Of a DNA stretch of 64,000 bases, positions 1-64,000 are shown in pieces. The notes beneath the pieces were generated by a model. It made no database searches. It saw only the letters and a list, made by a program, of their open reading frames with translations, and was not told where the DNA came from. Position numbers and translations under genes: made by a program. The stretch's first letter is position 1, and every line of letters begins with the position of its first letter. The DNA is from a virus: positions 3,862 to 67,861 of IMG/VR virus record IMGVR_UViG_3300044547_000928; one strand, given 5' to 3'.

Positions 1-1
1 T

Positions 2-304
2 GGATACTGGCGCAAGGCTAATCAAATTCACGGCTGGTTCGTGGACAATGTTCAAGGCGGAGAAGATGACTGTCGTGAATACGGTGTTAGCCGAGAACAA
101 CTTCAACAGTTGCTACAACTCTGCAGAGAGGCAGTAAAAACCAAGAACCCAAATCTCATCTCGCCAAGAGAGGGATTTTTCTTTGGCTCAACAGAAGTAG
201 ATGAGTACTACTGGGGCGATATCCAACAGACAATAGAAATAATTAATCATGTGTTGAAAAATACACCTGACGATTACAACTTTCTATACCAGTCGAGTTG
301 GTAA
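2..304 (+). CDS. Conserved phage hypothetical protein, 5'-truncated by the window edge
   Basis: Frame open from base 2: GYWRKANQIHGWFV...GFFFGSTEVDEYY...YQSSW, a motif pattern common in phage proteins. Confidence 0.8.
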   Translation, partial: GYWRKANQIHGWFVDNVQGGEDDCREYGVSREQLQQLLQLCREAVKTKNPNLISPREGFFFGSTEVDEYYWGDIQQTIEIINHVLKNTPDDYNFLYQSSW

Positions 305-332
305 TATCCAACATTGTTGATAAACTAGATGT

Positions 333-367
333 AGTGGGGCGGTTGCTGTCGGGGCAACTGCCCCACT
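333..367 (+). terminator. Intergenic hairpin
   Basis: AGTGGGGCGGTTGC / GCAACTGCCCCACT inverted repeat after the gene end. Confidence 0.55.
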
Positions 368-394
368 ATTCAAAACTAAACAAAGGAGAACCTA

Positions 395-631
395 ATGAAA
401 ACTTACTTAGTACAACAGTCAGTCGATGTGGCAATCACTTATCAAGTTACTGCTAACAGCCTAGAAGAAGCACAAGCATTGGCAAATAATGGCGACCACA
501 TCTACGAGGACATAATTGATATTCAGGTACTTCCGTGGGATAAACCGTGGGAAGTAGAGGAAGTAGAGCACTGGACAGCAGTAATGACACAAGAACAACT
601 AAAGCCTTATATTATTTTGGGACTGGATTAG
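395..631 (+). CDS. Hypothetical acidic protein
   Basis: ORF with ACAAAGGAGA RBS. Confidence 0.8.
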   Translation: MKTYLVQQSVDVAITYQVTANSLEEAQALANNGDHIYEDIIDIQVLPWDKPWEVEEVEHWTAVMTQEQLKPYIILGLD

Positions 632-640
632 GAGAACACA

Positions 641-871
641 ATGAAAGCATGGGAAGTAATTAGAATGTTAGAGCGATACCCAAAAGATGAGGAACTCTGT
701 GTTTCTTGGTGGGGTAAGGAACTGTTTACGGACGCCGACGACAAGCCGTGCACTGACGAACAGTGGCTAAAAGCCGTAGAGGACTTTGATGCCAATGAAG
801 GCTACGAACACATTAATACAAAAATATGGGAAATATTAAATTATGTAATCTATGAAAAAGGAGACTTCTAA
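641..871 (+). CDS. Hypothetical protein
   Basis: AGGAGA RBS, operon packing. Confidence 0.8.
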   Translation: MKAWEVIRMLERYPKDEELCVSWWGKELFTDADDKPCTDEQWLKAVEDFDANEGYEHINTKIWEILNYVIYEKGDF

Positions 872-1212
872 TGACAATGAAAATACTTGAAAAAGACTTA
901 GACAAAGAAGCCAAGAAACTTGGAATAGTAATGTTCCAGTTAGACGATGTTATTCGTCACGCAAAGCAAAAGTGCGGTGCGATGCGCTTGCTTCACGCTA
1001 TGGGCCTGGGCAACTATCACCTAGAGTATGACGAGTGGGACTCGTACAACGACCACATCGACATTAATTATTATATTAACGAGCACGGTGTCTTGAAGGC
1101 ACTTGCATACCCAATCGTTGATGGCGCAGTAGATACAGACCAGTCAGTAGAAGTTTTACTGATTTCTGTTCCTTTTATTGAGGAAACAGACGAAGAAACT
1201 GATATAATGTAA
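871..1212 (+). CDS. Hypothetical protein
   Basis: AAGGAGA RBS, TAATG overlap. Confidence 0.75.
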   Translation: MTMKILEKDLDKEAKKLGIVMFQLDDVIRHAKQKCGAMRLLHAMGLGNYHLEYDEWDSYNDHIDINYYINEHGVLKALAYPIVDGAVDTDQSVEVLLISVPFIEETDEETDIM

Positions 1213-1238
1213 GTAACACAACAACAAAGGAGAAACTA

Positions 1239-1595
1239 ATGGCTACAACAACAATGGAAGACTGCTGGAGCGATGTAGAGAATGCACTTGATGGTGCGCA
1301 CCTAATCGCTTTTGATGGCTGTCACAAGATTTATCTTGCGATGGACGAGCACGAGGCACAGTGGTTCCGTGAGAACTACAACGGCACGGACTGTGATGAC
1401 CGCAACTTTACGGGTACACCACAGCAAATGCTGGAAAAACTCAAAGAGTGGTACGAAGGCTCTTGCTCACTCCGCTTTATTCAATCCGTAGAGCGCAACG
1501 AGAAAGACCCTAACGCTGGCTTTAAGTCGCTTATCCCGCAAGGCGCAAGCGATGTAGAAGACAGTTGGTATGACGATGAAGATGAGGAGTACTAA
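1239..1595 (+). CDS. Hypothetical acidic phage protein (FDGCHKIY motif)
   Basis: ACAAAGGAGA RBS; extended -10 TGATATAAT at about 1200-1208. Confidence 0.8.
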   Translation: MATTTMEDCWSDVENALDGAHLIAFDGCHKIYLAMDEHEAQWFRENYNGTDCDDRNFTGTPQQMLEKLKEWYEGSCSLRFIQSVERNEKDPNAGFKSLIPQGASDVEDSWYDDEDEEY

Positions 1596-1831
1596 TGAAA
1601 AAGAATAATAAACAGTATTACTTTGTCGTTTACTACGACTCCGACACCAACAGGTGGGTTCACGATGTGGACACAGAAGAAGCAATGTTTGGAAACAGAC
1701 TAATTTGGAACAACGATACTTCAGAGTTTGAGTGTGGCTATCTCGGTGACGGGAAGTTTGAGGAGAACGAAGAAGAAGTTGTAGAACTATTTAACAAAAT
1801 GATTAGAGAGGCAAGTAATGAATCACTATAG
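1595..1831 (+). CDS. Hypothetical protein
   Basis: GAGGAG RBS, TAATG overlap. Confidence 0.75.
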   Translation: MKKNNKQYYFVVYYDSDTNRWVHDVDTEEAMFGNRLIWNNDTSEFECGYLGDGKFEENEEEVVELFNKMIREASNESL

Positions 1832-2006
1832 AGTTTATATGGAATTTATGCAGGAACACGATACCGAAGCACCTACAGCACAAGCGGCGATAGAAAACTT
1901 CAAGGCAATGTTGCAGTTGTACACGGTAGACGAACTCATTGAGATGGGCAGTTTCGGCGTAGATGACTTAACACATAACGAAAGAACTGAAGTTATCAAC
2001 TGGTAA
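1818..2006 (+). CDS. Hypothetical protein
   Basis: GAGG RBS, overlapping packing. Confidence 0.65.
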   Translation: MNHYRVYMEFMQEHDTEAPTAQAAIENFKAMLQLYTVDELIEMGSFGVDDLTHNERTEVINW

Positions 2007-2064
2007 GAATAAATAATCTTTAGATGCTGGACACGGTTAGCAGGATGTTGTATATTCTGCAACT

Positions 2065-2439
2065 ATGTCTAGCCCTTGGGATTCTTACCGCGCGCCCAAG
2101 CAACGCTATGCACAAACAGAGTGGGAGTCAGGTACGGGTTTCCGTATCGAGCGACCAGCGTGGACAAAGCAGGCGAACTGCAAAGACGAGCCAACAACTA
2201 CCTTCTATCCCGCACCTGGCGATGTAGAAAAGTTAAGGCGCGCCAAAAGCATTTGCAAGGAGTGTGTAGTAAGACACGATTGTTTAGAATCAGCATTGGA
2301 GTCATCAGAAAGATTCGGAATATGGGGTGGCAAGTCTGCCCGCGAACGAAGTCTTATTTTAAGAGCACAAAGGCTCTTGAATAGCGGAAGTTCAAAGCAT
2401 TTCGAGGAAGATGAAGGCGACTCTGAGGTGACATCCTGA
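2065..2439 (+). CDS. whiB: WhiB-family Fe-S transcription factor
   Basis: W..ANC...FYP...C..C.....C spacing and the FGIWGG turn motif; ATG lies 6 nt after TATTCT (leaderless-like). Confidence 0.93.
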   Translation: MSSPWDSYRAPKQRYAQTEWESGTGFRIERPAWTKQANCKDEPTTTFYPAPGDVEKLRRAKSICKECVVRHDCLESALESSERFGIWGGKSARERSLILRAQRLLNSGSSKHFEEDEGDSEVTS

Positions 2440-2508
2440 CACCCCCCTAGTGACATCCTGTCACCCCCCAGTGGCAATTTGTCACCTCTAGGGGTGGCAT
2501 ACTGTCAC
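2428..2508. repeat. Four phased palindromic 15-mers GTG(A/G)CA-N3-TG(T/A)CAC, iteron-like
   Basis: Units start at 2428, 2450, 2471, 2494 (period 21-23 bp). Confidence 0.85.
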
Positions 2509-2562
2509 CCATAACCGTACATATAACCGTCCCTTAACCACACATTAACCGCGCAACTAAAG

Positions 2563-2591
2563 TTGCCAAAGAAGCAAAAAACTGATATACT
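2563..2591 (+). promoter_or_regulatory. sigma70-type promoter
   Basis: TTGCCA-17-TATACT with TG extension. Confidence 0.75.
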
Positions 2592-2631
2592 TGAATATGT
2601 AATAACTAACTCAACAACAAAGGAGAAACAA

Positions 2632-2745
2632 ATGAAACCGAACAGAATACTGAAGTCCCTTCTAAGCCCTCTAGGAGCCTCTAGGAAGCGCAAACAAGAA
2701 CGCTCCCGTGCAGCACACCCAACAGCGTTTAGGAAGCCCTCATGA
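2632..2745 (+). CDS. Small basic protein (37 aa)
   Basis: ACAAAGGAGA RBS before ATG 2632; ATGA overlap with the next gene. Confidence 0.6.
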   Translation: MKPNRILKSLLSPLGASRKRKQERSRAAHPTAFRKPS

Positions 2746-2984
2746 ACGCTCCTGTGTGCCCGCGGTGCCAAGGATATATTCCGAGCAACCTGACGCCTGG
2801 TCGATACCCTGGAGCACTCTCTAGGACTGACAATAAAACAGAAGTATGTTCTGATTGCGGACGAGAAGAGGCAATGAGCATTCACGCTCTCGAATCGCTT
2901 TGGCCCGTAAGTGCACTGCCAGAGTTCCCAGCGGCGGCAACCCGTGCCTTTGAAAGGATGCTACTTGTTGAAGACATTCGATGA
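2742..2984 (+). CDS. Zn-ribbon protein
   Basis: CPRC...ALSRTDNKTEVCSDCG. Confidence 0.75.
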   Translation: MNAPVCPRCQGYIPSNLTPGRYPGALSRTDNKTEVCSDCGREEAMSIHALESLWPVSALPEFPAAATRAFERMLLVEDIR

Positions 2985-3240
2985 AATCACAGGATATGTG
3001 TTTAAGGCGGAAACATTCTGCCCTAAGTGCCTACGACGCAAGATGTACCTAGATGGTTTTATCGACAAGACTCTCAAGTCACAGTCGACGGAAGACATGC
3101 TCGACTTACTGGCAGATGATTTAAAAGTAGATAGAGAAAATGAATGGTCATTCGACTCAGACATGTTTCCTAAAGTTATCTTTAAATCAGACTCTGAGTT
3201 AGTTCCAGACTTCTGTACATCATGCGATAAATTTGTTTAA
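2968..3240 (+). CDS. Cys-containing hypothetical protein
   Basis: GAAAGGA RBS before TTG; CPKC and CTSC pairs; start uncertain. Confidence 0.65.
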   Translation: MKTFDEITGYVFKAETFCPKCLRRKMYLDGFIDKTLKSQSTEDMLDLLADDLKVDRENEWSFDSDMFPKVIFKSDSELVPDFCTSCDKFV

Positions 3241-3248
3241 GTTCGCGA

Positions 3249-3324
3249 TGGCTCCTTAATCTCCTTTGTGAGCCACCTGCGCGGCCCAGTCTAGTTTACC
3301 CCCGTTACTAGGCTGGGCCTTTTT
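3249..3324 (+). ncRNA. Two-hairpin 3' element or sRNA with anti-SD loop and C-rich loop, ending in an intrinsic terminator
   Basis: TGGCTC[CTTAATCTCCTTTGT]GAGCCA, then GGCCCAGTCTAG[TTTACCCCCGTTA]CTAGGCTGGGCC plus T-tract. Confidence 0.55.
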
Positions 3325-3345
3325 CTATTTGCGCGCCAGCCAGAG

Positions 3346-3400
3346 CCCAAGGGAAACGGAGTGCGAAAATAAACCCGAACAATCTGGAACACCATATTCT
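3346..3400. repeat. Three-part dispersed element, copy 1
   Basis: CCCAAGGGAAACGG-N7-AAATAAA-N17-ACCATATTCT. Confidence 0.9.
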
Positions 3401-3581
3401 CAGGGAGCAGGGGTAAGAAAAGATAAATCACTTCCCAGCGGGGGCAGCGCGGGTCTATTTAGCACTAACTCGTGATATATCAGCAAGATAATTTTATTTT
3501 GAGGTTGGTGTTTTGGCAATGTCCCGATAGAATTGAATTATCAAGTTATCAAGAAGAAATAAAAAAAATCTTCTGTACAGG

Positions 3582-3610
3582 TTGCAAAGCCTGCGATAAA
3601 GTGATACAAT
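3582..3610 (+). promoter_or_regulatory. sigma70-type promoter with A-tract UP element
   Basis: TTGCAA-17-TACAAT, TG extension. Confidence 0.85.
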
Positions 3611-3656
3611 AGTATCAGTAAGTAATCAAACAACAAACTAACAAAGGAGCAATAAA

Positions 3657-4697
3657 ATGGGAATGGAAACTACCGAGTGGTACAACACGCAGATTTTGGT
3701 TGGTATGACCGACCAGCGTGGAAATGCGTGGCACTACAAGAAAGAAGCACAAGGCGACGAGCCGAACCATTATGCAGGTGCAATTCCTGTTGAAGATGTA
3801 CAGCGCAGGCTGTTCTCGTGGTCGGCACAAGAAGCCCCAGTCTTCATTCAAGTACCAGCAACAATGGAAGATGCGACAAGCGTTGACGAAAACGGTAATC
3901 CCGTCAAGTTCATCAAGGCTGGAAATCGCAAAGCAATCCTACGAGATGATACAAACGACCTGTTTGAAATCTTCAAAGATGGCTATGCAATCCACCAGTA
4001 CAACGACTGGCTCGTAAAGAACCTCGCAAATCTCGTAGATGATGATTTGGCAATCGGTTCCGCTGGGCTACTCAAAAATGGTGGAGTGGCTTGGGTGTCG
4101 CTTGAAATGCCCGAAAGCATTGAAGTAATTGACGGGTTCAAGGTTCGCCCACACTTGCTTGCAACGACCAGTCATATCGGCACGCTGGCAACGACCTACA
4201 AGAAAGTATCTACTTTCGTGGTCTGCGACAACACGCACTCAATGGCTATGGGCGAAGATGGCGAGCAGTTCAAGGCTCGTCACTCAAAGCACAGCGCACT
4301 CAAAATCCAATCGGCTCGTGATGCGCTAGGCATTATCCACAAAATGACTGATGATGTAATTGCAGAGATTACAAAATTGTCAGAGTGGAAAGTGACTGAT
4401 GAACAGTGGAACACACTGCTCAACCAGTTAGTGCCAGTGCCTACCGACCTAGAGCAAAAGACGGCGATTACTCGTGCAGAGAATAAGCGTTGGGCGTTGA
4501 AAGACCTCTACGCTAACGATATGCGAGTAGCCCCGTGGTCGGGAAGTGCGCTCGGCGTGTTGCAGGCTTACAACACCTACAACCACCACAAGGCTGGAAC
4601 CGACAAGAACCGAGTAGAGCGAAATATGCTCAACGCACTTAGCGGTTCAACTGGTACGGCAGATGCGAAAGTGTTGCAGGCTCTAGCGAGCCTGTAG
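3657..4697 (+). CDS. DUF932 / TIGR03299-like phage-plasmid protein
   Basis: NAWH, SAGLLKNG, LLATTSH.G, VVCDNT and RH motifs typical of the family. Confidence 0.85.
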   Translation: MGMETTEWYNTQILVGMTDQRGNAWHYKKEAQGDEPNHYAGAIPVEDVQRRLFSWSAQEAPVFIQVPATMEDATSVDENGNPVKFIKAGNRKAILRDDTNDLFEIFKDGYAIHQYNDWLVKNLANLVDDDLAIGSAGLLKNGGVAWVSLEMPESIEVIDGFKVRPHLLATTSHIGTLATTYKKVSTFVVCDNTHSMAMGEDGEQFKARHSKHSALKIQSARDALGIIHKMTDDVIAEITKLSEWKVTDEQWNTLLNQLVPVPTDLEQKTAITRAENKRWALKDLYANDMRVAPWSGSALGVLQAYNTYNHHKAGTDKNRVERNMLNALSGSTGTADAKVLQALASL

Positions 4698-4707
4698 CAC
4701 TAGCGGG

Positions 4708-4737
4708 TCGGGCCCGATGGGAAACTGTCGGGCCCGA
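4708..4737 (+). terminator. GAAA-loop hairpin after the DUF932 gene
   Basis: TCGGGCCCGATGG-GAAA-CTGTCGGGCCCGA. Confidence 0.65.
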
Positions 4738-4807
4738 TAGCCCGTCCTAAAATTTAGAAAAAAGTGGCGGGGGTAGGGGCCCGCGAAATAAAATCTTTTA
4801 TTAGAGG

Positions 4808-4836
4808 TTGCTAAACCCCACATAACCTGCTATAAT
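4808..4836 (+). promoter_or_regulatory. sigma70-type promoter
   Basis: TTGCTA-17-TATAAT, TG extension. Confidence 0.85.
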
Positions 4837-4870
4837 ATATACATACCCAATGACAACAAAGGAGAAACTA

Positions 4871-5134
4871 ATGAGAAAACCAAGAATGTACGGCTCACCC
4901 GCAATTCGTGTGGTCTTGACAATGGCGCGCGAGGAGTGGTTCTACGATGTAGTAGAGGCAGTTGAGTTCGTCACCAAGAACTGGAAAGAGGGCACAGAAC
5001 TGAGCGCAAGGGTTCGCAGTGGAAACTACTGGGAACCAGTGTTCACCATCACCAAAGACGGCGAAGCATACGCCTCACCAGTCTATGCAGAGTTGCTCGC
5101 ATCAGCGCCAGTAAAAATGGAGATAGCACTATGA
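4871..5134 (+). CDS. Hypothetical protein
   Basis: ACAAAGGAGA RBS favours ATG 4871. Confidence 0.75.
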   Translation: MRKPRMYGSPAIRVVLTMAREEWFYDVVEAVEFVTKNWKEGTELSARVRSGNYWEPVFTITKDGEAYASPVYAELLASAPVKMEIAL

Positions 5135-5334
5135 GCCACTACGCAGACACACTTATCGGAAAAACAATCGCGAGGGTGCGGAGCCTGGAAGACGAGGAGT
5201 ACGAACAACTCGGTTGGTATAAAAACAGCAACCCAACTGCCGTACTTGAATTCACTGACGACACATACGCTATTGTTATGGCAGACCCCGAAGGTAATGG
5301 CACGGGATTTCTAGACATAGGAGAATACGCATGA
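5131..5334 (+). CDS. Conserved small phage protein (DPEGNG.G motif)
   Basis: GGAG RBS, ATGA overlap. Confidence 0.8.
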   Translation: MSHYADTLIGKTIARVRSLEDEEYEQLGWYKNSNPTAVLEFTDDTYAIVMADPEGNGTGFLDIGEYA

Positions 5335-5486
5335 GCGAATCTTTAGTGAATGCGACTCAACTTGTAGATAAAGCAATACAAAAAATAGCGGGGCAATCAC
5401 TTGTCTCATCTGCAGAAATGACCGACTTACTATTAGACATAAGACTTTGCCTAATGAGTTGCGAAACATCAGTAGAACTGGTATAA
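5331..5486 (+). CDS. Small protein (51 aa), not in the ORF track
   Basis: AGGAGA RBS; MSESLVNATQLVDKAIQKIAGQSLVSSAEMTDLLLDIRL...; stop codon lies in the next -10 box. Confidence 0.65.
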   Translation: MSESLVNATQLVDKAIQKIAGQSLVSSAEMTDLLLDIRLCLMSCETSVELV

Positions 5487-5487
5487 T
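5459..5487 (+). promoter_or_regulatory. sigma70-type promoter
   Basis: TTGCGA-17-TATAAT. Confidence 0.85.
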
Positions 5488-5520
5488 AGAATATAACACA
5501 AACCAACAAAGGAGAAACTA

Positions 5521-6144
5521 ATGCCAAATCATTGCGATAATAGACTTACGATTACAGGAGACAAAGAGGAACTAAAGCGTTTTGTCTCTAAAACACATAA
5601 AGGCGGAAACGATTACAACTTCAATGAACTCGTACCGCTAGACCCACGAGCAAGCAAAGTAGTTCGCTGGGCAAAAGAAGACGGCACTGAGCAAGTATTC
5701 GGCGCATTCTCAAATGCAGAAGATGGCTTTGACGGCTATCAGAACGCACTAGATGTATGGGGAAGCAAGTGGGGCGCATACGACATTCAACCGAATGGAG
5801 CGTGGCACGAAGTTCTTGACAAAGAGGACTACCACGACATTACATTCAACTATCAGTCGGCTTGGTCGCCTGCTCGTGGTCTCATTCAGCGCATTTCAGC
5901 GCAATTCCCTACGCTTGCATTTGGTGTTTGGTACACCGAAGAAGGAATGGGTTTTGCTGGTTGGGAATTATACAAAGGCGGAGAAGAGATTTCCGAAAAT
6001 AGTATAAGCCTAAATAATCTGCCCGAATACGACTGGGACGATGATGCCTCAATGGAGAAGCACGACCAAGCGATGGAAGAAGTGTACGAAACACTTGAAA
6101 GCGCACTACACGAAGCAACAATGGAAGTGATGGTGGGGCAATAG
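5521..6144 (+). CDS. Api92-like / DUF1281 ferredoxin-like domain protein
   Basis: MPNHC.N.L.I.G, WGSKW, SAWSP, Y.EEG motifs. Confidence 0.8.
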   Translation: MPNHCDNRLTITGDKEELKRFVSKTHKGGNDYNFNELVPLDPRASKVVRWAKEDGTEQVFGAFSNAEDGFDGYQNALDVWGSKWGAYDIQPNGAWHEVLDKEDYHDITFNYQSAWSPARGLIQRISAQFPTLAFGVWYTEEGMGFAGWELYKGGEEISENSISLNNLPEYDWDDDASMEKHDQAMEEVYETLESALHEATMEVMVGQ

Positions 6145-6171
6145 CCCCATCACATTCCAGTTAGGAAACAA

Positions 6172-6378
6172 ATGGAAGACAACGAAGAAAACTATATTGA
6201 AGTAGACCCAAGAGACATTGTAATCAACAGATTGCAGTCAACGATTTACATGATGTCAGCACCACACTCAACAGATGGCGGGAAAGAACCTCACTGCATT
6301 TACTGCGGCACACCATTCCCCTGCATGACATCGAGACTCGCTCGAAGGTCGGCGACTGCGTGGCGCGGGCTGGAGTAG
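6172..6378 (+). CDS. Small Zn-binding hypothetical protein
   Basis: H...CIYC....FPC.T; AGGA RBS. Confidence 0.65.
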   Translation: MEDNEENYIEVDPRDIVINRLQSTIYMMSAPHSTDGGKEPHCIYCGTPFPCMTSRLARRSATAWRGLE

Positions 6379-6432
6379 CCCAAGGGAACGGTTTCGAGAA
6401 ATAAAGTCAATTAGTTCTACTTACCATATTCT
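6379..6432. repeat. Three-part dispersed element, copy 2
   Basis: CCCAAGGGAACGG-N7-AAATAAA-N17-ACCATATTCT. Confidence 0.9.
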
Positions 6433-6540
6433 CAGGCGGAGAGGGGCATATATAACCCTCAACCTCTACTTTAGGTTTAGGCGTGGGGGCCAGGGCGCGC
6501 GGGTCGCTGTGATATATCAGCAATATATTCTAAAATGAAG

Positions 6541-6569
6541 TTGCTATTATCGCACATTGGGTGTATAAT
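6541..6569 (+). promoter_or_regulatory. sigma70-type promoter
   Basis: TTGCTA-17-TATAAT. Confidence 0.8.
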
Positions 6570-6606
6570 TTATAGGGTAAGGAACAACCACAACGGAAGG
6601 AACACA

Positions 6607-6777
6607 ATGAAACAAAAAATCGAATTGCTAAGAGTACTTCTCGTAATCATTGAGGAGATGAACGGGACACACGACTTCATCGGCAAAGATGATGTACAGC
6701 AGAGATTGCGCTGGACAGCCAAGTCGCTTGCGGAACAAATCCACGACAAGCGTCTTGACTTGACGGTATCGGCATAA
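6607..6777 (+). CDS. Small hypothetical protein
   Basis: GGAAGGA RBS before ATG 6607. Confidence 0.7.
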   Translation: MKQKIELLRVLLVIIEEMNGTHDFIGKDDVQQRLRWTAKSLAEQIHDKRLDLTVSA

Positions 6778-6793
6778 TCTGATACAATAGATG

Positions 6794-6870
6794 TAGTCGG
6801 CGGGGCGAAACCGCACAACATAGAGGGCCGTGTGCCAAGTCGGTTGTAGCCAAAGTAACCCGCCGATTAT
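6794..6870 (+). ncRNA. Candidate structured small RNA
   Basis: Own promoter TTGACG(6760)-17-TACAAT; closing stem GTAGTCGGCGGG/CCCGCCGATTAT; inner AACCG/CGGTT and GCACA/TGTGC; no ORF. Confidence 0.5.
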
Positions 6871-6945
6871 TTACAAATAAGGTTGTGATTAGTGATACAA
6901 CCTGCTATAATGGATATATACCAAATGAAAGGAACACAACACAGT

Positions 6946-7172
6946 AAGTAATTCTTGACAACACATAGGTGGACATACTTCTCACCGCATCAAGTTTTGT
7001 ATCCCAGCGATAGCACGATAGCCCCTCACACTTTCCTAGGAAGTCCCTGTAGGGCTTGGCACTCCCTCCTGCGTGACCAACCTCTGTCGGATTAGAAAGT
7101 CACTACGAAACCCTCTGCTGGTGCAACAGCGGTAAATATGTGGGAACTGACGAGTTCTGTTGAGAATTACTT
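6946..7172 (+). ncRNA. Candidate structured RNA of about 225 nt
   Basis: Own promoter TTGTGA(6883)-17-TATAAT; 15-bp closing stem AAGTAATTCTTGACA/TGTTGAGAATTACTT with G-U pairs; several inner hairpins; no long ORF. Confidence 0.55.
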
Positions 7173-7178
7173 AGTGGG

Positions 7179-7207
7179 TTGTGTTTTATACAACAACCTG
7201 CTATAAT
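7179..7207 (+). promoter_or_regulatory. sigma70-type promoter
   Basis: TTGTGT-17-TATAAT, TG extension. Confidence 0.8.
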
Positions 7208-7249
7208 ATAATAGCAAGGATAAACCAAACTAACAAAGGAGAAAATCAA

Positions 7250-7675
7250 ATGAGTACAGCATTACAAATTGCCGAATATGTGGACAACATGGATATGTTC
7301 GGAATTGAGAGTACAGAAATCAAAACAGCAGGACTGTATTCAGTCCGAGGCGAAAACACAATGCTCGTGGCAGAACACGGTGATGTGTACGAAATGCTTG
7401 AGAGCGTAGAGGCGCAAGCCGTTGCTATGTTGTCAGACGCAGTCGTAGTTCGCACCGCTGGCTGGGCTTCACCTATCGCAGATGATGGTGACGAGTACAA
7501 AGGCGTAGCACCGTCAGAACACCCACAACGCAGGCGAGTTCGCTTGCTCGTAGTGGCAAAGGCTGGCGAAACAGCAAGCGTGCTTCGCTTTACAGATGAC
7601 TGGGCAAACCCTATCTTTGACGAAGGTCAAGCAACGGGCAGTCTGGCAGACGCAGTTCAGTCGCTGTTCGTCTGA
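7250..7675 (+). CDS. Hypothetical protein (PSEHP.RRRV motif)
   Basis: ACAAAGGAGA RBS before ATG 7250. Confidence 0.8.
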   Translation: MSTALQIAEYVDNMDMFGIESTEIKTAGLYSVRGENTMLVAEHGDVYEMLESVEAQAVAMLSDAVVVRTAGWASPIADDGDEYKGVAPSEHPQRRRVRLLVVAKAGETASVLRFTDDWANPIFDEGQATGSLADAVQSLFV

Positions 7676-7682
7676 AAAAATC

Positions 7683-7723
7683 TAGTGGGGCAGGTTGCGA
7701 AACTTGCCCCACTATGATATAAT
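7683..7723 (+). promoter_or_regulatory. Hairpin-promoter cassette
   Basis: TAGTGGGGCAGGTT-GCGA-AACTTGCCCCACTA; TTGCGA-17-TATAAT. Confidence 0.88.
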
Positions 7724-7767
7724 ATAAGAGTAAGATAAACAAACCGCAAGGCGGAGAGGGGACAACT

Positions 7768-7854
7768 ATGTACTTTTTAGGGTTCGCAATCGGGGTAGTC
7801 CACGGGCTACTCGCTGGCTACGCCGTAGCGGTACTAAGTAAAAAAAATAAGTAA
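7768..7854 (+). CDS. 28-aa single-transmembrane micro-protein
   Basis: MYFLGFAIGVVHGLLAGYAVAVLSKKNK after its own promoter and GGAGAGGGG. Confidence 0.55.
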   Translation: MYFLGFAIGVVHGLLAGYAVAVLSKKNK

Positions 7855-7860
7855 ATGAAG

Positions 7861-7889
7861 TTGCTTTATATGCTACAACAGTGTATAAT
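7861..7889 (+). promoter_or_regulatory. sigma70-type promoter
   Basis: TTGCTT-17-TATAAT. Confidence 0.8.
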
Positions 7890-7936
7890 GTAATAGCAAG
7901 GAAAAACCAAACCAACACAACAAAGGAGAAAACATA

Positions 7937-8359
7937 ATGAGTAAACAAATGGCAGTAAAAGTACAGACCACAAAGGTCATCAAGGCTCTTGAGGAAGCCC
8001 TCAAAATCCGCGATAAGAAGTTCGCTGACAGCAAAAAGGCACAAGTGGACTTTGACAAGGAAGTGGCAAAGTACAAAGAGGAACTTTTCAGGTTGGCAAA
8101 GTCGCCAAAGGCAAAAGTAACCGAGGTAACAACCTACGAGCGTTGGCATCAAAAGAATGAAGCAGAGCAAGAAATCTCTGTAACTATCAAAGTCCCTCGC
8201 TCGCTTGTTCCAAAAGAGCCTGAGAACCAGTCCAACTACCACGAGCGTATTTACAAGGACGAAGTTGAGGAAATCAACAACGCCCTTCGCTTGTTGCGTA
8301 TGACAGACCAAGAGTATGTGAACGCCTCAACAATGAAGTCCGTTTCACAGTACCTCTAA
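7937..8359 (+). CDS. Hypothetical coiled-coil protein
   Basis: ACAAAGGAGA RBS; clean ORF. Confidence 0.85.
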   Translation: MSKQMAVKVQTTKVIKALEEALKIRDKKFADSKKAQVDFDKEVAKYKEELFRLAKSPKAKVTEVTTYERWHQKNEAEQEISVTIKVPRSLVPKEPENQSNYHERIYKDEVEEINNALRLLRMTDQEYVNASTMKSVSQYL

Positions 8360-8403
8360 ACAAAATCTTGACGGGGTGGGTACGAGAAGTGACCCGCCCC
8401 GTC

Positions 8404-8432
8404 TTGACAAGACCGCAATAAAATGATATAAT
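8404..8432 (+). promoter_or_regulatory. Perfect consensus promoter with no downstream ORF
   Basis: TTGACA-17-TATAAT with TG extension, right after hairpin 8370-8403. Confidence 0.9.
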
Positions 8433-8438
8433 TGTAAC

Positions 8439-16174: not shown

Positions 16175-16557
16175 CCGCCGAGGGAACTGAGCCGAGGAGA
16201 GGCGCGCGGGCTTCGCACTCCAGGGCTCACCCAAGGGCGCACGAGGGCGACGCAGGGCTTCCGCAAGGAGGAGGGCCAGGGCGTTGGCTGGCGTTGGCGT
16301 CCCCGCAGGAGGGGCGCGCGGGCTTCCGCTGGCGTTCAGAAAAAAAACAGAGGGTCGCGGGTCAAGGGCGTTCACGCCAAGGGTTGGCACCAGGGCGCTC
16401 CCAGGGCTTCAGGTGGTGCGCGCAAATAATCGTCCAACTGAGGGCTTATCCGAGGGGGAAGGGTCGCGAGGGTGGCGCAAGGGTGATATGCCGTTGATAT
16501 ATCACGGGAGGAGGGTCGCGAGGGTTGGCGAGGCTCACGCCCCGCCCGCCGTTGGCG

Positions 16558-16671
16558 TCAGTCCACCGCCTTGTAGCAACAATCGAGGCAGTAGCCCTCA
16601 GCGCCCTCAACCTTGTCGTTCAGGCAATCGCTTGCCTCGCACTTATTGTCTATGTCGTGTGTGTTTGTCAT
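16558..16671 (-). CDS. Leaderless Cys-rich micro-protein (37 aa), the only minus-strand gene called in the early region
   Basis: Minus-strand promoter TTGCAT(16706-16701)-17-TATACT, ATG 6 nt later; CEASDC...YCLDCC. Confidence 0.62.
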   Translation of the reverse strand: MTNTHDIDNKCEASDCLNDKVEGAEGYCLDCCYKAVD

Positions 16672-16677
16672 AATAAT

Positions 16678-16758
16678 AGTATAGCACGCTATAGCATACA
16701 ATGCAACTCAAATAAATAATAATTTGGGGTTGCCGTGCGCGACTTAGTGTGCTATAAT
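16678..16758. promoter_or_regulatory. Back-to-back divergent promoters sharing an AT tract
   Basis: Minus TTGCAT-17-TATACT; plus TTGCCG(16730)-17-TATAAT. Confidence 0.8.
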
Positions 16759-16788
16759 AGTATTCTAACCTAGTGAGAGGAAAATACA

Positions 16789-17079
16789 ATGGGCAACTTA
16801 CACGCAGACGGCGCTTGGATAGAATTCACCAAGTGGCGCGACACCTGCATAAACTCAACCAATATCGAGAATGTCTATATGGCAGGCGATACACGCTACA
16901 CCTTGCAACTCTCGCGTAAGCAACAGCGCGACTGCGCGGTGGTGGGCGCGGTGTACCGTGCAATTCACACGGACGCCGAGACGGGCGTTACCCAAGCCGT
17001 CAAGGCAGGCTCATTCCGCATTGAGCCGAACGGCGAGGTGACACGCTACCCAGTGGGGTTGCGCGCGTTACTCCGCTAA
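16789..17079 (+). CDS. Hypothetical protein (GSFRIEPNG.V.R.P motif)
   Basis: GAGAGGA RBS. Confidence 0.8.
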   Translation: MGNLHADGAWIEFTKWRDTCINSTNIENVYMAGDTRYTLQLSRKQQRDCAVVGAVYRAIHTDAETGVTQAVKAGSFRIEPNGEVTRYPVGLRALLR

Positions 17080-17091
17080 ATAAGTGGAAAA

Positions 17092-17137
17092 ATAGTGCGG
17101 GTTGGTGGTTGCAATTACTGCCAACCCGTGCTATAAT
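17092..17137 (+). promoter_or_regulatory. Hairpin-promoter cassette
   Basis: ATAGTGCGGGTTGGTGGT / ACTGCCAACCCGTGCTAT; TTGCAA-17-TATAAT. Confidence 0.85.
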
Positions 17138-17276
17138 ATAAGTATGAGATAGCGCGACAGAGCCCCGCTAAAAAGGCGGCGCGGGGTGCTGGCGTTGGCG
17201 TGAGGGCGCAGAGGGTCGAGCCAAGGGCGCAAGGGTCGAGGGAAACGCTCAAGGGTCGAGGGCAGGGACCAGACCG

Positions 17277-17329
17277 CCCGAGGAACGGAAGCGCGAAATA
17301 AACCCGAACCCAAGGAAACACCATATTCT
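17277..17329. repeat. Three-part dispersed element, copy 5
   Basis: CCCGAGGAACGG-N7-AAATAAA-N17-ACCATATTCT. Confidence 0.9.
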
Positions 17330-17343
17330 TGGCGCAGGGGCCG

Positions 17344-17481
17344 TGATATATCTCTGATATATCACGGCAAAACCCACAAAACGCGGGTCGGTGATATATC
17401 ACCAAGATATCACGCCCGTGATATATCACACTCTCCGCGTTCGCCGTTGAGAGTTATCCACAGGCTAAAAAGTTATCCACA
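17344..17481. promoter_or_regulatory. Cluster of four TGATATATC dyads and two DnaA boxes
   Basis: Dyads at 17344, 17355, 17392, 17419; TTATCCACA at 17454 and 17473. Confidence 0.85.
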
Positions 17482-17737
17482 AGGCTACGCCGTCACCGTC
17501 TCGCGCCGTTGCCCGTCTCACCGTCTCGCGCGCCGTCTCGCCGTGTCTATATATAGCGCGCCGTCAATTTGGGCAGATATCGCGGAAACCCTTACGGCGT
17601 AAGGCTTAGACGGGATAACGGGAAAATATAAAAAAAAATTAGAAAATATGCGCATATTCCGCACATTCTGCCATTCAGTCGGCTAAATTGTTCTCACTGG
17701 CGAAACGCGCCAGCACCTAATGAAAGAGAGTTACCCA

Positions 17738-17995
17738 ATGAACACAAGCCCATTCACTACGGCGGAACTAATCCGCCTACCGCGTAACGCTTACGCATAC
17801 CGAAACAGGTTCGGCGTGTGGGGTATTCGTCAAGACGCCGTCAGTGTTGAGACAGTCGTAGAGACTGGCAATAACCAACCACTACGCCCATCGGATTACT
17901 ACCTAGCACCCGTTGACAGTGTCGTTATCGCAAGCCGTCAAGCACGCGCGACACAAGTAGAGCGTTCACTAGAGAGCGCGAACTACTGGAACTAG
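17738..17995 (+). CDS. Hypothetical protein
   Basis: GAAAGAG before ATG 17738. Confidence 0.62.
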   Translation: MNTSPFTTAELIRLPRNAYAYRNRFGVWGIRQDAVSVETVVETGNNQPLRPSDYYLAPVDSVVIASRQARATQVERSLESANYWN

Positions 17996-18123
17996 TCCAG
18001 TAGGTGAATGTCACCGCGTACCCCTCGCGCGGTGACATTCCTAGAGTGCCTAGACAAGTGCTAGACATTCTAGGAATGGTAAAACATTCACAACAACAAC
18101 AACAACAGAAACGGAACAACATA

Positions 18124-18810
18124 ATGAAAACTACATTCACACAAAAATTAGATAACTACATAGAAAAAACTAGCGGAATGATTACAATTCTTAGCCTTAT
18201 TGGTGTTTTCGTTGGGGCATTGTTCGCATTGTCACTTGCGCACGATTACAACACGGGAACGGCTAACGCGTTCGGAATTGTAATTTTCTTAGTGTTTTTC
18301 GGCGTATGTCTCGGCGGAATGGGAACCTGGATATTCGTTGAGAAAGTAGGCGAACAGAACACCGCGAACACGGCTAAGCACCTACACGCCTACTACAAGA
18401 ACGAACTAGACAAAGTGCGCGTAGCACTACACGCCGACAAGAACGCCGACACTGGCGCGCTAGTCGCGCAAGCCAACTACCTCTCGCGCGAATTGTTCCG
18501 CGTTCGTGAACTTGCCGAAACGCAAGAGACAGAGATAGACGCGCTAGAGCGTGACTTAGTGAAAACGGAACAGCGCAAGAACTTTGCCCTACGCGATATG
18601 GCAACGGCAGAGCGTCAGCGTGACGGCTACCGTTCACTATGCGACACGAACGAACTACTAAAGAACGCGCTACGCGAGACACACGCACGCAAAGAACGCG
18701 AATTAGTGGCAGACCTTGCGCACGCACGCGAACTACTGGCGCGGTTCGGACTTGACCTAGTAGAACACGAACAGGCAGACGCCTACGCGCAAGAGAACTA
18801 CACGCGCTAG
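18124..18810 (+). CDS. Membrane protein, two TM helices plus coiled coil
   Basis: Two hydrophobic segments, then a heptad-rich tail; start at ATG 18124 inferred. Confidence 0.72.
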   Translation: MKTTFTQKLDNYIEKTSGMITILSLIGVFVGALFALSLAHDYNTGTANAFGIVIFLVFFGVCLGGMGTWIFVEKVGEQNTANTAKHLHAYYKNELDKVRVALHADKNADTGALVAQANYLSRELFRVRELAETQETEIDALERDLVKTEQRKNFALRDMATAERQRDGYRSLCDTNELLKNALRETHARKERELVADLAHARELLARFGLDLVEHEQADAYAQENYTR

Positions 18811-18909
18811 TCACTAAGTACCGCGCAACACGGCGCGCACATTCTCACCCGTTGAGAGTGTGCGCGCCGTTCGCGTATATATGGGAACACACACACGACA
18901 CGAAAGAGA

Positions 18910-19191
18910 ATGAGAATGAACTACTACACACGCACACGAAAACACTGGCGAAAGTACTGGCGAACGGTACGCGCCGAAACACTGGCGAACCTGTACGGCA
19001 CGACACGACACGACACGCGCGCGCACGCGTTCACGCTTGCCGACATAGAGCCCGACACGGAACTAGACACGGAACTAGACACGGCGCAAGTATGGGAACT
19101 ACCGACACGGCGCGACACTCTCACACTGGCAGAGTGGCGCGATATGCGGAACGACATAGACGCGACACACAACACGGCAGACGATTACTAG
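18910..19191 (+). CDS. Hypothetical protein
   Basis: GAAAGAG RBS; low-complexity DTEL repeats. Confidence 0.5.
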   Translation: MRMNYYTRTRKHWRKYWRTVRAETLANLYGTTRHDTRAHAFTLADIEPDTELDTELDTAQVWELPTRRDTLTLAEWRDMRNDIDATHNTADDY

Positions 19192-19322
19192 GCGCGCGCT
19201 ACGCGTAGCCCCTGAGACACGCCTAGACGCGCTTAGACGCGCGCTAGGCACTCTCACGCCCAGACACACGCAACGGCACGCCGAACGCGTTAGAACGCAC
19301 TAGAACGCGCCTACGGCGAAGG

Positions 19323-19434
19323 CGAACAAGTGTTCGGGCAGAGGCTTTATCCACAGGTTATCCACAGGCAAGCGACCACTCAGAGTGTGATATATCAGAT
19401 ACCCCCCCACCCCCCTAAAGCGAACATATGTTCG
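19323..19434. promoter_or_regulatory. Terminal site cluster: LexA box, two DnaA boxes, TGATATATCA, C-tract, LexA box
   Basis: CGAACAAGTGTTCG 19323; TTATCCACA 19347 and 19358; TGATATATCA 19388; CGAACATATGTTCG 19421. Confidence 0.82.
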
Positions 19435-19571
19435 GTCAGGAATTTTTATTTAGCGTCCCCCACATTTTTTACCTGTAATCACCTGTATAGGTGACCTGTC
19501 CTATGTATGGTCCCGATACCACACTGCTGCCATCAAAGTCAGCGCTGATAGTAGAACTAGTAGGTCCATGA

Positions 19572-20060
19572 CTAAAACTTCAAATGTTCTGGTGAGATGA
19601 GTCGCGTATCATCTGGTGAATAGTTTGCAGGAGTACCAAGTTCCCAAGCCTTGTCATACTCAATCCAGCCAAAGATTTCACAGATGCGAAGTTCAGGCAT
19701 GAATGGTTTAGCAACAAACAAGATTAAACCCTTGCCCAAGTCCTTGCGCCGCACTGCGGCGGTATCCCGAGTACGAAGTCTCCGTACTTCAATGTTGCTT
19801 CCAACATCAGGTTGCCCCCTGTACTTGCCGTGTTCTTGTGCATTCCATACATGACCAGACCAATATCTGTTGGTGTACTTTGCTACTGATAGTTCTGCTA
19901 CACAAGCAGCAACTTGAGCAGTACGGTCGTCTTCCATGCGACTCTTGTCGTAATAAGCAGCATCGCTCTTGCCCCAGTTCTCGATGTATCTACGAGTGCC
20001 TACATGGGAAGCCCATTCGTATTCCCAAGGTTCTAGTGTGATGACGATAGGTGTGTTCAT
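19572..20060 (-). CDS. Conserved phage protein, possibly PD-(D/E)XK-like
   Basis: ATGA coupling to the upstream gene; AEL.VAK, PDVG.NIEVR motifs. Confidence 0.75.
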   Translation of the reverse strand: MNTPIVITLEPWEYEWASHVGTRRYIENWGKSDAAYYDKSRMEDDRTAQVAACVAELSVAKYTNRYWSGHVWNAQEHGKYRGQPDVGSNIEVRRLRTRDTAAVRRKDLGKGLILFVAKPFMPELRICEIFGWIEYDKAWELGTPANYSPDDTRLISPEHLKF

Positions 20061-20812
20061 TTCTTTCTCCATATGAGTTGATTGTTGACTAGGGAACAAA
20101 CTGCTCTCTTACCGTTAATCCGAGTCTGCCCGTAACGATAGAGACAAGCCCTGCCAAAGGCAGGTCTAGCGGGGAGCACAGTAATAGTTACAATGGGTGC
20201 TACTGTGGCAGGTAATGAGACAGTTGTGGAAGATGTGGGAGTGGGAAATGCGCCGAGCCCTGCAGGCGATGAAGCAATCACCAACGCCCCAGGTAGGACT
20301 ATCGTCTTACTCCAAGAAGAATTTAAGCCATAGTCGTATTTCACCGCAATTTCGAGATGGTATGAACCAGCGTACATATAAGACTGAATCTGCACAGGCC
20401 CGAATGCAAAGTATGGGCTACAAGGGTTATCGGAAGAACACTTCACATTATAATAGCCCATCGGATTACCATCAGATGACCCTGCGTAACCAATCGAATA
20501 CCCCCGACCAGTAAGAGTGTGGACAAGGGTTCCATCAGCAATCCAGAAGTTACCCATTGGGTTATTGATTCCAATACGAAGTCCTCTGATTTGAACTGGA
20601 GCAGTAACTACCTCAGGTAGTCGCAGATAACCATCAAGACCTCTGATTTGGGTGAATGATTGGATGTATGCAGCACCATCTAAAGTGGGGCAATTTTCCC
20701 AGCAAAAGCCGTTCTCATCCCAAGACAAATTTTGTGAACGAACAGGAATGGGACCGTATAGGAAGATTATAAGAGAGAGTAAAATTCCAAAAATCTTTTT
20801 TGCTTTCCTCAC
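20057..20812 (-). CDS. Secreted or membrane-anchored protein
   Basis: Signal-peptide-like N-terminus, Thr/Pro linker, small Cys-paired C-terminal domain. Confidence 0.7.
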   Translation of the reverse strand: MRKAKKIFGILLSLIIFLYGPIPVRSQNLSWDENGFCWENCPTLDGAAYIQSFTQIRGLDGYLRLPEVVTAPVQIRGLRIGINNPMGNFWIADGTLVHTLTGRGYSIGYAGSSDGNPMGYYNVKCSSDNPCSPYFAFGPVQIQSYMYAGSYHLEIAVKYDYGLNSSWSKTIVLPGALVIASSPAGLGAFPTPTSSTTVSLPATVAPIVTITVLPARPAFGRACLYRYGQTRINGKRAVCSLVNNQLIWRKK

Positions 20813-20991
20813 AGGTCGCGCATCCGAACTTTGTCCGATGTCCAGCGCATCTGATAGGCGCGGCGTGCGGCGTTGGACTCAAGGCGTCGGGTGCGTTCAG
20901 GTTCAGGAAGTTGCATAATCTTCTCTACGCGCTTCTTATTCTTTCTCTCGCGTTCATATGCTTTGCGTGCTTCAGGGTCTTTAAGTGGCAT
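20809..20991 (-). CDS. Small basic protein
   Basis: MPLKDPEARKAYERERK; GAGGA RBS. Confidence 0.7.
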   Translation of the reverse strand: MPLKDPEARKAYERERKNKKRVEKIMQLPEPERTRRLESNAARRAYQMRWTSDKVRMRDL

Positions 20992-20999
20992 TGATTTCC

Positions 21000-21479
21000 T
21001 CAGTCTGTAAAGGGTCTTTGTTTAGCACCAACAAGTGCTGCTTCTTCTGGAGTACAAGTCATTCTAGTGCCGCGAAAGCCTACAGGGCAGATTCTATCTT
21101 TTTCCATTACCCAAAGGTGATATTGATTTGCCTCATCAATTAGTTCTGATTCACGAGGATAAATCTCGATTGCTTCGTATTCTTCACCTACTAATTCATT
21201 CTTGATTCGCTGTAGGGCACGCCAGTCATGGATTGCCTTTTTATCCCTACGCTTAATGGACAGATACTTCCAGGTATGCCCGTCTTCGTCTTTAATGTCT
21301 TTCATATTGACTTGATAAACATCGTTAACAAAGCATTCAGTCTCTTGGCGCCACCTCATCATCTCTTCCCATTGGTCTTGAGAGATGTGGTCTGGCTTGC
21401 CAGTGGCTGGGTAATTGCCGATATGCCACTCGCCCCATGTCCGTGGTTGAGTCCGCCCTGACTTCTTTTTCTTGGTCAT
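21000..21479 (-). CDS. Conserved phage protein (LSIKR.D...HDWR.LQ.IKNE...E.YP...NQYHLW)
   Basis: AAAGGAGA RBS; TG-TATACT -10 at about 21512-21520 on the minus strand. Confidence 0.82.
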   Translation of the reverse strand: MTKKKKSGRTQPRTWGEWHIGNYPATGKPDHISQDQWEEMMRWRQETECFVNDVYQVNMKDIKDEDGHTWKYLSIKRRDKKAIHDWRALQRIKNELVGEEYEAIEIYPRESELIDEANQYHLWVMEKDRICPVGFRGTRMTCTPEEAALVGAKQRPFTD

Positions 21480-21570
21480 TATTTTCTCCTTTATTAGGTT
21501 GACATCAGTATAGCACCACATTTATACTTTCGTTGTGATACTCTTTTATCAACCTTGTTAGGAGGTGAAT

Positions 21571-21771
21571 GTGATGATATTCGAAAAAGGAATATTTGTA
21601 GAGCATAAGAATGTGCGACAGAAAGTTAATGTCGGTTGTGCATTGTGCTTCACAGGAATCGCAGACGCGAGAAGTCATGTAGGCTCTCCGTTCTGTGAAG
21701 AGCAAAGCATTGCATCTGGTGGCCGTTGGGCTCATTGCCAGTGTGATACTTGCAAATCAGCAACTAACTGA
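21571..21771 (+). CDS. Cys-rich small protein
   Basis: AGGAGGT RBS; CALC...HCQCDTC. Confidence 0.6.
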   Translation: MMIFEKGIFVEHKNVRQKVNVGCALCFTGIADARSHVGSPFCEEQSIASGGRWAHCQCDTCKSATN

Positions 21772-21920
21772 TTTTAAAACAAAATTAGCAAGTGGCAAGT
21801 TGTGGATACTTTAGTCCCCAAGCAAGGGTTTGGTAGCGGGAGGGAATAGTAAATGGCATCGAATAGGGGAATTATACAAGATGGAAAAATTACAAAAAAA
21901 CTTTTACGGGTCTCTTAATC

Positions 21921-22244
21921 ATGGCTGAAAAAGTAAGAGGCGGAATGCCCAAGTCGGATTGGAAGCGACAACTTTCAGACGATGCCCTAAATCGTCTTCA
22001 GCGACGCAAACTAGTTCTTGAAACTCTACGCAAACAAACTGCTATTGCAGAACAAAGGCTCCGTAATGACATTTTTAATACATGGAGAACTGGTGAAGGA
22101 ACAATGCGCGCTATTGGCGAAGCATGTGGTTACACGACTAACTGGATTTCTCTCTTGATTCAACGAATTAAGAACGATGACACTTTGCTTGAACAAGCAA
22201 TTGAAGATTGGATGAAGGAAAATCCTGGTGAGGAACTCAAATGA
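21921..22244 (+). CDS. Putative HTH DNA-binding protein
   Basis: TMRAIGEACGYTTNWISLLI helix-turn-helix pattern. Confidence 0.68.
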   Translation: MAEKVRGGMPKSDWKRQLSDDALNRLQRRKLVLETLRKQTAIAEQRLRNDIFNTWRTGEGTMRAIGEACGYTTNWISLLIQRIKNDDTLLEQAIEDWMKENPGEELK

Positions 22245-22519
22245 GTGACGAGAAAAAAGAAGTGAAACACCGAAGCATTATCCGAGAGTCTTTGACCTGG
22301 CCTAAAAAGGTGACAGAGGAAAAGTATCCGTGGAAAGAATGGTTTGATGGTCATGTGTGGAGACTTAAGCAAGGCGAAGACTTTGATGTTGATATGAGGT
22401 CATTCCGTGCTGCTATTTATATGGCTGCCGATAGGTACGGTTACAAAGTAAAGACTCATATCCCTCGCAAGAAGGACTGTATTTTTATTCAGAAGATTGG
22501 TAAAAAAGATGGCAACTAG
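22241..22519 (+). CDS. Conserved phage protein (KYPW.EW.DG..W.L..GEDF)
   Basis: ATGA overlap; recurring phage motif. Confidence 0.75.
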   Translation: MSDEKKEVKHRSIIRESLTWPKKVTEEKYPWKEWFDGHVWRLKQGEDFDVDMRSFRAAIYMAADRYGYKVKTHIPRKKDCIFIQKIGKKDGN

Positions 22520-23114
22520 AAAAATACCAGCAGCAAATAACGCTGCGCGCAAAGTAAACGGCGAGATTGTTACTACTTGTGAAATTATGGGACCAGTCAT
22601 TATTGATTTGGTTCGTGCTGGCATGACGCCATCTCGTGCAGCAGAAGCAAACAGGATTTCCAAATCGACAGTGTCTGTTTGGATTTCTCGCGGTATTGCT
22701 GAAACTGTTCATCGTGAAAAAGGCGGAGTTCCTAACAAGTCAGAAGAGGTTTACATGAACTTCTCTGAAGGACTTGCTAAAGCCGAGTCTGAATCAATGG
22801 GCGCTCTTGTTCTTTCATGGTTCAAAGAAGCAAGAGGTGGAGACTGGAAAGCAGCAGAAAGATTCCTTGCTCGCCGCTTTCCACAAGAGTGGGGCGATAA
22901 CAATACTGTCAAACTTGAAGTTTCTGCTGGTGCTGGATTTGGCAATAACGATGGTCGCGATAAAGAACTTACCGCCACAGAAGACGAAGAAAGAAAGAGA
23001 GCAATTCTTTCTGCACTTGTTGAGTCTGGAGACCTCCCGTCAAATGTTCTTAATGCATGGGACGAAGAAGAATCAGACATTATTGATGCAGAAATTGTTG
23101 AGCCAAAAGAATGA
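22509..23114 (+). CDS. terS: Probable terminase small subunit
   Basis: N-terminal HTH, WKAA...LARRFP.EWG, directly upstream of TerL. Confidence 0.68.
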   Translation: MATRKIPAANNAARKVNGEIVTTCEIMGPVIIDLVRAGMTPSRAAEANRISKSTVSVWISRGIAETVHREKGGVPNKSEEVYMNFSEGLAKAESESMGALVLSWFKEARGGDWKAAERFLARRFPQEWGDNNTVKLEVSAGAGFGNNDGRDKELTATEDEERKRAILSALVESGDLPSNVLNAWDEEESDIIDAEIVEPKE

Positions 23115-24436
23115 CAACACGCGAGCAACTAGCATCTTTGACCGATTGGAAACAGCCGTGTGGGTTTAAGTTTCCCCACACAATGCACCCAAAGCAACAG
23201 GCTTATTTGACTTGGACAACAACGCGCGAGGCACTTTATGGTGGCGCTGCAGGTGGAGGAAAGTCAGACACGCTACTGATGTCTGCACTCCAGTACATTT
23301 GTGTTCCTGGTTATTCTGCTCTCCTTTTGCGTCAGACATACCCGCAGTTATCTGGCCCTGACGGCTTTATTGACCGTTGCAATGCGTGGCTTGCAGGTAC
23401 TGGTGCTGTTTATGTTTCTACTAATAAGCGATGGACATTTCCATCTGGCGCAACTCTTTCATTTGACCACTGCGAACGAGATGAAGACCGTTACAAGTTC
23501 CAGTCATTTGCTTATCACTTTGTTGGCGTAGACGAGTTGACACAGTGGAAGACCGACCGTGTTTACCGTTATGTTGGCTTCTCTCGTGTTCGTAAACCGA
23601 TGCAGAGCGATTCGCTTCCTGCTTGTCCTCATTGTGGGTTGACATCAGCAGATATTCCGCTAAGGACTCGTGCTGCAACCAACCCTGGAGGACCAGGAAA
23701 TAACTGGGTGTACGAGCGTTTCATTCTTGACAAAAAGCCAGAGCGAAAGTTCATGCCAGCAAAGATTTCGGATAACCCGTCACTTGACTCTGAGGCATAC
23801 ATCAAAGGCTTGAATGAACTTGACGCAATTGAACGCGCACGACTGCTTGACGGAAACTGGGAAATCCGTGAAGAGGGTGGAATGTTTAAGCGCGAGTCAT
23901 TCTCTGTAACTGGAAACTTTCCAGAAGGAATGAAGACAGTTCGTTACTGGGACTTGGCGGCAACACCAAAGAGTCGCTCAAATGACCCCGACTACACAGT
24001 TGGTGCATTGGTCGGAATGAAAGATGGTCGCTACTTTGTAATGGATATTCGTCGCCTCCGTGGAACACCATACGAAGTTGAAAAGATGATTGCACAGACT
24101 GCACAGATTGACGGTGTCTCTACGCCAATCATCATTGAACAAGAACCTGGTTCGTCTGGAGTAAATGTTATTGACCACTATGCGCGCACTGTTCTTCAAG
24201 GATTTATATTCCGAGGAGAGAAGTCAAATGTTTCAAAGAAAGACCGCGCACTTGTATTCTCATCAGCGGCAGAAGCAGGCAATGTCATGCTTGCAAGAGC
24301 ATCCTGGAACTCACCATTCATTGACGAATGTGAAGTTTTTCCTTACGGAGCACACGATGACCAAGTTGACGCAGTTGCTGGTGCAATTCAATCTTTAGTT
24401 GGGAAGAAGAAAGCATCCGTGAGGATTATTCTTTAA
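23111..24436 (+). CDS. terL: Terminase large subunit
   Basis: Walker A YGGAAGGGKS, Walker B VGVDE, ATNPGG, WDLA and HDDQVDA nuclease motifs. Confidence 0.96.
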   Translation: MTTREQLASLTDWKQPCGFKFPHTMHPKQQAYLTWTTTREALYGGAAGGGKSDTLLMSALQYICVPGYSALLLRQTYPQLSGPDGFIDRCNAWLAGTGAVYVSTNKRWTFPSGATLSFDHCERDEDRYKFQSFAYHFVGVDELTQWKTDRVYRYVGFSRVRKPMQSDSLPACPHCGLTSADIPLRTRAATNPGGPGNNWVYERFILDKKPERKFMPAKISDNPSLDSEAYIKGLNELDAIERARLLDGNWEIREEGGMFKRESFSVTGNFPEGMKTVRYWDLAATPKSRSNDPDYTVGALVGMKDGRYFVMDIRRLRGTPYEVEKMIAQTAQIDGVSTPIIIEQEPGSSGVNVIDHYARTVLQGFIFRGEKSNVSKKDRALVFSSAAEAGNVMLARASWNSPFIDECEVFPYGAHDDQVDAVAGAIQSLVGKKKASVRIIL

Positions 24437-24900
24437 TGAAGGGTGATTGTGAAGGGAGAAAAGATAAATGCTCTTTTCAAGATTGTCCAAAGTTTGGAAC
24501 ATTAAAAGAATCAACTGATGGTTTAAATAGAATTAAAGGGTGTGGAGATAATTCCGCACCATTGTTGCGTAGAACACCAGTAAAACAAAATAAAAAAAAG
24601 ATTTCTCAAATTTCTAAAAAGACTAAAAGCCAAGCCCCGCAACGCGCAGAGGTCCGTCGTATAGTCCTTGAACGCGATATGGGGTTGTGTCAAGCGAAAT
24701 TTTTGGTAACATATCTGTCATGTTCAGGTCCACTTGATGTGGACGAAGTTATCCCGAGAGGTCGCGGAGGCGACCATTTAGACCCGAGTAACTGCCAAGT
24801 GTTGTGCCGTATGCACCACCGCTGGAAACATGACAACCCCGCCGAAGCGGAAAGACTTGGTCTTACTAAGTCTTTACCACCGAAGGAGGGCCGACAGTAG
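24436..24900 (+). CDS. HNH endonuclease
   Basis: V.ERD...CQ...C...DE.IPR.RGG....N...LC..HH. Confidence 0.82.
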   Translation: MKGDCEGRKDKCSFQDCPKFGTLKESTDGLNRIKGCGDNSAPLLRRTPVKQNKKKISQISKKTKSQAPQRAEVRRIVLERDMGLCQAKFLVTYLSCSGPLDVDEVIPRGRGGDHLDPSNCQVLCRMHHRWKHDNPAEAERLGLTKSLPPKEGRQ

Positions 24901-24909
24901 GAGAGACTA

Positions 24910-25623
24910 TTGATATCAAAACCTTTAATTACCACATTGGCAATCTGGCTTACCGCAACATTTGGGTGGGTCGGGAATCAAGTAAACAACTCAGTGAGCG
25001 CACAAGGCGCACCCGTGGCAGTAGTCGCGGAAGTAACTCAACCCCAAGTCCTGGACCAAGTAGCGGCCGAAGCAATTCTCAGGCAGAAGTTTAAGTTGAA
25101 TGAAGTATCCAAGCGAGTAGCAGACCTCCAAAAGGTCATAGGAACCGTCGCTGTAGACGGTCACTACGGAATGATTACCCGCAGGGAACATATTGAGGCA
25201 CTTGAGGCACGCGGCCTTCCAACTGCAAATGTTCCTAAGCAGAACACACCTCGCTACAACATCTCATATGACCCAGCAAAGCGTTGCCCGATGTGGGAGC
25301 CACTGTTTGCTGAGTTCGGTCTTCCAGTAGATGTGTTCTCGTACATTGCATGGCGCGAGAGTGGTTGCAATCCAAAAGCACAGAACGCAACTTGGAAGAA
25401 TGGAAAAATGACTTACGCTTTGAACAAGAACGGAAGTTATGACACTGGCCTCCTGCAGGTCAACTCCAGTTGGTACACAGCAGTCAAGGGCGTGTGCGGT
25501 GAAGACGCAGTGGACAATCACATGCAGGGCCTAAAAGACCCAGTCTGCAATGTCAAGTTTGCAAAGTGGCTAATGGATAACTCCAAGGGTCAACTAGGCA
25601 ACTGGAGCGTCTACAAACTGTGA
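24910..25623 (+). CDS. Lytic transglycosylase (SLT) with peptidoglycan-binding segment
   Basis: Signal anchor; LQ..IG...DG.YG..T; IAWRESGC, D.GLLQVN, DP..N motifs. Confidence 0.85.
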   Translation: MISKPLITTLAIWLTATFGWVGNQVNNSVSAQGAPVAVVAEVTQPQVLDQVAAEAILRQKFKLNEVSKRVADLQKVIGTVAVDGHYGMITRREHIEALEARGLPTANVPKQNTPRYNISYDPAKRCPMWEPLFAEFGLPVDVFSYIAWRESGCNPKAQNATWKNGKMTYALNKNGSYDTGLLQVNSSWYTAVKGVCGEDAVDNHMQGLKDPVCNVKFAKWLMDNSKGQLGNWSVYKL

Positions 25624-25635
25624 TACCTTTTATTC

Positions 25636-25803
25636 ATGGCTCTTCTTATACATATGGCAAGGTATGAAGTTGTCGAGCGTACTGAAGCAAGTAAAGAAGT
25701 AATAGCAACCACAGCGTGCGGGATGTATGTCGGGAAAGACATGTCAGTATCCGTACATCAAAAACATGTGACATGCTTGTCTTGCTTAACACATCAAAAA
25801 TAG
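25636..25803 (+). CDS. Small Zn-binding protein (55 aa)
   Basis: H...TACG...VTCLSC; fills the gap. Confidence 0.55.
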   Translation: MALLIHMARYEVVERTEASKEVIATTACGMYVGKDMSVSVHQKHVTCLSCLTHQK

Positions 25804-25866
25804 AAAACTAGGTTGTCATTTTTCTGACACCACCTATACTCAACCAAACAAACAGTTAGGAAAACA

Positions 25867-26277
25867 ATGGGAAGCGCAAGAACAACAATGCCAACTGGTA
25901 AAAAGTTGGAAAAATTACGCAAAGAAGCACTCAAGAAAGCAGGCGCTGGAAGTATCAAGTACCACAGCGGTACGCACAGGGTGTTGTTATATGCAAAGTT
26001 TAAGAAAAAGGCATTTAAGTGGGATGACTGGGTTAACTTTCACGCAGATAATTACGACATGCGTCGTTCTTCTGGTGAGTGTTTTGAGTTTCTATTAGTC
26101 TGCGGCTATCTCTATCATCGTTTAATAAAAGGAGTTGACTACTTTCAGATAACTCCAGAAGGAGAGTTAAAATTAATCACCTTGTCCGAGAGCGAACAGA
26201 AGCGAAGGGCAAAACTTGCAAGCAAATCTTCTTACAAGGGACGGAAAACATACCTTGAGAAAACTGGTCAGTGGTGA
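25867..26277 (+). CDS. Basic hypothetical protein, winged-helix-like
   Basis: Promoter TTGTCA(25813)-16-TATACT; Y.ITPEG motif. Confidence 0.72.
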   Translation: MGSARTTMPTGKKLEKLRKEALKKAGAGSIKYHSGTHRVLLYAKFKKKAFKWDDWVNFHADNYDMRRSSGECFEFLLVCGYLYHRLIKGVDYFQITPEGELKLITLSESEQKRRAKLASKSSYKGRKTYLEKTGQW

Positions 26278-26771
26278 GTAGTTTTAAAAAGGTCTCTGGA
26301 TACAACCCCGACTTTGATATTGAGCCATCTTCGGAAGTAAAACAGTTTAATTTTAAAGACGACCTTCAGTATGGACAAGTTGGAGAAACACTTGTTGCCA
26401 CAATGTTGGATGCACTCGTTAATGGCTCATTTGAAATAAAGACCGACAGATATAGGAATGGAAATATGGTCATTGAAACAGACCAGAATCCAGGTCTGAA
26501 GGGATGGAAGAAAAGCGGAATCAATGTAACCAAGGCAGAGTGGTGGGTGTATGTTTATGCTCTCGATGGCGGAATGACAATCGTCCATGTTGAAAGACTC
26601 AAAAGGTATCTGAGACTCAATAAGCATTTATTCAACGAAGAAACAAAGCGCAATTTTGCCGAGGGCAGTGACAACCCAGCAAGAGGATTTATTTTAAAGC
26701 CTAGGCATGTTATGGATATGTTAATCAATAAAAAATATGACTCAATTGGAGGAAGCAGTGAAGAGCAATAA
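26271..26771 (+). CDS. Restriction-endonuclease-fold protein
   Basis: G..GE, EIKTD...GN..IE, SGI..T.A.WW. Confidence 0.65.
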   Translation: MVSSFKKVSGYNPDFDIEPSSEVKQFNFKDDLQYGQVGETLVATMLDALVNGSFEIKTDRYRNGNMVIETDQNPGLKGWKKSGINVTKAEWWVYVYALDGGMTIVHVERLKRYLRLNKHLFNEETKRNFAEGSDNPARGFILKPRHVMDMLINKKYDSIGGSSEEQ

Positions 26772-27048
26772 TGATTTAGTAGGTCAAATGAAGGACTCAA
26801 ATAAGTACCTAGCCAGCATTGTTAGGTGCGAAGATGTAATTGAGGACCTGAATACATATTTAGCATTCAAGAATTCTGCCGCTGTCCATTTCTACCCATC
26901 CCAAATTGAGATAATCATGGATTTGCTCATAGACATGAAAACTATGGTTTTTGAGTATTCTGAAGCATTTGATAAATTGCAGGATATGCTTGAACAAGAG
27001 CAAATTAAGAACGCACAATGGGCCGACTTGTTTAAACCGCAAAATTAA
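26737..27048 (+). CDS. Hypothetical protein
   Basis: ORF in operon. Confidence 0.6.
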   Translation: MTQLEEAVKSNNDLVGQMKDSNKYLASIVRCEDVIEDLNTYLAFKNSAAVHFYPSQIEIIMDLLIDMKTMVFEYSEAFDKLQDMLEQEQIKNAQWADLFKPQN

Positions 27049-27075
27049 TATACACTTAGACCAACAGGAGAATAT

Positions 27076-27408
27076 ATGTCAAAAGTTTCAGGATTCGACA
27101 TGGGTCGAGATGAGTTCTCGATTCCAGCAAACAGAGTGACTGGCCAAGATGGCGCAGTTAGTATCTCATCAAATTTTAATCTCAATGATGTGAATACAGT
27201 TGTTTTAGCACGCGAGATGAACGGTGCTTCAGACTCATTCAACAATAAATTGAAAAAGATTAAAGACCACCTCGCCGCGCTTGAAGTAGACAAGACAACA
27301 GACATGGTCGTAATGGACAAGTCTTTTGTTACAAAGTTGGCAAAACTAGTTGAGCAGATGCAATCAGATTTTAATAAAATTGTTCAGACTGCACAGCACC
27401 TCAAGTAG
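27076..27408 (+). CDS. Hypothetical protein
   Basis: AGGAGA RBS. Confidence 0.75.
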   Translation: MSKVSGFDMGRDEFSIPANRVTGQDGAVSISSNFNLNDVNTVVLAREMNGASDSFNNKLKKIKDHLAALEVDKTTDMVVMDKSFVTKLAKLVEQMQSDFNKIVQTAQHLK

Positions 27409-27635
27409 TGGCAACTAAAAAAGCATCATCAAAAACGCCAACTAGAATTGACATAACCTTTATTGGTGGTTCATTCGATGGCAAAGAACTAGAGTTTGTT
27501 TACCCTACTCCAGAGTATCTTGTAATGAATCGTGGTTTAGATTTGTACAAGAGAGCAAGTTCAACACAATATATATACCAGGCTGATTGGTCTGAGTATC
27601 AAAAAACAATTGACAAGGACAGAATTTACAAATGA
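27408..27635 (+). CDS. Small protein (GG.FDG motif)
   Basis: Overlapping packing. Confidence 0.68.
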   Translation: MATKKASSKTPTRIDITFIGGSFDGKELEFVYPTPEYLVMNRGLDLYKRASSTQYIYQADWSEYQKTIDKDRIYK

Positions 27636-28408
27636 CAAATCCAAAAGTCCAGACAGTTTCAATAAATGGAAATCGACACTACAAGCATCCAAACATTAAA
27701 AACATGGTTGCTCCAAGCGTCACATCAATTGTAGGAATGCTCCCTTCTCCGTATCTTCCAAAGTGGAATAGCAAGGTGACAGCAGAAGCAGCGATTAACG
27801 AGCGCGAGCACATTGACTCCCTGTTGGGCAGTGCTGGAGGAAAAGTCAAGGCGATTGATTGGCTCAAGGCTGCTGCAGAACGAGAGTTGAATAAGGCAGC
27901 AGATACTGGAACACGAGTCCACGAGGCTATCGAGCAGTTAATTATTGACCCAAACTATAAGTATGATGATGACCTGCTTCCATACCTACATGGTTTCTGG
28001 GAATTTGAGAAGCGTTTTGAGCCAGAGTGGATTCATGTGGAGAAGTCAATATTTTCCATCACTCACAACTATGCAGGTTCTTTTGATGCAATCTGCAAGA
28101 TTAACGATAAAAAGATTCTGCTCGACTTTAAGACAACACGCTCTGGAATCTCGGCAAAGGTTGCACTTCAATTAGCAGCATATGCAAACGCCGATGTTAT
28201 TTTTGATGGAGACAATGAGATACCAATGCCAAAGGTAGATGGCGGGGCGGCACTGCTACTTCGTCCAGATAAGTGGTCATACCAACCGTTGCGAATTGAC
28301 GATGATATTTTTGCTACATTCTTAGCCTTGCGCAGAACATTCGAATGGGAATCTAGGCAGTCTAAAACTGCTATGCTTGCCCCAATACAAAACAAGGGGC
28401 TGATGTGA
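27632..28408 (+). CDS. PD-(D/E)XK exonuclease (RecB/Cas4-like phage family)
   Basis: PSVT, GT.VH..IE, YAGSFD, DFKT, QLAAY. Confidence 0.88.
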   Translation: MTNPKVQTVSINGNRHYKHPNIKNMVAPSVTSIVGMLPSPYLPKWNSKVTAEAAINEREHIDSLLGSAGGKVKAIDWLKAAAERELNKAADTGTRVHEAIEQLIIDPNYKYDDDLLPYLHGFWEFEKRFEPEWIHVEKSIFSITHNYAGSFDAICKINDKKILLDFKTTRSGISAKVALQLAAYANADVIFDGDNEIPMPKVDGGAALLLRPDKWSYQPLRIDDDIFATFLALRRTFEWESRQSKTAMLAPIQNKGLM

Positions 28409-28953
28409 GAAAAGATATTACTCCAGGAAATTGGGAAAGCGCCGCTGCTTTAGTAGTAAATGAAATTGCTGATAAGTGCAAACAATACGAGATTGCAAAA
28501 AGCAAGAGCGAATCTAAAGTCAATGATTTTGTTCAAAAGAACTTTGACGAAATTGTAGACTTGGCATTTCACACTAAAGATGTAGACCCAGACTTCCTTG
28601 AGGAAATGTTTTTTAATCTTGCAATTGCTGGTCTACATGGGTATTCTTTGGTCGGGAAAGAAGACCATAAGGCTTCAGCAGCATTTGTGTATACAACTGT
28701 TGTGGGAAAACAAAAGATGTACGGGCATGGAAACATCGCCCGTTTCGAGGTTCCAGGCATTGTCATTCGCATGAATGATAAGTTGGAAAGACTCAAGAAC
28801 CTGCGTGGCTTTGACGGCCCCGTACTTTTTGAGCCTGTAAAAGACACATGGCTTGACATTTGTGGTTATTCCATAATTGCAATCATGTGGATTAGAGGCT
28901 GGTTCTTGTTAGACATGAAAAATCAGGAAAAAGAAAAATCAGGAGAAAAATGA
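28405..28953 (+). CDS. Nucleotide-modification-associated domain 1 (DUF1599-like) protein
   Basis: KQ..YG..NI......IRMNDK..RL.NL...E...DT..D..GY. Confidence 0.8.
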   Translation: MRKDITPGNWESAAALVVNEIADKCKQYEIAKSKSESKVNDFVQKNFDEIVDLAFHTKDVDPDFLEEMFFNLAIAGLHGYSLVGKEDHKASAAFVYTTVVGKQKMYGHGNIARFEVPGIVIRMNDKLERLKNLRGFDGPVLFEPVKDTWLDICGYSIIAIMWIRGWFLLDMKNQEKEKSGEK

Positions 28954-29396
28954 GCACACAGGTAACAATGACTGGAAATCTCACAGCAGACCCAGTTCTT
29001 AAGTCAACGAAGACTGGTTCTTCGCTATTAACAGTAGGTATTGCTGTCACTCGCCGTTGGCGGGACAAGCAAGATAACTGGGAAGAGCAAACATCATTCT
29101 TTGACCTCACAGCGTGGGGAGAACTAGCAGACAACGCAGCAGCCAGCCTAAGCAAGGGCAATAAGGTTGTTGTGGTTGGACGACTAGAACAGCAGGAATG
29201 GACAGACAAAAACGACGGCTCAACCAAGAAAAAGGTTGTAGTTATTGCTGATGACATTGCAGTTTCACTGCGAAAAGCAACAGTACAAGGCGTAGAAAAG
29301 TCTGGAAATCCAGCCGCGCAGAGCGGTCAGCAGTACCAGAATACTGGCAAGAAGCCAGCAGCGGCATCGTTTCTTGATGACGAACCGCCATTCTGA
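28950..29396 (+). CDS. ssb: Single-stranded DNA-binding protein
   Basis: GNLTADP, OB-fold motifs, acidic DDEPPF tail. Confidence 0.95.
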   Translation: MSTQVTMTGNLTADPVLKSTKTGSSLLTVGIAVTRRWRDKQDNWEEQTSFFDLTAWGELADNAAASLSKGNKVVVVGRLEQQEWTDKNDGSTKKKVVVIADDIAVSLRKATVQGVEKSGNPAAQSGQQYQNTGKKPAAASFLDDEPPF

Positions 29397-29528
29397 TTGA
29401 ATTTGTGTGTCACGGGAGGGTTAGTGGGAACGACTTATCCCGTGACACGCAAACAATTCTATGAAAATTTAGTGTAACTTAGTGTTGGTATATGAAATTG
29501 GCACGGCTAATTCAAAAGAGGATTTCGG

Positions 29529-29754
29529 TATGTATATAGGTCTAGCAGTAGCAGTATTTATGGCTGGCCTAGTTTGGTTTATATCGCCCAAGTTGAACAT
29601 TGATTTGCGGGGAAGAATTTCCACTACCGCCATCGCTGGTGGTGTGGCTTCCGCTTCCACTGCTGGTTTCATGTATAGCGACATTGCTGGAGTATGCGTA
29701 ATTGCGGCGTGTCTAATCGGTATCGGTATTTTATTTGGATACGAGAGAGGGTAG
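29529..29754 (+). CDS. Small membrane protein upstream of the portal
   Basis: Three hydrophobic segments; GAGGA RBS. Confidence 0.65.
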
Positions 29755-29757
29755 TAA

Positions 29758-31929
29758 ATGGCATTCCTTCGCTCATTTAACACACACGACCAACAAGGTT
29801 TTGTAGCCCCAGATAAGAAACAGTTTTACGCACCATCAAGCGGTCCTGGCCGCCCCCTAAAGCCATACAAAGATGGCTGGGACTTGGAGCGCTCAGTAAC
29901 ACAAGCACTTGACAGAGTTACTTGGGTTTACAAAGCAGTTTACGCAATTTCAGCAAACGCTGCATCTCTCCCAATCGCAATCAGAAAAGGCGACTGGAGA
30001 ATTGGCGAACTAACATACGACGACCCAATTTTGCAGATTATGAATCGCAATGCAAACCCTGGTCAAGATGCTTTTTCATTCCGCTTTATGCTGTCATCGC
30101 AGTTGTTGCTTTCGCAGCGCGGTGCGTTCGTTGAAATTATTCGTAATCGAATGGGTGAAGTAGCGGCACTAGTTTTGCTTCCACCGCAATACACATTCCC
30201 GATTCCAGACCCAGACCGATTTGTTTCTGGATTCTCTGTTGAATATCCGAATACTCCAAAAAGAATTATTGATTCTAAAGATGTAATTTGGGCACGAGTA
30301 CCACACCCAATTGACCCATTCAAAGGACAGACGCCACTTGAATCTGCTGGACTTGCAATTGAGTATGACTACTACGCAAAGGTATTCAATCGCAACTTTA
30401 TGGTTAACGATGGTCGACCAGGCGGAATTCTTGTAATCAACGGAGACATGGAAGAAGAGCAGGCAGAAGAAATTCAGCGCCGCTTCAAGGGAAGCACTGG
30501 CTCAAATATTGGTGGCGCTGGTCGTCTGACAGTAATGTCGGCAGAAGACGCAAAGTTTATTGATACATCAACTAGCCAAAGGGATGCTCAATATATTGAA
30601 GCACGCCAAATGAACAAAGAGGAGATTCTTCTCGCTTTTGGTGTTCCAGAATCAGTAATTGGCAATGCATCTAACAGAACATTTGCTAATGCCGATGTTG
30701 AACTAGAGGTATTTTGGCGAGAGACGATGGTCCCTCACCTAACGCTTCTTGAGCGCGCATTTGACAAACTAGATGAAGACCCTAAGACATATTTTGCCTA
30801 CGACCTTTCGTCAGTAGCAATCCTTAGTCGTGATGACCGAGAGCGTGCCCGATTCCATCTAGAAGAGTTGAAGCAGGGTGCAATTTCAATCGATGAATAC
30901 CGCGAACTGACTGGACGCGAAGGTGTTGGAATCGACGAGTTGCTTATCCCAACAAACCTCTCGCCAGTTGTTATGCAGACAAATACAGGTGGTCAGCAAG
31001 CACCAGAAGATGGTGCTCCATTAAACCCAAATCAAAGGCCAGGTCGCCGTCCTGCAGATGCACCAGACCCAGCGTTGCCTAATTCAACGCCAAACTCGCG
31101 ACCAAACGATTCAATAGAACCGACTAATCCCCCAACCCCAAGACCAATTTTTACGCCACCGCTAACTCCTTTGGCTCATGATATTGAGGAATCAAAGTCC
31201 TCCGAGGATATTGGAGTACGCCGCACGCGCCAGATTACCCGTCTTGAGCAGAGCGTCGCTCTCCAGATTGGTTCAATGCTGAAGCGCCAAGAGCGAGTGA
31301 CGATTGAGAAGGCAGCCTCTAAGAAGGTTAAAGAAAAATGGGATTCTGGCGAAGGAATTAAAGCAGAAGACATTTTTGATGTTGCCGTGTGGAATGACCA
31401 ACTCATCTCCGATGCAAAAACATGGGTGGCATCAGTATTCCTTGATGGGGCAATTGAAGTAGCCTCAACAAAAGTTGATTCCTTAAACCCAGGAAATGTA
31501 ACGATGGATGAAATCGTTAGCCCACGAATTAAGGCTATTTCATCTATTAACGAGACGAGCAAGCGCAATATTGAAAAGATTATTAGCGAGCATCGCTCAA
31601 AGTCGCACCAAGAGTTCATCACTGCTCTAAAAGCATGGTTCGCTTCAGCATTTAGTTCGCGAGTTAAAACAATCTCCAAAACAGAAGTTGGCGGGGCGTT
31701 CAATGCTGGTCTTCTATGGGCAGCAAAAGAACTTGGATATACAAAAAAGACATGGGTTCACCGCCCAAGTCAAGACTCAGCACGCAATGAGCACGCTGAA
31801 CTTGCCAGTCAGACAGTCGGCATCGACGAGAAGTTTGAGATTAATGGCAAGTCTGCAATGTACCCTGGAGACCCAGAAGCACCAACTGAGTTTGTGATGA
31901 ACTGCAGTTGCACACTTTTGTTTTCATAG
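29758..31929 (+). CDS. HK97-type portal fused to a MuF/gp7-like head morphogenesis domain
   Basis: Portal motifs (G.TPL, N...PGG, FGVP..IG); Pro-rich linker; C-terminal K.W...R..H...YPGDP.....NC.C. Confidence 0.9.
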   Translation: MAFLRSFNTHDQQGFVAPDKKQFYAPSSGPGRPLKPYKDGWDLERSVTQALDRVTWVYKAVYAISANAASLPIAIRKGDWRIGELTYDDPILQIMNRNANPGQDAFSFRFMLSSQLLLSQRGAFVEIIRNRMGEVAALVLLPPQYTFPIPDPDRFVSGFSVEYPNTPKRIIDSKDVIWARVPHPIDPFKGQTPLESAGLAIEYDYYAKVFNRNFMVNDGRPGGILVINGDMEEEQAEEIQRRFKGSTGSNIGGAGRLTVMSAEDAKFIDTSTSQRDAQYIEARQMNKEEILLAFGVPESVIGNASNRTFANADVELEVFWRETMVPHLTLLERAFDKLDEDPKTYFAYDLSSVAILSRDDRERARFHLEELKQGAISIDEYRELTGREGVGIDELLIPTNLSPVVMQTNTGGQQAPEDGAPLNPNQRPGRRPADAPDPALPNSTPNSRPNDSIEPTNPPTPRPIFTPPLTPLAHDIEESKSSEDIGVRRTRQITRLEQSVALQIGSMLKRQERVTIEKAASKKVKEKWDSGEGIKAEDIFDVAVWNDQLISDAKTWVASVFLDGAIEVASTKVDSLNPGNVTMDEIVSPRIKAISSINETSKRNIEKIISEHRSKSHQEFITALKAWFASAFSSRVKTISKTEVGGAFNAGLLWAAKELGYTKKTWVHRPSQDSARNEHAELASQTVGIDEKFEINGKSAMYPGDPEAPTEFVMNCSCTLLFS

Positions 31930-31994
31930 ACTATACGAAATTAAATAGTTAGTCTCTACATTACAACATTTACTGCAATTTTCTGCTACTCTTC

Positions 31995-34682
31995 TTGCAG
32001 GAGGCCGTTTTGGAACACAAACAAGTATCAGTTTCATCAGTTCGTGGCATTGATGATGTAGATGGAATCGTTGAGGCAATTGTCTCCGTTACCAATATTG
32101 TCGACTCCGTAAACGATGTAATTGAGCCAGGCGCTTATAAATTAACGCTAAAGAAGCGTAATCCTAAAGTCGTATGGTCTCACGATACGAATATCCCAGT
32201 TGGTAAGACTCTCCGTGTTGAGGAACTTCTTCCAAATGACCCACGCCTTCCAAATGACCTTATTCAGCAAAATGCTGGTGCTCTGCTTGTAAAAATGCAG
32301 TTCAACCTAAATACAAGCCGTGGGCGCGATGCTTTTTATGATGTCCAGTTCTTCGGCCCAGAGCAAGAATGGTCAATTGGCTATGCGGTTCCAGAAGGAA
32401 AATACGAAGTTGATTCAAAAACTGGAATTCGTTATATTAAGCAATTGGAATTATTTGAGTACTCACCAGTAATTTTTGGTGCCGCCCCAAGCACCCGTAC
32501 ATTAAGCCTGAAAGAGGACGGAGTCGAAATTGAAGCAAAGGCTCCTGGCAAGTACGATGACATTGATTTCGGCATTCCTTCTGGTGTTAAAAGTCAAGCA
32601 GAGACTGGTCTCAGGTGGTCGAAAGAATTTAACCGAGGCGGAACTGAGGTTGGTAAGGCTACGGCTAATTACCTACTCAACAATTCTACTGTTAGCCCTG
32701 AAAAGGCTCGTCACATCGCGCGCTACTTCCCACGCCACGCAGTAGACCTCAAGACTCCAGCAAATAGCAAACCAGGCGCAGATGGATATCCAGGTGCAGG
32801 ACTGATTGCATGGAAACTGTGGGGTGGAAATGCTGGATGGCGCTGGGCTCAAAAACTTGTTGACGCAATGAACTCACGCGATGAAATGAAAGCAGAACCA
32901 AACGGGCTGAAGACTAGCGACTTTGTTACTTGGCGCGCATCTGGCGGTAGAGCGTACGGACGAATTGAGCGTATTGAGCGCGACGGTGAAATAGATGTCC
33001 CGAATAGCAGTTTCACTATTACTGGTACACCAGAAGACCCAGCAGCGCTGATTCGTGTTTACCGCAAAGAGGGACTTGATTATTCACCCACAGAAGTACG
33101 AGTTGGGCATAAGTTCTCAACCCTTACAAAGATGGATATTTCAAAGAAGGACGCCTTCACTGATATGCCATCAGGAACACCAGGTTCTTTCGGTACCCCA
33201 CAAAGAATTGGTACCACGCCAAATGCTCCAGAAGAAAAGCCATACAGCATTGAGCAAGATGTTCAGGGTTGTAGCGGTTATGCAGTCGTTAAAGTTGGAG
33301 AAGGAATTGTTTCAGGTGGATGCCATCTGACTCTCGCCGAAGCACAAGCACACCTTGCTGCTTTAAATGCAGCAATGCAGGGAGAAAAGGACATGCATGA
33401 AGAAATGCAGGGTCCAGAAGTCGTACCGCACCAAGATGACATGGTTGAAGGTCTTGCCGAACAGCAAGAGATGGGGTTGAACCCACGCCAGTTCACAATG
33501 TATGACCTGTTTGAAACTATGGCTGAAGAATTCGGTATGTGGGACCAAGGAAGTGGCGCTAATGGCGCTCACTACATGGAAGAGAATCCATTTGCTTCAG
33601 AGGGCATGAAGTGTTCTAATTGCGTCTTCTTTGAGGGTGGGAAGAAGTGCGAAATTGTGTCTGGAAGTATTGAACCAGAAGCAATTTGCAAACTATGGAT
33701 TATCCGCGAAGAACTTTTAGCAAATCCTAAAATGCGTGAAGAATCTGCTGGAGCAAAATCTGCTGAACAAGAAGAAGTTAAAGATGCGGGTCCAAACGGA
33801 CGAGTTATTGCAACGCACAAAACAGGTGTGAATACATCACGCGCATGGGATAAAACTGCTCCATTCAGAAGCATGAAATCACCAGGGACCCCATCTTATT
33901 TCAACAAAATATTTGCATTCCAGAATCCGAATACAGATGGAACTCGTAAGACCCATTATAACTATATTCACCACTATGTTGGTGCTGACGGAACTCCAGG
34001 CGAGGCTTCATACTCAGCGTTGATTAACTCAATGGCTGTTTTGAACGGCGGTCGTTCTGGAACGATTCTTCGTGGCGAAGCACGCCGTGGTGTTTACAAC
34101 CACATTGCTGCTCATTACCGAGATGCTGGAAAAGAGCCACCAGAACTTAAGTCAGACGAGTTTGTCGACTTCGTTATGATTCAAAAAGGAATTATTACAA
34201 AGCCACTCAGCGAAGATTCTGGCATTGAGGTTAAGGCTGAAGGTGGACCAATTCCTTCGCATTCAACGGCAGTTCGTGACGATGAAACACTCGACCGTTC
34301 CGCCATTCTGAACACTCGTTCACCAGAAGGCAAAGATTATTATCGAAAGATTTTTGCCTACCATACACCTGGAACAGATGGCACTCGTAAGACCCACTAC
34401 ACATTTATCCATCACCATGTTTCAGAAGATGGTCGCCCTGGAGCAGCCGCTTATTCAGAGTTGAAGTCGGAGATGGCAATTCTCAACGGCGGACGCGGTG
34501 GAACGATACTTCGCGGAGAAGACCGCAAGGCTGTGTACAATCATCTCGCCCGTCACTACCGTGACTTCGGTAAGAAGCCACCTGAACTAAAGTCAGATGG
34601 GTACATTGATAATGTTATGATGCAAAAAGGCCTCATTAGTGAGCCACTATCTATCACGGAGAAAACAGATGAGCAAGATTGA
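31995..34682 (+). CDS. HK97 prohead protease with a long multidomain C-terminal extension
   Basis: D...DVI.PGA, WSHD, SIGY, E.SPV.FGA; start may be TTG 32010. Confidence 0.88.
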   Translation: MQEAVLEHKQVSVSSVRGIDDVDGIVEAIVSVTNIVDSVNDVIEPGAYKLTLKKRNPKVVWSHDTNIPVGKTLRVEELLPNDPRLPNDLIQQNAGALLVKMQFNLNTSRGRDAFYDVQFFGPEQEWSIGYAVPEGKYEVDSKTGIRYIKQLELFEYSPVIFGAAPSTRTLSLKEDGVEIEAKAPGKYDDIDFGIPSGVKSQAETGLRWSKEFNRGGTEVGKATANYLLNNSTVSPEKARHIARYFPRHAVDLKTPANSKPGADGYPGAGLIAWKLWGGNAGWRWAQKLVDAMNSRDEMKAEPNGLKTSDFVTWRASGGRAYGRIERIERDGEIDVPNSSFTITGTPEDPAALIRVYRKEGLDYSPTEVRVGHKFSTLTKMDISKKDAFTDMPSGTPGSFGTPQRIGTTPNAPEEKPYSIEQDVQGCSGYAVVKVGEGIVSGGCHLTLAEAQAHLAALNAAMQGEKDMHEEMQGPEVVPHQDDMVEGLAEQQEMGLNPRQFTMYDLFETMAEEFGMWDQGSGANGAHYMEENPFASEGMKCSNCVFFEGGKKCEIVSGSIEPEAICKLWIIREELLANPKMREESAGAKSAEQEEVKDAGPNGRVIATHKTGVNTSRAWDKTAPFRSMKSPGTPSYFNKIFAFQNPNTDGTRKTHYNYIHHYVGADGTPGEASYSALINSMAVLNGGRSGTILRGEARRGVYNHIAAHYRDAGKEPPELKSDEFVDFVMIQKGIITKPLSEDSGIEVKAEGGPIPSHSTAVRDDETLDRSAILNTRSPEGKDYYRKIFAYHTPGTDGTRKTHYTFIHHHVSEDGRPGAAAYSELKSEMAILNGGRGGTILRGEDRKAVYNHLARHYRDFGKKPPELKSDGYIDNVMMQKGLISEPLSITEKTDEQD

Positions 34683-35574
34683 TATTGAGTCGTATAAGTC
34701 CTTTGTTGGGCAGCAGGCTCTATTGAGCGATGACAGCATTGGCATCATCGTTGGAATCTCCGAAGATGGACAGGCGCTTGTGCAGAAATGTCTTGACATG
34801 GAAGGACTTGAAGAGACAGACGAAACTGTTTTAATTGCAGTTGAAGATGTAAAACTTCGCACTTTTGTGGTCATGGAAAAAGTTGATGAGGGAATGACCG
34901 AAGGCGCGCTTGTCTCGTGGGAGACATCAAACGGCACATATTATGGAGACATCTTGTCTTCGTCTTCAGAAGGAACTGTTCGCGGTGAGCCGCAGGGCCT
35001 TGAAATTGAAGGGTCCGCCGAACGCCCAGCCTATGTCGTACGGGTTATGATGTGGGATGAAGACGAATGGATGCCTACTAATGTTACTGTAGTAGCATAC
35101 GGTGATGCATTGACTATGGTTGAAGAACTTCCAGAGCCGATGGATGACGAAGACCCAGCAGATGAAGATATGCCAGAAGACGAGATGTCAATGGTTGAGG
35201 ATAACGAAAAGAGCATAGATATGAACATTGAAGCACAGATTGCCGAGATTGTTGCACGCGAAGTTGCTAAGGCTCTTGCTGCAATGAACACCGCAGAAGT
35301 AAAAGCAGAAGAAATTGCTGTTGAGACCAAGTCGGATGAAGCCGCCGAAGCAGTTGCTGAAGAAGTAGTTGCTGAAGTTGCTGTCGAAGAAGTTGCTGCA
35401 GATGCACCAGCAGAAGAAGTAGCAGTTGAAGTAGCAGTTGAAGAAGTCGCCGCTGAAGAAGTTGTTGCTGAAGAAGTTGTTGCTGAAGAAAAGTCTGAAT
35501 TGGTTCAGATGGAAACAGCAGAACTTTCATTCGATGACCTTAAAGAGTTCCACGACCTCCTGAAAGTGCTATAG
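34669..35574 (+). CDS. Highly acidic scaffold-like protein
   Basis: Tudor-like V.W....G...G.I segment; EEVVA repeats. Confidence 0.7.
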   Translation: MSKIDIESYKSFVGQQALLSDDSIGIIVGISEDGQALVQKCLDMEGLEETDETVLIAVEDVKLRTFVVMEKVDEGMTEGALVSWETSNGTYYGDILSSSSEGTVRGEPQGLEIEGSAERPAYVVRVMMWDEDEWMPTNVTVVAYGDALTMVEELPEPMDDEDPADEDMPEDEMSMVEDNEKSIDMNIEAQIAEIVAREVAKALAAMNTAEVKAEEIAVETKSDEAAEAVAEEVVAEVAVEEVAADAPAEEVAVEVAVEEVAAEEVVAEEVVAEEKSELVQMETAELSFDDLKEFHDLLKVL

Positions 35575-35609
35575 TATTCACGGGCGTTAGTAGCGCCCGT
35601 GGAGGGGTT

Positions 35610-35870
35610 GTGGATATTGGCAAGGAAATAGCCAGAGTTCAAAAGAGCACGACAATCGGCAAGGTAGATAAACTTTTGGCATCTTTGAGTGCAAAAGATT
35701 CTGCTTCGCTCGTTGATGCAATGAAAGACTTATCAGTTTCGAGTCGCACAATTTCAAAAGTTTTAAAAGGGCGCGGCTATGTAATTGGCAGGAGTGCTGT
35801 AGATAATTGGCGACATGCTAATGTTGAAAATTTTGAAACTAGAAGCAACAATTATATTGGGGGCAAATAA
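35610..35870 (+). CDS. Small HTH-like protein
   Basis: GGAGG RBS; S.R.IS.VL...G..IG...V..WR. Confidence 0.65.
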   Translation: MDIGKEIARVQKSTTIGKVDKLLASLSAKDSASLVDAMKDLSVSSRTISKVLKGRGYVIGRSAVDNWRHANVENFETRSNNYIGGK

Positions 35871-36856
35871 TGTCATTGTCAAAAGATTTAAAATCAGCAA
35901 TGAATCGCAACTCCCCAGAATGGCCAGTAGTAAAAAGAGGCCCGTCAATAAAACTTCCTACAGTTGCAACTGTTAAAAAAGAAAAGTCGCAGTTTAAAAC
36001 ATGCGTAGTTTTGCCAGATATGCAATGTGGTTATTTCAGGGATGTAAACGGCAATTTTGTTGCTATCCATGATGAAATTGCAATTAATTTGGCTGTTGAA
36101 TTTATCAAAGAATCAAAGCCAGATGTGATTGCAATGAATGGAGACAATGCTGACTTTGCAGAATTTGGAAAGTACAGACTAACTCCTGCTTATCAATTGA
36201 CAACACAAAAAACAATTGATTATTTAACAACGCTTATGGCGCGCCTTCGCGCAGCATCTCCACTCGCTGAAATTGTTTGGCTTGAGGGAAATCACGAAGC
36301 AAGATTAGGAAATTATATTCTTGATAATGCAAATGCTGCTTTTGGTTTGAAGCGTGGGAATATCCCAGACTCATGGCCAGTTATGTCGCTTCCTTATCTT
36401 TGCAGATTTGAAGAATTTGGTGTTAAGTATTTGCCAGGATACCCAGCGTCAACATATTGGGTTAATCGCAAGTTAAGAATTATTCACGGACATAAAGTCG
36501 CATCTGGCGGAAGCACTGCTCATAAATATCTCGCAACAGAAAAGACTTCAGTTCTTTATGGACATATCCATCGCCGCGAATGGGCAGAGCGAACCCGCCA
36601 AGATTGGGATGAAGATAAAACTATTCTCGCCGCATCTGCAGGATGTCTTGCTCGCGTGGACGGCGTCGTGCCAAGCACAAAAGGCGGGACAGACCTCGAC
36701 GGACGCCCAATCCCATGCACGGAAGATTGGCAGCAAGGAATTGCTGTTGTGCACTATGTTGCTGGAGATGGTCCATTCCATCTAGAACTTGTTCCAATTC
36801 ACAATGGTTCTATGTTCTATCGCGGAAAGACATACAAGGCAGACAAGAAAAAATGA
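35870..36856 (+). CDS. Calcineurin-like metallophosphoesterase
   Basis: D.Q, GD..D, GNHE, HG, GH.HR motifs. Confidence 0.9.
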   Translation: MSLSKDLKSAMNRNSPEWPVVKRGPSIKLPTVATVKKEKSQFKTCVVLPDMQCGYFRDVNGNFVAIHDEIAINLAVEFIKESKPDVIAMNGDNADFAEFGKYRLTPAYQLTTQKTIDYLTTLMARLRAASPLAEIVWLEGNHEARLGNYILDNANAAFGLKRGNIPDSWPVMSLPYLCRFEEFGVKYLPGYPASTYWVNRKLRIIHGHKVASGGSTAHKYLATEKTSVLYGHIHRREWAERTRQDWDEDKTILAASAGCLARVDGVVPSTKGGTDLDGRPIPCTEDWQQGIAVVHYVAGDGPFHLELVPIHNGSMFYRGKTYKADKKK

Positions 36857-37155
36857 CAGAGGGTCGCGACCCTCTTGAAAGCCAGATGAACCTGCGCTTT
36901 CCAATGATTACTATTTCTGTATCCTACGAAGACCGAGATGAGCCAATCCATGTTGATTTAGGCTCAATACCACCATTTGTTGCTGTTTCTGTATTTGAAC
37001 GCATACTAGATGCGATGAGCAATATTGCAGTGGGCCCAAAAATTACATTCAAAGGCGATGTAATAGCCAAGCCCTTTATGGCTTCTGATGTTACATTCCA
37101 AGACCTATTGGACATGTTTGGTCAAAACGAAGACGAAGAAGACGAAGACAATTAA
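36853..37155 (+). CDS. Hypothetical acidic protein
   Basis: ATGA coupling at 36853. Confidence 0.68.
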   Translation: MTEGRDPLESQMNLRFPMITISVSYEDRDEPIHVDLGSIPPFVAVSVFERILDAMSNIAVGPKITFKGDVIAKPFMASDVTFQDLLDMFGQNEDEEDEDN

Positions 37156-37173
37156 AAATAACCTAACCCCTGC

Positions 37174-37202
37174 TTGACAAACTAGCAAACAACAAGCATA
37201 AT
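37174..37202 (+). promoter_or_regulatory. Promoter for the major capsid gene
   Basis: TTGACA-17-CATAAT. Confidence 0.7.
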
Positions 37203-37266
37203 ATTTAATACGAGGTGCTTACCTTGTGTCCGAAGTTCCACTATTACTCAAAAGGAGTATATCACT

Positions 37267-38565
37267 ATGGCTACAGATAGCCGTTTAAAGGAACTCAAGT
37301 CAGCCCTCCGTGCAGTTCTTGCAGACAACGATGCAATCGTTGACCATGCAGGCGCTACCCGCGAAGAAGGCGGACCTGAAGTTCAAGTACAAGCAAAGCA
37401 TGTTGAAGCATTCCGAGGCAACCTCGCAAAGGCACGCGAAATCCGTGCTGAAATCGAGGCCTTGGAAGGTATGGGCGAAATTCGCTCATGGGCTGAAGGC
37501 ATGACCGCACCAGTAGCACAGACCAAGTCTGGTTTGATTGTTCCACAGGGCTCAAAGAGCCTCGGCGAGCAGTTCGTTGAATCAGATGAGTTCAAGGCAA
37601 TTGCTGGTGGTAAGTCTGGTTACACGATGCACGCACCATTCCAAGTAAATGGTTCGTTCTCGTCACACTGGGGTCGCAAAGATGTCTACACAGGATTGCC
37701 ATCAGGCACCCCTACAGACTTCGGTACGCCACAGCGTGAAGGCATCATCGAGCGTCAGAAGCGCACTATGCGCGTACGCGAACTCTTCGATGTACAGCAG
37801 ACGAACAGCAACATGGTTGAATACTTCCGTGTTTCTGGTTTCACCAACAACGCATCGACAGTTGCAGAGCGCAACGACGCAAACAACGCCTTTGGTGTAA
37901 AACCACAGTCGTCAATGACCGTCGTTGGTGTTCAGGCTCCAGTTCGCACGATTGCTCACTACGAAGTTGCTCACCGCAATGTGTTGGACGACGAGCCAAC
38001 CCTTCGTGGAATTATCGACAACGAACTGTTGTACGGACTCCGCTTGGTAGAAGATGACCAGATTCTTAACGGAAACGGTGTTGGCCAAAACCTCACTGGT
38101 ATCCGTTCGACTTCTGGAATTCAGACCTCTAATTGGTCAAGTGGTGTTGCAAACGACACCCGCCTCGATGCAATTCGTCGTGGTATCACCAAGTCGTTGC
38201 TCGCTTACTACGAGCCAACAGGCATGATTGTCCATCCAAACGACCTTGAAGACATCGAACTCTCAAAGGATGCAAACTATAACTACTTGATGGTTATGTC
38301 GGTATCGATGGGTGCAGATGCTCGCTTGTGGCGTTTGCCAATCGTCAGCACGCCAGCAATCACCGAAGGCAAGGTTCTCCTTGGTTCATTCGGTGTTGGC
38401 GCAACGCTGTACGACCGTATGGAAGGCAACATCCGCGTTTCCGAGCAACACAGCGACTTCTTTGTTCGCAACGCAGTTGCAGTACTTGCTGAAGAGCGTA
38501 TTGCACTTGCTGTTAAGCGTCCAGAGTCGTTCGTCGAAGTTACCCTCGACAGCGCACCTGCCTGA
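37267..38565 (+). CDS. Major capsid protein, HK97 fold
   Basis: Delta-domain-like N-terminus, KP.S, TIAH, EDDQILNGNG, LW.LP.V, F.RN......EER.A..V.RP. Confidence 0.95.
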   Translation: MATDSRLKELKSALRAVLADNDAIVDHAGATREEGGPEVQVQAKHVEAFRGNLAKAREIRAEIEALEGMGEIRSWAEGMTAPVAQTKSGLIVPQGSKSLGEQFVESDEFKAIAGGKSGYTMHAPFQVNGSFSSHWGRKDVYTGLPSGTPTDFGTPQREGIIERQKRTMRVRELFDVQQTNSNMVEYFRVSGFTNNASTVAERNDANNAFGVKPQSSMTVVGVQAPVRTIAHYEVAHRNVLDDEPTLRGIIDNELLYGLRLVEDDQILNGNGVGQNLTGIRSTSGIQTSNWSSGVANDTRLDAIRRGITKSLLAYYEPTGMIVHPNDLEDIELSKDANYNYLMVMSVSMGADARLWRLPIVSTPAITEGKVLLGSFGVGATLYDRMEGNIRVSEQHSDFFVRNAVAVLAEERIALAVKRPESFVEVTLDSAPA

Positions 38566-38585
38566 TAATTACAGTCAGAAAAGTG

Positions 38586-38614
38586 AAAAGCCTGGGCTTC
38601 GGCCCAGGCTTTTT
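38586..38614 (+). terminator. Intrinsic terminator after the capsid gene
   Basis: AAAAGCCTGGGC-TTCG-GCCCAGGCTTTTT. Confidence 0.92.
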
Positions 38615-38635
38615 GCTTTGTGCTAACATGTTTGC

Positions 38636-38800
38636 ATGTCACAAATTGTAGTAATCGCTCCACGCGATATTTACGAGAACATCGAAGGCAAGAGTGTGAA
38701 GGTTGTCCGTAAGGGCGAGCGCATTAGTGTCGAAGATGCAATGCGATATAAGGTCATGCCTATCTCGGTAAATGACCCATTCGCTACAGAAACAAAGTAA
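38636..38800 (+). CDS. Small protein (54 aa), not in the ORF track
   Basis: MSQIVVIAPRDIYENIEGKSVKVVRKGE...ETK. Confidence 0.62.
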   Translation: MSQIVVIAPRDIYENIEGKSVKVVRKGERISVEDAMRYKVMPISVNDPFATETK

Positions 38801-38803
38801 TCC

Positions 38804-39220
38804 GTGGACAGCCTGGACCCAAAGAAATTTGGGTTGAACGACGATATAGATTTTGCTGCGTACTGGGTGAAGGACGAACCTTTTCTTAGCCTAAAAAACG
38901 CAATGTATGAACTAATCCAAGATGATAAAGATTTTCAATACGACTATCCATACGATGCAATTTTCAATCAGGTATGTGCAAGTGGTTTAATAAAACAAGC
39001 CCATACAAGTGATTCCCTAATCGAGGTCAGGTATGGATGGGAGCCGCTGGATTCAAGTAGCGTAATCATGCACTCCTGTAGGGGTTATGTGGTTCACCCA
39101 AGGATTTATTTTGAAGGCAACAATGCTGGCTTTTTGCTTGAGATGGAAGAGGATGATGCGGAGCCAATAATTTGCTTCTTTGAATACCGCAAGATTTTCT
39201 GGGTTGCCCCAATCCGATAG
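38804..39220 (+). CDS. Hypothetical protein
   Basis: ORF fills the gap. Confidence 0.65.
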   Translation: MDSLDPKKFGLNDDIDFAAYWVKDEPFLSLKNAMYELIQDDKDFQYDYPYDAIFNQVCASGLIKQAHTSDSLIEVRYGWEPLDSSSVIMHSCRGYVVHPRIYFEGNNAGFLLEMEEDDAEPIICFFEYRKIFWVAPIR

Positions 39221-39252
39221 ACCCTCTAAAAACAATGGTGTAATGTGTTTTT

Positions 39253-39825
39253 ATGGCAATTTTGAATTACGCTGACCTTGCTCGTGCAATGAACAAGACT
39301 TTTACTGCTGGTGAGCAGGCTGCGGCTTCAACTATTCTTGCTGGTCTCGAATCAGAAATTTCGTATTTGCTGAATCGCCCCCTGAACCCAGTTCGCATTA
39401 CGGACGAAAAGCACATGCTTGAGCCTGGACAGCGCCAGTTGTTTTTACGCAAAGCCCCAGTACGAAGTATTATCTCATTCAGCATTGGGTTAATAGATAA
39501 TGCCTCTGCAACCTACACAGCGCAAAATATCTACGACTTTGATGTTTACCCTTGGGGAATTGATAATGTTCTGATTGCTGGTCTTGGTTATCAGGCACTC
39601 GTAACCTACAACGCTGGCATGCTTGATGCTGATGCATCAGCACTAGAGCGCGTAATTCTTTCTGCTGCAACACGAGAAATGAGCAAGGTCCTGATTGATG
39701 CTCAAGGCATGGAGCGTCTTAAGGTTGAAGGAACTGAGTACTTTTTTGAGCCGACTCCTGGCGGTGGATTCACCGACCAAGAAGTAAAAAATATTCTTCG
39801 CTACAAGCGCAGGGTTATTAGGTAG
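39253..39825 (+). CDS. Head-tail adaptor
   Basis: Position; LRKAPV.SI, VTY.AG, L.RYKR. Confidence 0.78.
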   Translation: MAILNYADLARAMNKTFTAGEQAAASTILAGLESEISYLLNRPLNPVRITDEKHMLEPGQRQLFLRKAPVRSIISFSIGLIDNASATYTAQNIYDFDVYPWGIDNVLIAGLGYQALVTYNAGMLDADASALERVILSAATREMSKVLIDAQGMERLKVEGTEYFFEPTPGGGFTDQEVKNILRYKRRVIR

Positions 39826-39828
39826 ACC

Positions 39829-40164
39829 ATGCGCGGCGCATTTGAACAAATCACTGTTCGGCGCAAATCATCTGTGACTGTAGATGCAGAGGGCGTTTGG
39901 ACACCAGTAGTAACTGATACTACATACAAGGGCTCAATCCATCAAAAATTTACGCAAGAAGGACAGCCAGAAGAGTTGGGTAAGTATGGCGAGCGTAGAG
40001 GTCTTATTGTTCGCTTGCCAAAACAGGCTTCCGTGGTTAACAACGACCAAATAGTTGTTACTGGATACCACGACAGCATGGATGGCGTTTACGACATTGA
40101 GGGATTGATTTTTACTCATACACATCTTCGCCTTGAATTGAGAAGGACTCTTTTAAATGAGTAA
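39829..40164 (+). CDS. Head closure protein
   Basis: Position, size and beta-rich pattern. Confidence 0.65.
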   Translation: MRGAFEQITVRRKSSVTVDAEGVWTPVVTDTTYKGSIHQKFTQEGQPEELGKYGERRGLIVRLPKQASVVNNDQIVVTGYHDSMDGVYDIEGLIFTHTHLRLELRRTLLNE

Positions 40165-40660
40165 AGAAAGCGCATCTCTTGATAGGGCAATAAAACAACT
40201 TGATATTCGCATACAGCGAATTATTCAGGCTGGTGTATCTTCAATGACTCAATCCGCAAATGAACTTGCAGACATTGGTGCGGAACTTGTTCGCGATTCA
40301 ATAAGGCACGAAGGAACATACAAGCCATACATTGATAAGCGCGGAAAACAAAGAATGTCTAGCGCCCCTGGAGAGGCTCCAGCGTCAGCCCCTGGAAACG
40401 ACCTTGATAAAAGCATTTACTCAAAAAAAGTTTCAAAAGCAAACGGAAATCCAGCCGTTGCAGAATTTGGGTCTACTTCACCATATGCAATGGCGCTTGA
40501 GTACGGCACCGAAAGAATGTCGCCACGACCATTCATTAGGCCAGCAGCAATAAAACTTAGAAAAGAAAAAGTTGCCGATATTGTAACTTCAAATTTTGCA
40601 GCAAGAATGGCCAAAAAAATTAGAAGTATGGGTCATCTAAAAGTAAGGTTGGATGTGTAA
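40157..40660 (+). CDS. HK97 gp10-like neck protein
   Basis: SAPGE.PA, YA..LEYGT..M.PRPF.RPA. Confidence 0.88.
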   Translation: MSKESASLDRAIKQLDIRIQRIIQAGVSSMTQSANELADIGAELVRDSIRHEGTYKPYIDKRGKQRMSSAPGEAPASAPGNDLDKSIYSKKVSKANGNPAVAEFGSTSPYAMALEYGTERMSPRPFIRPAAIKLRKEKVADIVTSNFAARMAKKIRSMGHLKVRLDV

Positions 40661-41046
40661 TGGCTTCAATAGGCGGTTCGATAAGGACGATTCTTGTCAA
40701 TGCTGGCATAACTGGAGTAACTGGAATTTTTCGTGACTTTGCACCCCCAAGCACCGAAAAGCCATACATCACATATAGCGATGAACTTCGGAATGTTCCA
40801 GAACTTATCGGTGATGGATTTGTAAAAACACGAAGGAGAATGGTTCAGTTTGACCTATGGCAAAATAGGCAAAACGAAGACACCTCTCTTGTAGATTCTC
40901 TTGTTTCAGCGCTTGACGGTGCTGGCCAATTTGATGATGGAACATATGTATTTCGTCTTAGGGTATCCGATATACAGCGCATGGTATCATTAGAGGACAA
41001 TGTCGTTCATCATGCCCTAACGCTTGATGTATTTCAGAAGGCGTAA
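40660..41046 (+). CDS. Tail terminator (DUF3168-like)
   Basis: AP.....PYITY, VQFDLW; position. Confidence 0.72.
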   Translation: MASIGGSIRTILVNAGITGVTGIFRDFAPPSTEKPYITYSDELRNVPELIGDGFVKTRRRMVQFDLWQNRQNEDTSLVDSLVSALDGAGQFDDGTYVFRLRVSDIQRMVSLEDNVVHHALTLDVFQKA

Positions 41047-41048
41047 TC

Positions 41049-41717
41049 ATGGCTTTTACACTCATAACAGTTACTGGCACCTACCTACTGCCTACTGGTG
41101 CGCCCGCAAGCGGCTCAGTCTCATTCACGCTCACCGCTCCAATGCGAGATGCAACTTCTGATGTAACCATCACCCCGCAAGAGCAAGTTGTTGCACTAAA
41201 CGCAAGTGGCTCAATATCAATAAATCTTTATGCTAACGACGATGATTCAACGGTTCCAGATGGTGTTACATACGAGGTAAACGAGCGCCTTAATGAGACT
41301 GGATACAACAAGTACTTTTTCACACTAAACAGCAATTCCCCAAATGGCAGATTCGACCTTGCTGATGTAGCCCCAAATACGGAGCCCATAGTTACCTATA
41401 ACTATGCGACAAAAGAGTATGTTGATAGCCATATTGGCGTTACGGCAACAGACATCATTTTTACACCGACAAGCGAAATAACATCGACTACGGTTCAGGC
41501 CGCGATAGAAGAGGTACGGGCAAAATCAAAATATGTCCATACTCAGGGAGCGCCGTCAACGACCTGGTCGGTAACACATAATCTCAAATTTTACCCAAAT
41601 GTGTCAATTGTCGACTCGGCACTTTCTCATGTAATGGGCGAAGTTACTTATATAAACGAGAACAGCCTTACCGTCTCATTTACTAGCGCATTCTCTGGAA
41701 AAGCCTTTCTTTCCTAG
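41049..41717 (+). CDS. Virion structural protein
   Basis: N-terminal beta domain; Y.HTQ...S..W...HNL...P.V C-terminal domain. Confidence 0.72.
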   Translation: MAFTLITVTGTYLLPTGAPASGSVSFTLTAPMRDATSDVTITPQEQVVALNASGSISINLYANDDDSTVPDGVTYEVNERLNETGYNKYFFTLNSNSPNGRFDLADVAPNTEPIVTYNYATKEYVDSHIGVTATDIIFTPTSEITSTTVQAAIEEVRAKSKYVHTQGAPSTTWSVTHNLKFYPNVSIVDSALSHVMGEVTYINENSLTVSFTSAFSGKAFLS

Positions 41718-41786
41718 ATACCTTCGCACACTTTTGATAGAAAAAAGCGTATTCTTGGGGTGCGCACCCGCTATGGAGGTTTTTAG

Positions 41787-43490
41787 ATGAAATTCGTAAC
41801 AAACTTAGACCTTAATCAAAATCAACTGATTAAGGGTACTTTTGAAGTATTGGCAAGCGAGCCAAATACTAACCTGTTTGACGGTCGATTGATTTTTGAT
41901 AGTACCGAAGGTGTCGTCAAGGTTTACGATATTACCGCCTCCGCATGGCGGAAGATGGTTACAGGTGTAACTTCTGCTGGCGCCCAGTCTTCAGCGCTAA
42001 CAATCAATGAGGCAAATGGTGTAGTTTCAATTACTCCAAACCTTGCAAGTTCTGCAAGCGCTGGTTTGATGTCCGCCTCGGACTTCTCAAAGTTGGCAGA
42101 TGCAGCGTCAGAAGCAACCGCAAGCAAACTGGTTATTCGCGATGCCAGTAGCCAGGCAAAGTTTGGAACTCCTACAGACGCATCTCATGTGGCAACCAAG
42201 GGCTATGTTGACTCAGCCCGCTCTGGCTTAGATGTTAAGCAGTCGGTTCGTGCTGCTACTACAGCAACCGTAAACCTCTCCACTGATGTAGATGACGGAA
42301 GCATTATCGACGGCGTAACCCTTGCAACTGGTGACCGAATCCTTATCAAGGACCAGGGCGCTGGTGGAATTGCCCATGCTGATAACGGCATTTATACCGT
42401 CAACGCATCTGGAGTACCAACACGAGCAACTGACTTTGATTCTGATGCAGAAGTAACACCAGGCGCGTTTACATTCGTTGAAGAAGGTACTGCAAACGGC
42501 GACTCTGGATATGTCGTTGCCACCAATGGTTCAATCACGGTTGGTTCAACTGCAATTCTATTTACACAGTTCTCTGGTACTGGTCAAATCACTGCTGGCG
42601 ATGGTATGTCGAAAGACGGAAGCACCCTCAATGTCAATGATGACGATGTAACCATCTATGTTGACGGAAACGATGACCTTGCTGTTAAGTCTTCAGCAAC
42701 TGCTGGTCAAGTTCTTCGCTCAGTTGGTTCAGGAACCGCTGCTTGGGGTGCTCTAGACCTTGCTGATTCAGATGCCGTAACTGGTGCTTTGCCAATTGCA
42801 AATGGTGGTACTGGTTCAACAACTGCCGCTGATGCCCGCGTCGCTCTTGACCTTGAAATCGGTGTTGATGTTCAGGCTTACGATGCAGAACTTGCAGCAC
42901 TTGCTGGTCTAACCTCTGCTGCTAATAAACTTCCATACTTCACTGGCTCTGGAAGCGCATCAGTTGCAGACTTCACCTCAGCAGCGCGTGCACTTTTGGA
43001 CGATGCAGACGCATCGGCAATGCGAGACACTCTTGGTCTTACAATTGGAACCAATGTTCAGGCCTATAGCGCAGCGCTTGCGGCAGTTTCGGCAAGTACC
43101 TATGTTGGTGATGACAGCATCACAACGCTGGGAACAATTACTACTGGTACATGGAATGGCAGCACAATCGCCATTGCAAACGGTGGCACCGCAGCAACAT
43201 CTGCATCAGATGCACGGGCAAATCTTGCAGCAACCACGGCTGGAACAACAACCACACCAGTTCTTGCCCGTATTGCCAGCCAGGGTTGCGCGGCACATTC
43301 TGGAGGAGTTTCAACGACGACAGTAACCCATAACTTTGGAACTACTAATGTTATTGTTCAGGTTCTGGAAGTTGCAAACTACAATGCGACGGTAATTGCT
43401 GATGTAACAAGGCCGAATGGCAACACTGTAACTGTTACGATTAACGGACAAGTAGACAGCAACGATTATACAATTGTTGTAACAGGCTAA
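41787..43490 (+). CDS. Fibre or structural protein
   Basis: ATKGYVD, GLDVK.SVR.ATT, GDRIL.KDQ...NGIY, GGTG repeats. Confidence 0.8.
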
Positions 43491-43534
43491 TATAAATAAC
43501 CCCGCGGGGTTCATACAAGAGATTGACTGAGGTC

Positions 43535-46500
43535 ATGGCTCAAAAATTTACAGTACCAGTAACGATTAAGAATCTGTCATCGGCAGGCTCGGATGGTATA
43601 ACTGTATTTCTTGACCAGGAATCTTTTGCAAGACTTAAGGTAGAAGCGGGCGGGCGCATTACATGGGGTGCTGGCGCTGGCGCTGGCGATACAAACCTAT
43701 ACCGCGACACTGCAAATGTCCTCAAGACTGATGATACTTTTAAGTCAGAGGGACTTTTTGTTGCTGGAACACAGATTGACCCAAGCGGTGCAACTCTCGG
43801 CGACGCTCTTGTATTTAATGGGACCAAGTTTGTCTCTGCATCAGTCGCTGCTGGTGGTGGAACTGGAAATGCCTCACTAACTATTTCGGACACTCTGCCA
43901 GTCGGCGGAGAAGAGGGAGACCTCTGGTTTGAGTCCGACACTGGAAAGACATTTGTTTATTACGACTCATTCTGGGTTGAAGTAGGCGGTGGCGTAGGCG
44001 CGCAAGGCCCAACTGGACCAACTGGTGCGACTGGAGCAACTGGAGCAACTGGACCACAAGGACCTACTGGTGCCACTGGGCCTGCTGGTCCTTCTGGTTC
44101 AACTGGACCATTGGATGGCTTGTCAGATGTAAGTGCATCTACTCCATCAACTGGAGATTTTTTAAAGTGGGATGGAACTGCGTGGGTAAATGACGCAATC
44201 AACCTCGGAACAGATACTGCTGGGCTGTATGTAGCAGACCTTATTGCTGGCACTGGTGTAACTATTAGTAATAGTTCTGCAGAAAGCGCAAGCCCAACCA
44301 TAGCAATTGGTCAGTCAGTAGCAACTAGTGCTTCAGTGACTTTTGCTCATGTCGCTGCTGATGTAACTGGAAATATCACTGGAAATATAACTGGTAGTTC
44401 TGGTTCTACCACTGGTAACGCTGCGACGGCAACTGCTCTACAGAGCGCGCGCAATATCTCGCTAACTGGTGATGTTTCTGGTTCTGTATCGTTCGACGGA
44501 ACATCTGATATTTCAATTACGGCAACCGTACAACCAAACTCAGTTGCCCTTGGCACAGATACAACTGGCAACTTTGTCAACGACATTACTGCTGGAACTG
44601 GCGTATCCGTTACTCACACGCCTGGAGAGGGTTCATCACCGACAATTGCTATCGGTCAGGCTGTTGGAACTTCATCTTCTGTACAGTTCGCAGCGGTCAC
44701 TGCACCGTTGGTCGGTAATGCCTCTACTGCTACAACGCTTGAAAATGCACGAACAATCTCTTTGGGCGGAGATGTAAGTGGCTCTGTTTCTTTCAATGGC
44801 TCATCTGATGTAAGTATTTCGGCAACAATTCAGCCAAATTCGGTCGCGCTAGGAACAGACACAACTGGAGACTATGTCTCATCACTTGTCGCTGGTACTG
44901 GTGTTGCACTAACGAATAATAGCGGTGAAACTGCTACCCCAACAATCGCAATTGGACAAGATGTAGCCACTAGCGCTTCTGTGACATTTAGTCATGTTTC
45001 AGCACCAGTAACTGGAAATGTAATTGGTGACTTGACTGGAAATGCAGATACAGCAACTGCGCTTGAGACAGCACGAACCATCTCCCTCGGTGGAGACTTA
45101 AGCGGTTCTGCTTCTTTTAACGGAACTTCAGATATAACCATAAGTGCAAGCGTTGTTAACTCTGGTGTTATCCTTGATGAAATTTCAGATGTTGTAATTG
45201 CTTCTCCAATTCAATTCCAAGGATTGATGTATGACGGAACCAACTGGGTAAACAGCAACATCCCAAATACATACCTTGTCAGGAATGATACTGGCTCAAC
45301 AATACTCAAAGGAACCTTGGTTGGTGCTGTTGGCGCAGAGCCTAGCGGAAGAATAGATGTTGCACCGTTTCAAGTAACAGGAACAGAAAACTCAGAACTT
45401 CGTGCGATGGGCATTGCTACAAGCAATATATCTAACGGCGTTAACGGCGAAGTGATGAGTTTTGGAACTCTAACTGGTCTTGACACAAGAGGAAGCACCG
45501 TCAGTGCACTTGCGGTCGGTGACGAGACTTGGGCTGCTGGTGACATCCTTTTTGCCCACCCAACCGTTGATGGGAAACTCACAAATGTAAGACCACAACA
45601 CGACCTTGCTGTTGCATTCATTACAGTTCGTCATGCTTCTTCTGGTCAGATTGCAATCAGAATTATTCCTGGTAACAACCACCTTGAGTGGATGCATGAT
45701 GTTGTTTTAACATCTCCAACCGATGGACAGTTTTTGCGTTACAACAGCGCATCAACTGTATGGGTCAACGACACAATCAACCTTGGGACTGATACCGCTG
45801 GAGATTATGTTCAAAGCCTGACTGCTGGAACTGGTGTAACACTCAGTAACAACTCTGGTGAAGGAGCGACCCCTACGGTTGCAATTGGCCAGAGCGTGGA
45901 AACTAGCGCTTCGGTTACATTTGCTCACCTCATCGTTCAGGGTGACATGGAGGTTCAGGGAACTATCACCCGCCTCAATGAAACAAACCTAGATGTTGAG
46001 TCTGCATTTGTTTATCTAAATGCAACTAGCGCAAGTGCTAACCCAGACATGGGTGTTGCTTTCAACTACAACGACGGAACATACCGCCATGCTGGATTGT
46101 TCCGAGATTCAAGCGACGGAGTATTTAAGGTTTTTGAAGGATACGAGCCAGAGCCAGTATCGCCAATCAACACATCTGATGCAACATACAGCGATGCAAG
46201 GTTCCAGGCGGAGAGCATTATTCTCACCCAGACAACTGGCACTGCTCCAATGTCTGTTTCGTCTTCAACTGTTGTCGCAAATCTTAACGCTGACAAACTT
46301 GATGGGCAAGACGGCTCATACTACGCACCAATTGATAGTCCAACATTTACTGGAACAGTAAGTCTTCCAAATAACACTGTTGCTCTTGGTACGCAGACGA
46401 CAGGAAATTATGTAGCAGATATAAGTGGCGGCACTGGTGTCACGATTACCCACACCCCAGGTGAAGGAACAACGCCAAGTGTTGCTATAGGTCAAGATGT

Positions 46501-47848
46501 TTCTACATCTGCCAGCGTCACTTTTGCGGCTGTAACGGCACCAGTAGTTGGTAACGCCAGTACTGCATCTACACTTCAAACACCACGCACTATTTCTCTA
46601 AGCGGAGATATATCGGGTTCTGTTTCATTCAACGGCTCGTCAAATGTTGATATTTCTGCAACGATTCAGCCCAACTCTGTTGCCCTTGGAACCGATACGA
46701 CTGGCAACTATGTCGCTGATGTTGTTTCTGGAACAGGAATCACTATTACGCACACCCCTGGAGAGGGTTCGTCTGCATCTGTTGCGCTCAACGCAACGCT
46801 TGATGATTTGAGCAATGTCAGCGCCTCTGCGCCCGTTGATTACAGTCCCCTTATTTGGTCTTCATCTGCATCTGCATGGATTGCAAATAGTCAAGACCTC
46901 ACCCTAGGTACACCTGGCACTACTGATTATGTAACGATAACTTCTTACAACAGCCATATTGCTATGTCTTCAGCGACAGAAGGCATGGTGCAAATAACGC
47001 CAAGCCAATTCTCTGGTTCAGACATAGATAATGGTCCATACTTCTTGCTAAACGCTAACAACTTGACATTCAGCAACGGCTCTGATTCGTTCTTGATTGA
47101 CCCATATTGGGGTACGAGTGGTCAAGTCTTGGCGTTTACTCCTGGTGGCGGTAGTGGTGGAACATGGGGACCAACAACCCTTAACCTTGACAACATTGCT
47201 GATGTCAGTGCTTCTGCTCCAACCGACGGCCACTTCCTCAAGTATGTCTCTGCTTCTTCTGCATGGATTCCTGCGGCAGTTCCAACAATTAATTTCCTAG
47301 ATGACATAGGAAATGTCTCTGCATCAGCACCCTCAATTAATGATGTTCTTGTTTACAACGGTTCAGTGTGGACTTCTGGTTCAGCATCAGGTGGTGGAGC
47401 AAGTGTTACCGTTTCAGACACCGCACCAGCGTCACCAAGTGCTGGTGACTTATGGTTTGAGTCAGATACAGCACAAACTTTTGTTTATTACGATTCCTCG
47501 TGGATTGAAATTGGCGCTGCTGCAATGGGTGCCACCGTTTCCACGACTTCACCAAACTCGCCTATCGCTGGTCAGATTTGGTTTAATTCTGATACTGGCG
47601 GTACTTATGTTTACTTCGGAACAACATGGATTGAAGTAGGAGCAGTAGCGGCCAATACGGTATTCAACCTTGCTGATGCCAAGGGTGATTTGATTGTGGG
47701 TACAGCAAATAACGCTCTAGACAATTTGGCTGTTGGCTCTGATGGTTCAGTTTTAACGGCTGATTCTTCTACGGCTACTGGTCTAAAATGGGCTACCCCA
47801 GTTTCAACAGGTAAAGCAATCGCAATGTCAATAGTTTTCGGAGGATGA
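43535..47848 (+). CDS. Long fibre protein with a short collagen segment and repeated shaft modules
   Basis: GPTGATG run; repeated ARTISL.GD.SGS.SF.G and GTDTTG.YV modules; GDLWFESD domains. Confidence 0.85.
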   Translation: MAQKFTVPVTIKNLSSAGSDGITVFLDQESFARLKVEAGGRITWGAGAGAGDTNLYRDTANVLKTDDTFKSEGLFVAGTQIDPSGATLGDALVFNGTKFVSASVAAGGGTGNASLTISDTLPVGGEEGDLWFESDTGKTFVYYDSFWVEVGGGVGAQGPTGPTGATGATGATGPQGPTGATGPAGPSGSTGPLDGLSDVSASTPSTGDFLKWDGTAWVNDAINLGTDTAGLYVADLIAGTGVTISNSSAESASPTIAIGQSVATSASVTFAHVAADVTGNITGNITGSSGSTTGNAATATALQSARNISLTGDVSGSVSFDGTSDISITATVQPNSVALGTDTTGNFVNDITAGTGVSVTHTPGEGSSPTIAIGQAVGTSSSVQFAAVTAPLVGNASTATTLENARTISLGGDVSGSVSFNGSSDVSISATIQPNSVALGTDTTGDYVSSLVAGTGVALTNNSGETATPTIAIGQDVATSASVTFSHVSAPVTGNVIGDLTGNADTATALETARTISLGGDLSGSASFNGTSDITISASVVNSGVILDEISDVVIASPIQFQGLMYDGTNWVNSNIPNTYLVRNDTGSTILKGTLVGAVGAEPSGRIDVAPFQVTGTENSELRAMGIATSNISNGVNGEVMSFGTLTGLDTRGSTVSALAVGDETWAAGDILFAHPTVDGKLTNVRPQHDLAVAFITVRHASSGQIAIRIIPGNNHLEWMHDVVLTSPTDGQFLRYNSASTVWVNDTINLGTDTAGDYVQSLTAGTGVTLSNNSGEGATPTVAIGQSVETSASVTFAHLIVQGDMEVQGTITRLNETNLDVESAFVYLNATSASANPDMGVAFNYNDGTYRHAGLFRDSSDGVFKVFEGYEPEPVSPINTSDATYSDARFQAESIILTQTTGTAPMSVSSSTVVANLNADKLDGQDGSYYAPIDSPTFTGTVSLPNNTVALGTQTTGNYVADISGGTGVTITHTPGEGTTPSVAIGQDVSTSASVTFAAVTAPVVGNASTASTLQTPRTISLSGDISGSVSFNGSSNVDISATIQPNSVALGTDTTGNYVADVVSGTGITITHTPGEGSSASVALNATLDDLSNVSASAPVDYSPLIWSSSASAWIANSQDLTLGTPGTTDYVTITSYNSHIAMSSATEGMVQITPSQFSGSDIDNGPYFLLNANNLTFSNGSDSFLIDPYWGTSGQVLAFTPGGGSGGTWGPTTLNLDNIADVSASAPTDGHFLKYVSASSAWIPAAVPTINFLDDIGNVSASAPSINDVLVYNGSVWTSGSASGGGASVTVSDTAPASPSAGDLWFESDTAQTFVYYDSSWIEIGAAAMGATVSTTSPNSPIAGQIWFNSDTGGTYVYFGTTWIEVGAVAANTVFNLADAKGDLIVGTANNALDNLAVGSDGSVLTADSSTATGLKWATPVSTGKAIAMSIVFGG

Positions 47849-47849
47849 A

Positions 47850-48209
47850 ATGACAGCACCAAATATAGTCAATGTAACAACTATCACAGGCAAAACTGCC
47901 GTGCAGCAAGTTACTACTGCCGCCACGGCTATCGTGACAAACGCCGCATCAAGCAACAAGGTGTTTAAAGTAAATGCTCTATATGTTGCAAATGTTGACG
48001 GCGTGAACGCCGCAGACATCTCTGTTGGTTTGTACCGTTCTTCTGCTTCTGTTTCTTACGAGATTGCCCACACTGTTTCGGTCCCAGCAGACGCAACGCT
48101 AGATGTCATTAGTAAATCTATTTATCTAGAAGAAGGCGACGAATTACGCCTTACCGCATCTGCCAACTCTGACCTTGAAGCAGTATGTAGTTATGAGGAG
48201 ATTAGTTAA
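47850..48209 (+). CDS. Small beta-rich structural protein, paralog A1
   Basis: Similar to 51628 and 57464 (AN.D, L..G..L, C-terminal EE). Confidence 0.78.
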   Translation: MTAPNIVNVTTITGKTAVQQVTTAATAIVTNAASSNKVFKVNALYVANVDGVNAADISVGLYRSSASVSYEIAHTVSVPADATLDVISKSIYLEEGDELRLTASANSDLEAVCSYEEIS

Positions 48210-49132
48210 TGGCTGGACCAGGTGGTTCTATTGGACCGAAGCGAACTAGTACGAATGGGATGTTAAATTTCACAACCCTTCAGCAACTTGTTCTGACGGG
48301 TCCCACGGGAACAGTTGAGTATTTGGTTGTCGGAGCGGGTGGGGGTGGAAACTCTGCTGGAGGTGGTGCAGGCGGTATGCGAACAAACATGGTTGGCGCA
48401 ACCTCTGGTGGTGGTGGTGCGGCAGAAGCATCATTTCCAATAACGACAGGCACTGCATACACAGTGACAATAGGTGCTGGCGGTGCTGCTGGTTTCTGGC
48501 CCGAACCTGGTGGGTACAAAGGTGGAGATAGTGTTTTCTCAACCATCACAAGTATTGGTGGAGGAGGAGGTGAGCATGGCGCTCAGTATGGTGCTGGAGA
48601 TACAAAAAATGGTGGCTGTGGAGGTGGTGGTGGCTACAATAACGCTGGTGGAACTGGGACAACAAATCAAGGGTTTGGGGGAGGAAGTGGCGTAAATATT
48701 GCAACTGGCTATCCTGGTGGTGGTGGTGGTGGTACATCTTCCGCTGGCAGCAATGCGTCAGGGCAAAATGGCGGCAATGGTGGTGCAGGTACCAACTCGT
48801 CAATAACGGGTAGCACCATTGCATATGGTGGTGGTGGAGGTGGTGGGTCACGACAGGGTGCTGGTTCTGCTGGTTCGGGTGGTTCTGGCGGTGGCGGTAA
48901 CGGTTCAAACTCCACAACAGCCACTTCAGGAACCGCCAACACTGGTGGAGGTGGAGGTGGCGGTGGTGTCAATTCTGGTCTAGTTGGTGGTGCTGGTGGG
49001 TCTGGCGTTGTGGTCATTCGCTACCCCGCCACATTCTCAATTGCTTCAGCAACCACTGGTTCCCCAACCGTAGCAATCACAGGTGGTTATCGGATATATA
49101 CTTTTACTGCATCGGGCAGTATAACTTTCTAA
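48209..49132 (+). CDS. Glycine-rich structural or adhesin protein
   Basis: EYLVV.GGGG, TVTIG.GG, NTGGGGGG, GGSGVV.IRY, YTFT.SG. Confidence 0.85.
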   Translation: MAGPGGSIGPKRTSTNGMLNFTTLQQLVLTGPTGTVEYLVVGAGGGGNSAGGGAGGMRTNMVGATSGGGGAAEASFPITTGTAYTVTIGAGGAAGFWPEPGGYKGGDSVFSTITSIGGGGGEHGAQYGAGDTKNGGCGGGGGYNNAGGTGTTNQGFGGGSGVNIATGYPGGGGGGTSSAGSNASGQNGGNGGAGTNSSITGSTIAYGGGGGGGSRQGAGSAGSGGSGGGGNGSNSTTATSGTANTGGGGGGGGVNSGLVGGAGGSGVVVIRYPATFSIASATTGSPTVAITGGYRIYTFTASGSITF

Positions 49133-49143
49133 GGAGAAAAAAC

Positions 49144-49512
49144 ATGGCACATTTTGCAGAACTTGGCGAAGACAACATTGTATTGCGAGTAATCGTAGTA
49201 TCTAATGATGATTGTAAAGACTCAGAGGGCAACGAATCAGAAGCCGTAGGCGCTGAATTCTGTCGCAATCTTTTGGGCGGAACATGGAAGCAGACCTCAT
49301 ATAACGGCAACATGCGTGCTCGTTATGCAGGAATCGGCTACAAGTATGACTCTGCTCTAAACGCATACATCGCCCCAAAACCCTTCCCATCATGGACTCT
49401 CAATGAAGAAACTACTGAATGGGAAGCCCCTGTCGCTCGCCCAGAAGAAGGAATGTACACATGGGACGAAGACGGACAATCGTGGGTGGAATTCGTTATT
49501 CCGACGGAATAG
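49144..49512 (+). CDS. Fibre-associated small protein (MAHFA...QTSYN...YAG.GY...P.P..SW)
   Basis: AAGGAGA RBS; paralog of 50936. Confidence 0.82.
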   Translation: MAHFAELGEDNIVLRVIVVSNDDCKDSEGNESEAVGAEFCRNLLGGTWKQTSYNGNMRARYAGIGYKYDSALNAYIAPKPFPSWTLNEETTEWEAPVARPEEGMYTWDEDGQSWVEFVIPTE

Positions 49513-49515
49513 TCT

Positions 49516-50085
49516 ATGTCCCTTAATTTTCCTTCCTCTCCAAGCGTTGATGATACCTACACAGTAGGTGCTCGTACATGGACATGGACTGGCTCTATTT
49601 GGGAACTTAGGTCTACTACAGTTGGTGTTGGTTCTATCGGCACAACCGAATTAGCCGATAGTGCTATAACCAGTGCAAAGATTGCTGCTGGAGCAGTTGC
49701 TGAAGCGGATATTGCTAATAGCGCAGTCACGCAAACGAAGTTGGCTGATAGGTCTGTTGGTTCATCAAAATTGACTGGCTTAACTATAAATGCACAAACT
49801 GGAACTACATACACACTCGCACTTAGTGATGCACACGATTTAGTTACATTAAGTAACGCCTCGGCAATTTCTCTTACTGTCCCAACCAACGCTTCTGTGG
49901 CTTTTGATATTGGCGACCAAGTAAACATAGTTCAACTTGGTGCTGGTCAGGTTACTGTTGGTGGTGCTGGAGTGACGCTTCGTTCGCAAGGTTCTAAGTT
50001 GAAACTCAACGGACAATACTCAGCGGCTACTTTGATAAAAATTAACTCTGATGAGTGGGTTTTAGTCGGCAATACGGCGGCATAG
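49516..50085 (+). CDS. Structural protein (LNFP.SP N-terminal domain)
   Basis: Paralogous N-terminus to 51283 and 54952; IT.AKIA repeats. Confidence 0.8.
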   Translation: MSLNFPSSPSVDDTYTVGARTWTWTGSIWELRSTTVGVGSIGTTELADSAITSAKIAAGAVAEADIANSAVTQTKLADRSVGSSKLTGLTINAQTGTTYTLALSDAHDLVTLSNASAISLTVPTNASVAFDIGDQVNIVQLGAGQVTVGGAGVTLRSQGSKLKLNGQYSAATLIKINSDEWVLVGNTAA

Positions 50086-50087
50086 TC

Positions 50088-50936
50088 GTGCAAATCATTG
50101 GCATCGCTAACTCCTATGACTCTGTAACACCTACAGTTGAATATCTTGTTATTGCTGGTGGCGGTGGAGGTGGAACATTTACTGGTGGTGGCGGTGGAGG
50201 TGCTGGCGGATACCGTACAACTACTGGAACATCAGGTGCAAACAGTGCCTCTGAATCACAACTATCAATAACTGCTGGAACTGCATACACAGTTACTATT
50301 GGTGGAGGTGGTGGTGCAGTAACTAGTGGTTCTGATTCAGTTCTTGGTTCTATCACTTCCGTTGGTGGTGGTCGTGGTGGTAACTGGAACGAACGAAGTA
50401 GTGGAGCAAGTGGTGGTTCAGGCGGTGGTGGTTGTGGAGGTACATCAAGCGCTAAATCTGGTGGTTCAGGAACTGCAAACCAAGGAACATCAGGTGGAGC
50501 AAACTTCACTGCATCACAATACGGTGCAGGTGGTGGTGGTGGAGCAAGTGGTGGCGGTGGAAACGGTTCATCAACTGTTGGTGGTAATGGTGGTGCTGGT
50601 CTATCTAACTCAATTACTGGTACTGCTGTGACCCGTGGCGGTGGTGGAGGCGGTGGTGGCGACTTTACTAGCGGTGGTTCAGGTGGTTCAGGTGGTGGAG
50701 GAAACGGTGGTTCTGCCACTGCTGGTTCAACAAATACAGGTGGTGGAGGTGGTGGAACAACTTATGGCGGTAGCGGTGCATCAGGTGGTTCGGGAGTAGT
50801 AATTGTTGCTTATCCTGATTCATACCTTCCAATAACAACAATTGGCGCAGGACTTACATACTCTGTTAGCACAGTAAGCCGTGCTGGCTACAGGGTTTAC
50901 ACATTTACGGCTGGAACAGGAACGATAACATTCTAA
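50088..50936 (+). CDS. Glycine-rich structural or adhesin protein
   Basis: Same motif set as 48209; GTG start inferred. Confidence 0.82.
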   Translation: MQIIGIANSYDSVTPTVEYLVIAGGGGGGTFTGGGGGGAGGYRTTTGTSGANSASESQLSITAGTAYTVTIGGGGGAVTSGSDSVLGSITSVGGGRGGNWNERSSGASGGSGGGGCGGTSSAKSGGSGTANQGTSGGANFTASQYGAGGGGGASGGGGNGSSTVGGNGGAGLSNSITGTAVTRGGGGGGGGDFTSGGSGGSGGGGNGGSATAGSTNTGGGGGGTTYGGSGASGGSGVVIVAYPDSYLPITTIGAGLTYSVSTVSRAGYRVYTFTAGTGTITF

Positions 50937-51283
50937 TGGCGCACTACGCATTTCTAGATGAAAACAATATTGTTACACAAGTGATTGTGGGGCGAAACGA
51001 AGATGAAGTAGTCGACGGTATTTCGGATTGGGAAAACTATTACGGTGAACTTGTGGGTCAAAAGTGTGTTCGTACCTCGTATAACCACAACATCCGCAAG
51101 CAATATGCAGGTATCGGGTACGCATACGATGTTGATACTGATGTTTTTATTTCGCCACAACCATACCCTAGTTGGTCGCTTGACGAGAATCATGATTGGC
51201 AAGCCCCCTATCCGAAACCAGAGGGAGATAAGTTCTATAATTGGGATGAAGATATTTTGGAATGGAAAGAGATTGAAGCATAA
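50936..51283 (+). CDS. Fibre-associated small protein (MAHYA family)
   Basis: Paralog of 49144. Confidence 0.82.
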
Positions 51284-51627
51284 TGGCTATAGATTTCCCT
51301 AACTCCCCGTCTAACGGAGCAACTTATTCTGCTGGCGGAAAAAACTGGCAGTACAACGGAACTGCATGGGTCCTTCAAGGTATTGTCCCATCGATTCCCG
51401 ATGCATCAATCACGGCTACACAACTTGCATCAAATGCTGTCACTACTGCAAAAATAGCAACAGACGCTATTACTGCAGCGAAACTAGCGGCTGGAGCGTC
51501 TAATACCTATGTCCTTACCGCTGACTCCAGCACCACTTCAGGCGTAAAATGGGCTATAATTCCTGCATCTGGCGGTCTTTCAACGACTACAGAGGGAGCA
51601 ATTATGACGATGAGTATCGGAGGATAA
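51283..51627 (+). CDS. Structural protein (IDFP.SP N-terminal domain)
   Basis: TAATG coupling. Confidence 0.8.
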
Positions 51628-51966
51628 ATGGCAATTGGAGACAGAAACGAAGCGCGGCTTGGTGGTCCAGTCCAATTGGGTACATCTACGACCACGATTG
51701 TAACCGCTGCAACTGGCTATGCCGATATTATTAAGCAGTTAATCATAGCAAACACAGACACGGTTGACCGTACTGTGACTTTGGCTATTGGTTCTGCTGC
51801 TTCTCCGTCGTATCACATTATGTCGGCTCTACCTATTGGCGCAAACGACCTTATGGTGTTTGACACCGCCATCGTATTAGCCGCTGGTGAAACCCTGCAA
51901 GGTTTGTCAGATACAGCCGCCAAAGTAACAGTTACAGCCGTTGGCTGGGAGAAGCAAACCGCCTAA
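51628..51966 (+). CDS. Small beta-rich structural protein, paralog A2
   Basis: RL.GP.QL.T, KQ.I..NT. Confidence 0.8.
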   Translation: MAIGDRNEARLGGPVQLGTSTTTIVTAATGYADIIKQLIIANTDTVDRTVTLAIGSAASPSYHIMSALPIGANDLMVFDTAIVLAAGETLQGLSDTAAKVTVTAVGWEKQTA

Positions 51967-52982
51967 TGGGTCTTAGTTCTGCCTACGGTCTTGGTTCTAT
52001 TAGAACAGGTGTATGCACTAGTACTTCTCGCCCTGCGTCACCTTTTGTAGGTCAAACTATCTTTGAAACTGACACAAAATTAGTGCGTGCGTGGCTTGGT
52101 ACTGCATGGTCTGCAGGTTTTAAACACTCAGTCACTCTTGCTATTGAATATGTTGTTGTTGCTGGCGGAGGTGGCGGTGGAAGACCATATGCTGGTGCTG
52201 GTGGAGCAGGTGGTTACCGCTCGTCCGTTGTTGGCGAATCAACTGGTGGTGGTGGCACCATTGAATCTGTTTTAGGTTTGCCAATAGGAACATATACCGT
52301 AACTATTGGTGCTGGTGGTGCTGGCGGGAACCCAGACGGTGCATTTATGGTTGGTGCTACTGGAGCAAATACAGTTTTCCACACTATTACATCACTGGGT
52401 GGAGGTGGTGGTGGTAACTATGACTCAGCCTATCCACCTACCAACGGTGGTTCTGGAGGCGGTGGTGGCGGTGAGCAGTCTTCACATCGAGGTTCTGGTG
52501 CAACTGGACAAGGATTTGAAGGAGGATACGGAAGTAGTGGTGGAATTTACCGAGGCGGTGGTGGAGGTGGCGCAGGAGCCGCTGGAGCATCAGGAAATAC
52601 AACTGGGAACGGTGGTATTGGCGTTCAAACATCTATAAATGGCACCGCAACATATTTTGCTGGCGGTGGAGGCGGTGGTCTTTACAACGCTACTTCTGGT
52701 TCTGCTGGCTCAGGTGGCACTGGTGGAGGTGGAGCAGGTGGTAAAGGTGCTGCTGGTACAGCAGGGACTGCAAACACTGGTGGTGGCGGAGGTGGTCAAG
52801 GTGGAATTGGAAGCGGTGCAACTGGTGGTGGAAACGGTGGTGCTGGCGGTTCAGGTATTGTAATTTGCCGATATACAACGACAGATGCAACTGGTTACAC
52901 GATTACAGGTGGAACTAAAACAACATCGGGCACATATACAATCCATACATTTACAGCCTCTGGTAGTTTGGTAATAGCATGA
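51966..52982 (+). CDS. Glycine-rich structural or adhesin protein
   Basis: GVCTST.RPA.PF.GQ.I.ETDT N-terminal module plus Gly-rich domain. Confidence 0.85.
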   Translation: MGLSSAYGLGSIRTGVCTSTSRPASPFVGQTIFETDTKLVRAWLGTAWSAGFKHSVTLAIEYVVVAGGGGGGRPYAGAGGAGGYRSSVVGESTGGGGTIESVLGLPIGTYTVTIGAGGAGGNPDGAFMVGATGANTVFHTITSLGGGGGGNYDSAYPPTNGGSGGGGGGEQSSHRGSGATGQGFEGGYGSSGGIYRGGGGGGAGAAGASGNTTGNGGIGVQTSINGTATYFAGGGGGGLYNATSGSAGSGGTGGGGAGGKGAAGTAGTANTGGGGGGQGGIGSGATGGGNGGAGGSGIVICRYTTTDATGYTITGGTKTTSGTYTIHTFTASGSLVIA

Positions 52983-53602
52983 CCATTTCTGCTACTACAC
53001 AAGGTTTGAAACCTGGAGTTTGTACTTCAACTAATCGTCCTGCTAACCCGTTTGACGGCATGATGATTTACGAGACTGATACAAACCTTGTGTGTATTTG
53101 GAATGGTACAGCGTGGAAAACATTATCGTATTCTGATTACGCATCAGGTACTGTTTTGCAGGTTGTCAATACACGCAAAACTGATGATTGGGTTGCTACA
53201 ACAGGCACCACCTACACAGATGTAACTGGTTTAAGCGCTTCAATAACTCCGTCAAGTGCCTCAAATAAAGTACTTATTACCATATCATTATGTGCTTCAT
53301 CTGATAGTGGTAACTTTGGCTATGCAAGAATGTTGCGAGGAGCAACAGAAGTTGGTGCAAGTCAAAATCCTGGATATGGCGGGTTTGGTTCTGTTTTGCA
53401 TGATGGCGGAACTACTGGTGGTAACTATTACAAAACAATAAGTACCTCTTTCTTAGATAGTCCATCTACCACTAGTGCAACTACTTATAAGATACAAATG
53501 TGCCACCATTCCGCTGGCGGTATTGTTTCTGTAAACCGCCGTGCTGGTTTTACTGGAATATTTGGAACTTCAACTATTACATTGCAAGAGATTGCGGGTT
53601 AA
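52979..53602 (+). CDS. Fibre-tip-like protein
   Basis: Same N-terminal module; VLQVV, ITP.S..NKVL, DSP.TTSA.TYK. Confidence 0.8.
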   Translation: MTISATTQGLKPGVCTSTNRPANPFDGMMIYETDTNLVCIWNGTAWKTLSYSDYASGTVLQVVNTRKTDDWVATTGTTYTDVTGLSASITPSSASNKVLITISLCASSDSGNFGYARMLRGATEVGASQNPGYGGFGSVLHDGGTTGGNYYKTISTSFLDSPSTTSATTYKIQMCHHSAGGIVSVNRRAGFTGIFGTSTITLQEIAG

Positions 53603-53604
53603 TT

Positions 53605-54789
53605 ATGCCTTTGTCATCTGTTGTTGGAGCACAGTCGATTGTTAAGCCTGGTGTGTGTACTAGTACCACTAAGCCCGCATCACCGTTTGATGGTCAGGTT
53701 ATTTATATGACTGATGTTGACCAGACAGCGGTGTGGGATGGTTCACAGTGGACTGTGTTGGCTCCTATTGCTGGTGGTCGTAATGTGATTATCAATGGCG
53801 ATATGCAGGTTGCACAACGAGGAACAAGTTTTTCATTCCCTTCTGCTGGTGGTGGTTTTTGGTGGGGCGCAGATAGGTTCAGCACTCTTGACTACACCTG
53901 GACTGCTGGTTCAAATATCACAGTTTCTCAAGAAACATCTGTAGTGCCAACTGGTTTCAATTCAGCGTACAAAATTGCTACTGGTGCGACTGGTTTAACT
54001 TTTGGTTCTGGTGGTGTTATGCGAATCAGAACCCTTATTGAGGGCTTCAATATGCGTGCGCATTATTCCAAAACGATGACTTTATCGTTTTGGGTTCGTT
54101 CAAGTATTGCTGGAACATACAACTTGTTTTTAGAAAATGGCAACTGGGATGCCAGTACGACAACTCGTGCCTTTCAGCCCGAATACACAATCAGCGCAGC
54201 AAATACTTGGGAAAAGAAAACAATTACTATTGATATGGCTTCGGCAACATCGGCTGGTACATGGGGTACAACCAATGGTATTGGTTTAGGCATAACTTGG
54301 TGTCTTGGCGCAAACGCAAACAGAACTGGTGACGCATATAAAAGCGCTTGGACAACATATAGTTCTATCCATATGCAAACCTCTACTGGAACTCAATGGG
54401 CAACGAACGCTAATGCTACATTTTACCTAACTGGTGTGCAGTTAGAGGCTGGTGCTGTTGCTACACCATTTGAGTTTGAAGACTACGGGACAACACTCGC
54501 CAAATGCCAACGGTACTACGAGTCTGTCAGTTGGGGCATCTACTATGCGGCTGCACTTGCTGGAACAGACATCTACCTGCCACTCTCTTACAGAGTTACA
54601 AAAAGAGTCGCACCGACCGTGACCCTGCCATCATCAACTAACGCAATCAGAAACACATCAAACGCCAACGCCACCCCAATATATGCTTGGACAACAAACG
54701 GCACAACAGATATGTTCAACATCTACGCTGGAAGCAGCAGTATTTGGGCAATTAACGCAGGTACGGCAACAGCATCGGCGGAACTCTAA
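53605..54789 (+). CDS. Fibre protein with carbohydrate-binding-like domain
   Basis: RN.IINGDM.VAQRG, TLSFWV, GVQLE.G..ATPFE, CQRYY. Confidence 0.82.
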   Translation: MPLSSVVGAQSIVKPGVCTSTTKPASPFDGQVIYMTDVDQTAVWDGSQWTVLAPIAGGRNVIINGDMQVAQRGTSFSFPSAGGGFWWGADRFSTLDYTWTAGSNITVSQETSVVPTGFNSAYKIATGATGLTFGSGGVMRIRTLIEGFNMRAHYSKTMTLSFWVRSSIAGTYNLFLENGNWDASTTTRAFQPEYTISAANTWEKKTITIDMASATSAGTWGTTNGIGLGITWCLGANANRTGDAYKSAWTTYSSIHMQTSTGTQWATNANATFYLTGVQLEAGAVATPFEFEDYGTTLAKCQRYYESVSWGIYYAAALAGTDIYLPLSYRVTKRVAPTVTLPSSTNAIRNTSNANATPIYAWTTNGTTDMFNIYAGSSSIWAINAGTATASAEL

Positions 54790-54962
54790 TGTACAAAATC
54801 ATGCGTTCACGCTCCAATGAAATCATGACTATCAATGTTGAGCAAGCGGATGGGTCTGTAATGTGCATCCCAACCGACCCCGCTAACTCTGACTACCAGC
54901 AATACCTAGCATGGGTTGCTGAAGGTAACACCGCCGAAGAATGGAGTCCTGATGCCACTTAA
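54789..54962 (+). CDS. Small fibre-chaperone-like protein (57 aa)
   Basis: IP.DP.NSDYQ.YL.W..EGN; TAATG coupling. Confidence 0.72.
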   Translation: MYKIMRSRSNEIMTINVEQADGSVMCIPTDPANSDYQQYLAWVAEGNTAEEWSPDAT

Positions 54963-55239
54963 TTTTCCTGACTCCCCAGATACCAACGATATCTACACAG
55001 TAGACACAAGTTCGTGGAAATTTGATGGTGAAAAGTGGCTGATTCTTTCCGCCTCCGCCTCTATAGATACGCTTAATTCGCTCACAGATGTATCTATATC
55101 CTCACCCATAAGTGGTGAGGTTCTAGCATATAATGGCAGTACATGGGTTAATGAGTCTGTGCCGTCTGGAGGCTATCTAGATGGCGGGAACGCCCTTACG
55201 GTTTATGAGAACGAGCCGATTGACGGAGGAGCAGCATAA
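54952..55239 (+). CDS. Structural protein (LNFP.SP N-terminal domain)
   Basis: Third paralog; ends IDGG. Confidence 0.75.
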   Translation: MPLNFPDSPDTNDIYTVDTSSWKFDGEKWLILSASASIDTLNSLTDVSISSPISGEVLAYNGSTWVNESVPSGGYLDGGNALTVYENEPIDGGAA

Positions 55240-57464
55240 TGAGAATTCAGATACGGCGCGATACGGCTCTCAACTGGTACAATGCTAACCCTGTACTCTA
55301 TTCTGGAGAATTCGGGTACGAGACAGATACGAAAAAACTAAAAATCGGTACTGGCAGCAACTGGAACAGTATTGACTATTTTGTCTATGAGGATACCAAA
55401 CTCACAAACCTAAATGATGTCACCATCACCTCTCCAGCCAACGGCGATTTCCTGCGCTACAACGGCTCTGCTTCGGTTTGGATTAATGACCCCATAAACC
55501 TCGCCACAGACACTGTCGGCGATTATGTTTCTCATCTTGTCCAGGGCACTGGTTTAACGATTGTTAACAACTCTGGAGAAGGTTCAACCCCAACAATTGG
55601 CGTGACCCCGAATACATATGATGCATATGGTTCTGCCTCCATTGTGGCGAGCGATTTAATTGGTGAAGTAGAAACAATCTATGAAACCATTGACCTGCTA
55701 ACAACGACAGATATAGCAGAAAGTGGAAATCTTTACTTCACTTCGCAGCGCGCTATCGACGCTACTGTTCTTTCCTATGATGGAGTAGGCAGTGCGTCTG
55801 TTGCAGAAATTTCTGCAGTCAATCAAGCAAATAGTTATACTGATGGACGATTTAGTGCGGTAACTCTTGACGACATATCAAATGTAAGTGCCTCAACTCC
55901 ATCTAGTGGTGATTTCCTAAAGTGGAACGGCACAGCATGGGTCAACGATGCAATTAATCTAGGGACAGACACAACTGGCAATTATATGTCAGACCTTACT
56001 CAAGGCACTGGTGTCACGATTACTCACACACCTGGCGAAGGCTCTAATGCAACAATTGCAATTGGCCAGGCAGTTGCAACCTCCTCATCTGTAACTTTTG
56101 CAGCAGTAAATGCTCCGCTGACTGGAAATGTCACTGGAAATGCAGACACGGCAACAGCACTTGATAATGCACGAACAATCTCGCTAACGGGTGATGTTTC
56201 TGGCTCTGTTTCATTTGATGGTACATCTGATGCGGCTATCTCAGTGACGATTCAGCCAAACTCTGTAGAACTTGGAACCGATACGACTGGAGACTATGTA
56301 AGCACGATTACTGCTGGTACTGGCGTAACAGTTACTGGTGGAACTGGAGAAACATCAACTCCGACAGTTGCCATTGGGCAAGATGTTGCTACTAGCGCAT
56401 GTGTAGTATTCCATCAGTTAGAGACTACTGGCAGTTTGATTGTTGGCCAGAACATCTATGTAAGCGGTTCTGTTGTTACAGAAAACCAAGTAAGTTTAGT
56501 AATTGACGACCCATTTATTTATTTGGCAAGTTCTGGAAGTGTTGCGAACACAGACTTCGGAATCGCTGGAAACTACAACGATGGCACATATCACCACTCT
56601 GGTGTGTTCAGGGATGCAACAGACGGAAAGTGGAAGTTCTTTGACTCTTATGTCCCAGAACCAGTCCACCCAATTGATACGAGCGATGCTTCTTATTCAC
56701 CAGCACCTGTTGTTGCAGACTTTTTTGAGAGTCTTGTTGCAAATGGTACCGCGCCACTCACGGTTTCATCTAGCACGGTAGTCACAAACCTTAACGCTCA
56801 CCTGCTTGATGGGCAGCATGGGTCGTACTATGCACCGTTGAATAGCCCAACCTTCACTGGCACTGTTTCACTTCCAAACAATACTGTTGCACTTGGCACC
56901 CAGACAACAGGCAACTACATGCTTGATGTTTCTGCTGGAACAGGACTTACTGTTTCGCATACGCAATCAGAAGGCTCAACTGCTACTGTTTCACTTGACG
57001 CAACGCTCGACAATCTATCAAATGTTACTGCTCCGTCACCATCTGACGGTCAGTTCCTGAAGTATGTCTCTGCGTCAACAGCATGGGTGCCAGCAGCGAT
57101 TCCAACCATCAATGCCCTTGATGATATTGGAAATGTCAACGCCCCAAGCCCTTCGGATGGTGAATTCCTTAAGTATGTTTCGGCTTCCACGGCGTGGGTT
57201 CCTGCTGCAATCCCAACCATCAACGCACTTGATGACATCGGCGATGTTTCTGCGTCTACGCCATCATCTGGTCAGTTCCTTAAGTGGAATGGAACAGCAT
57301 GGGTTGCAGACAGCATCCCAACTATCAACGCACTAGACGATGTCGGTGATGTTTCTGCTCCATCTCCAACAACTGGAGAAGTTTTGGCCTGGAATGGTAG
57401 CGCCTGGGCTGATAGCACAGTGGTTCGAGATAATTTGATAAGATTCTACATGGAGGTTATGTAA
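55239..57464 (+). CDS. Fibre protein with Mtd-N-like N-terminus
   Basis: IQ.RRDT..NW...NP.L..GE.G.ETDT...KIG; shaft modules shared with 43535. Confidence 0.85.
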   Translation: MRIQIRRDTALNWYNANPVLYSGEFGYETDTKKLKIGTGSNWNSIDYFVYEDTKLTNLNDVTITSPANGDFLRYNGSASVWINDPINLATDTVGDYVSHLVQGTGLTIVNNSGEGSTPTIGVTPNTYDAYGSASIVASDLIGEVETIYETIDLLTTTDIAESGNLYFTSQRAIDATVLSYDGVGSASVAEISAVNQANSYTDGRFSAVTLDDISNVSASTPSSGDFLKWNGTAWVNDAINLGTDTTGNYMSDLTQGTGVTITHTPGEGSNATIAIGQAVATSSSVTFAAVNAPLTGNVTGNADTATALDNARTISLTGDVSGSVSFDGTSDAAISVTIQPNSVELGTDTTGDYVSTITAGTGVTVTGGTGETSTPTVAIGQDVATSACVVFHQLETTGSLIVGQNIYVSGSVVTENQVSLVIDDPFIYLASSGSVANTDFGIAGNYNDGTYHHSGVFRDATDGKWKFFDSYVPEPVHPIDTSDASYSPAPVVADFFESLVANGTAPLTVSSSTVVTNLNAHLLDGQHGSYYAPLNSPTFTGTVSLPNNTVALGTQTTGNYMLDVSAGTGLTVSHTQSEGSTATVSLDATLDNLSNVTAPSPSDGQFLKYVSASTAWVPAAIPTINALDDIGNVNAPSPSDGEFLKYVSASTAWVPAAIPTINALDDIGDVSASTPSSGQFLKWNGTAWVADSIPTINALDDVGDVSAPSPTTGEVLAWNGSAWADSTVVRDNLIRFYMEVM

Positions 57465-57826
57465 TGGCATTAACACAAAAGCGCTTGGTTGGCCCAACCC
57501 AACTGACCACAACAACATCTACGGTTCTCTACACGACGCCGATTAGCACCACGACCATTGCAAAGCAGATTATTTTGTGCAATACGACTGGCAGCGCCGT
57601 GACTGTAACTCTTGCCCTAAAGCCATTAAATGTTACTCAGGCAACATCGCACAACTTCACAAGTGCACTTTCACTGGCGGCAAACGAAACCATTACGATT
57701 TCAACTTCTTTGGTTTTGAACAATAACGGAAGCACTGCAAACGCTACAAATAGCGACCAAATCATTGGTTATGCAAGTTCAAACACAGCAGTAAACATTA
57801 TTGTAACTGGTATCGAGGAGTCGTAA
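57464..57826 (+). CDS. Small beta-rich structural protein, paralog A3
   Basis: RL.GP.QL.T, KQI.L.NT. Confidence 0.8.
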   Translation: MALTQKRLVGPTQLTTTTSTVLYTTPISTTTIAKQIILCNTTGSAVTVTLALKPLNVTQATSHNFTSALSLAANETITISTSLVLNNNGSTANATNSDQIIGYASSNTAVNIIVTGIEES

Positions 57827-58560
57827 TGGCATCGTTCGTTCGCTTAAATGGAACGACAATATCAACTGCAGAAAGTACATCTACAATTTCAAGTACATGG
57901 ACAAATGTGGTTGATTATGTAAATGTTCCTGACCCTATTTATAACTCTGGCTCAGATGGAACTGCAACCATATCTAGCAACACCTCATTATCAGAAGATA
58001 AGTTTTACACAAACTTGACTATTGATGACGGTGTCACTCTTGCAACAAATGGATATAGGCTTTTTGTGCGCAATGTCCTCACCCTTGGTTCTGGTTCCAG
58101 AATTGGCTATACGACTGGGTATTCAACTGCTGGAACATTGGGCCAAGGTGGCGCCACAAGTGCCGCTGTAACTCACAGTCTTGGCGGAAATAGCGCTACG
58201 CATACTGCCACCGCCCCATCAGCAGCGCTTGGTGGCTCGCTCTACTATCAACAACCACTCCAAGCGGTAAGAGGATGGGCTGTGTCTGCGGCTAGTCCAA
58301 CACCAACATTTCTTCGCGGTGGTGCTGGTGGAACCGTTGGAGTCGGCGGCGGAGTAGTCATGGTTGTAGCAAGATATATAACAGTTTCATCTGGAACTGC
58401 ATATATTTCTGCCCCTGGAACAGCGGGTGCTGGCGGAGGTGGAGGCGGTGCTATTTTAATCATCTCTTCAGCATCAAGTCTTAATGCCTCAGTATCCACG
58501 GATGTGAGTGGAGGCACTGGCTGTGCTTCTGGAACTGTATACTACATGCAGGTCGCATAA
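57826..58560 (+). CDS. Gly-rich structural protein
   Basis: G.DG...IS.N..L....Y.NLT...G.TL.TNG...FV module shared with 58560. Confidence 0.8.
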   Translation: MASFVRLNGTTISTAESTSTISSTWTNVVDYVNVPDPIYNSGSDGTATISSNTSLSEDKFYTNLTIDDGVTLATNGYRLFVRNVLTLGSGSRIGYTTGYSTAGTLGQGGATSAAVTHSLGGNSATHTATAPSAALGGSLYYQQPLQAVRGWAVSAASPTPTFLRGGAGGTVGVGGGVVMVVARYITVSSGTAYISAPGTAGAGGGGGGAILIISSASSLNASVSTDVSGGTGCASGTVYYMQVA

Positions 58561-59948
58561 TGGCAAAATTTAGATTTAACACACCATCAAACAAGGCTGC
58601 CCAAAACGATAGGGCAATAAAAATGTTTGGCAACGGCGCTGACGGAAATGTCATCATTTCCACCAATCAGACAATATCAAGAGATATGTATTACAACAAC
58701 CTAACTGTTAATAATGGAATTACTTTATTTACAAATGGTTTTAAAATATTTGTAAAGGGAACTCTTGAAAACAATGGCACAGTAGGAATGCCTAGCGGAA
58801 CTTCGCAAACAACATCGGTTCTTGCTGGAAGCGTGATGACGCGAGATGACGGAACTGCTGGGTACGACTCGGCTGATGCCATTGACGGAAGTATTGCCTC
58901 TATTGCTTCAATTGATGATTTTGATGCTCTTATTTATGGAGTACGCCAAACTGGACTTCAGATTAGGCGTTGGTACCCTGGTTCAAAAGGTGCTGACGGT
59001 GCTGACGGTACTGACGGTACTGACGGTACGGCAAATCCTGGCTCCGCTGGTTCTGGAGGCGGTTCTGGCTCAGGAAACGCAGGAACCGCTGGAACAAAAG
59101 GGTCAAAGGGAACTGCTGGTACATTTGGTCAGTCTGGCGGTTCAGTAGTAATTGTTGCAAATAACATTATTGGAAGCGGTACTTTTGTAAGCCAAGGAAC
59201 ATCTGGAACATCTGGAACATCTGGAGGCTCTGGCAACCCTGGGGTCGCTGGAAATGCTGGAACCACAATTGCTGCTGCTCCGTTTCATAATCCAGGTGGG
59301 CATAATCCAGGTGGGCATAATCCTGGCGGTCATAACCCATCAGGCGTAAACCCACATTCTGACACTGGTAGTGGCGCAACGGCTAACCCACATACAGATA
59401 CTGGAGCAGGTGGACACCCAGGAAACACTTTTACATTCTCAAACCCAAACCATCAACACCCACATACCGTTCCTGGAAACCCTGGGCATAACGCAGGTAG
59501 ACATGTCGCCGCCCACCACCGCCCAGCAAGAAATTCTCCGCCAAAGGTATCAGCGGCACACGACCCTGCACACTTCACGCCAGGAAACCCATTCCATAAC
59601 GCAAGCCACCACACGCACAAGGGACATAGTCATCCAAAAAGCAACCCCCCAGTAGCGAATTATCATGCCCCTGGAAATCACAACGCGAATACACATGTCG
59701 CTGGAAACCCACATCCAGGAAACCCACACCCAGGAAACCCACACCCAGGAAACCCACATCCTGGAAATCCTGGACATAACCCAGATTACCCAGGAGGCGC
59801 TGGAGGAACTGCAAACCCTGGAAATGCTGGAAACCCTGGAACTTCTGGAAACCCTGGAGCCCCTGGCACTCTTGTTGTATTTACAAGAAATATTTCTAGC
59901 CACATTGCTAACTCAAATGTGACTATAATCAAAGATATAGATTCATAA
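58560..59948 (+). CDS. Structural protein with Gly-X-X tracts and a His/Pro/Asn/Gly repeat insert
   Basis: HNPGG x3 and GNPHP x4 repeats; about 30 His in about 170 aa. Confidence 0.82.
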   Translation: MAKFRFNTPSNKAAQNDRAIKMFGNGADGNVIISTNQTISRDMYYNNLTVNNGITLFTNGFKIFVKGTLENNGTVGMPSGTSQTTSVLAGSVMTRDDGTAGYDSADAIDGSIASIASIDDFDALIYGVRQTGLQIRRWYPGSKGADGADGTDGTDGTANPGSAGSGGGSGSGNAGTAGTKGSKGTAGTFGQSGGSVVIVANNIIGSGTFVSQGTSGTSGTSGGSGNPGVAGNAGTTIAAAPFHNPGGHNPGGHNPGGHNPSGVNPHSDTGSGATANPHTDTGAGGHPGNTFTFSNPNHQHPHTVPGNPGHNAGRHVAAHHRPARNSPPKVSAAHDPAHFTPGNPFHNASHHTHKGHSHPKSNPPVANYHAPGNHNANTHVAGNPHPGNPHPGNPHPGNPHPGNPGHNPDYPGGAGGTANPGNAGNPGTSGNPGAPGTLVVFTRNISSHIANSNVTIIKDIDS

Positions 59949-59963
59949 CGAAAAGGGTAAAAA

Positions 59964-60569
59964 ATGAAGCCAATTGAACTTGCAACATGTATTTATGTGT
60001 ACGAGAACGCATTCAAACCAGCAAACTGCATTGAGTTGCTGGAACAAGAGTGCAAGCAAGAATGGGGATATGTTCAGTGGTTTAGGTCCCAAACTGGTGA
60101 TGATAATACAGCGACCGTTAGTTCTTACCGCTCTTCTTTGGGTTGTGAACTATCTCCATTGTTTACAGATGTTCAAGATATACAGGTAGAAAGAGTAAAA
60201 CCTCTTGCTGGATTAGTGCAAGGCATATCTGAGCAACTAGAAAATTCTGTCTGGCACTACAGAAACTCTTTTAATATAGATGTAACAGAAAATGAGGGTT
60301 ACAGAATCCTTAAGTACGGTTCTGGCGCAGAGTACAGAGGCCATGTTGACCACCATAAGGATAACGGAAGAGTATTCAGCCTTGTTGGATTTATGAACGA
60401 TGTTGAAGATGGTGGAGAACTTACATTTCCATTACTTGATGTAACAGTAAAACCGAAGGCTGGTTCGGTTGTGTTTTTCCCAAGCAATTTCCCATATTTC
60501 CATTACGCTAATCCAGTTGGGGAAAATAGCCAAGAGATAAAATATTCAATTGTTTCATGGTTTAGGTAA
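59964..60569 (+). CDS. 2OG-Fe(II) oxygenase, prolyl-hydroxylase-like
   Basis: ILKY, H.D, N....GGEL.F, FPS...Y.H...PV, KY. Confidence 0.9.
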   Translation: MKPIELATCIYVYENAFKPANCIELLEQECKQEWGYVQWFRSQTGDDNTATVSSYRSSLGCELSPLFTDVQDIQVERVKPLAGLVQGISEQLENSVWHYRNSFNIDVTENEGYRILKYGSGAEYRGHVDHHKDNGRVFSLVGFMNDVEDGGELTFPLLDVTVKPKAGSVVFFPSNFPYFHYANPVGENSQEIKYSIVSWFR

Positions 60570-60570
60570 A

Positions 60571-62049
60571 ATGCAAAAACACATTTGTATTGTTGGCTCT
60601 GGAACCGCTGGTTTAGTTACTGCAATAATTGCTCGCGGTTTTTTCCCATCCTATAAAATAACTGTCGTATCCTCATCTGAAATCGGAATCATTGGTGTCG
60701 GTGAAGGCTCAACCGAGCACTGGAGACAGTATTTTACAGACCCACACAATATCGATGTGAATCAAATGGTTCGTGCATGTGCTGCAACGCACAAGTACGG
60801 AATTAGATTTGAAAATTGGACAAACCACACTCCAGACTATTTCCATAGCGTCTCACAGGGCGGTTTTGGACCAAACGATTATTACTCAAATTATGCATTC
60901 TGCCTTGAGAACGGTTGGCCACTAACTGCTGCGGCAAACTCAGACCATCTATGGGAAAATAAAGTTATTGAAATGGAAGACCCACTTCAGCAACACTATA
61001 CAACAAATCAATTTCATTTTGATACCTTTAAATTGAATAACTATCTTAAGCATGTTTCGGGAGAGAGGGACATTGCTCTGCATGAAGGAATTGTTGAAAA
61101 AATAGAGCGAAATCCAGAAAACGGATTTATTACCTCGATTTCAACTGACACAGGACTGAGCATTGCTGCAGATTTTTATATTGATGCAACTGGATTTAAG
61201 CGCGTGCTTATGTCGCAACTTGTTGAAGACGATACATTTATTTCATACAGAGACTATTTGCCTACGGACTCTGCTGCAGTATTCCAAACACCGTTAGATG
61301 AGTCTGGTGAAATCCGACCATATACAAGAGCAAGAGCACTGGCCAATGGTTGGGTGTTTGAAATACCCACACAGGAACGCCGAGGAAATGGATATATCTT
61401 TGCATCTGATTTTTGTTCAGACGACCAAGCAGTAAAAGAACTATCCGAAGCATACGGTAGGGAAATAACCCCAGCAAGAATTATTAGGTATAAGTCTGGG
61501 TATTTTAAGCATTCATTTGAGTTCAATTGCGCATCAGTTGGTCTTGCGTCATCGTTCGTTGAACCGCTTGAGGCAACATCAATATCTACATCAATCCAGC
61601 AAGCAAGAATGATTTGTGCAGTTTTGCCAACATTCGGTCCGTCATCTGTGAAGCAGGTTGAGCACTATAGAAAAACATTTGATTTGCTTATGGACAATAT
61701 CCTGACCATGATTTCTCTTCATTACATATCAGATAGAGATGATTCTGATATGTGGATTGCCCAGAAAAATGCAAAACTTCCAGATACGCTAAGTCATCTT
61801 CTTGGACTTTGGAAAGAGCGGATACCCCTAGATACAGATGTTCCTAAGTTCGGATATGAACTTTTCTATACTGCGCACTTGTGGCATGTCGCCCAGGGTC
61901 AAGGTGTTTTATCAAAAGAGACTGCATCAATGGGGCTTGATGCATATCAGTCCAGAGAACCTATAATTAAGCACTACACATCTTCGAGATTAATGGCAAT
62001 TCAAAGGAAGAGGGTCCCCCATGCGTCTATTTTCAAACATCCGAAATAA
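60571..62049 (+). CDS. Flavin-dependent halogenase, tryptophan halogenase family
   Basis: G.GTAG, IGVGE, AT.K.GI.F..W, DATGF, W.F.IP, F.EPLE. Confidence 0.9.
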   Translation: MQKHICIVGSGTAGLVTAIIARGFFPSYKITVVSSSEIGIIGVGEGSTEHWRQYFTDPHNIDVNQMVRACAATHKYGIRFENWTNHTPDYFHSVSQGGFGPNDYYSNYAFCLENGWPLTAAANSDHLWENKVIEMEDPLQQHYTTNQFHFDTFKLNNYLKHVSGERDIALHEGIVEKIERNPENGFITSISTDTGLSIAADFYIDATGFKRVLMSQLVEDDTFISYRDYLPTDSAAVFQTPLDESGEIRPYTRARALANGWVFEIPTQERRGNGYIFASDFCSDDQAVKELSEAYGREITPARIIRYKSGYFKHSFEFNCASVGLASSFVEPLEATSISTSIQQARMICAVLPTFGPSSVKQVEHYRKTFDLLMDNILTMISLHYISDRDDSDMWIAQKNAKLPDTLSHLLGLWKERIPLDTDVPKFGYELFYTAHLWHVAQGQGVLSKETASMGLDAYQSREPIIKHYTSSRLMAIQRKRVPHASIFKHPK

Positions 62050-62890
62050 TAAAAATGGGTTAGTAAAAGCAGATACATGGGACCAAATACCAGAGGTTAA
62101 ACCAAACGAACTTTTGATTGTCCCATCAACAAATCATTTATACCATCCGCGAATTTCCGCTTATGCAAATAATACAAAATCACCAGAGTGGTATGAGCAG
62201 TTAGAGAAAAGAGACTTTGGTCTTCGTAGGTGTGCTGGTTTATCTGATTTTTTGCGCTCTGGATACACGATTCCAATGTGGGCAAATGTAAGCATTAGAC
62301 CCCCTATAAGCAAGTTGAATCCTAACTGGGATGCCAAATTTGATAACATAAGTAGCACGGTTTTTAGTGCTGGAGAACTCTCTGATAAAGAAAAAGCCTT
62401 TTATTTTTCAGACGAATCGCTCGCTGTTAATCAATTTGGGTTTAACCAAACTGGTGAGTGCCCTATGTCAAATGACAGAAAACTAAGCAAATCTAATTAT
62501 GTAAAGTTGTTGAACCCCTGGCTAATAAAAACAGCACCAGGATATTCATCATTATTTTTAGGAATACAGTGGGAGCCAAACCATGACTACCAAGTCATGG
62601 CTGGGGTAGTCAATACTGACTACTACCATCATGCAAATATAGTCTTGAATATAAAAGGAAATAGCGCCTTCTCAATCAAAGAAGGTACCCCAATTTACCA
62701 TGTAATACCATTCAAGCGCGAAGATATTTCAAAGAAAGCAACATTAAAACGAGGAGATTCCGCAATGCACTACTTGCTTGATGACCTCGGATTTGATGGC
62801 GCATTCAGGTACGAAGATTTTGCTGGAAAATATAAAGCAGAACAAACAAAGATTGATAGAGAATTACGAAAAGAGAAACATAATGGATAG
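62021..62890 (+). CDS. Conserved phage protein found with oxygenase clusters
   Basis: P.WY, C.G..D....GY.IP.W, K..NPW...T.PGYS, G.V.TD.Y, GTP....IPFKR. Confidence 0.78.
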   Translation: MRLFSNIRNNKNGLVKADTWDQIPEVKPNELLIVPSTNHLYHPRISAYANNTKSPEWYEQLEKRDFGLRRCAGLSDFLRSGYTIPMWANVSIRPPISKLNPNWDAKFDNISSTVFSAGELSDKEKAFYFSDESLAVNQFGFNQTGECPMSNDRKLSKSNYVKLLNPWLIKTAPGYSSLFLGIQWEPNHDYQVMAGVVNTDYYHHANIVLNIKGNSAFSIKEGTPIYHVIPFKREDISKKATLKRGDSAMHYLLDDLGFDGAFRYEDFAGKYKAEQTKIDRELRKEKHNG

Positions 62891-63296
62891 AATTGTTTAT
62901 TGTCCCTCTGAGGCTCAAATTGATGATGCAATAAAAATTGCAGAGGAATGGGCGCTACCAATTCAGATTGGCGATTCTCAAAAAACAGAGTCACTCGACT
63001 TTGACAGGGGAAAAGCATCGGTTGTGATGGTCCCAATTAATAACGGCTTTATGATGCATATTCCAGAAAAAGTAAATTTTGGTTATTCAATGGCTTTTGA
63101 CTACCTAAATGATTTTGCCGATATAACTAATTATAAATTAAAAGTATCCAAGAATGGTCAGGAATGCACTTCTTCTTTGCTGGTAAGAGACAAACATTCA
63201 CTTATAGGTTCTTTTATTCCAGGAGAGCCTGGAGATTTTTTAATTGAAGTTTTTGAAAATGGTGAAATAGTTGATTCAGCGCTAGTATCAATTTAA
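62883..63296 (+). CDS. Hypothetical protein
   Basis: Overlapping start at ATG 62883. Confidence 0.65.
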   Translation: MDRIVYCPSEAQIDDAIKIAEEWALPIQIGDSQKTESLDFDRGKASVVMVPINNGFMMHIPEKVNFGYSMAFDYLNDFADITNYKLKVSKNGQECTSSLLVRDKHSLIGSFIPGEPGDFLIEVFENGEIVDSALVSI

Positions 63297-63298
63297 CA

Positions 63299-63976
63299 AT
63301 GGATGAGCAAATGAAAATAGAATTCCCTGCTGGACGGTCGTCTGGAATTGCTGTAGTAAAAAATGCAATCCCAGAGAATGTATGTTCAGAATTGGTAGAT
63401 AAATGTCTTGAAAACTATGACACGCTTTTTTCACCAGGACCAACACTTGGTGGGATTAATCTAAAGGTAAAAAATACAATGGATTTTTCCTTCTCAAAAG
63501 ATGTCGTCGATTCTTTTGGTATTGATAGTTCTGTGTTTTCTAAGTGTGAAGATGCAATATCAATGGGCCTTTATTCAGCCCTGGCAATGTATGTTCAGGA
63601 GTATAAAGAATTACACCATGTCGATTTATATGACACTGGGTATAGACTTCAAAGATATTTCCCAAGAAGTGGATTCTACAGGTCACACACAGATGGCGAC
63701 CCTTGGTCTCCAGCGCCGATTAATCTGCGCGTTCTTGGTATAGTCATGTATCTAAACACCGTGTCGGTTGGTGGAGGGACTGGATTCCCAGAACACGATG
63801 TTGTTATTCCAGCCTCTGTTGGGGATATATCAATTTTTCCTGCCTACTGGACACACCCACATGTTGGGAGGGTCCCAATATCTGGAGATAAATGGATGAT
63901 TAGCACATTCATTGTGTGCAATGAGCCAGAGCCTAAACCGATTAAATACGAGTGCAAGCCATCATTGATTGTATGA
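63299..63976 (+). CDS. 2OG-Fe(II) oxygenase
   Basis: LQRY, H.D, YLN....GG.T.F, FPA.WTH.H.G..P.S..K. Confidence 0.9.
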   Translation: MDEQMKIEFPAGRSSGIAVVKNAIPENVCSELVDKCLENYDTLFSPGPTLGGINLKVKNTMDFSFSKDVVDSFGIDSSVFSKCEDAISMGLYSALAMYVQEYKELHHVDLYDTGYRLQRYFPRSGFYRSHTDGDPWSPAPINLRVLGIVMYLNTVSVGGGTGFPEHDVVIPASVGDISIFPAYWTHPHVGRVPISGDKWMISTFIVCNEPEPKPIKYECKPSLIV

Positions 63977-64000
63977 CAAATATAAAGAGTCCAAAAATAC

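Follow-up and report, generated by a model that had tools for sequence, protein, structure and literature searches.

The stretch of DNA analysed here (the window, 64 kb) is part of an IMG/VR tailed-phage record of 67.9 kb, estimated to be 52% complete, and its proteins include a T4-type large terminase (Terminase_6N/6C), a portal, a prohead protease and an HK97-type capsid protein. Comparison of the terminase with deposited phages returned none that is more than 46% identical. WhiB proteins are not known outside Actinobacteria and their phages, and a WhiB-family gene at 2065–2436 (E = 4e-20) suggests that this phage has an actinobacterial host.

The early-gene region of the phage, which includes DUF932 and DUF1281_C (Api92-like) genes, contains a cassette that lies between two promoter-like sites and holds no conserved open reading frame. 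A preliminary description of the locus had placed an unannotated phage non-coding RNA in this cassette, and the analysis reported here bears this out. The element occurs as a single copy in its own record, and its features, together with those at its two edges, are as follows.

6883–6911, + strand: promoter of the RNA gene, TTGTGA, 17-nt spacer, TG, TATAAT (promoter scan, 10 of 12 consensus matches)
6926–6952, + strand: leader mini-ORF of 8 codons (MKGTQHSK) that runs into the 5' strand of P1
6942–7176, + strand: whole structured RNA, ~235 nt with the extended terminal stem
6945–6960, + strand: P1, 5' strand of the 16-bp terminal stem (sequence, MFE, covariation)
6962–6967, + strand: P2, 5' strand CACAUA, predicted to pair with 7137–7142 (MFE, covariation helices 2–3)
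6994–6996, + strand: P3, 5' strand GUU, 3-bp long-range helix with 7079–7081 (window pair placed by hand)
6997–7011, + strand: CS1, single strand UUGUAUC(A)CCAGCRAU, near-invariant and the best-conserved segment of the family
7020–7056, + strand: lineage-specific helix AGCCC/GGGCU (7020–7024/7052–7056), which encloses P4 (MFE)
7030–7044, + strand: P4 hairpin, stem ACUU/AAGU, loop U-CCUAGG with the palindrome at 7035–7040 (motif comparison, 15 sequences)
7058–7078, + strand: CS2, pyrimidine-rich element CUCCCUCCUGCG (7062–7073) in a candidate hairpin GGCAC/GUG(A)CC (read by hand)
7079–7081, + strand: P3, 3' strand AAC (window pair placed by hand)
7115–7132, + strand: P5b hairpin CUGCUG-GUGCAA-CAGCGG (7115–7120/7127–7132; MFE, with covariation in other lineages)
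7137–7142, + strand: P2, 3' strand UAUGUG (MFE, covariation)
7144–7157, + strand: P6 hairpin GAACU-GACG-AGUUC (7144–7148/7153–7157) with an invariant GACG loop (MFE, covariation)
7158–7173, + strand: P1, 3' strand, followed by a conserved UAGUGG (sequence, MFE, covariation)
7179–7207, + strand: promoter-like site of the next cassette, TTGTGT, 17 nt, TATAAT (read from the sequence; begins 6 nt past P1)

The RNA gene has, as had been proposed, a consensus promoter, which is of the extended −10 type, and an inverted repeat (GGTTGT/ACAACC) spans its −35 element. The promoter-like site of the next cassette has ACAACCTGCTATAAT in common with it; the promoter scan instead calls an overlapping TTTATA-16-TATAAT at 7185–7212. 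A scan of the + strand between the RNA and the next gene yielded no terminator-like site, and only 6 nt separate P1 from the next promoter-like site; the long terminal duplex therefore probably either releases the mature RNA from longer transcripts or shields it inside them. In two other lineages (L043 and L056), a simple scan called no + strand promoter upstream of the RNA, and the sites recognised there by reading combine the TG with 8 of 12 matches. Only the 8-codon ORF precedes the stem, also as described before; the corresponding position in L043 and L056 has no ATG, and the mini-ORF, being absent from other lineages, is probably meaningless.

In the window, positions 6945–7173 of the + strand (~230 nt) are predicted to adopt a multi-branched fold closed by a 16-bp end-to-end stem. 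Fifteen of these pairs (6946–6960 with 7158–7172, two of them G-U) had been reported exactly as found here, U6945-A7173 makes the sixteenth, and C6942-G7176 and A6943-U7175 extend P1 past a G-G mismatch. The minimum free energy is −74.7 kcal/mol, compared with −62.9 ± 4.85 for shuffled sequences (z = −2.43), and one of 200 shuffles folds as well; taken alone, the predicted fold energy is modestly better than chance.

Among the inner helices listed in the preliminary description, CACATA/TATGTG, GCTG/CAGC and GAACT/AGTTC appear both in the MFE structure and in the covariation, and AGCCC/GGGCT is part of the MFE structure but is present in the window-type lineage only, where a single change in one locus (L123) opens its innermost pair. 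The central domain (7012–7114) is more ambiguous, as the strand after CUGC has two mutually exclusive pairings: one forms a local hairpin around CS2, and the other joins it to the four bases just 5' of P4 (UCAC, 7026–7029, with GUGA, 7073–7076, read by hand). Both have some covariation by eye in a region where the MAFFT columns are inconsistent, and substitutions at 7074 and 7077 in three of the five window-type sequences disturb both. The helix TTGGCAC/GTGACCAA, which is one version of the local hairpin, is less certain in the form proposed, since these two substitutions are non-compensating and its outer AA is used by another covarying helix. Its supposed anti-Shine-Dalgarno loop is indeed pyrimidine-rich in every lineage, but the CCUCC itself is absent in L043 and L044, which have CCCUUCUGCG there.

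Homologues and covariation

Homologous elements were found in 15 distinct full-length sequences and one truncated sequence, which fall into about six lineages that are mutually 40–73% identical and all come from related uncultured freshwater phage contigs. The window type has five members, the L043 type two, the L146 type one plus the truncated sequence, L141 one, the L056 type five and L057 one. The most divergent member, the AT-rich L057, has only P1, P4, the GACG hairpin and the pyrimidine-rich strands in common with the rest of the family.

Several kinds of search contributed to this set. A search with a neighbouring protein found a relative at 92% identity (L002), and a search with the terminase found 35 related contigs; a DNA search of 20 related-contig records added one more close copy together with a 32-nt match in two distant records, both of which hold a diverged copy of the RNA with the same architecture. 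The first covariance model (R1) had matches in 6 of 37 related records and added two lineages, L056 (66.9 bits) and L057 (44.4 bits). Additionally, a two-motif pattern occurred in 66 stretches of viral contigs, where 3 of 62 new loci were true by the model, and a pattern of the two-motif type occurred in 38 stretches of metagenome contigs, where 14 loci were true.

Other searches mark the limits of the family. The cultured-phage collection gave no match by blastn with 6780–7260 or by tblastn with the DUF1281-like neighbour. In viral contigs, an exact 35-nt pattern had no matches because it spanned variable sites, a pattern of the form GTAAG...TGACAACACATAGG returned just the four records known already, and a 3'-domain pattern gave 11 new loci with no model match. 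The CS1 pattern alone occurred in at least 120 stretches of viral contigs; a search of 76 new loci of this kind produced only three weak matches (E = 0.018–0.093), and the one inspected was not a homologue. Similarly, none of the 16 stretches with a combined CS1 and CS2 pattern in species genomes matches the model, and a second model (R2) had no matches in three and then 151 sampled Actinomycetota genomes. Within the reach of these searches, the RNA family occurs only in a single clade of uncultured phages from freshwater.

The R2 model was built from nine non-window-type sequences with a structure set by hand, and was used to align 14 sequences. Over the 42 pairs of this alignment (518 cells), 98.8% of cells hold standard pairs, a percentage that is inflated by fitting the alignment to the structure model; column shuffles reached 81.9 ± 1.2% (0 of 500 as high), and sliding the partners by 1–3 columns left 30–48% paired. 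As many as 24 of the 42 pairs change on both sides, compared with 1–4 when slid. The distance between this pairing and the slid controls exceeds what model fitting could produce. By helix, the covariation is distributed as follows.

P1 (helix 1): 19 pairs, 8 changed on both sides, 98.1% of cells paired
P2 (helices 2–3): 3+1 pairs, variants C-G / U-A / U-G and A-U / G-C
P3 (helix 4): 3 of 3 pairs change on both sides, 100% paired, 9 sequences aligned there
P5a and P5b (helix 5): 11 pairs, 7 changed on both sides, 9 non-window-type sequences
P6 (helix 6): 5 pairs, 4 changed on both sides, 100% paired, 14 sequences

Outside the window type, P3 reads AAG/CUU, ACG/CGU, GCG/CGC or ACU/AGU, and P5b has a conserved CUUGCUA loop and is nested in an additional helix of 5 bp, P5a. 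Window-type sequences lack P5a, and their P3 and P5b were positioned by hand; P5b shows a U-A to C-G exchange (in L042) and G-U/A-U exchanges within this lineage. All 15 sequences contain the P4 hairpin, whose complementary stem takes eight different forms. These comparisons show covariation of six predicted helices (P1, P2, P3, P5a, P5b and P6), alongside a seventh predicted hairpin, P4, with covarying stems. P1, P2, P3, the CCNNGG loop of P4, P5b (joined by P5a in all but the window type), the GACG loop of P6 and CS1, which we propose as the features of the family, are found in 14–15 sequences. Also, the RNA of L043 folds with a z of −6.23.

Covariance model scores are 66–254 bits on the sense strand and 22–30 bits on the antisense strand, and this gap, together with the many G-U pairs, fits selection on the transcribed strand. 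In contrast to the pairing, no reading frame is conserved among the homologues. One frame is open for 56–74 codons in several lineages, but it has six stops in window-type sequences and three in L141, a frameshift in L072 and no start codon shared between lineages, which led us to reject a coding reading; the seemingly conserved amino acids of the open frame all stem from codons in the invariant RNA strand.

A search of the whole window with Rfam 15 gave no matches at gathering thresholds. At E ≤ 10 there were five weak matches, all at 7161–7305 and with 13.6–20.5 bits against thresholds of 35–49.9, and none in the core at 6945–7157. ARAGORN detected no tRNA or tmRNA in the window, and no reverse transcriptase domain was present among the 20 window proteins scanned, at odds with a retron msr-msd RNA; the neighbours are DUF932, small orphan genes and an orphan of 141 aa. 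A literature survey found no description of this phage RNA. The element is almost certainly a genuine structured non-coding RNA family, and it is a previously uncatalogued one, outside Rfam 15 and with no published description found.

Conserved unpaired strands and contigs from RNA libraries

CS1, a single strand of 15–16 nt, is near-invariant across the family. CS2 varies more (variants include GUCCCUUCUGCG and GUUCCUCUCCUGCG), and the other conserved unpaired features are AGUCCCUG, the UAGUGG after P1 and the CUUGCUA and GACG loops. Pyrimidine-rich strands (CCCU/CUCC) are conserved as well, with about six CCUCU/CCCUCC strands in L057. The RNA as a whole is not C-rich (C/G 0.92–1.22), and the idea of a Rho decoy was rejected on this basis.

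Exactly one self-complementary CCNNGG occurs in 15 of 15 sequences, always in the hairpin loop of P4. The hexamer is CCUAGG in five lineages and CCGCGG or CCAUGG within the L056 type, so that the conservation of the palindrome rests on two independent changes only. The central bases are unable to pair inside one hairpin, yet change jointly, which suggests pairing between two molecules.

We also looked for targets of the conserved strands. The window contains no complement of CS1 beyond the RNA's own site. The CS2 loop has three exact complements (CGCAGGAGGG) in AGGG-rich islands of the window, and the CS2 9-mer has four matches in the window, including the RNA's own site, compared with 0.36 expected. 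These complements recur in a close relative (G037) but neither the window-type locus L123 nor an L056-type record has them, and no target co-varies with the loop; they were dropped as candidate targets.

Four of the sequencing runs that contain part of 6700–7700 were compared over positions 6500–7900 of the window; another 22 runs, with small shares of the stretch, do not enter the evidence. In a riverine metatranscriptome (X4) the sole contig, of 205 nt, covers 6960–7160 with no differences. In a lake metatranscriptome from a different study (X8), a 179-nt contig covers 6969–7147 with one difference, the only other piece being an 86-nt relative at 7463–7548 at depth 2. The two remaining runs, X1 (probably DNA) and X2 (RNA, sequenced deeply), cover the whole region. 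The contigs in X4 and X8, which carry no record of RNA ends, strand or abundance and may include DNA carry-over, are a weak hint of a discrete, stable RNA. The region is thus present in RNA libraries, where contigs cover just the element, whose helices covary over 40–73% identity. Neither outcome that the preliminary description had named as a refutation, a reading frame conserved in place of pairing or a region that is not transcribed, occurred.

Possible functions of the RNA

The reading that fits best, which we regard as possible rather than probable, is that the RNA may be a stable, early decoy or sponge that acts in trans, perhaps as a dimer. Host RNA polymerase would transcribe it early, from its own strong promoter, and the terminal stem of 16–22 bp would define and protect the mature species, possibly after RNase III-type cleavage from read-through transcripts. 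The folded core would then display the near-invariant strand of 15–16 nt, the pyrimidine-rich CCCU/CUCC strands and a single self-complementary loop. Such an RNA would probably accumulate and act in trans, possibly as a kissing-loop homodimer, and would titrate a factor, from either the host or the phage, that recognises the displayed strands; this factor could be purine-rich, Shine-Dalgarno-like RNA, an RNA-binding protein or a nuclease.

A precedent from Gram-positive bacteria is the actinobacterial 6C sRNA, which is reported to pair through C-rich loops with G-rich, Shine-Dalgarno-like regions of mRNAs, independently of a chaperone (PMC6486639). Several observations argue against this reading: CS1, the best-conserved segment, is not pyrimidine-rich, the RNA overall is not C-rich, no target co-varies with the CS2 loop, the palindrome has changed only twice, and a multi-helix fold of 230 nt is more elaborate than typical base-pairing sRNAs.

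A more specific proposal, which we consider doubtful, is that the RNA might form a self-dimerising anti-defence or host-takeover particle that presents multivalent anti-Shine-Dalgarno-like strands together with CS1 and traps a host factor early. A dimer formed via the palindromic loop of P4 could trap a sequence-specific endoribonuclease toxin that cleaves pyrimidine motifs, mRNA leaders rich in purines, or the phage's own AGGG-repeat transcripts. If this is true, the particle would counter host defence by RNA alone and have no relative among known systems.

An alternative that we judge rather unlikely, though not implausible, is that the RNA could be the subunit or scaffold of a phage ribonucleoprotein, formed with the adjacent orphan protein or with another phage protein. 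RNAs bound by proteins typically have near-invariant unpaired strands within a complex fold, and the orphan protein (~141–145 aa; window 7250–7672) adjoins the RNA in most lineages, its gene following the RNA in the window type, L044 and the L056 type and preceding it in L146, so that the adjacency survives rearrangement. Homologues beside the RNA have E values of 8e-21 and 2e-37. A basic motif of the protein (H, P, R and R in PSxHPxRRRV) is invariant, and the protein belongs to a large family, with 852 metagenomic proteins at E ≤ 0.001. On the other hand, the adjacency may be mere synteny among related phages: the RNA of L043 is almost identical to that of L044, yet in the 1.3 kb examined it lies beside a different gene of 58 aa downstream and has no orphan protein, and the neighbour of L057 is dissimilar (E = 0.06). 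Nor does anything in the protein mark RNA binding; it has no Pfam or PHROG family, a best PDB sequence match of E = 0.14 and no recognisable fold, a first structure model being poor (pLDDT 60.7) and a second good (86.6), with nothing at E ≤ 0.001 in Foldseek and a best VIA Z of 5.0. A PPA1309-like family was considered for this protein following an Atlas lead of high score among otherwise unnamed clusters, and was set aside when a Pfam scan did not confirm it.

The RNA might instead be a cis-acting element of an early polycistronic transcript, either an RNase III-type module for processing and stabilisation or a processive antiterminator that, like HK022 put, acts on the very polymerase transcribing it; this seems unlikely to us. 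The scan found no + strand terminator before the next gene, whose promoter lies within 6–20 nt, RNase III acts on duplexes as long as P1 (16–22 bp), and many hairpin-in-promoter modules (family D12) follow downstream in the phage. However, the element and the downstream gene each have their own promoter, and the downstream gene varies among lineages. Processing sites and put-type RNAs consist of one or two hairpins (50–80 nt), whereas here there is a 230-nt core with six covarying helices and invariant loops, and the RNA-library contigs span the element alone.

It is very unlikely that the RNA is a ribozyme or a ligand-binding RNA of a class not yet described. Its size, multi-helix junctions and invariant unpaired nucleotides do resemble catalytic or aptamer cores, but no Rfam ribozyme or riboswitch model matches at E ≤ 10, the element does not lie upstream of a conserved gene, and there is no sign of a cleavage site. 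That the locus is no RNA gene at all, but a protein gene (small or in decay) or a site that works as DNA, for example an origin or operator, is improbable in the extreme: the frame open in several lineages and the P4 palindromes, which could double as DNA-binding sites, are outweighed by the interruptions of that frame, by changes that compensate pairs and are not codon-patterned, and by the G-U pairs and the gap between sense and antisense scores, which point to one transcribed strand.

The palindromic loop, the invariant strand and the pyrimidine-rich strands are simple experimental handles. The family is small and well defined, with covariation sufficient for a secondary-structure model and signs of expression in nature. 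Few phage non-coding RNAs of complex fold have a known role, and the solved ones (pRNA, RNA antitoxin mimics and RNA anti-CRISPRs) each revealed a new principle. Gene-sized 'empty' cassettes in phage early regions can hide RNA genes that annotation pipelines miss.

Comparison with known RNAs

One RNA that can be compared with the present one is the pRNA of phi29-like podoviruses, which have protein-primed genomes; pRNA has two different complementary loops and forms a ring on the portal. Like the phi29-type pRNA (RF00044), the window RNA is encoded by a phage and has its own early promoter, an end-to-end closing helix and a multi-branched core. In both, the sequence diverges while the structure is kept, and a loop has intermolecular Watson-Crick potential preserved by covariation. 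Unlike pRNA, each molecule has one self-complementary loop, no second covarying partner was seen by hand reading, and there is no Rfam match. The genome type also differs, as phi29 is a small podovirus with a gp16-type ATPase, whereas the present record of 67.9 kb encodes a T4-type terminase and an HK97-type capsid.

The pyrimidine- or C-rich unpaired strands borne on hairpins recall the 6C sRNA, whose host phylum is probably the same, and the staphylococcal sRNAs with UCCC loops. In staphylococci, RNAIII and the Rsa RNAs use their UCCC loops for chaperone-independent pairing with G-rich, Shine-Dalgarno-like stretches of mRNAs. 6C is host-encoded, shorter than 100 nt and composed of two hairpins with C-rich loops, whereas the window RNA is phage-encoded, measures ~230 nt with at least seven helices, has a best-conserved strand that is not C-rich and does not match the Rfam 6C model. 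It also differs from 6S RNA, a rod with a central bubble that mimics an open promoter, in that its supported fold is multi-branched and the Rfam 6S model does not match.

As an orphan, complex-folded RNA of a phage, it resembles ROOL, GOLLD, OLE and raiA, the first three of which are 500–800 nt long and the last ~200 nt. Several such ornate orphan RNAs, often phage-borne, are reported to form RNA-only homo-oligomers (10.1101/2024.12.08.627333). ROOL, GOLLD, OLE and raiA all have Rfam models, however, none of which matches the window RNA, and its own putative oligomerisation is suggested by just one palindromic loop. At the level of the motif only, that loop is analogous to the retroviral dimerisation initiation site, as both have a six-base palindrome in a hairpin loop whose centre changes in pairs. 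Between HIV-1 subtypes, the central bases of the dimerisation loop change in pairs and self-complementarity is kept; organism, size and role are unrelated to those of the present RNA.

Pseudo-ToxI of phage PhiTE and the RNA anti-CRISPRs are phage non-coding RNAs that neutralise RNA-guided or RNA-cutting host defence by mimicry. These decoys consist of repeats copied from the host system; in contrast, the window RNA is free of internal tandem repeats and has no host counterpart in the 151 sampled Actinomycetota genomes or among the 16 pattern stretches from species genomes.

The phages that carry the RNA infect abundant, hard-to-culture freshwater bacteria, and almost no early-gene functions are known among such phages. 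The DUF932 gene lies directly upstream of the RNA in most lineages, at a distance of 270–370 nt (in L146, 930 nt); in the window it is 2.2 kb upstream. Two minor observations on the neighbouring genes are weaker hints about the host: the Atlas clusters of a neighbour protein are commonest in Actinomycetota, and one neighbour-gene homologue carries a name from a Pontimonas MAG, in agreement with Actinobacteria.

Small RNA elements around the structured RNA gene

Directly upstream of the structured non-coding RNA, the sequence suggests another small structured RNA at window 6760–6875, where a promoter precedes a hairpin domain whose predicted fold has a z of −3.46:

6760–6788: promoter, TTGACG-17-TG-TACAAT
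3′ of this promoter: hairpin domain, about 75 nt long, with an 11-bp closing stem (6794–6804/6859–6869) and the 3′ end AUUAUUU

Comparison of the window with its relative L002 (92% identical) revealed two double changes: one replaces a C-G pair by U-A, and the other makes an additional A-U pair. At the equivalent position, the diverged lineages L043 and L056 carry a shorter hairpin, flanked by two tandem promoter-like sites.

The leader of the RNA in the L056-type lineage contains a further element:

L056 1487–1520, also present in L072, L134 and L156: GUAGUGG, which duplicates the 3′ tail of the RNA

This copy can pair with the start of the terminal stem P1 (CCACUAC), giving a small predicted hairpin that competes with closure of that stem, and judged from its sequence may be a co-transcriptional folding device.

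Besides X4 and X8, the two metatranscriptomes used as expression evidence, at least 13 RNA-recorded runs, mostly riverine, from many studies and including X2, contain 8–19% of the words sampled from the 1 kb at window 6700–7700; this is about the share expected from the RNA alone, and we treat it as a lead only.

Promoter cassettes and AGGG-rich islands

Two sets of elements lie further downstream in the window:

9781–9861, 10552–10632, 11149–11229, 11716–11796 and 16024–16104: repeated promoter cassette
14299–14641, 15405–15805, 16078–16641 and 17059–17424: AGGG-rich non-coding islands, AGGG on the + strand only

In each cassette the −35 element is bracketed by a GC-rich inverted repeat (for example, GCCCGCTAGG TTGCAA AGCCTAGCGGGC ... 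TGCTATAAT), the arms of which covary from copy to copy, and the cassettes may be combined terminator-promoter modules. The islands, located between promoter cassettes, have a GC content of at least 62% and up to 17 AGGG per 300 nt, in forms such as CCAGGGC and GAGGGCTT. They hold three exact copies of CGCAGGAGGG, the complement of the RNA's pyrimidine-rich CS2 loop, and comparable islands occur in the related loci L123 (window-type) and L160, ~9–10 kb downstream of the RNA. Possible identities for the islands are iterons, G-quadruplex tracts and an RNA sponge.

Protein genes in the window

2065–2436: gene for a transcription factor of the WhiB family (Pfam E 4e-20)
7250–7672: orphan 141-aa protein gene, adjoining the RNA in most lineages
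Within 43523–59950: several large ORFs containing two types of repeat, glycine-rich (GGxGGx) and collagen-like (GxT/GxP)

The WhiB-family gene suggests that this uncultured phage infects Actinobacteria. The orphan protein, for which fold and family matches were sought and none found, has 852 metagenomic relatives, an invariant motif (GWA.P...PS.HP.R.RV) and a confident alpha/beta predicted structure. The large repeat-containing ORFs, in a region that also carries repeated modules of 150–270 nt (repeat families D1–D19), probably encode tail-fibre or decoration proteins.
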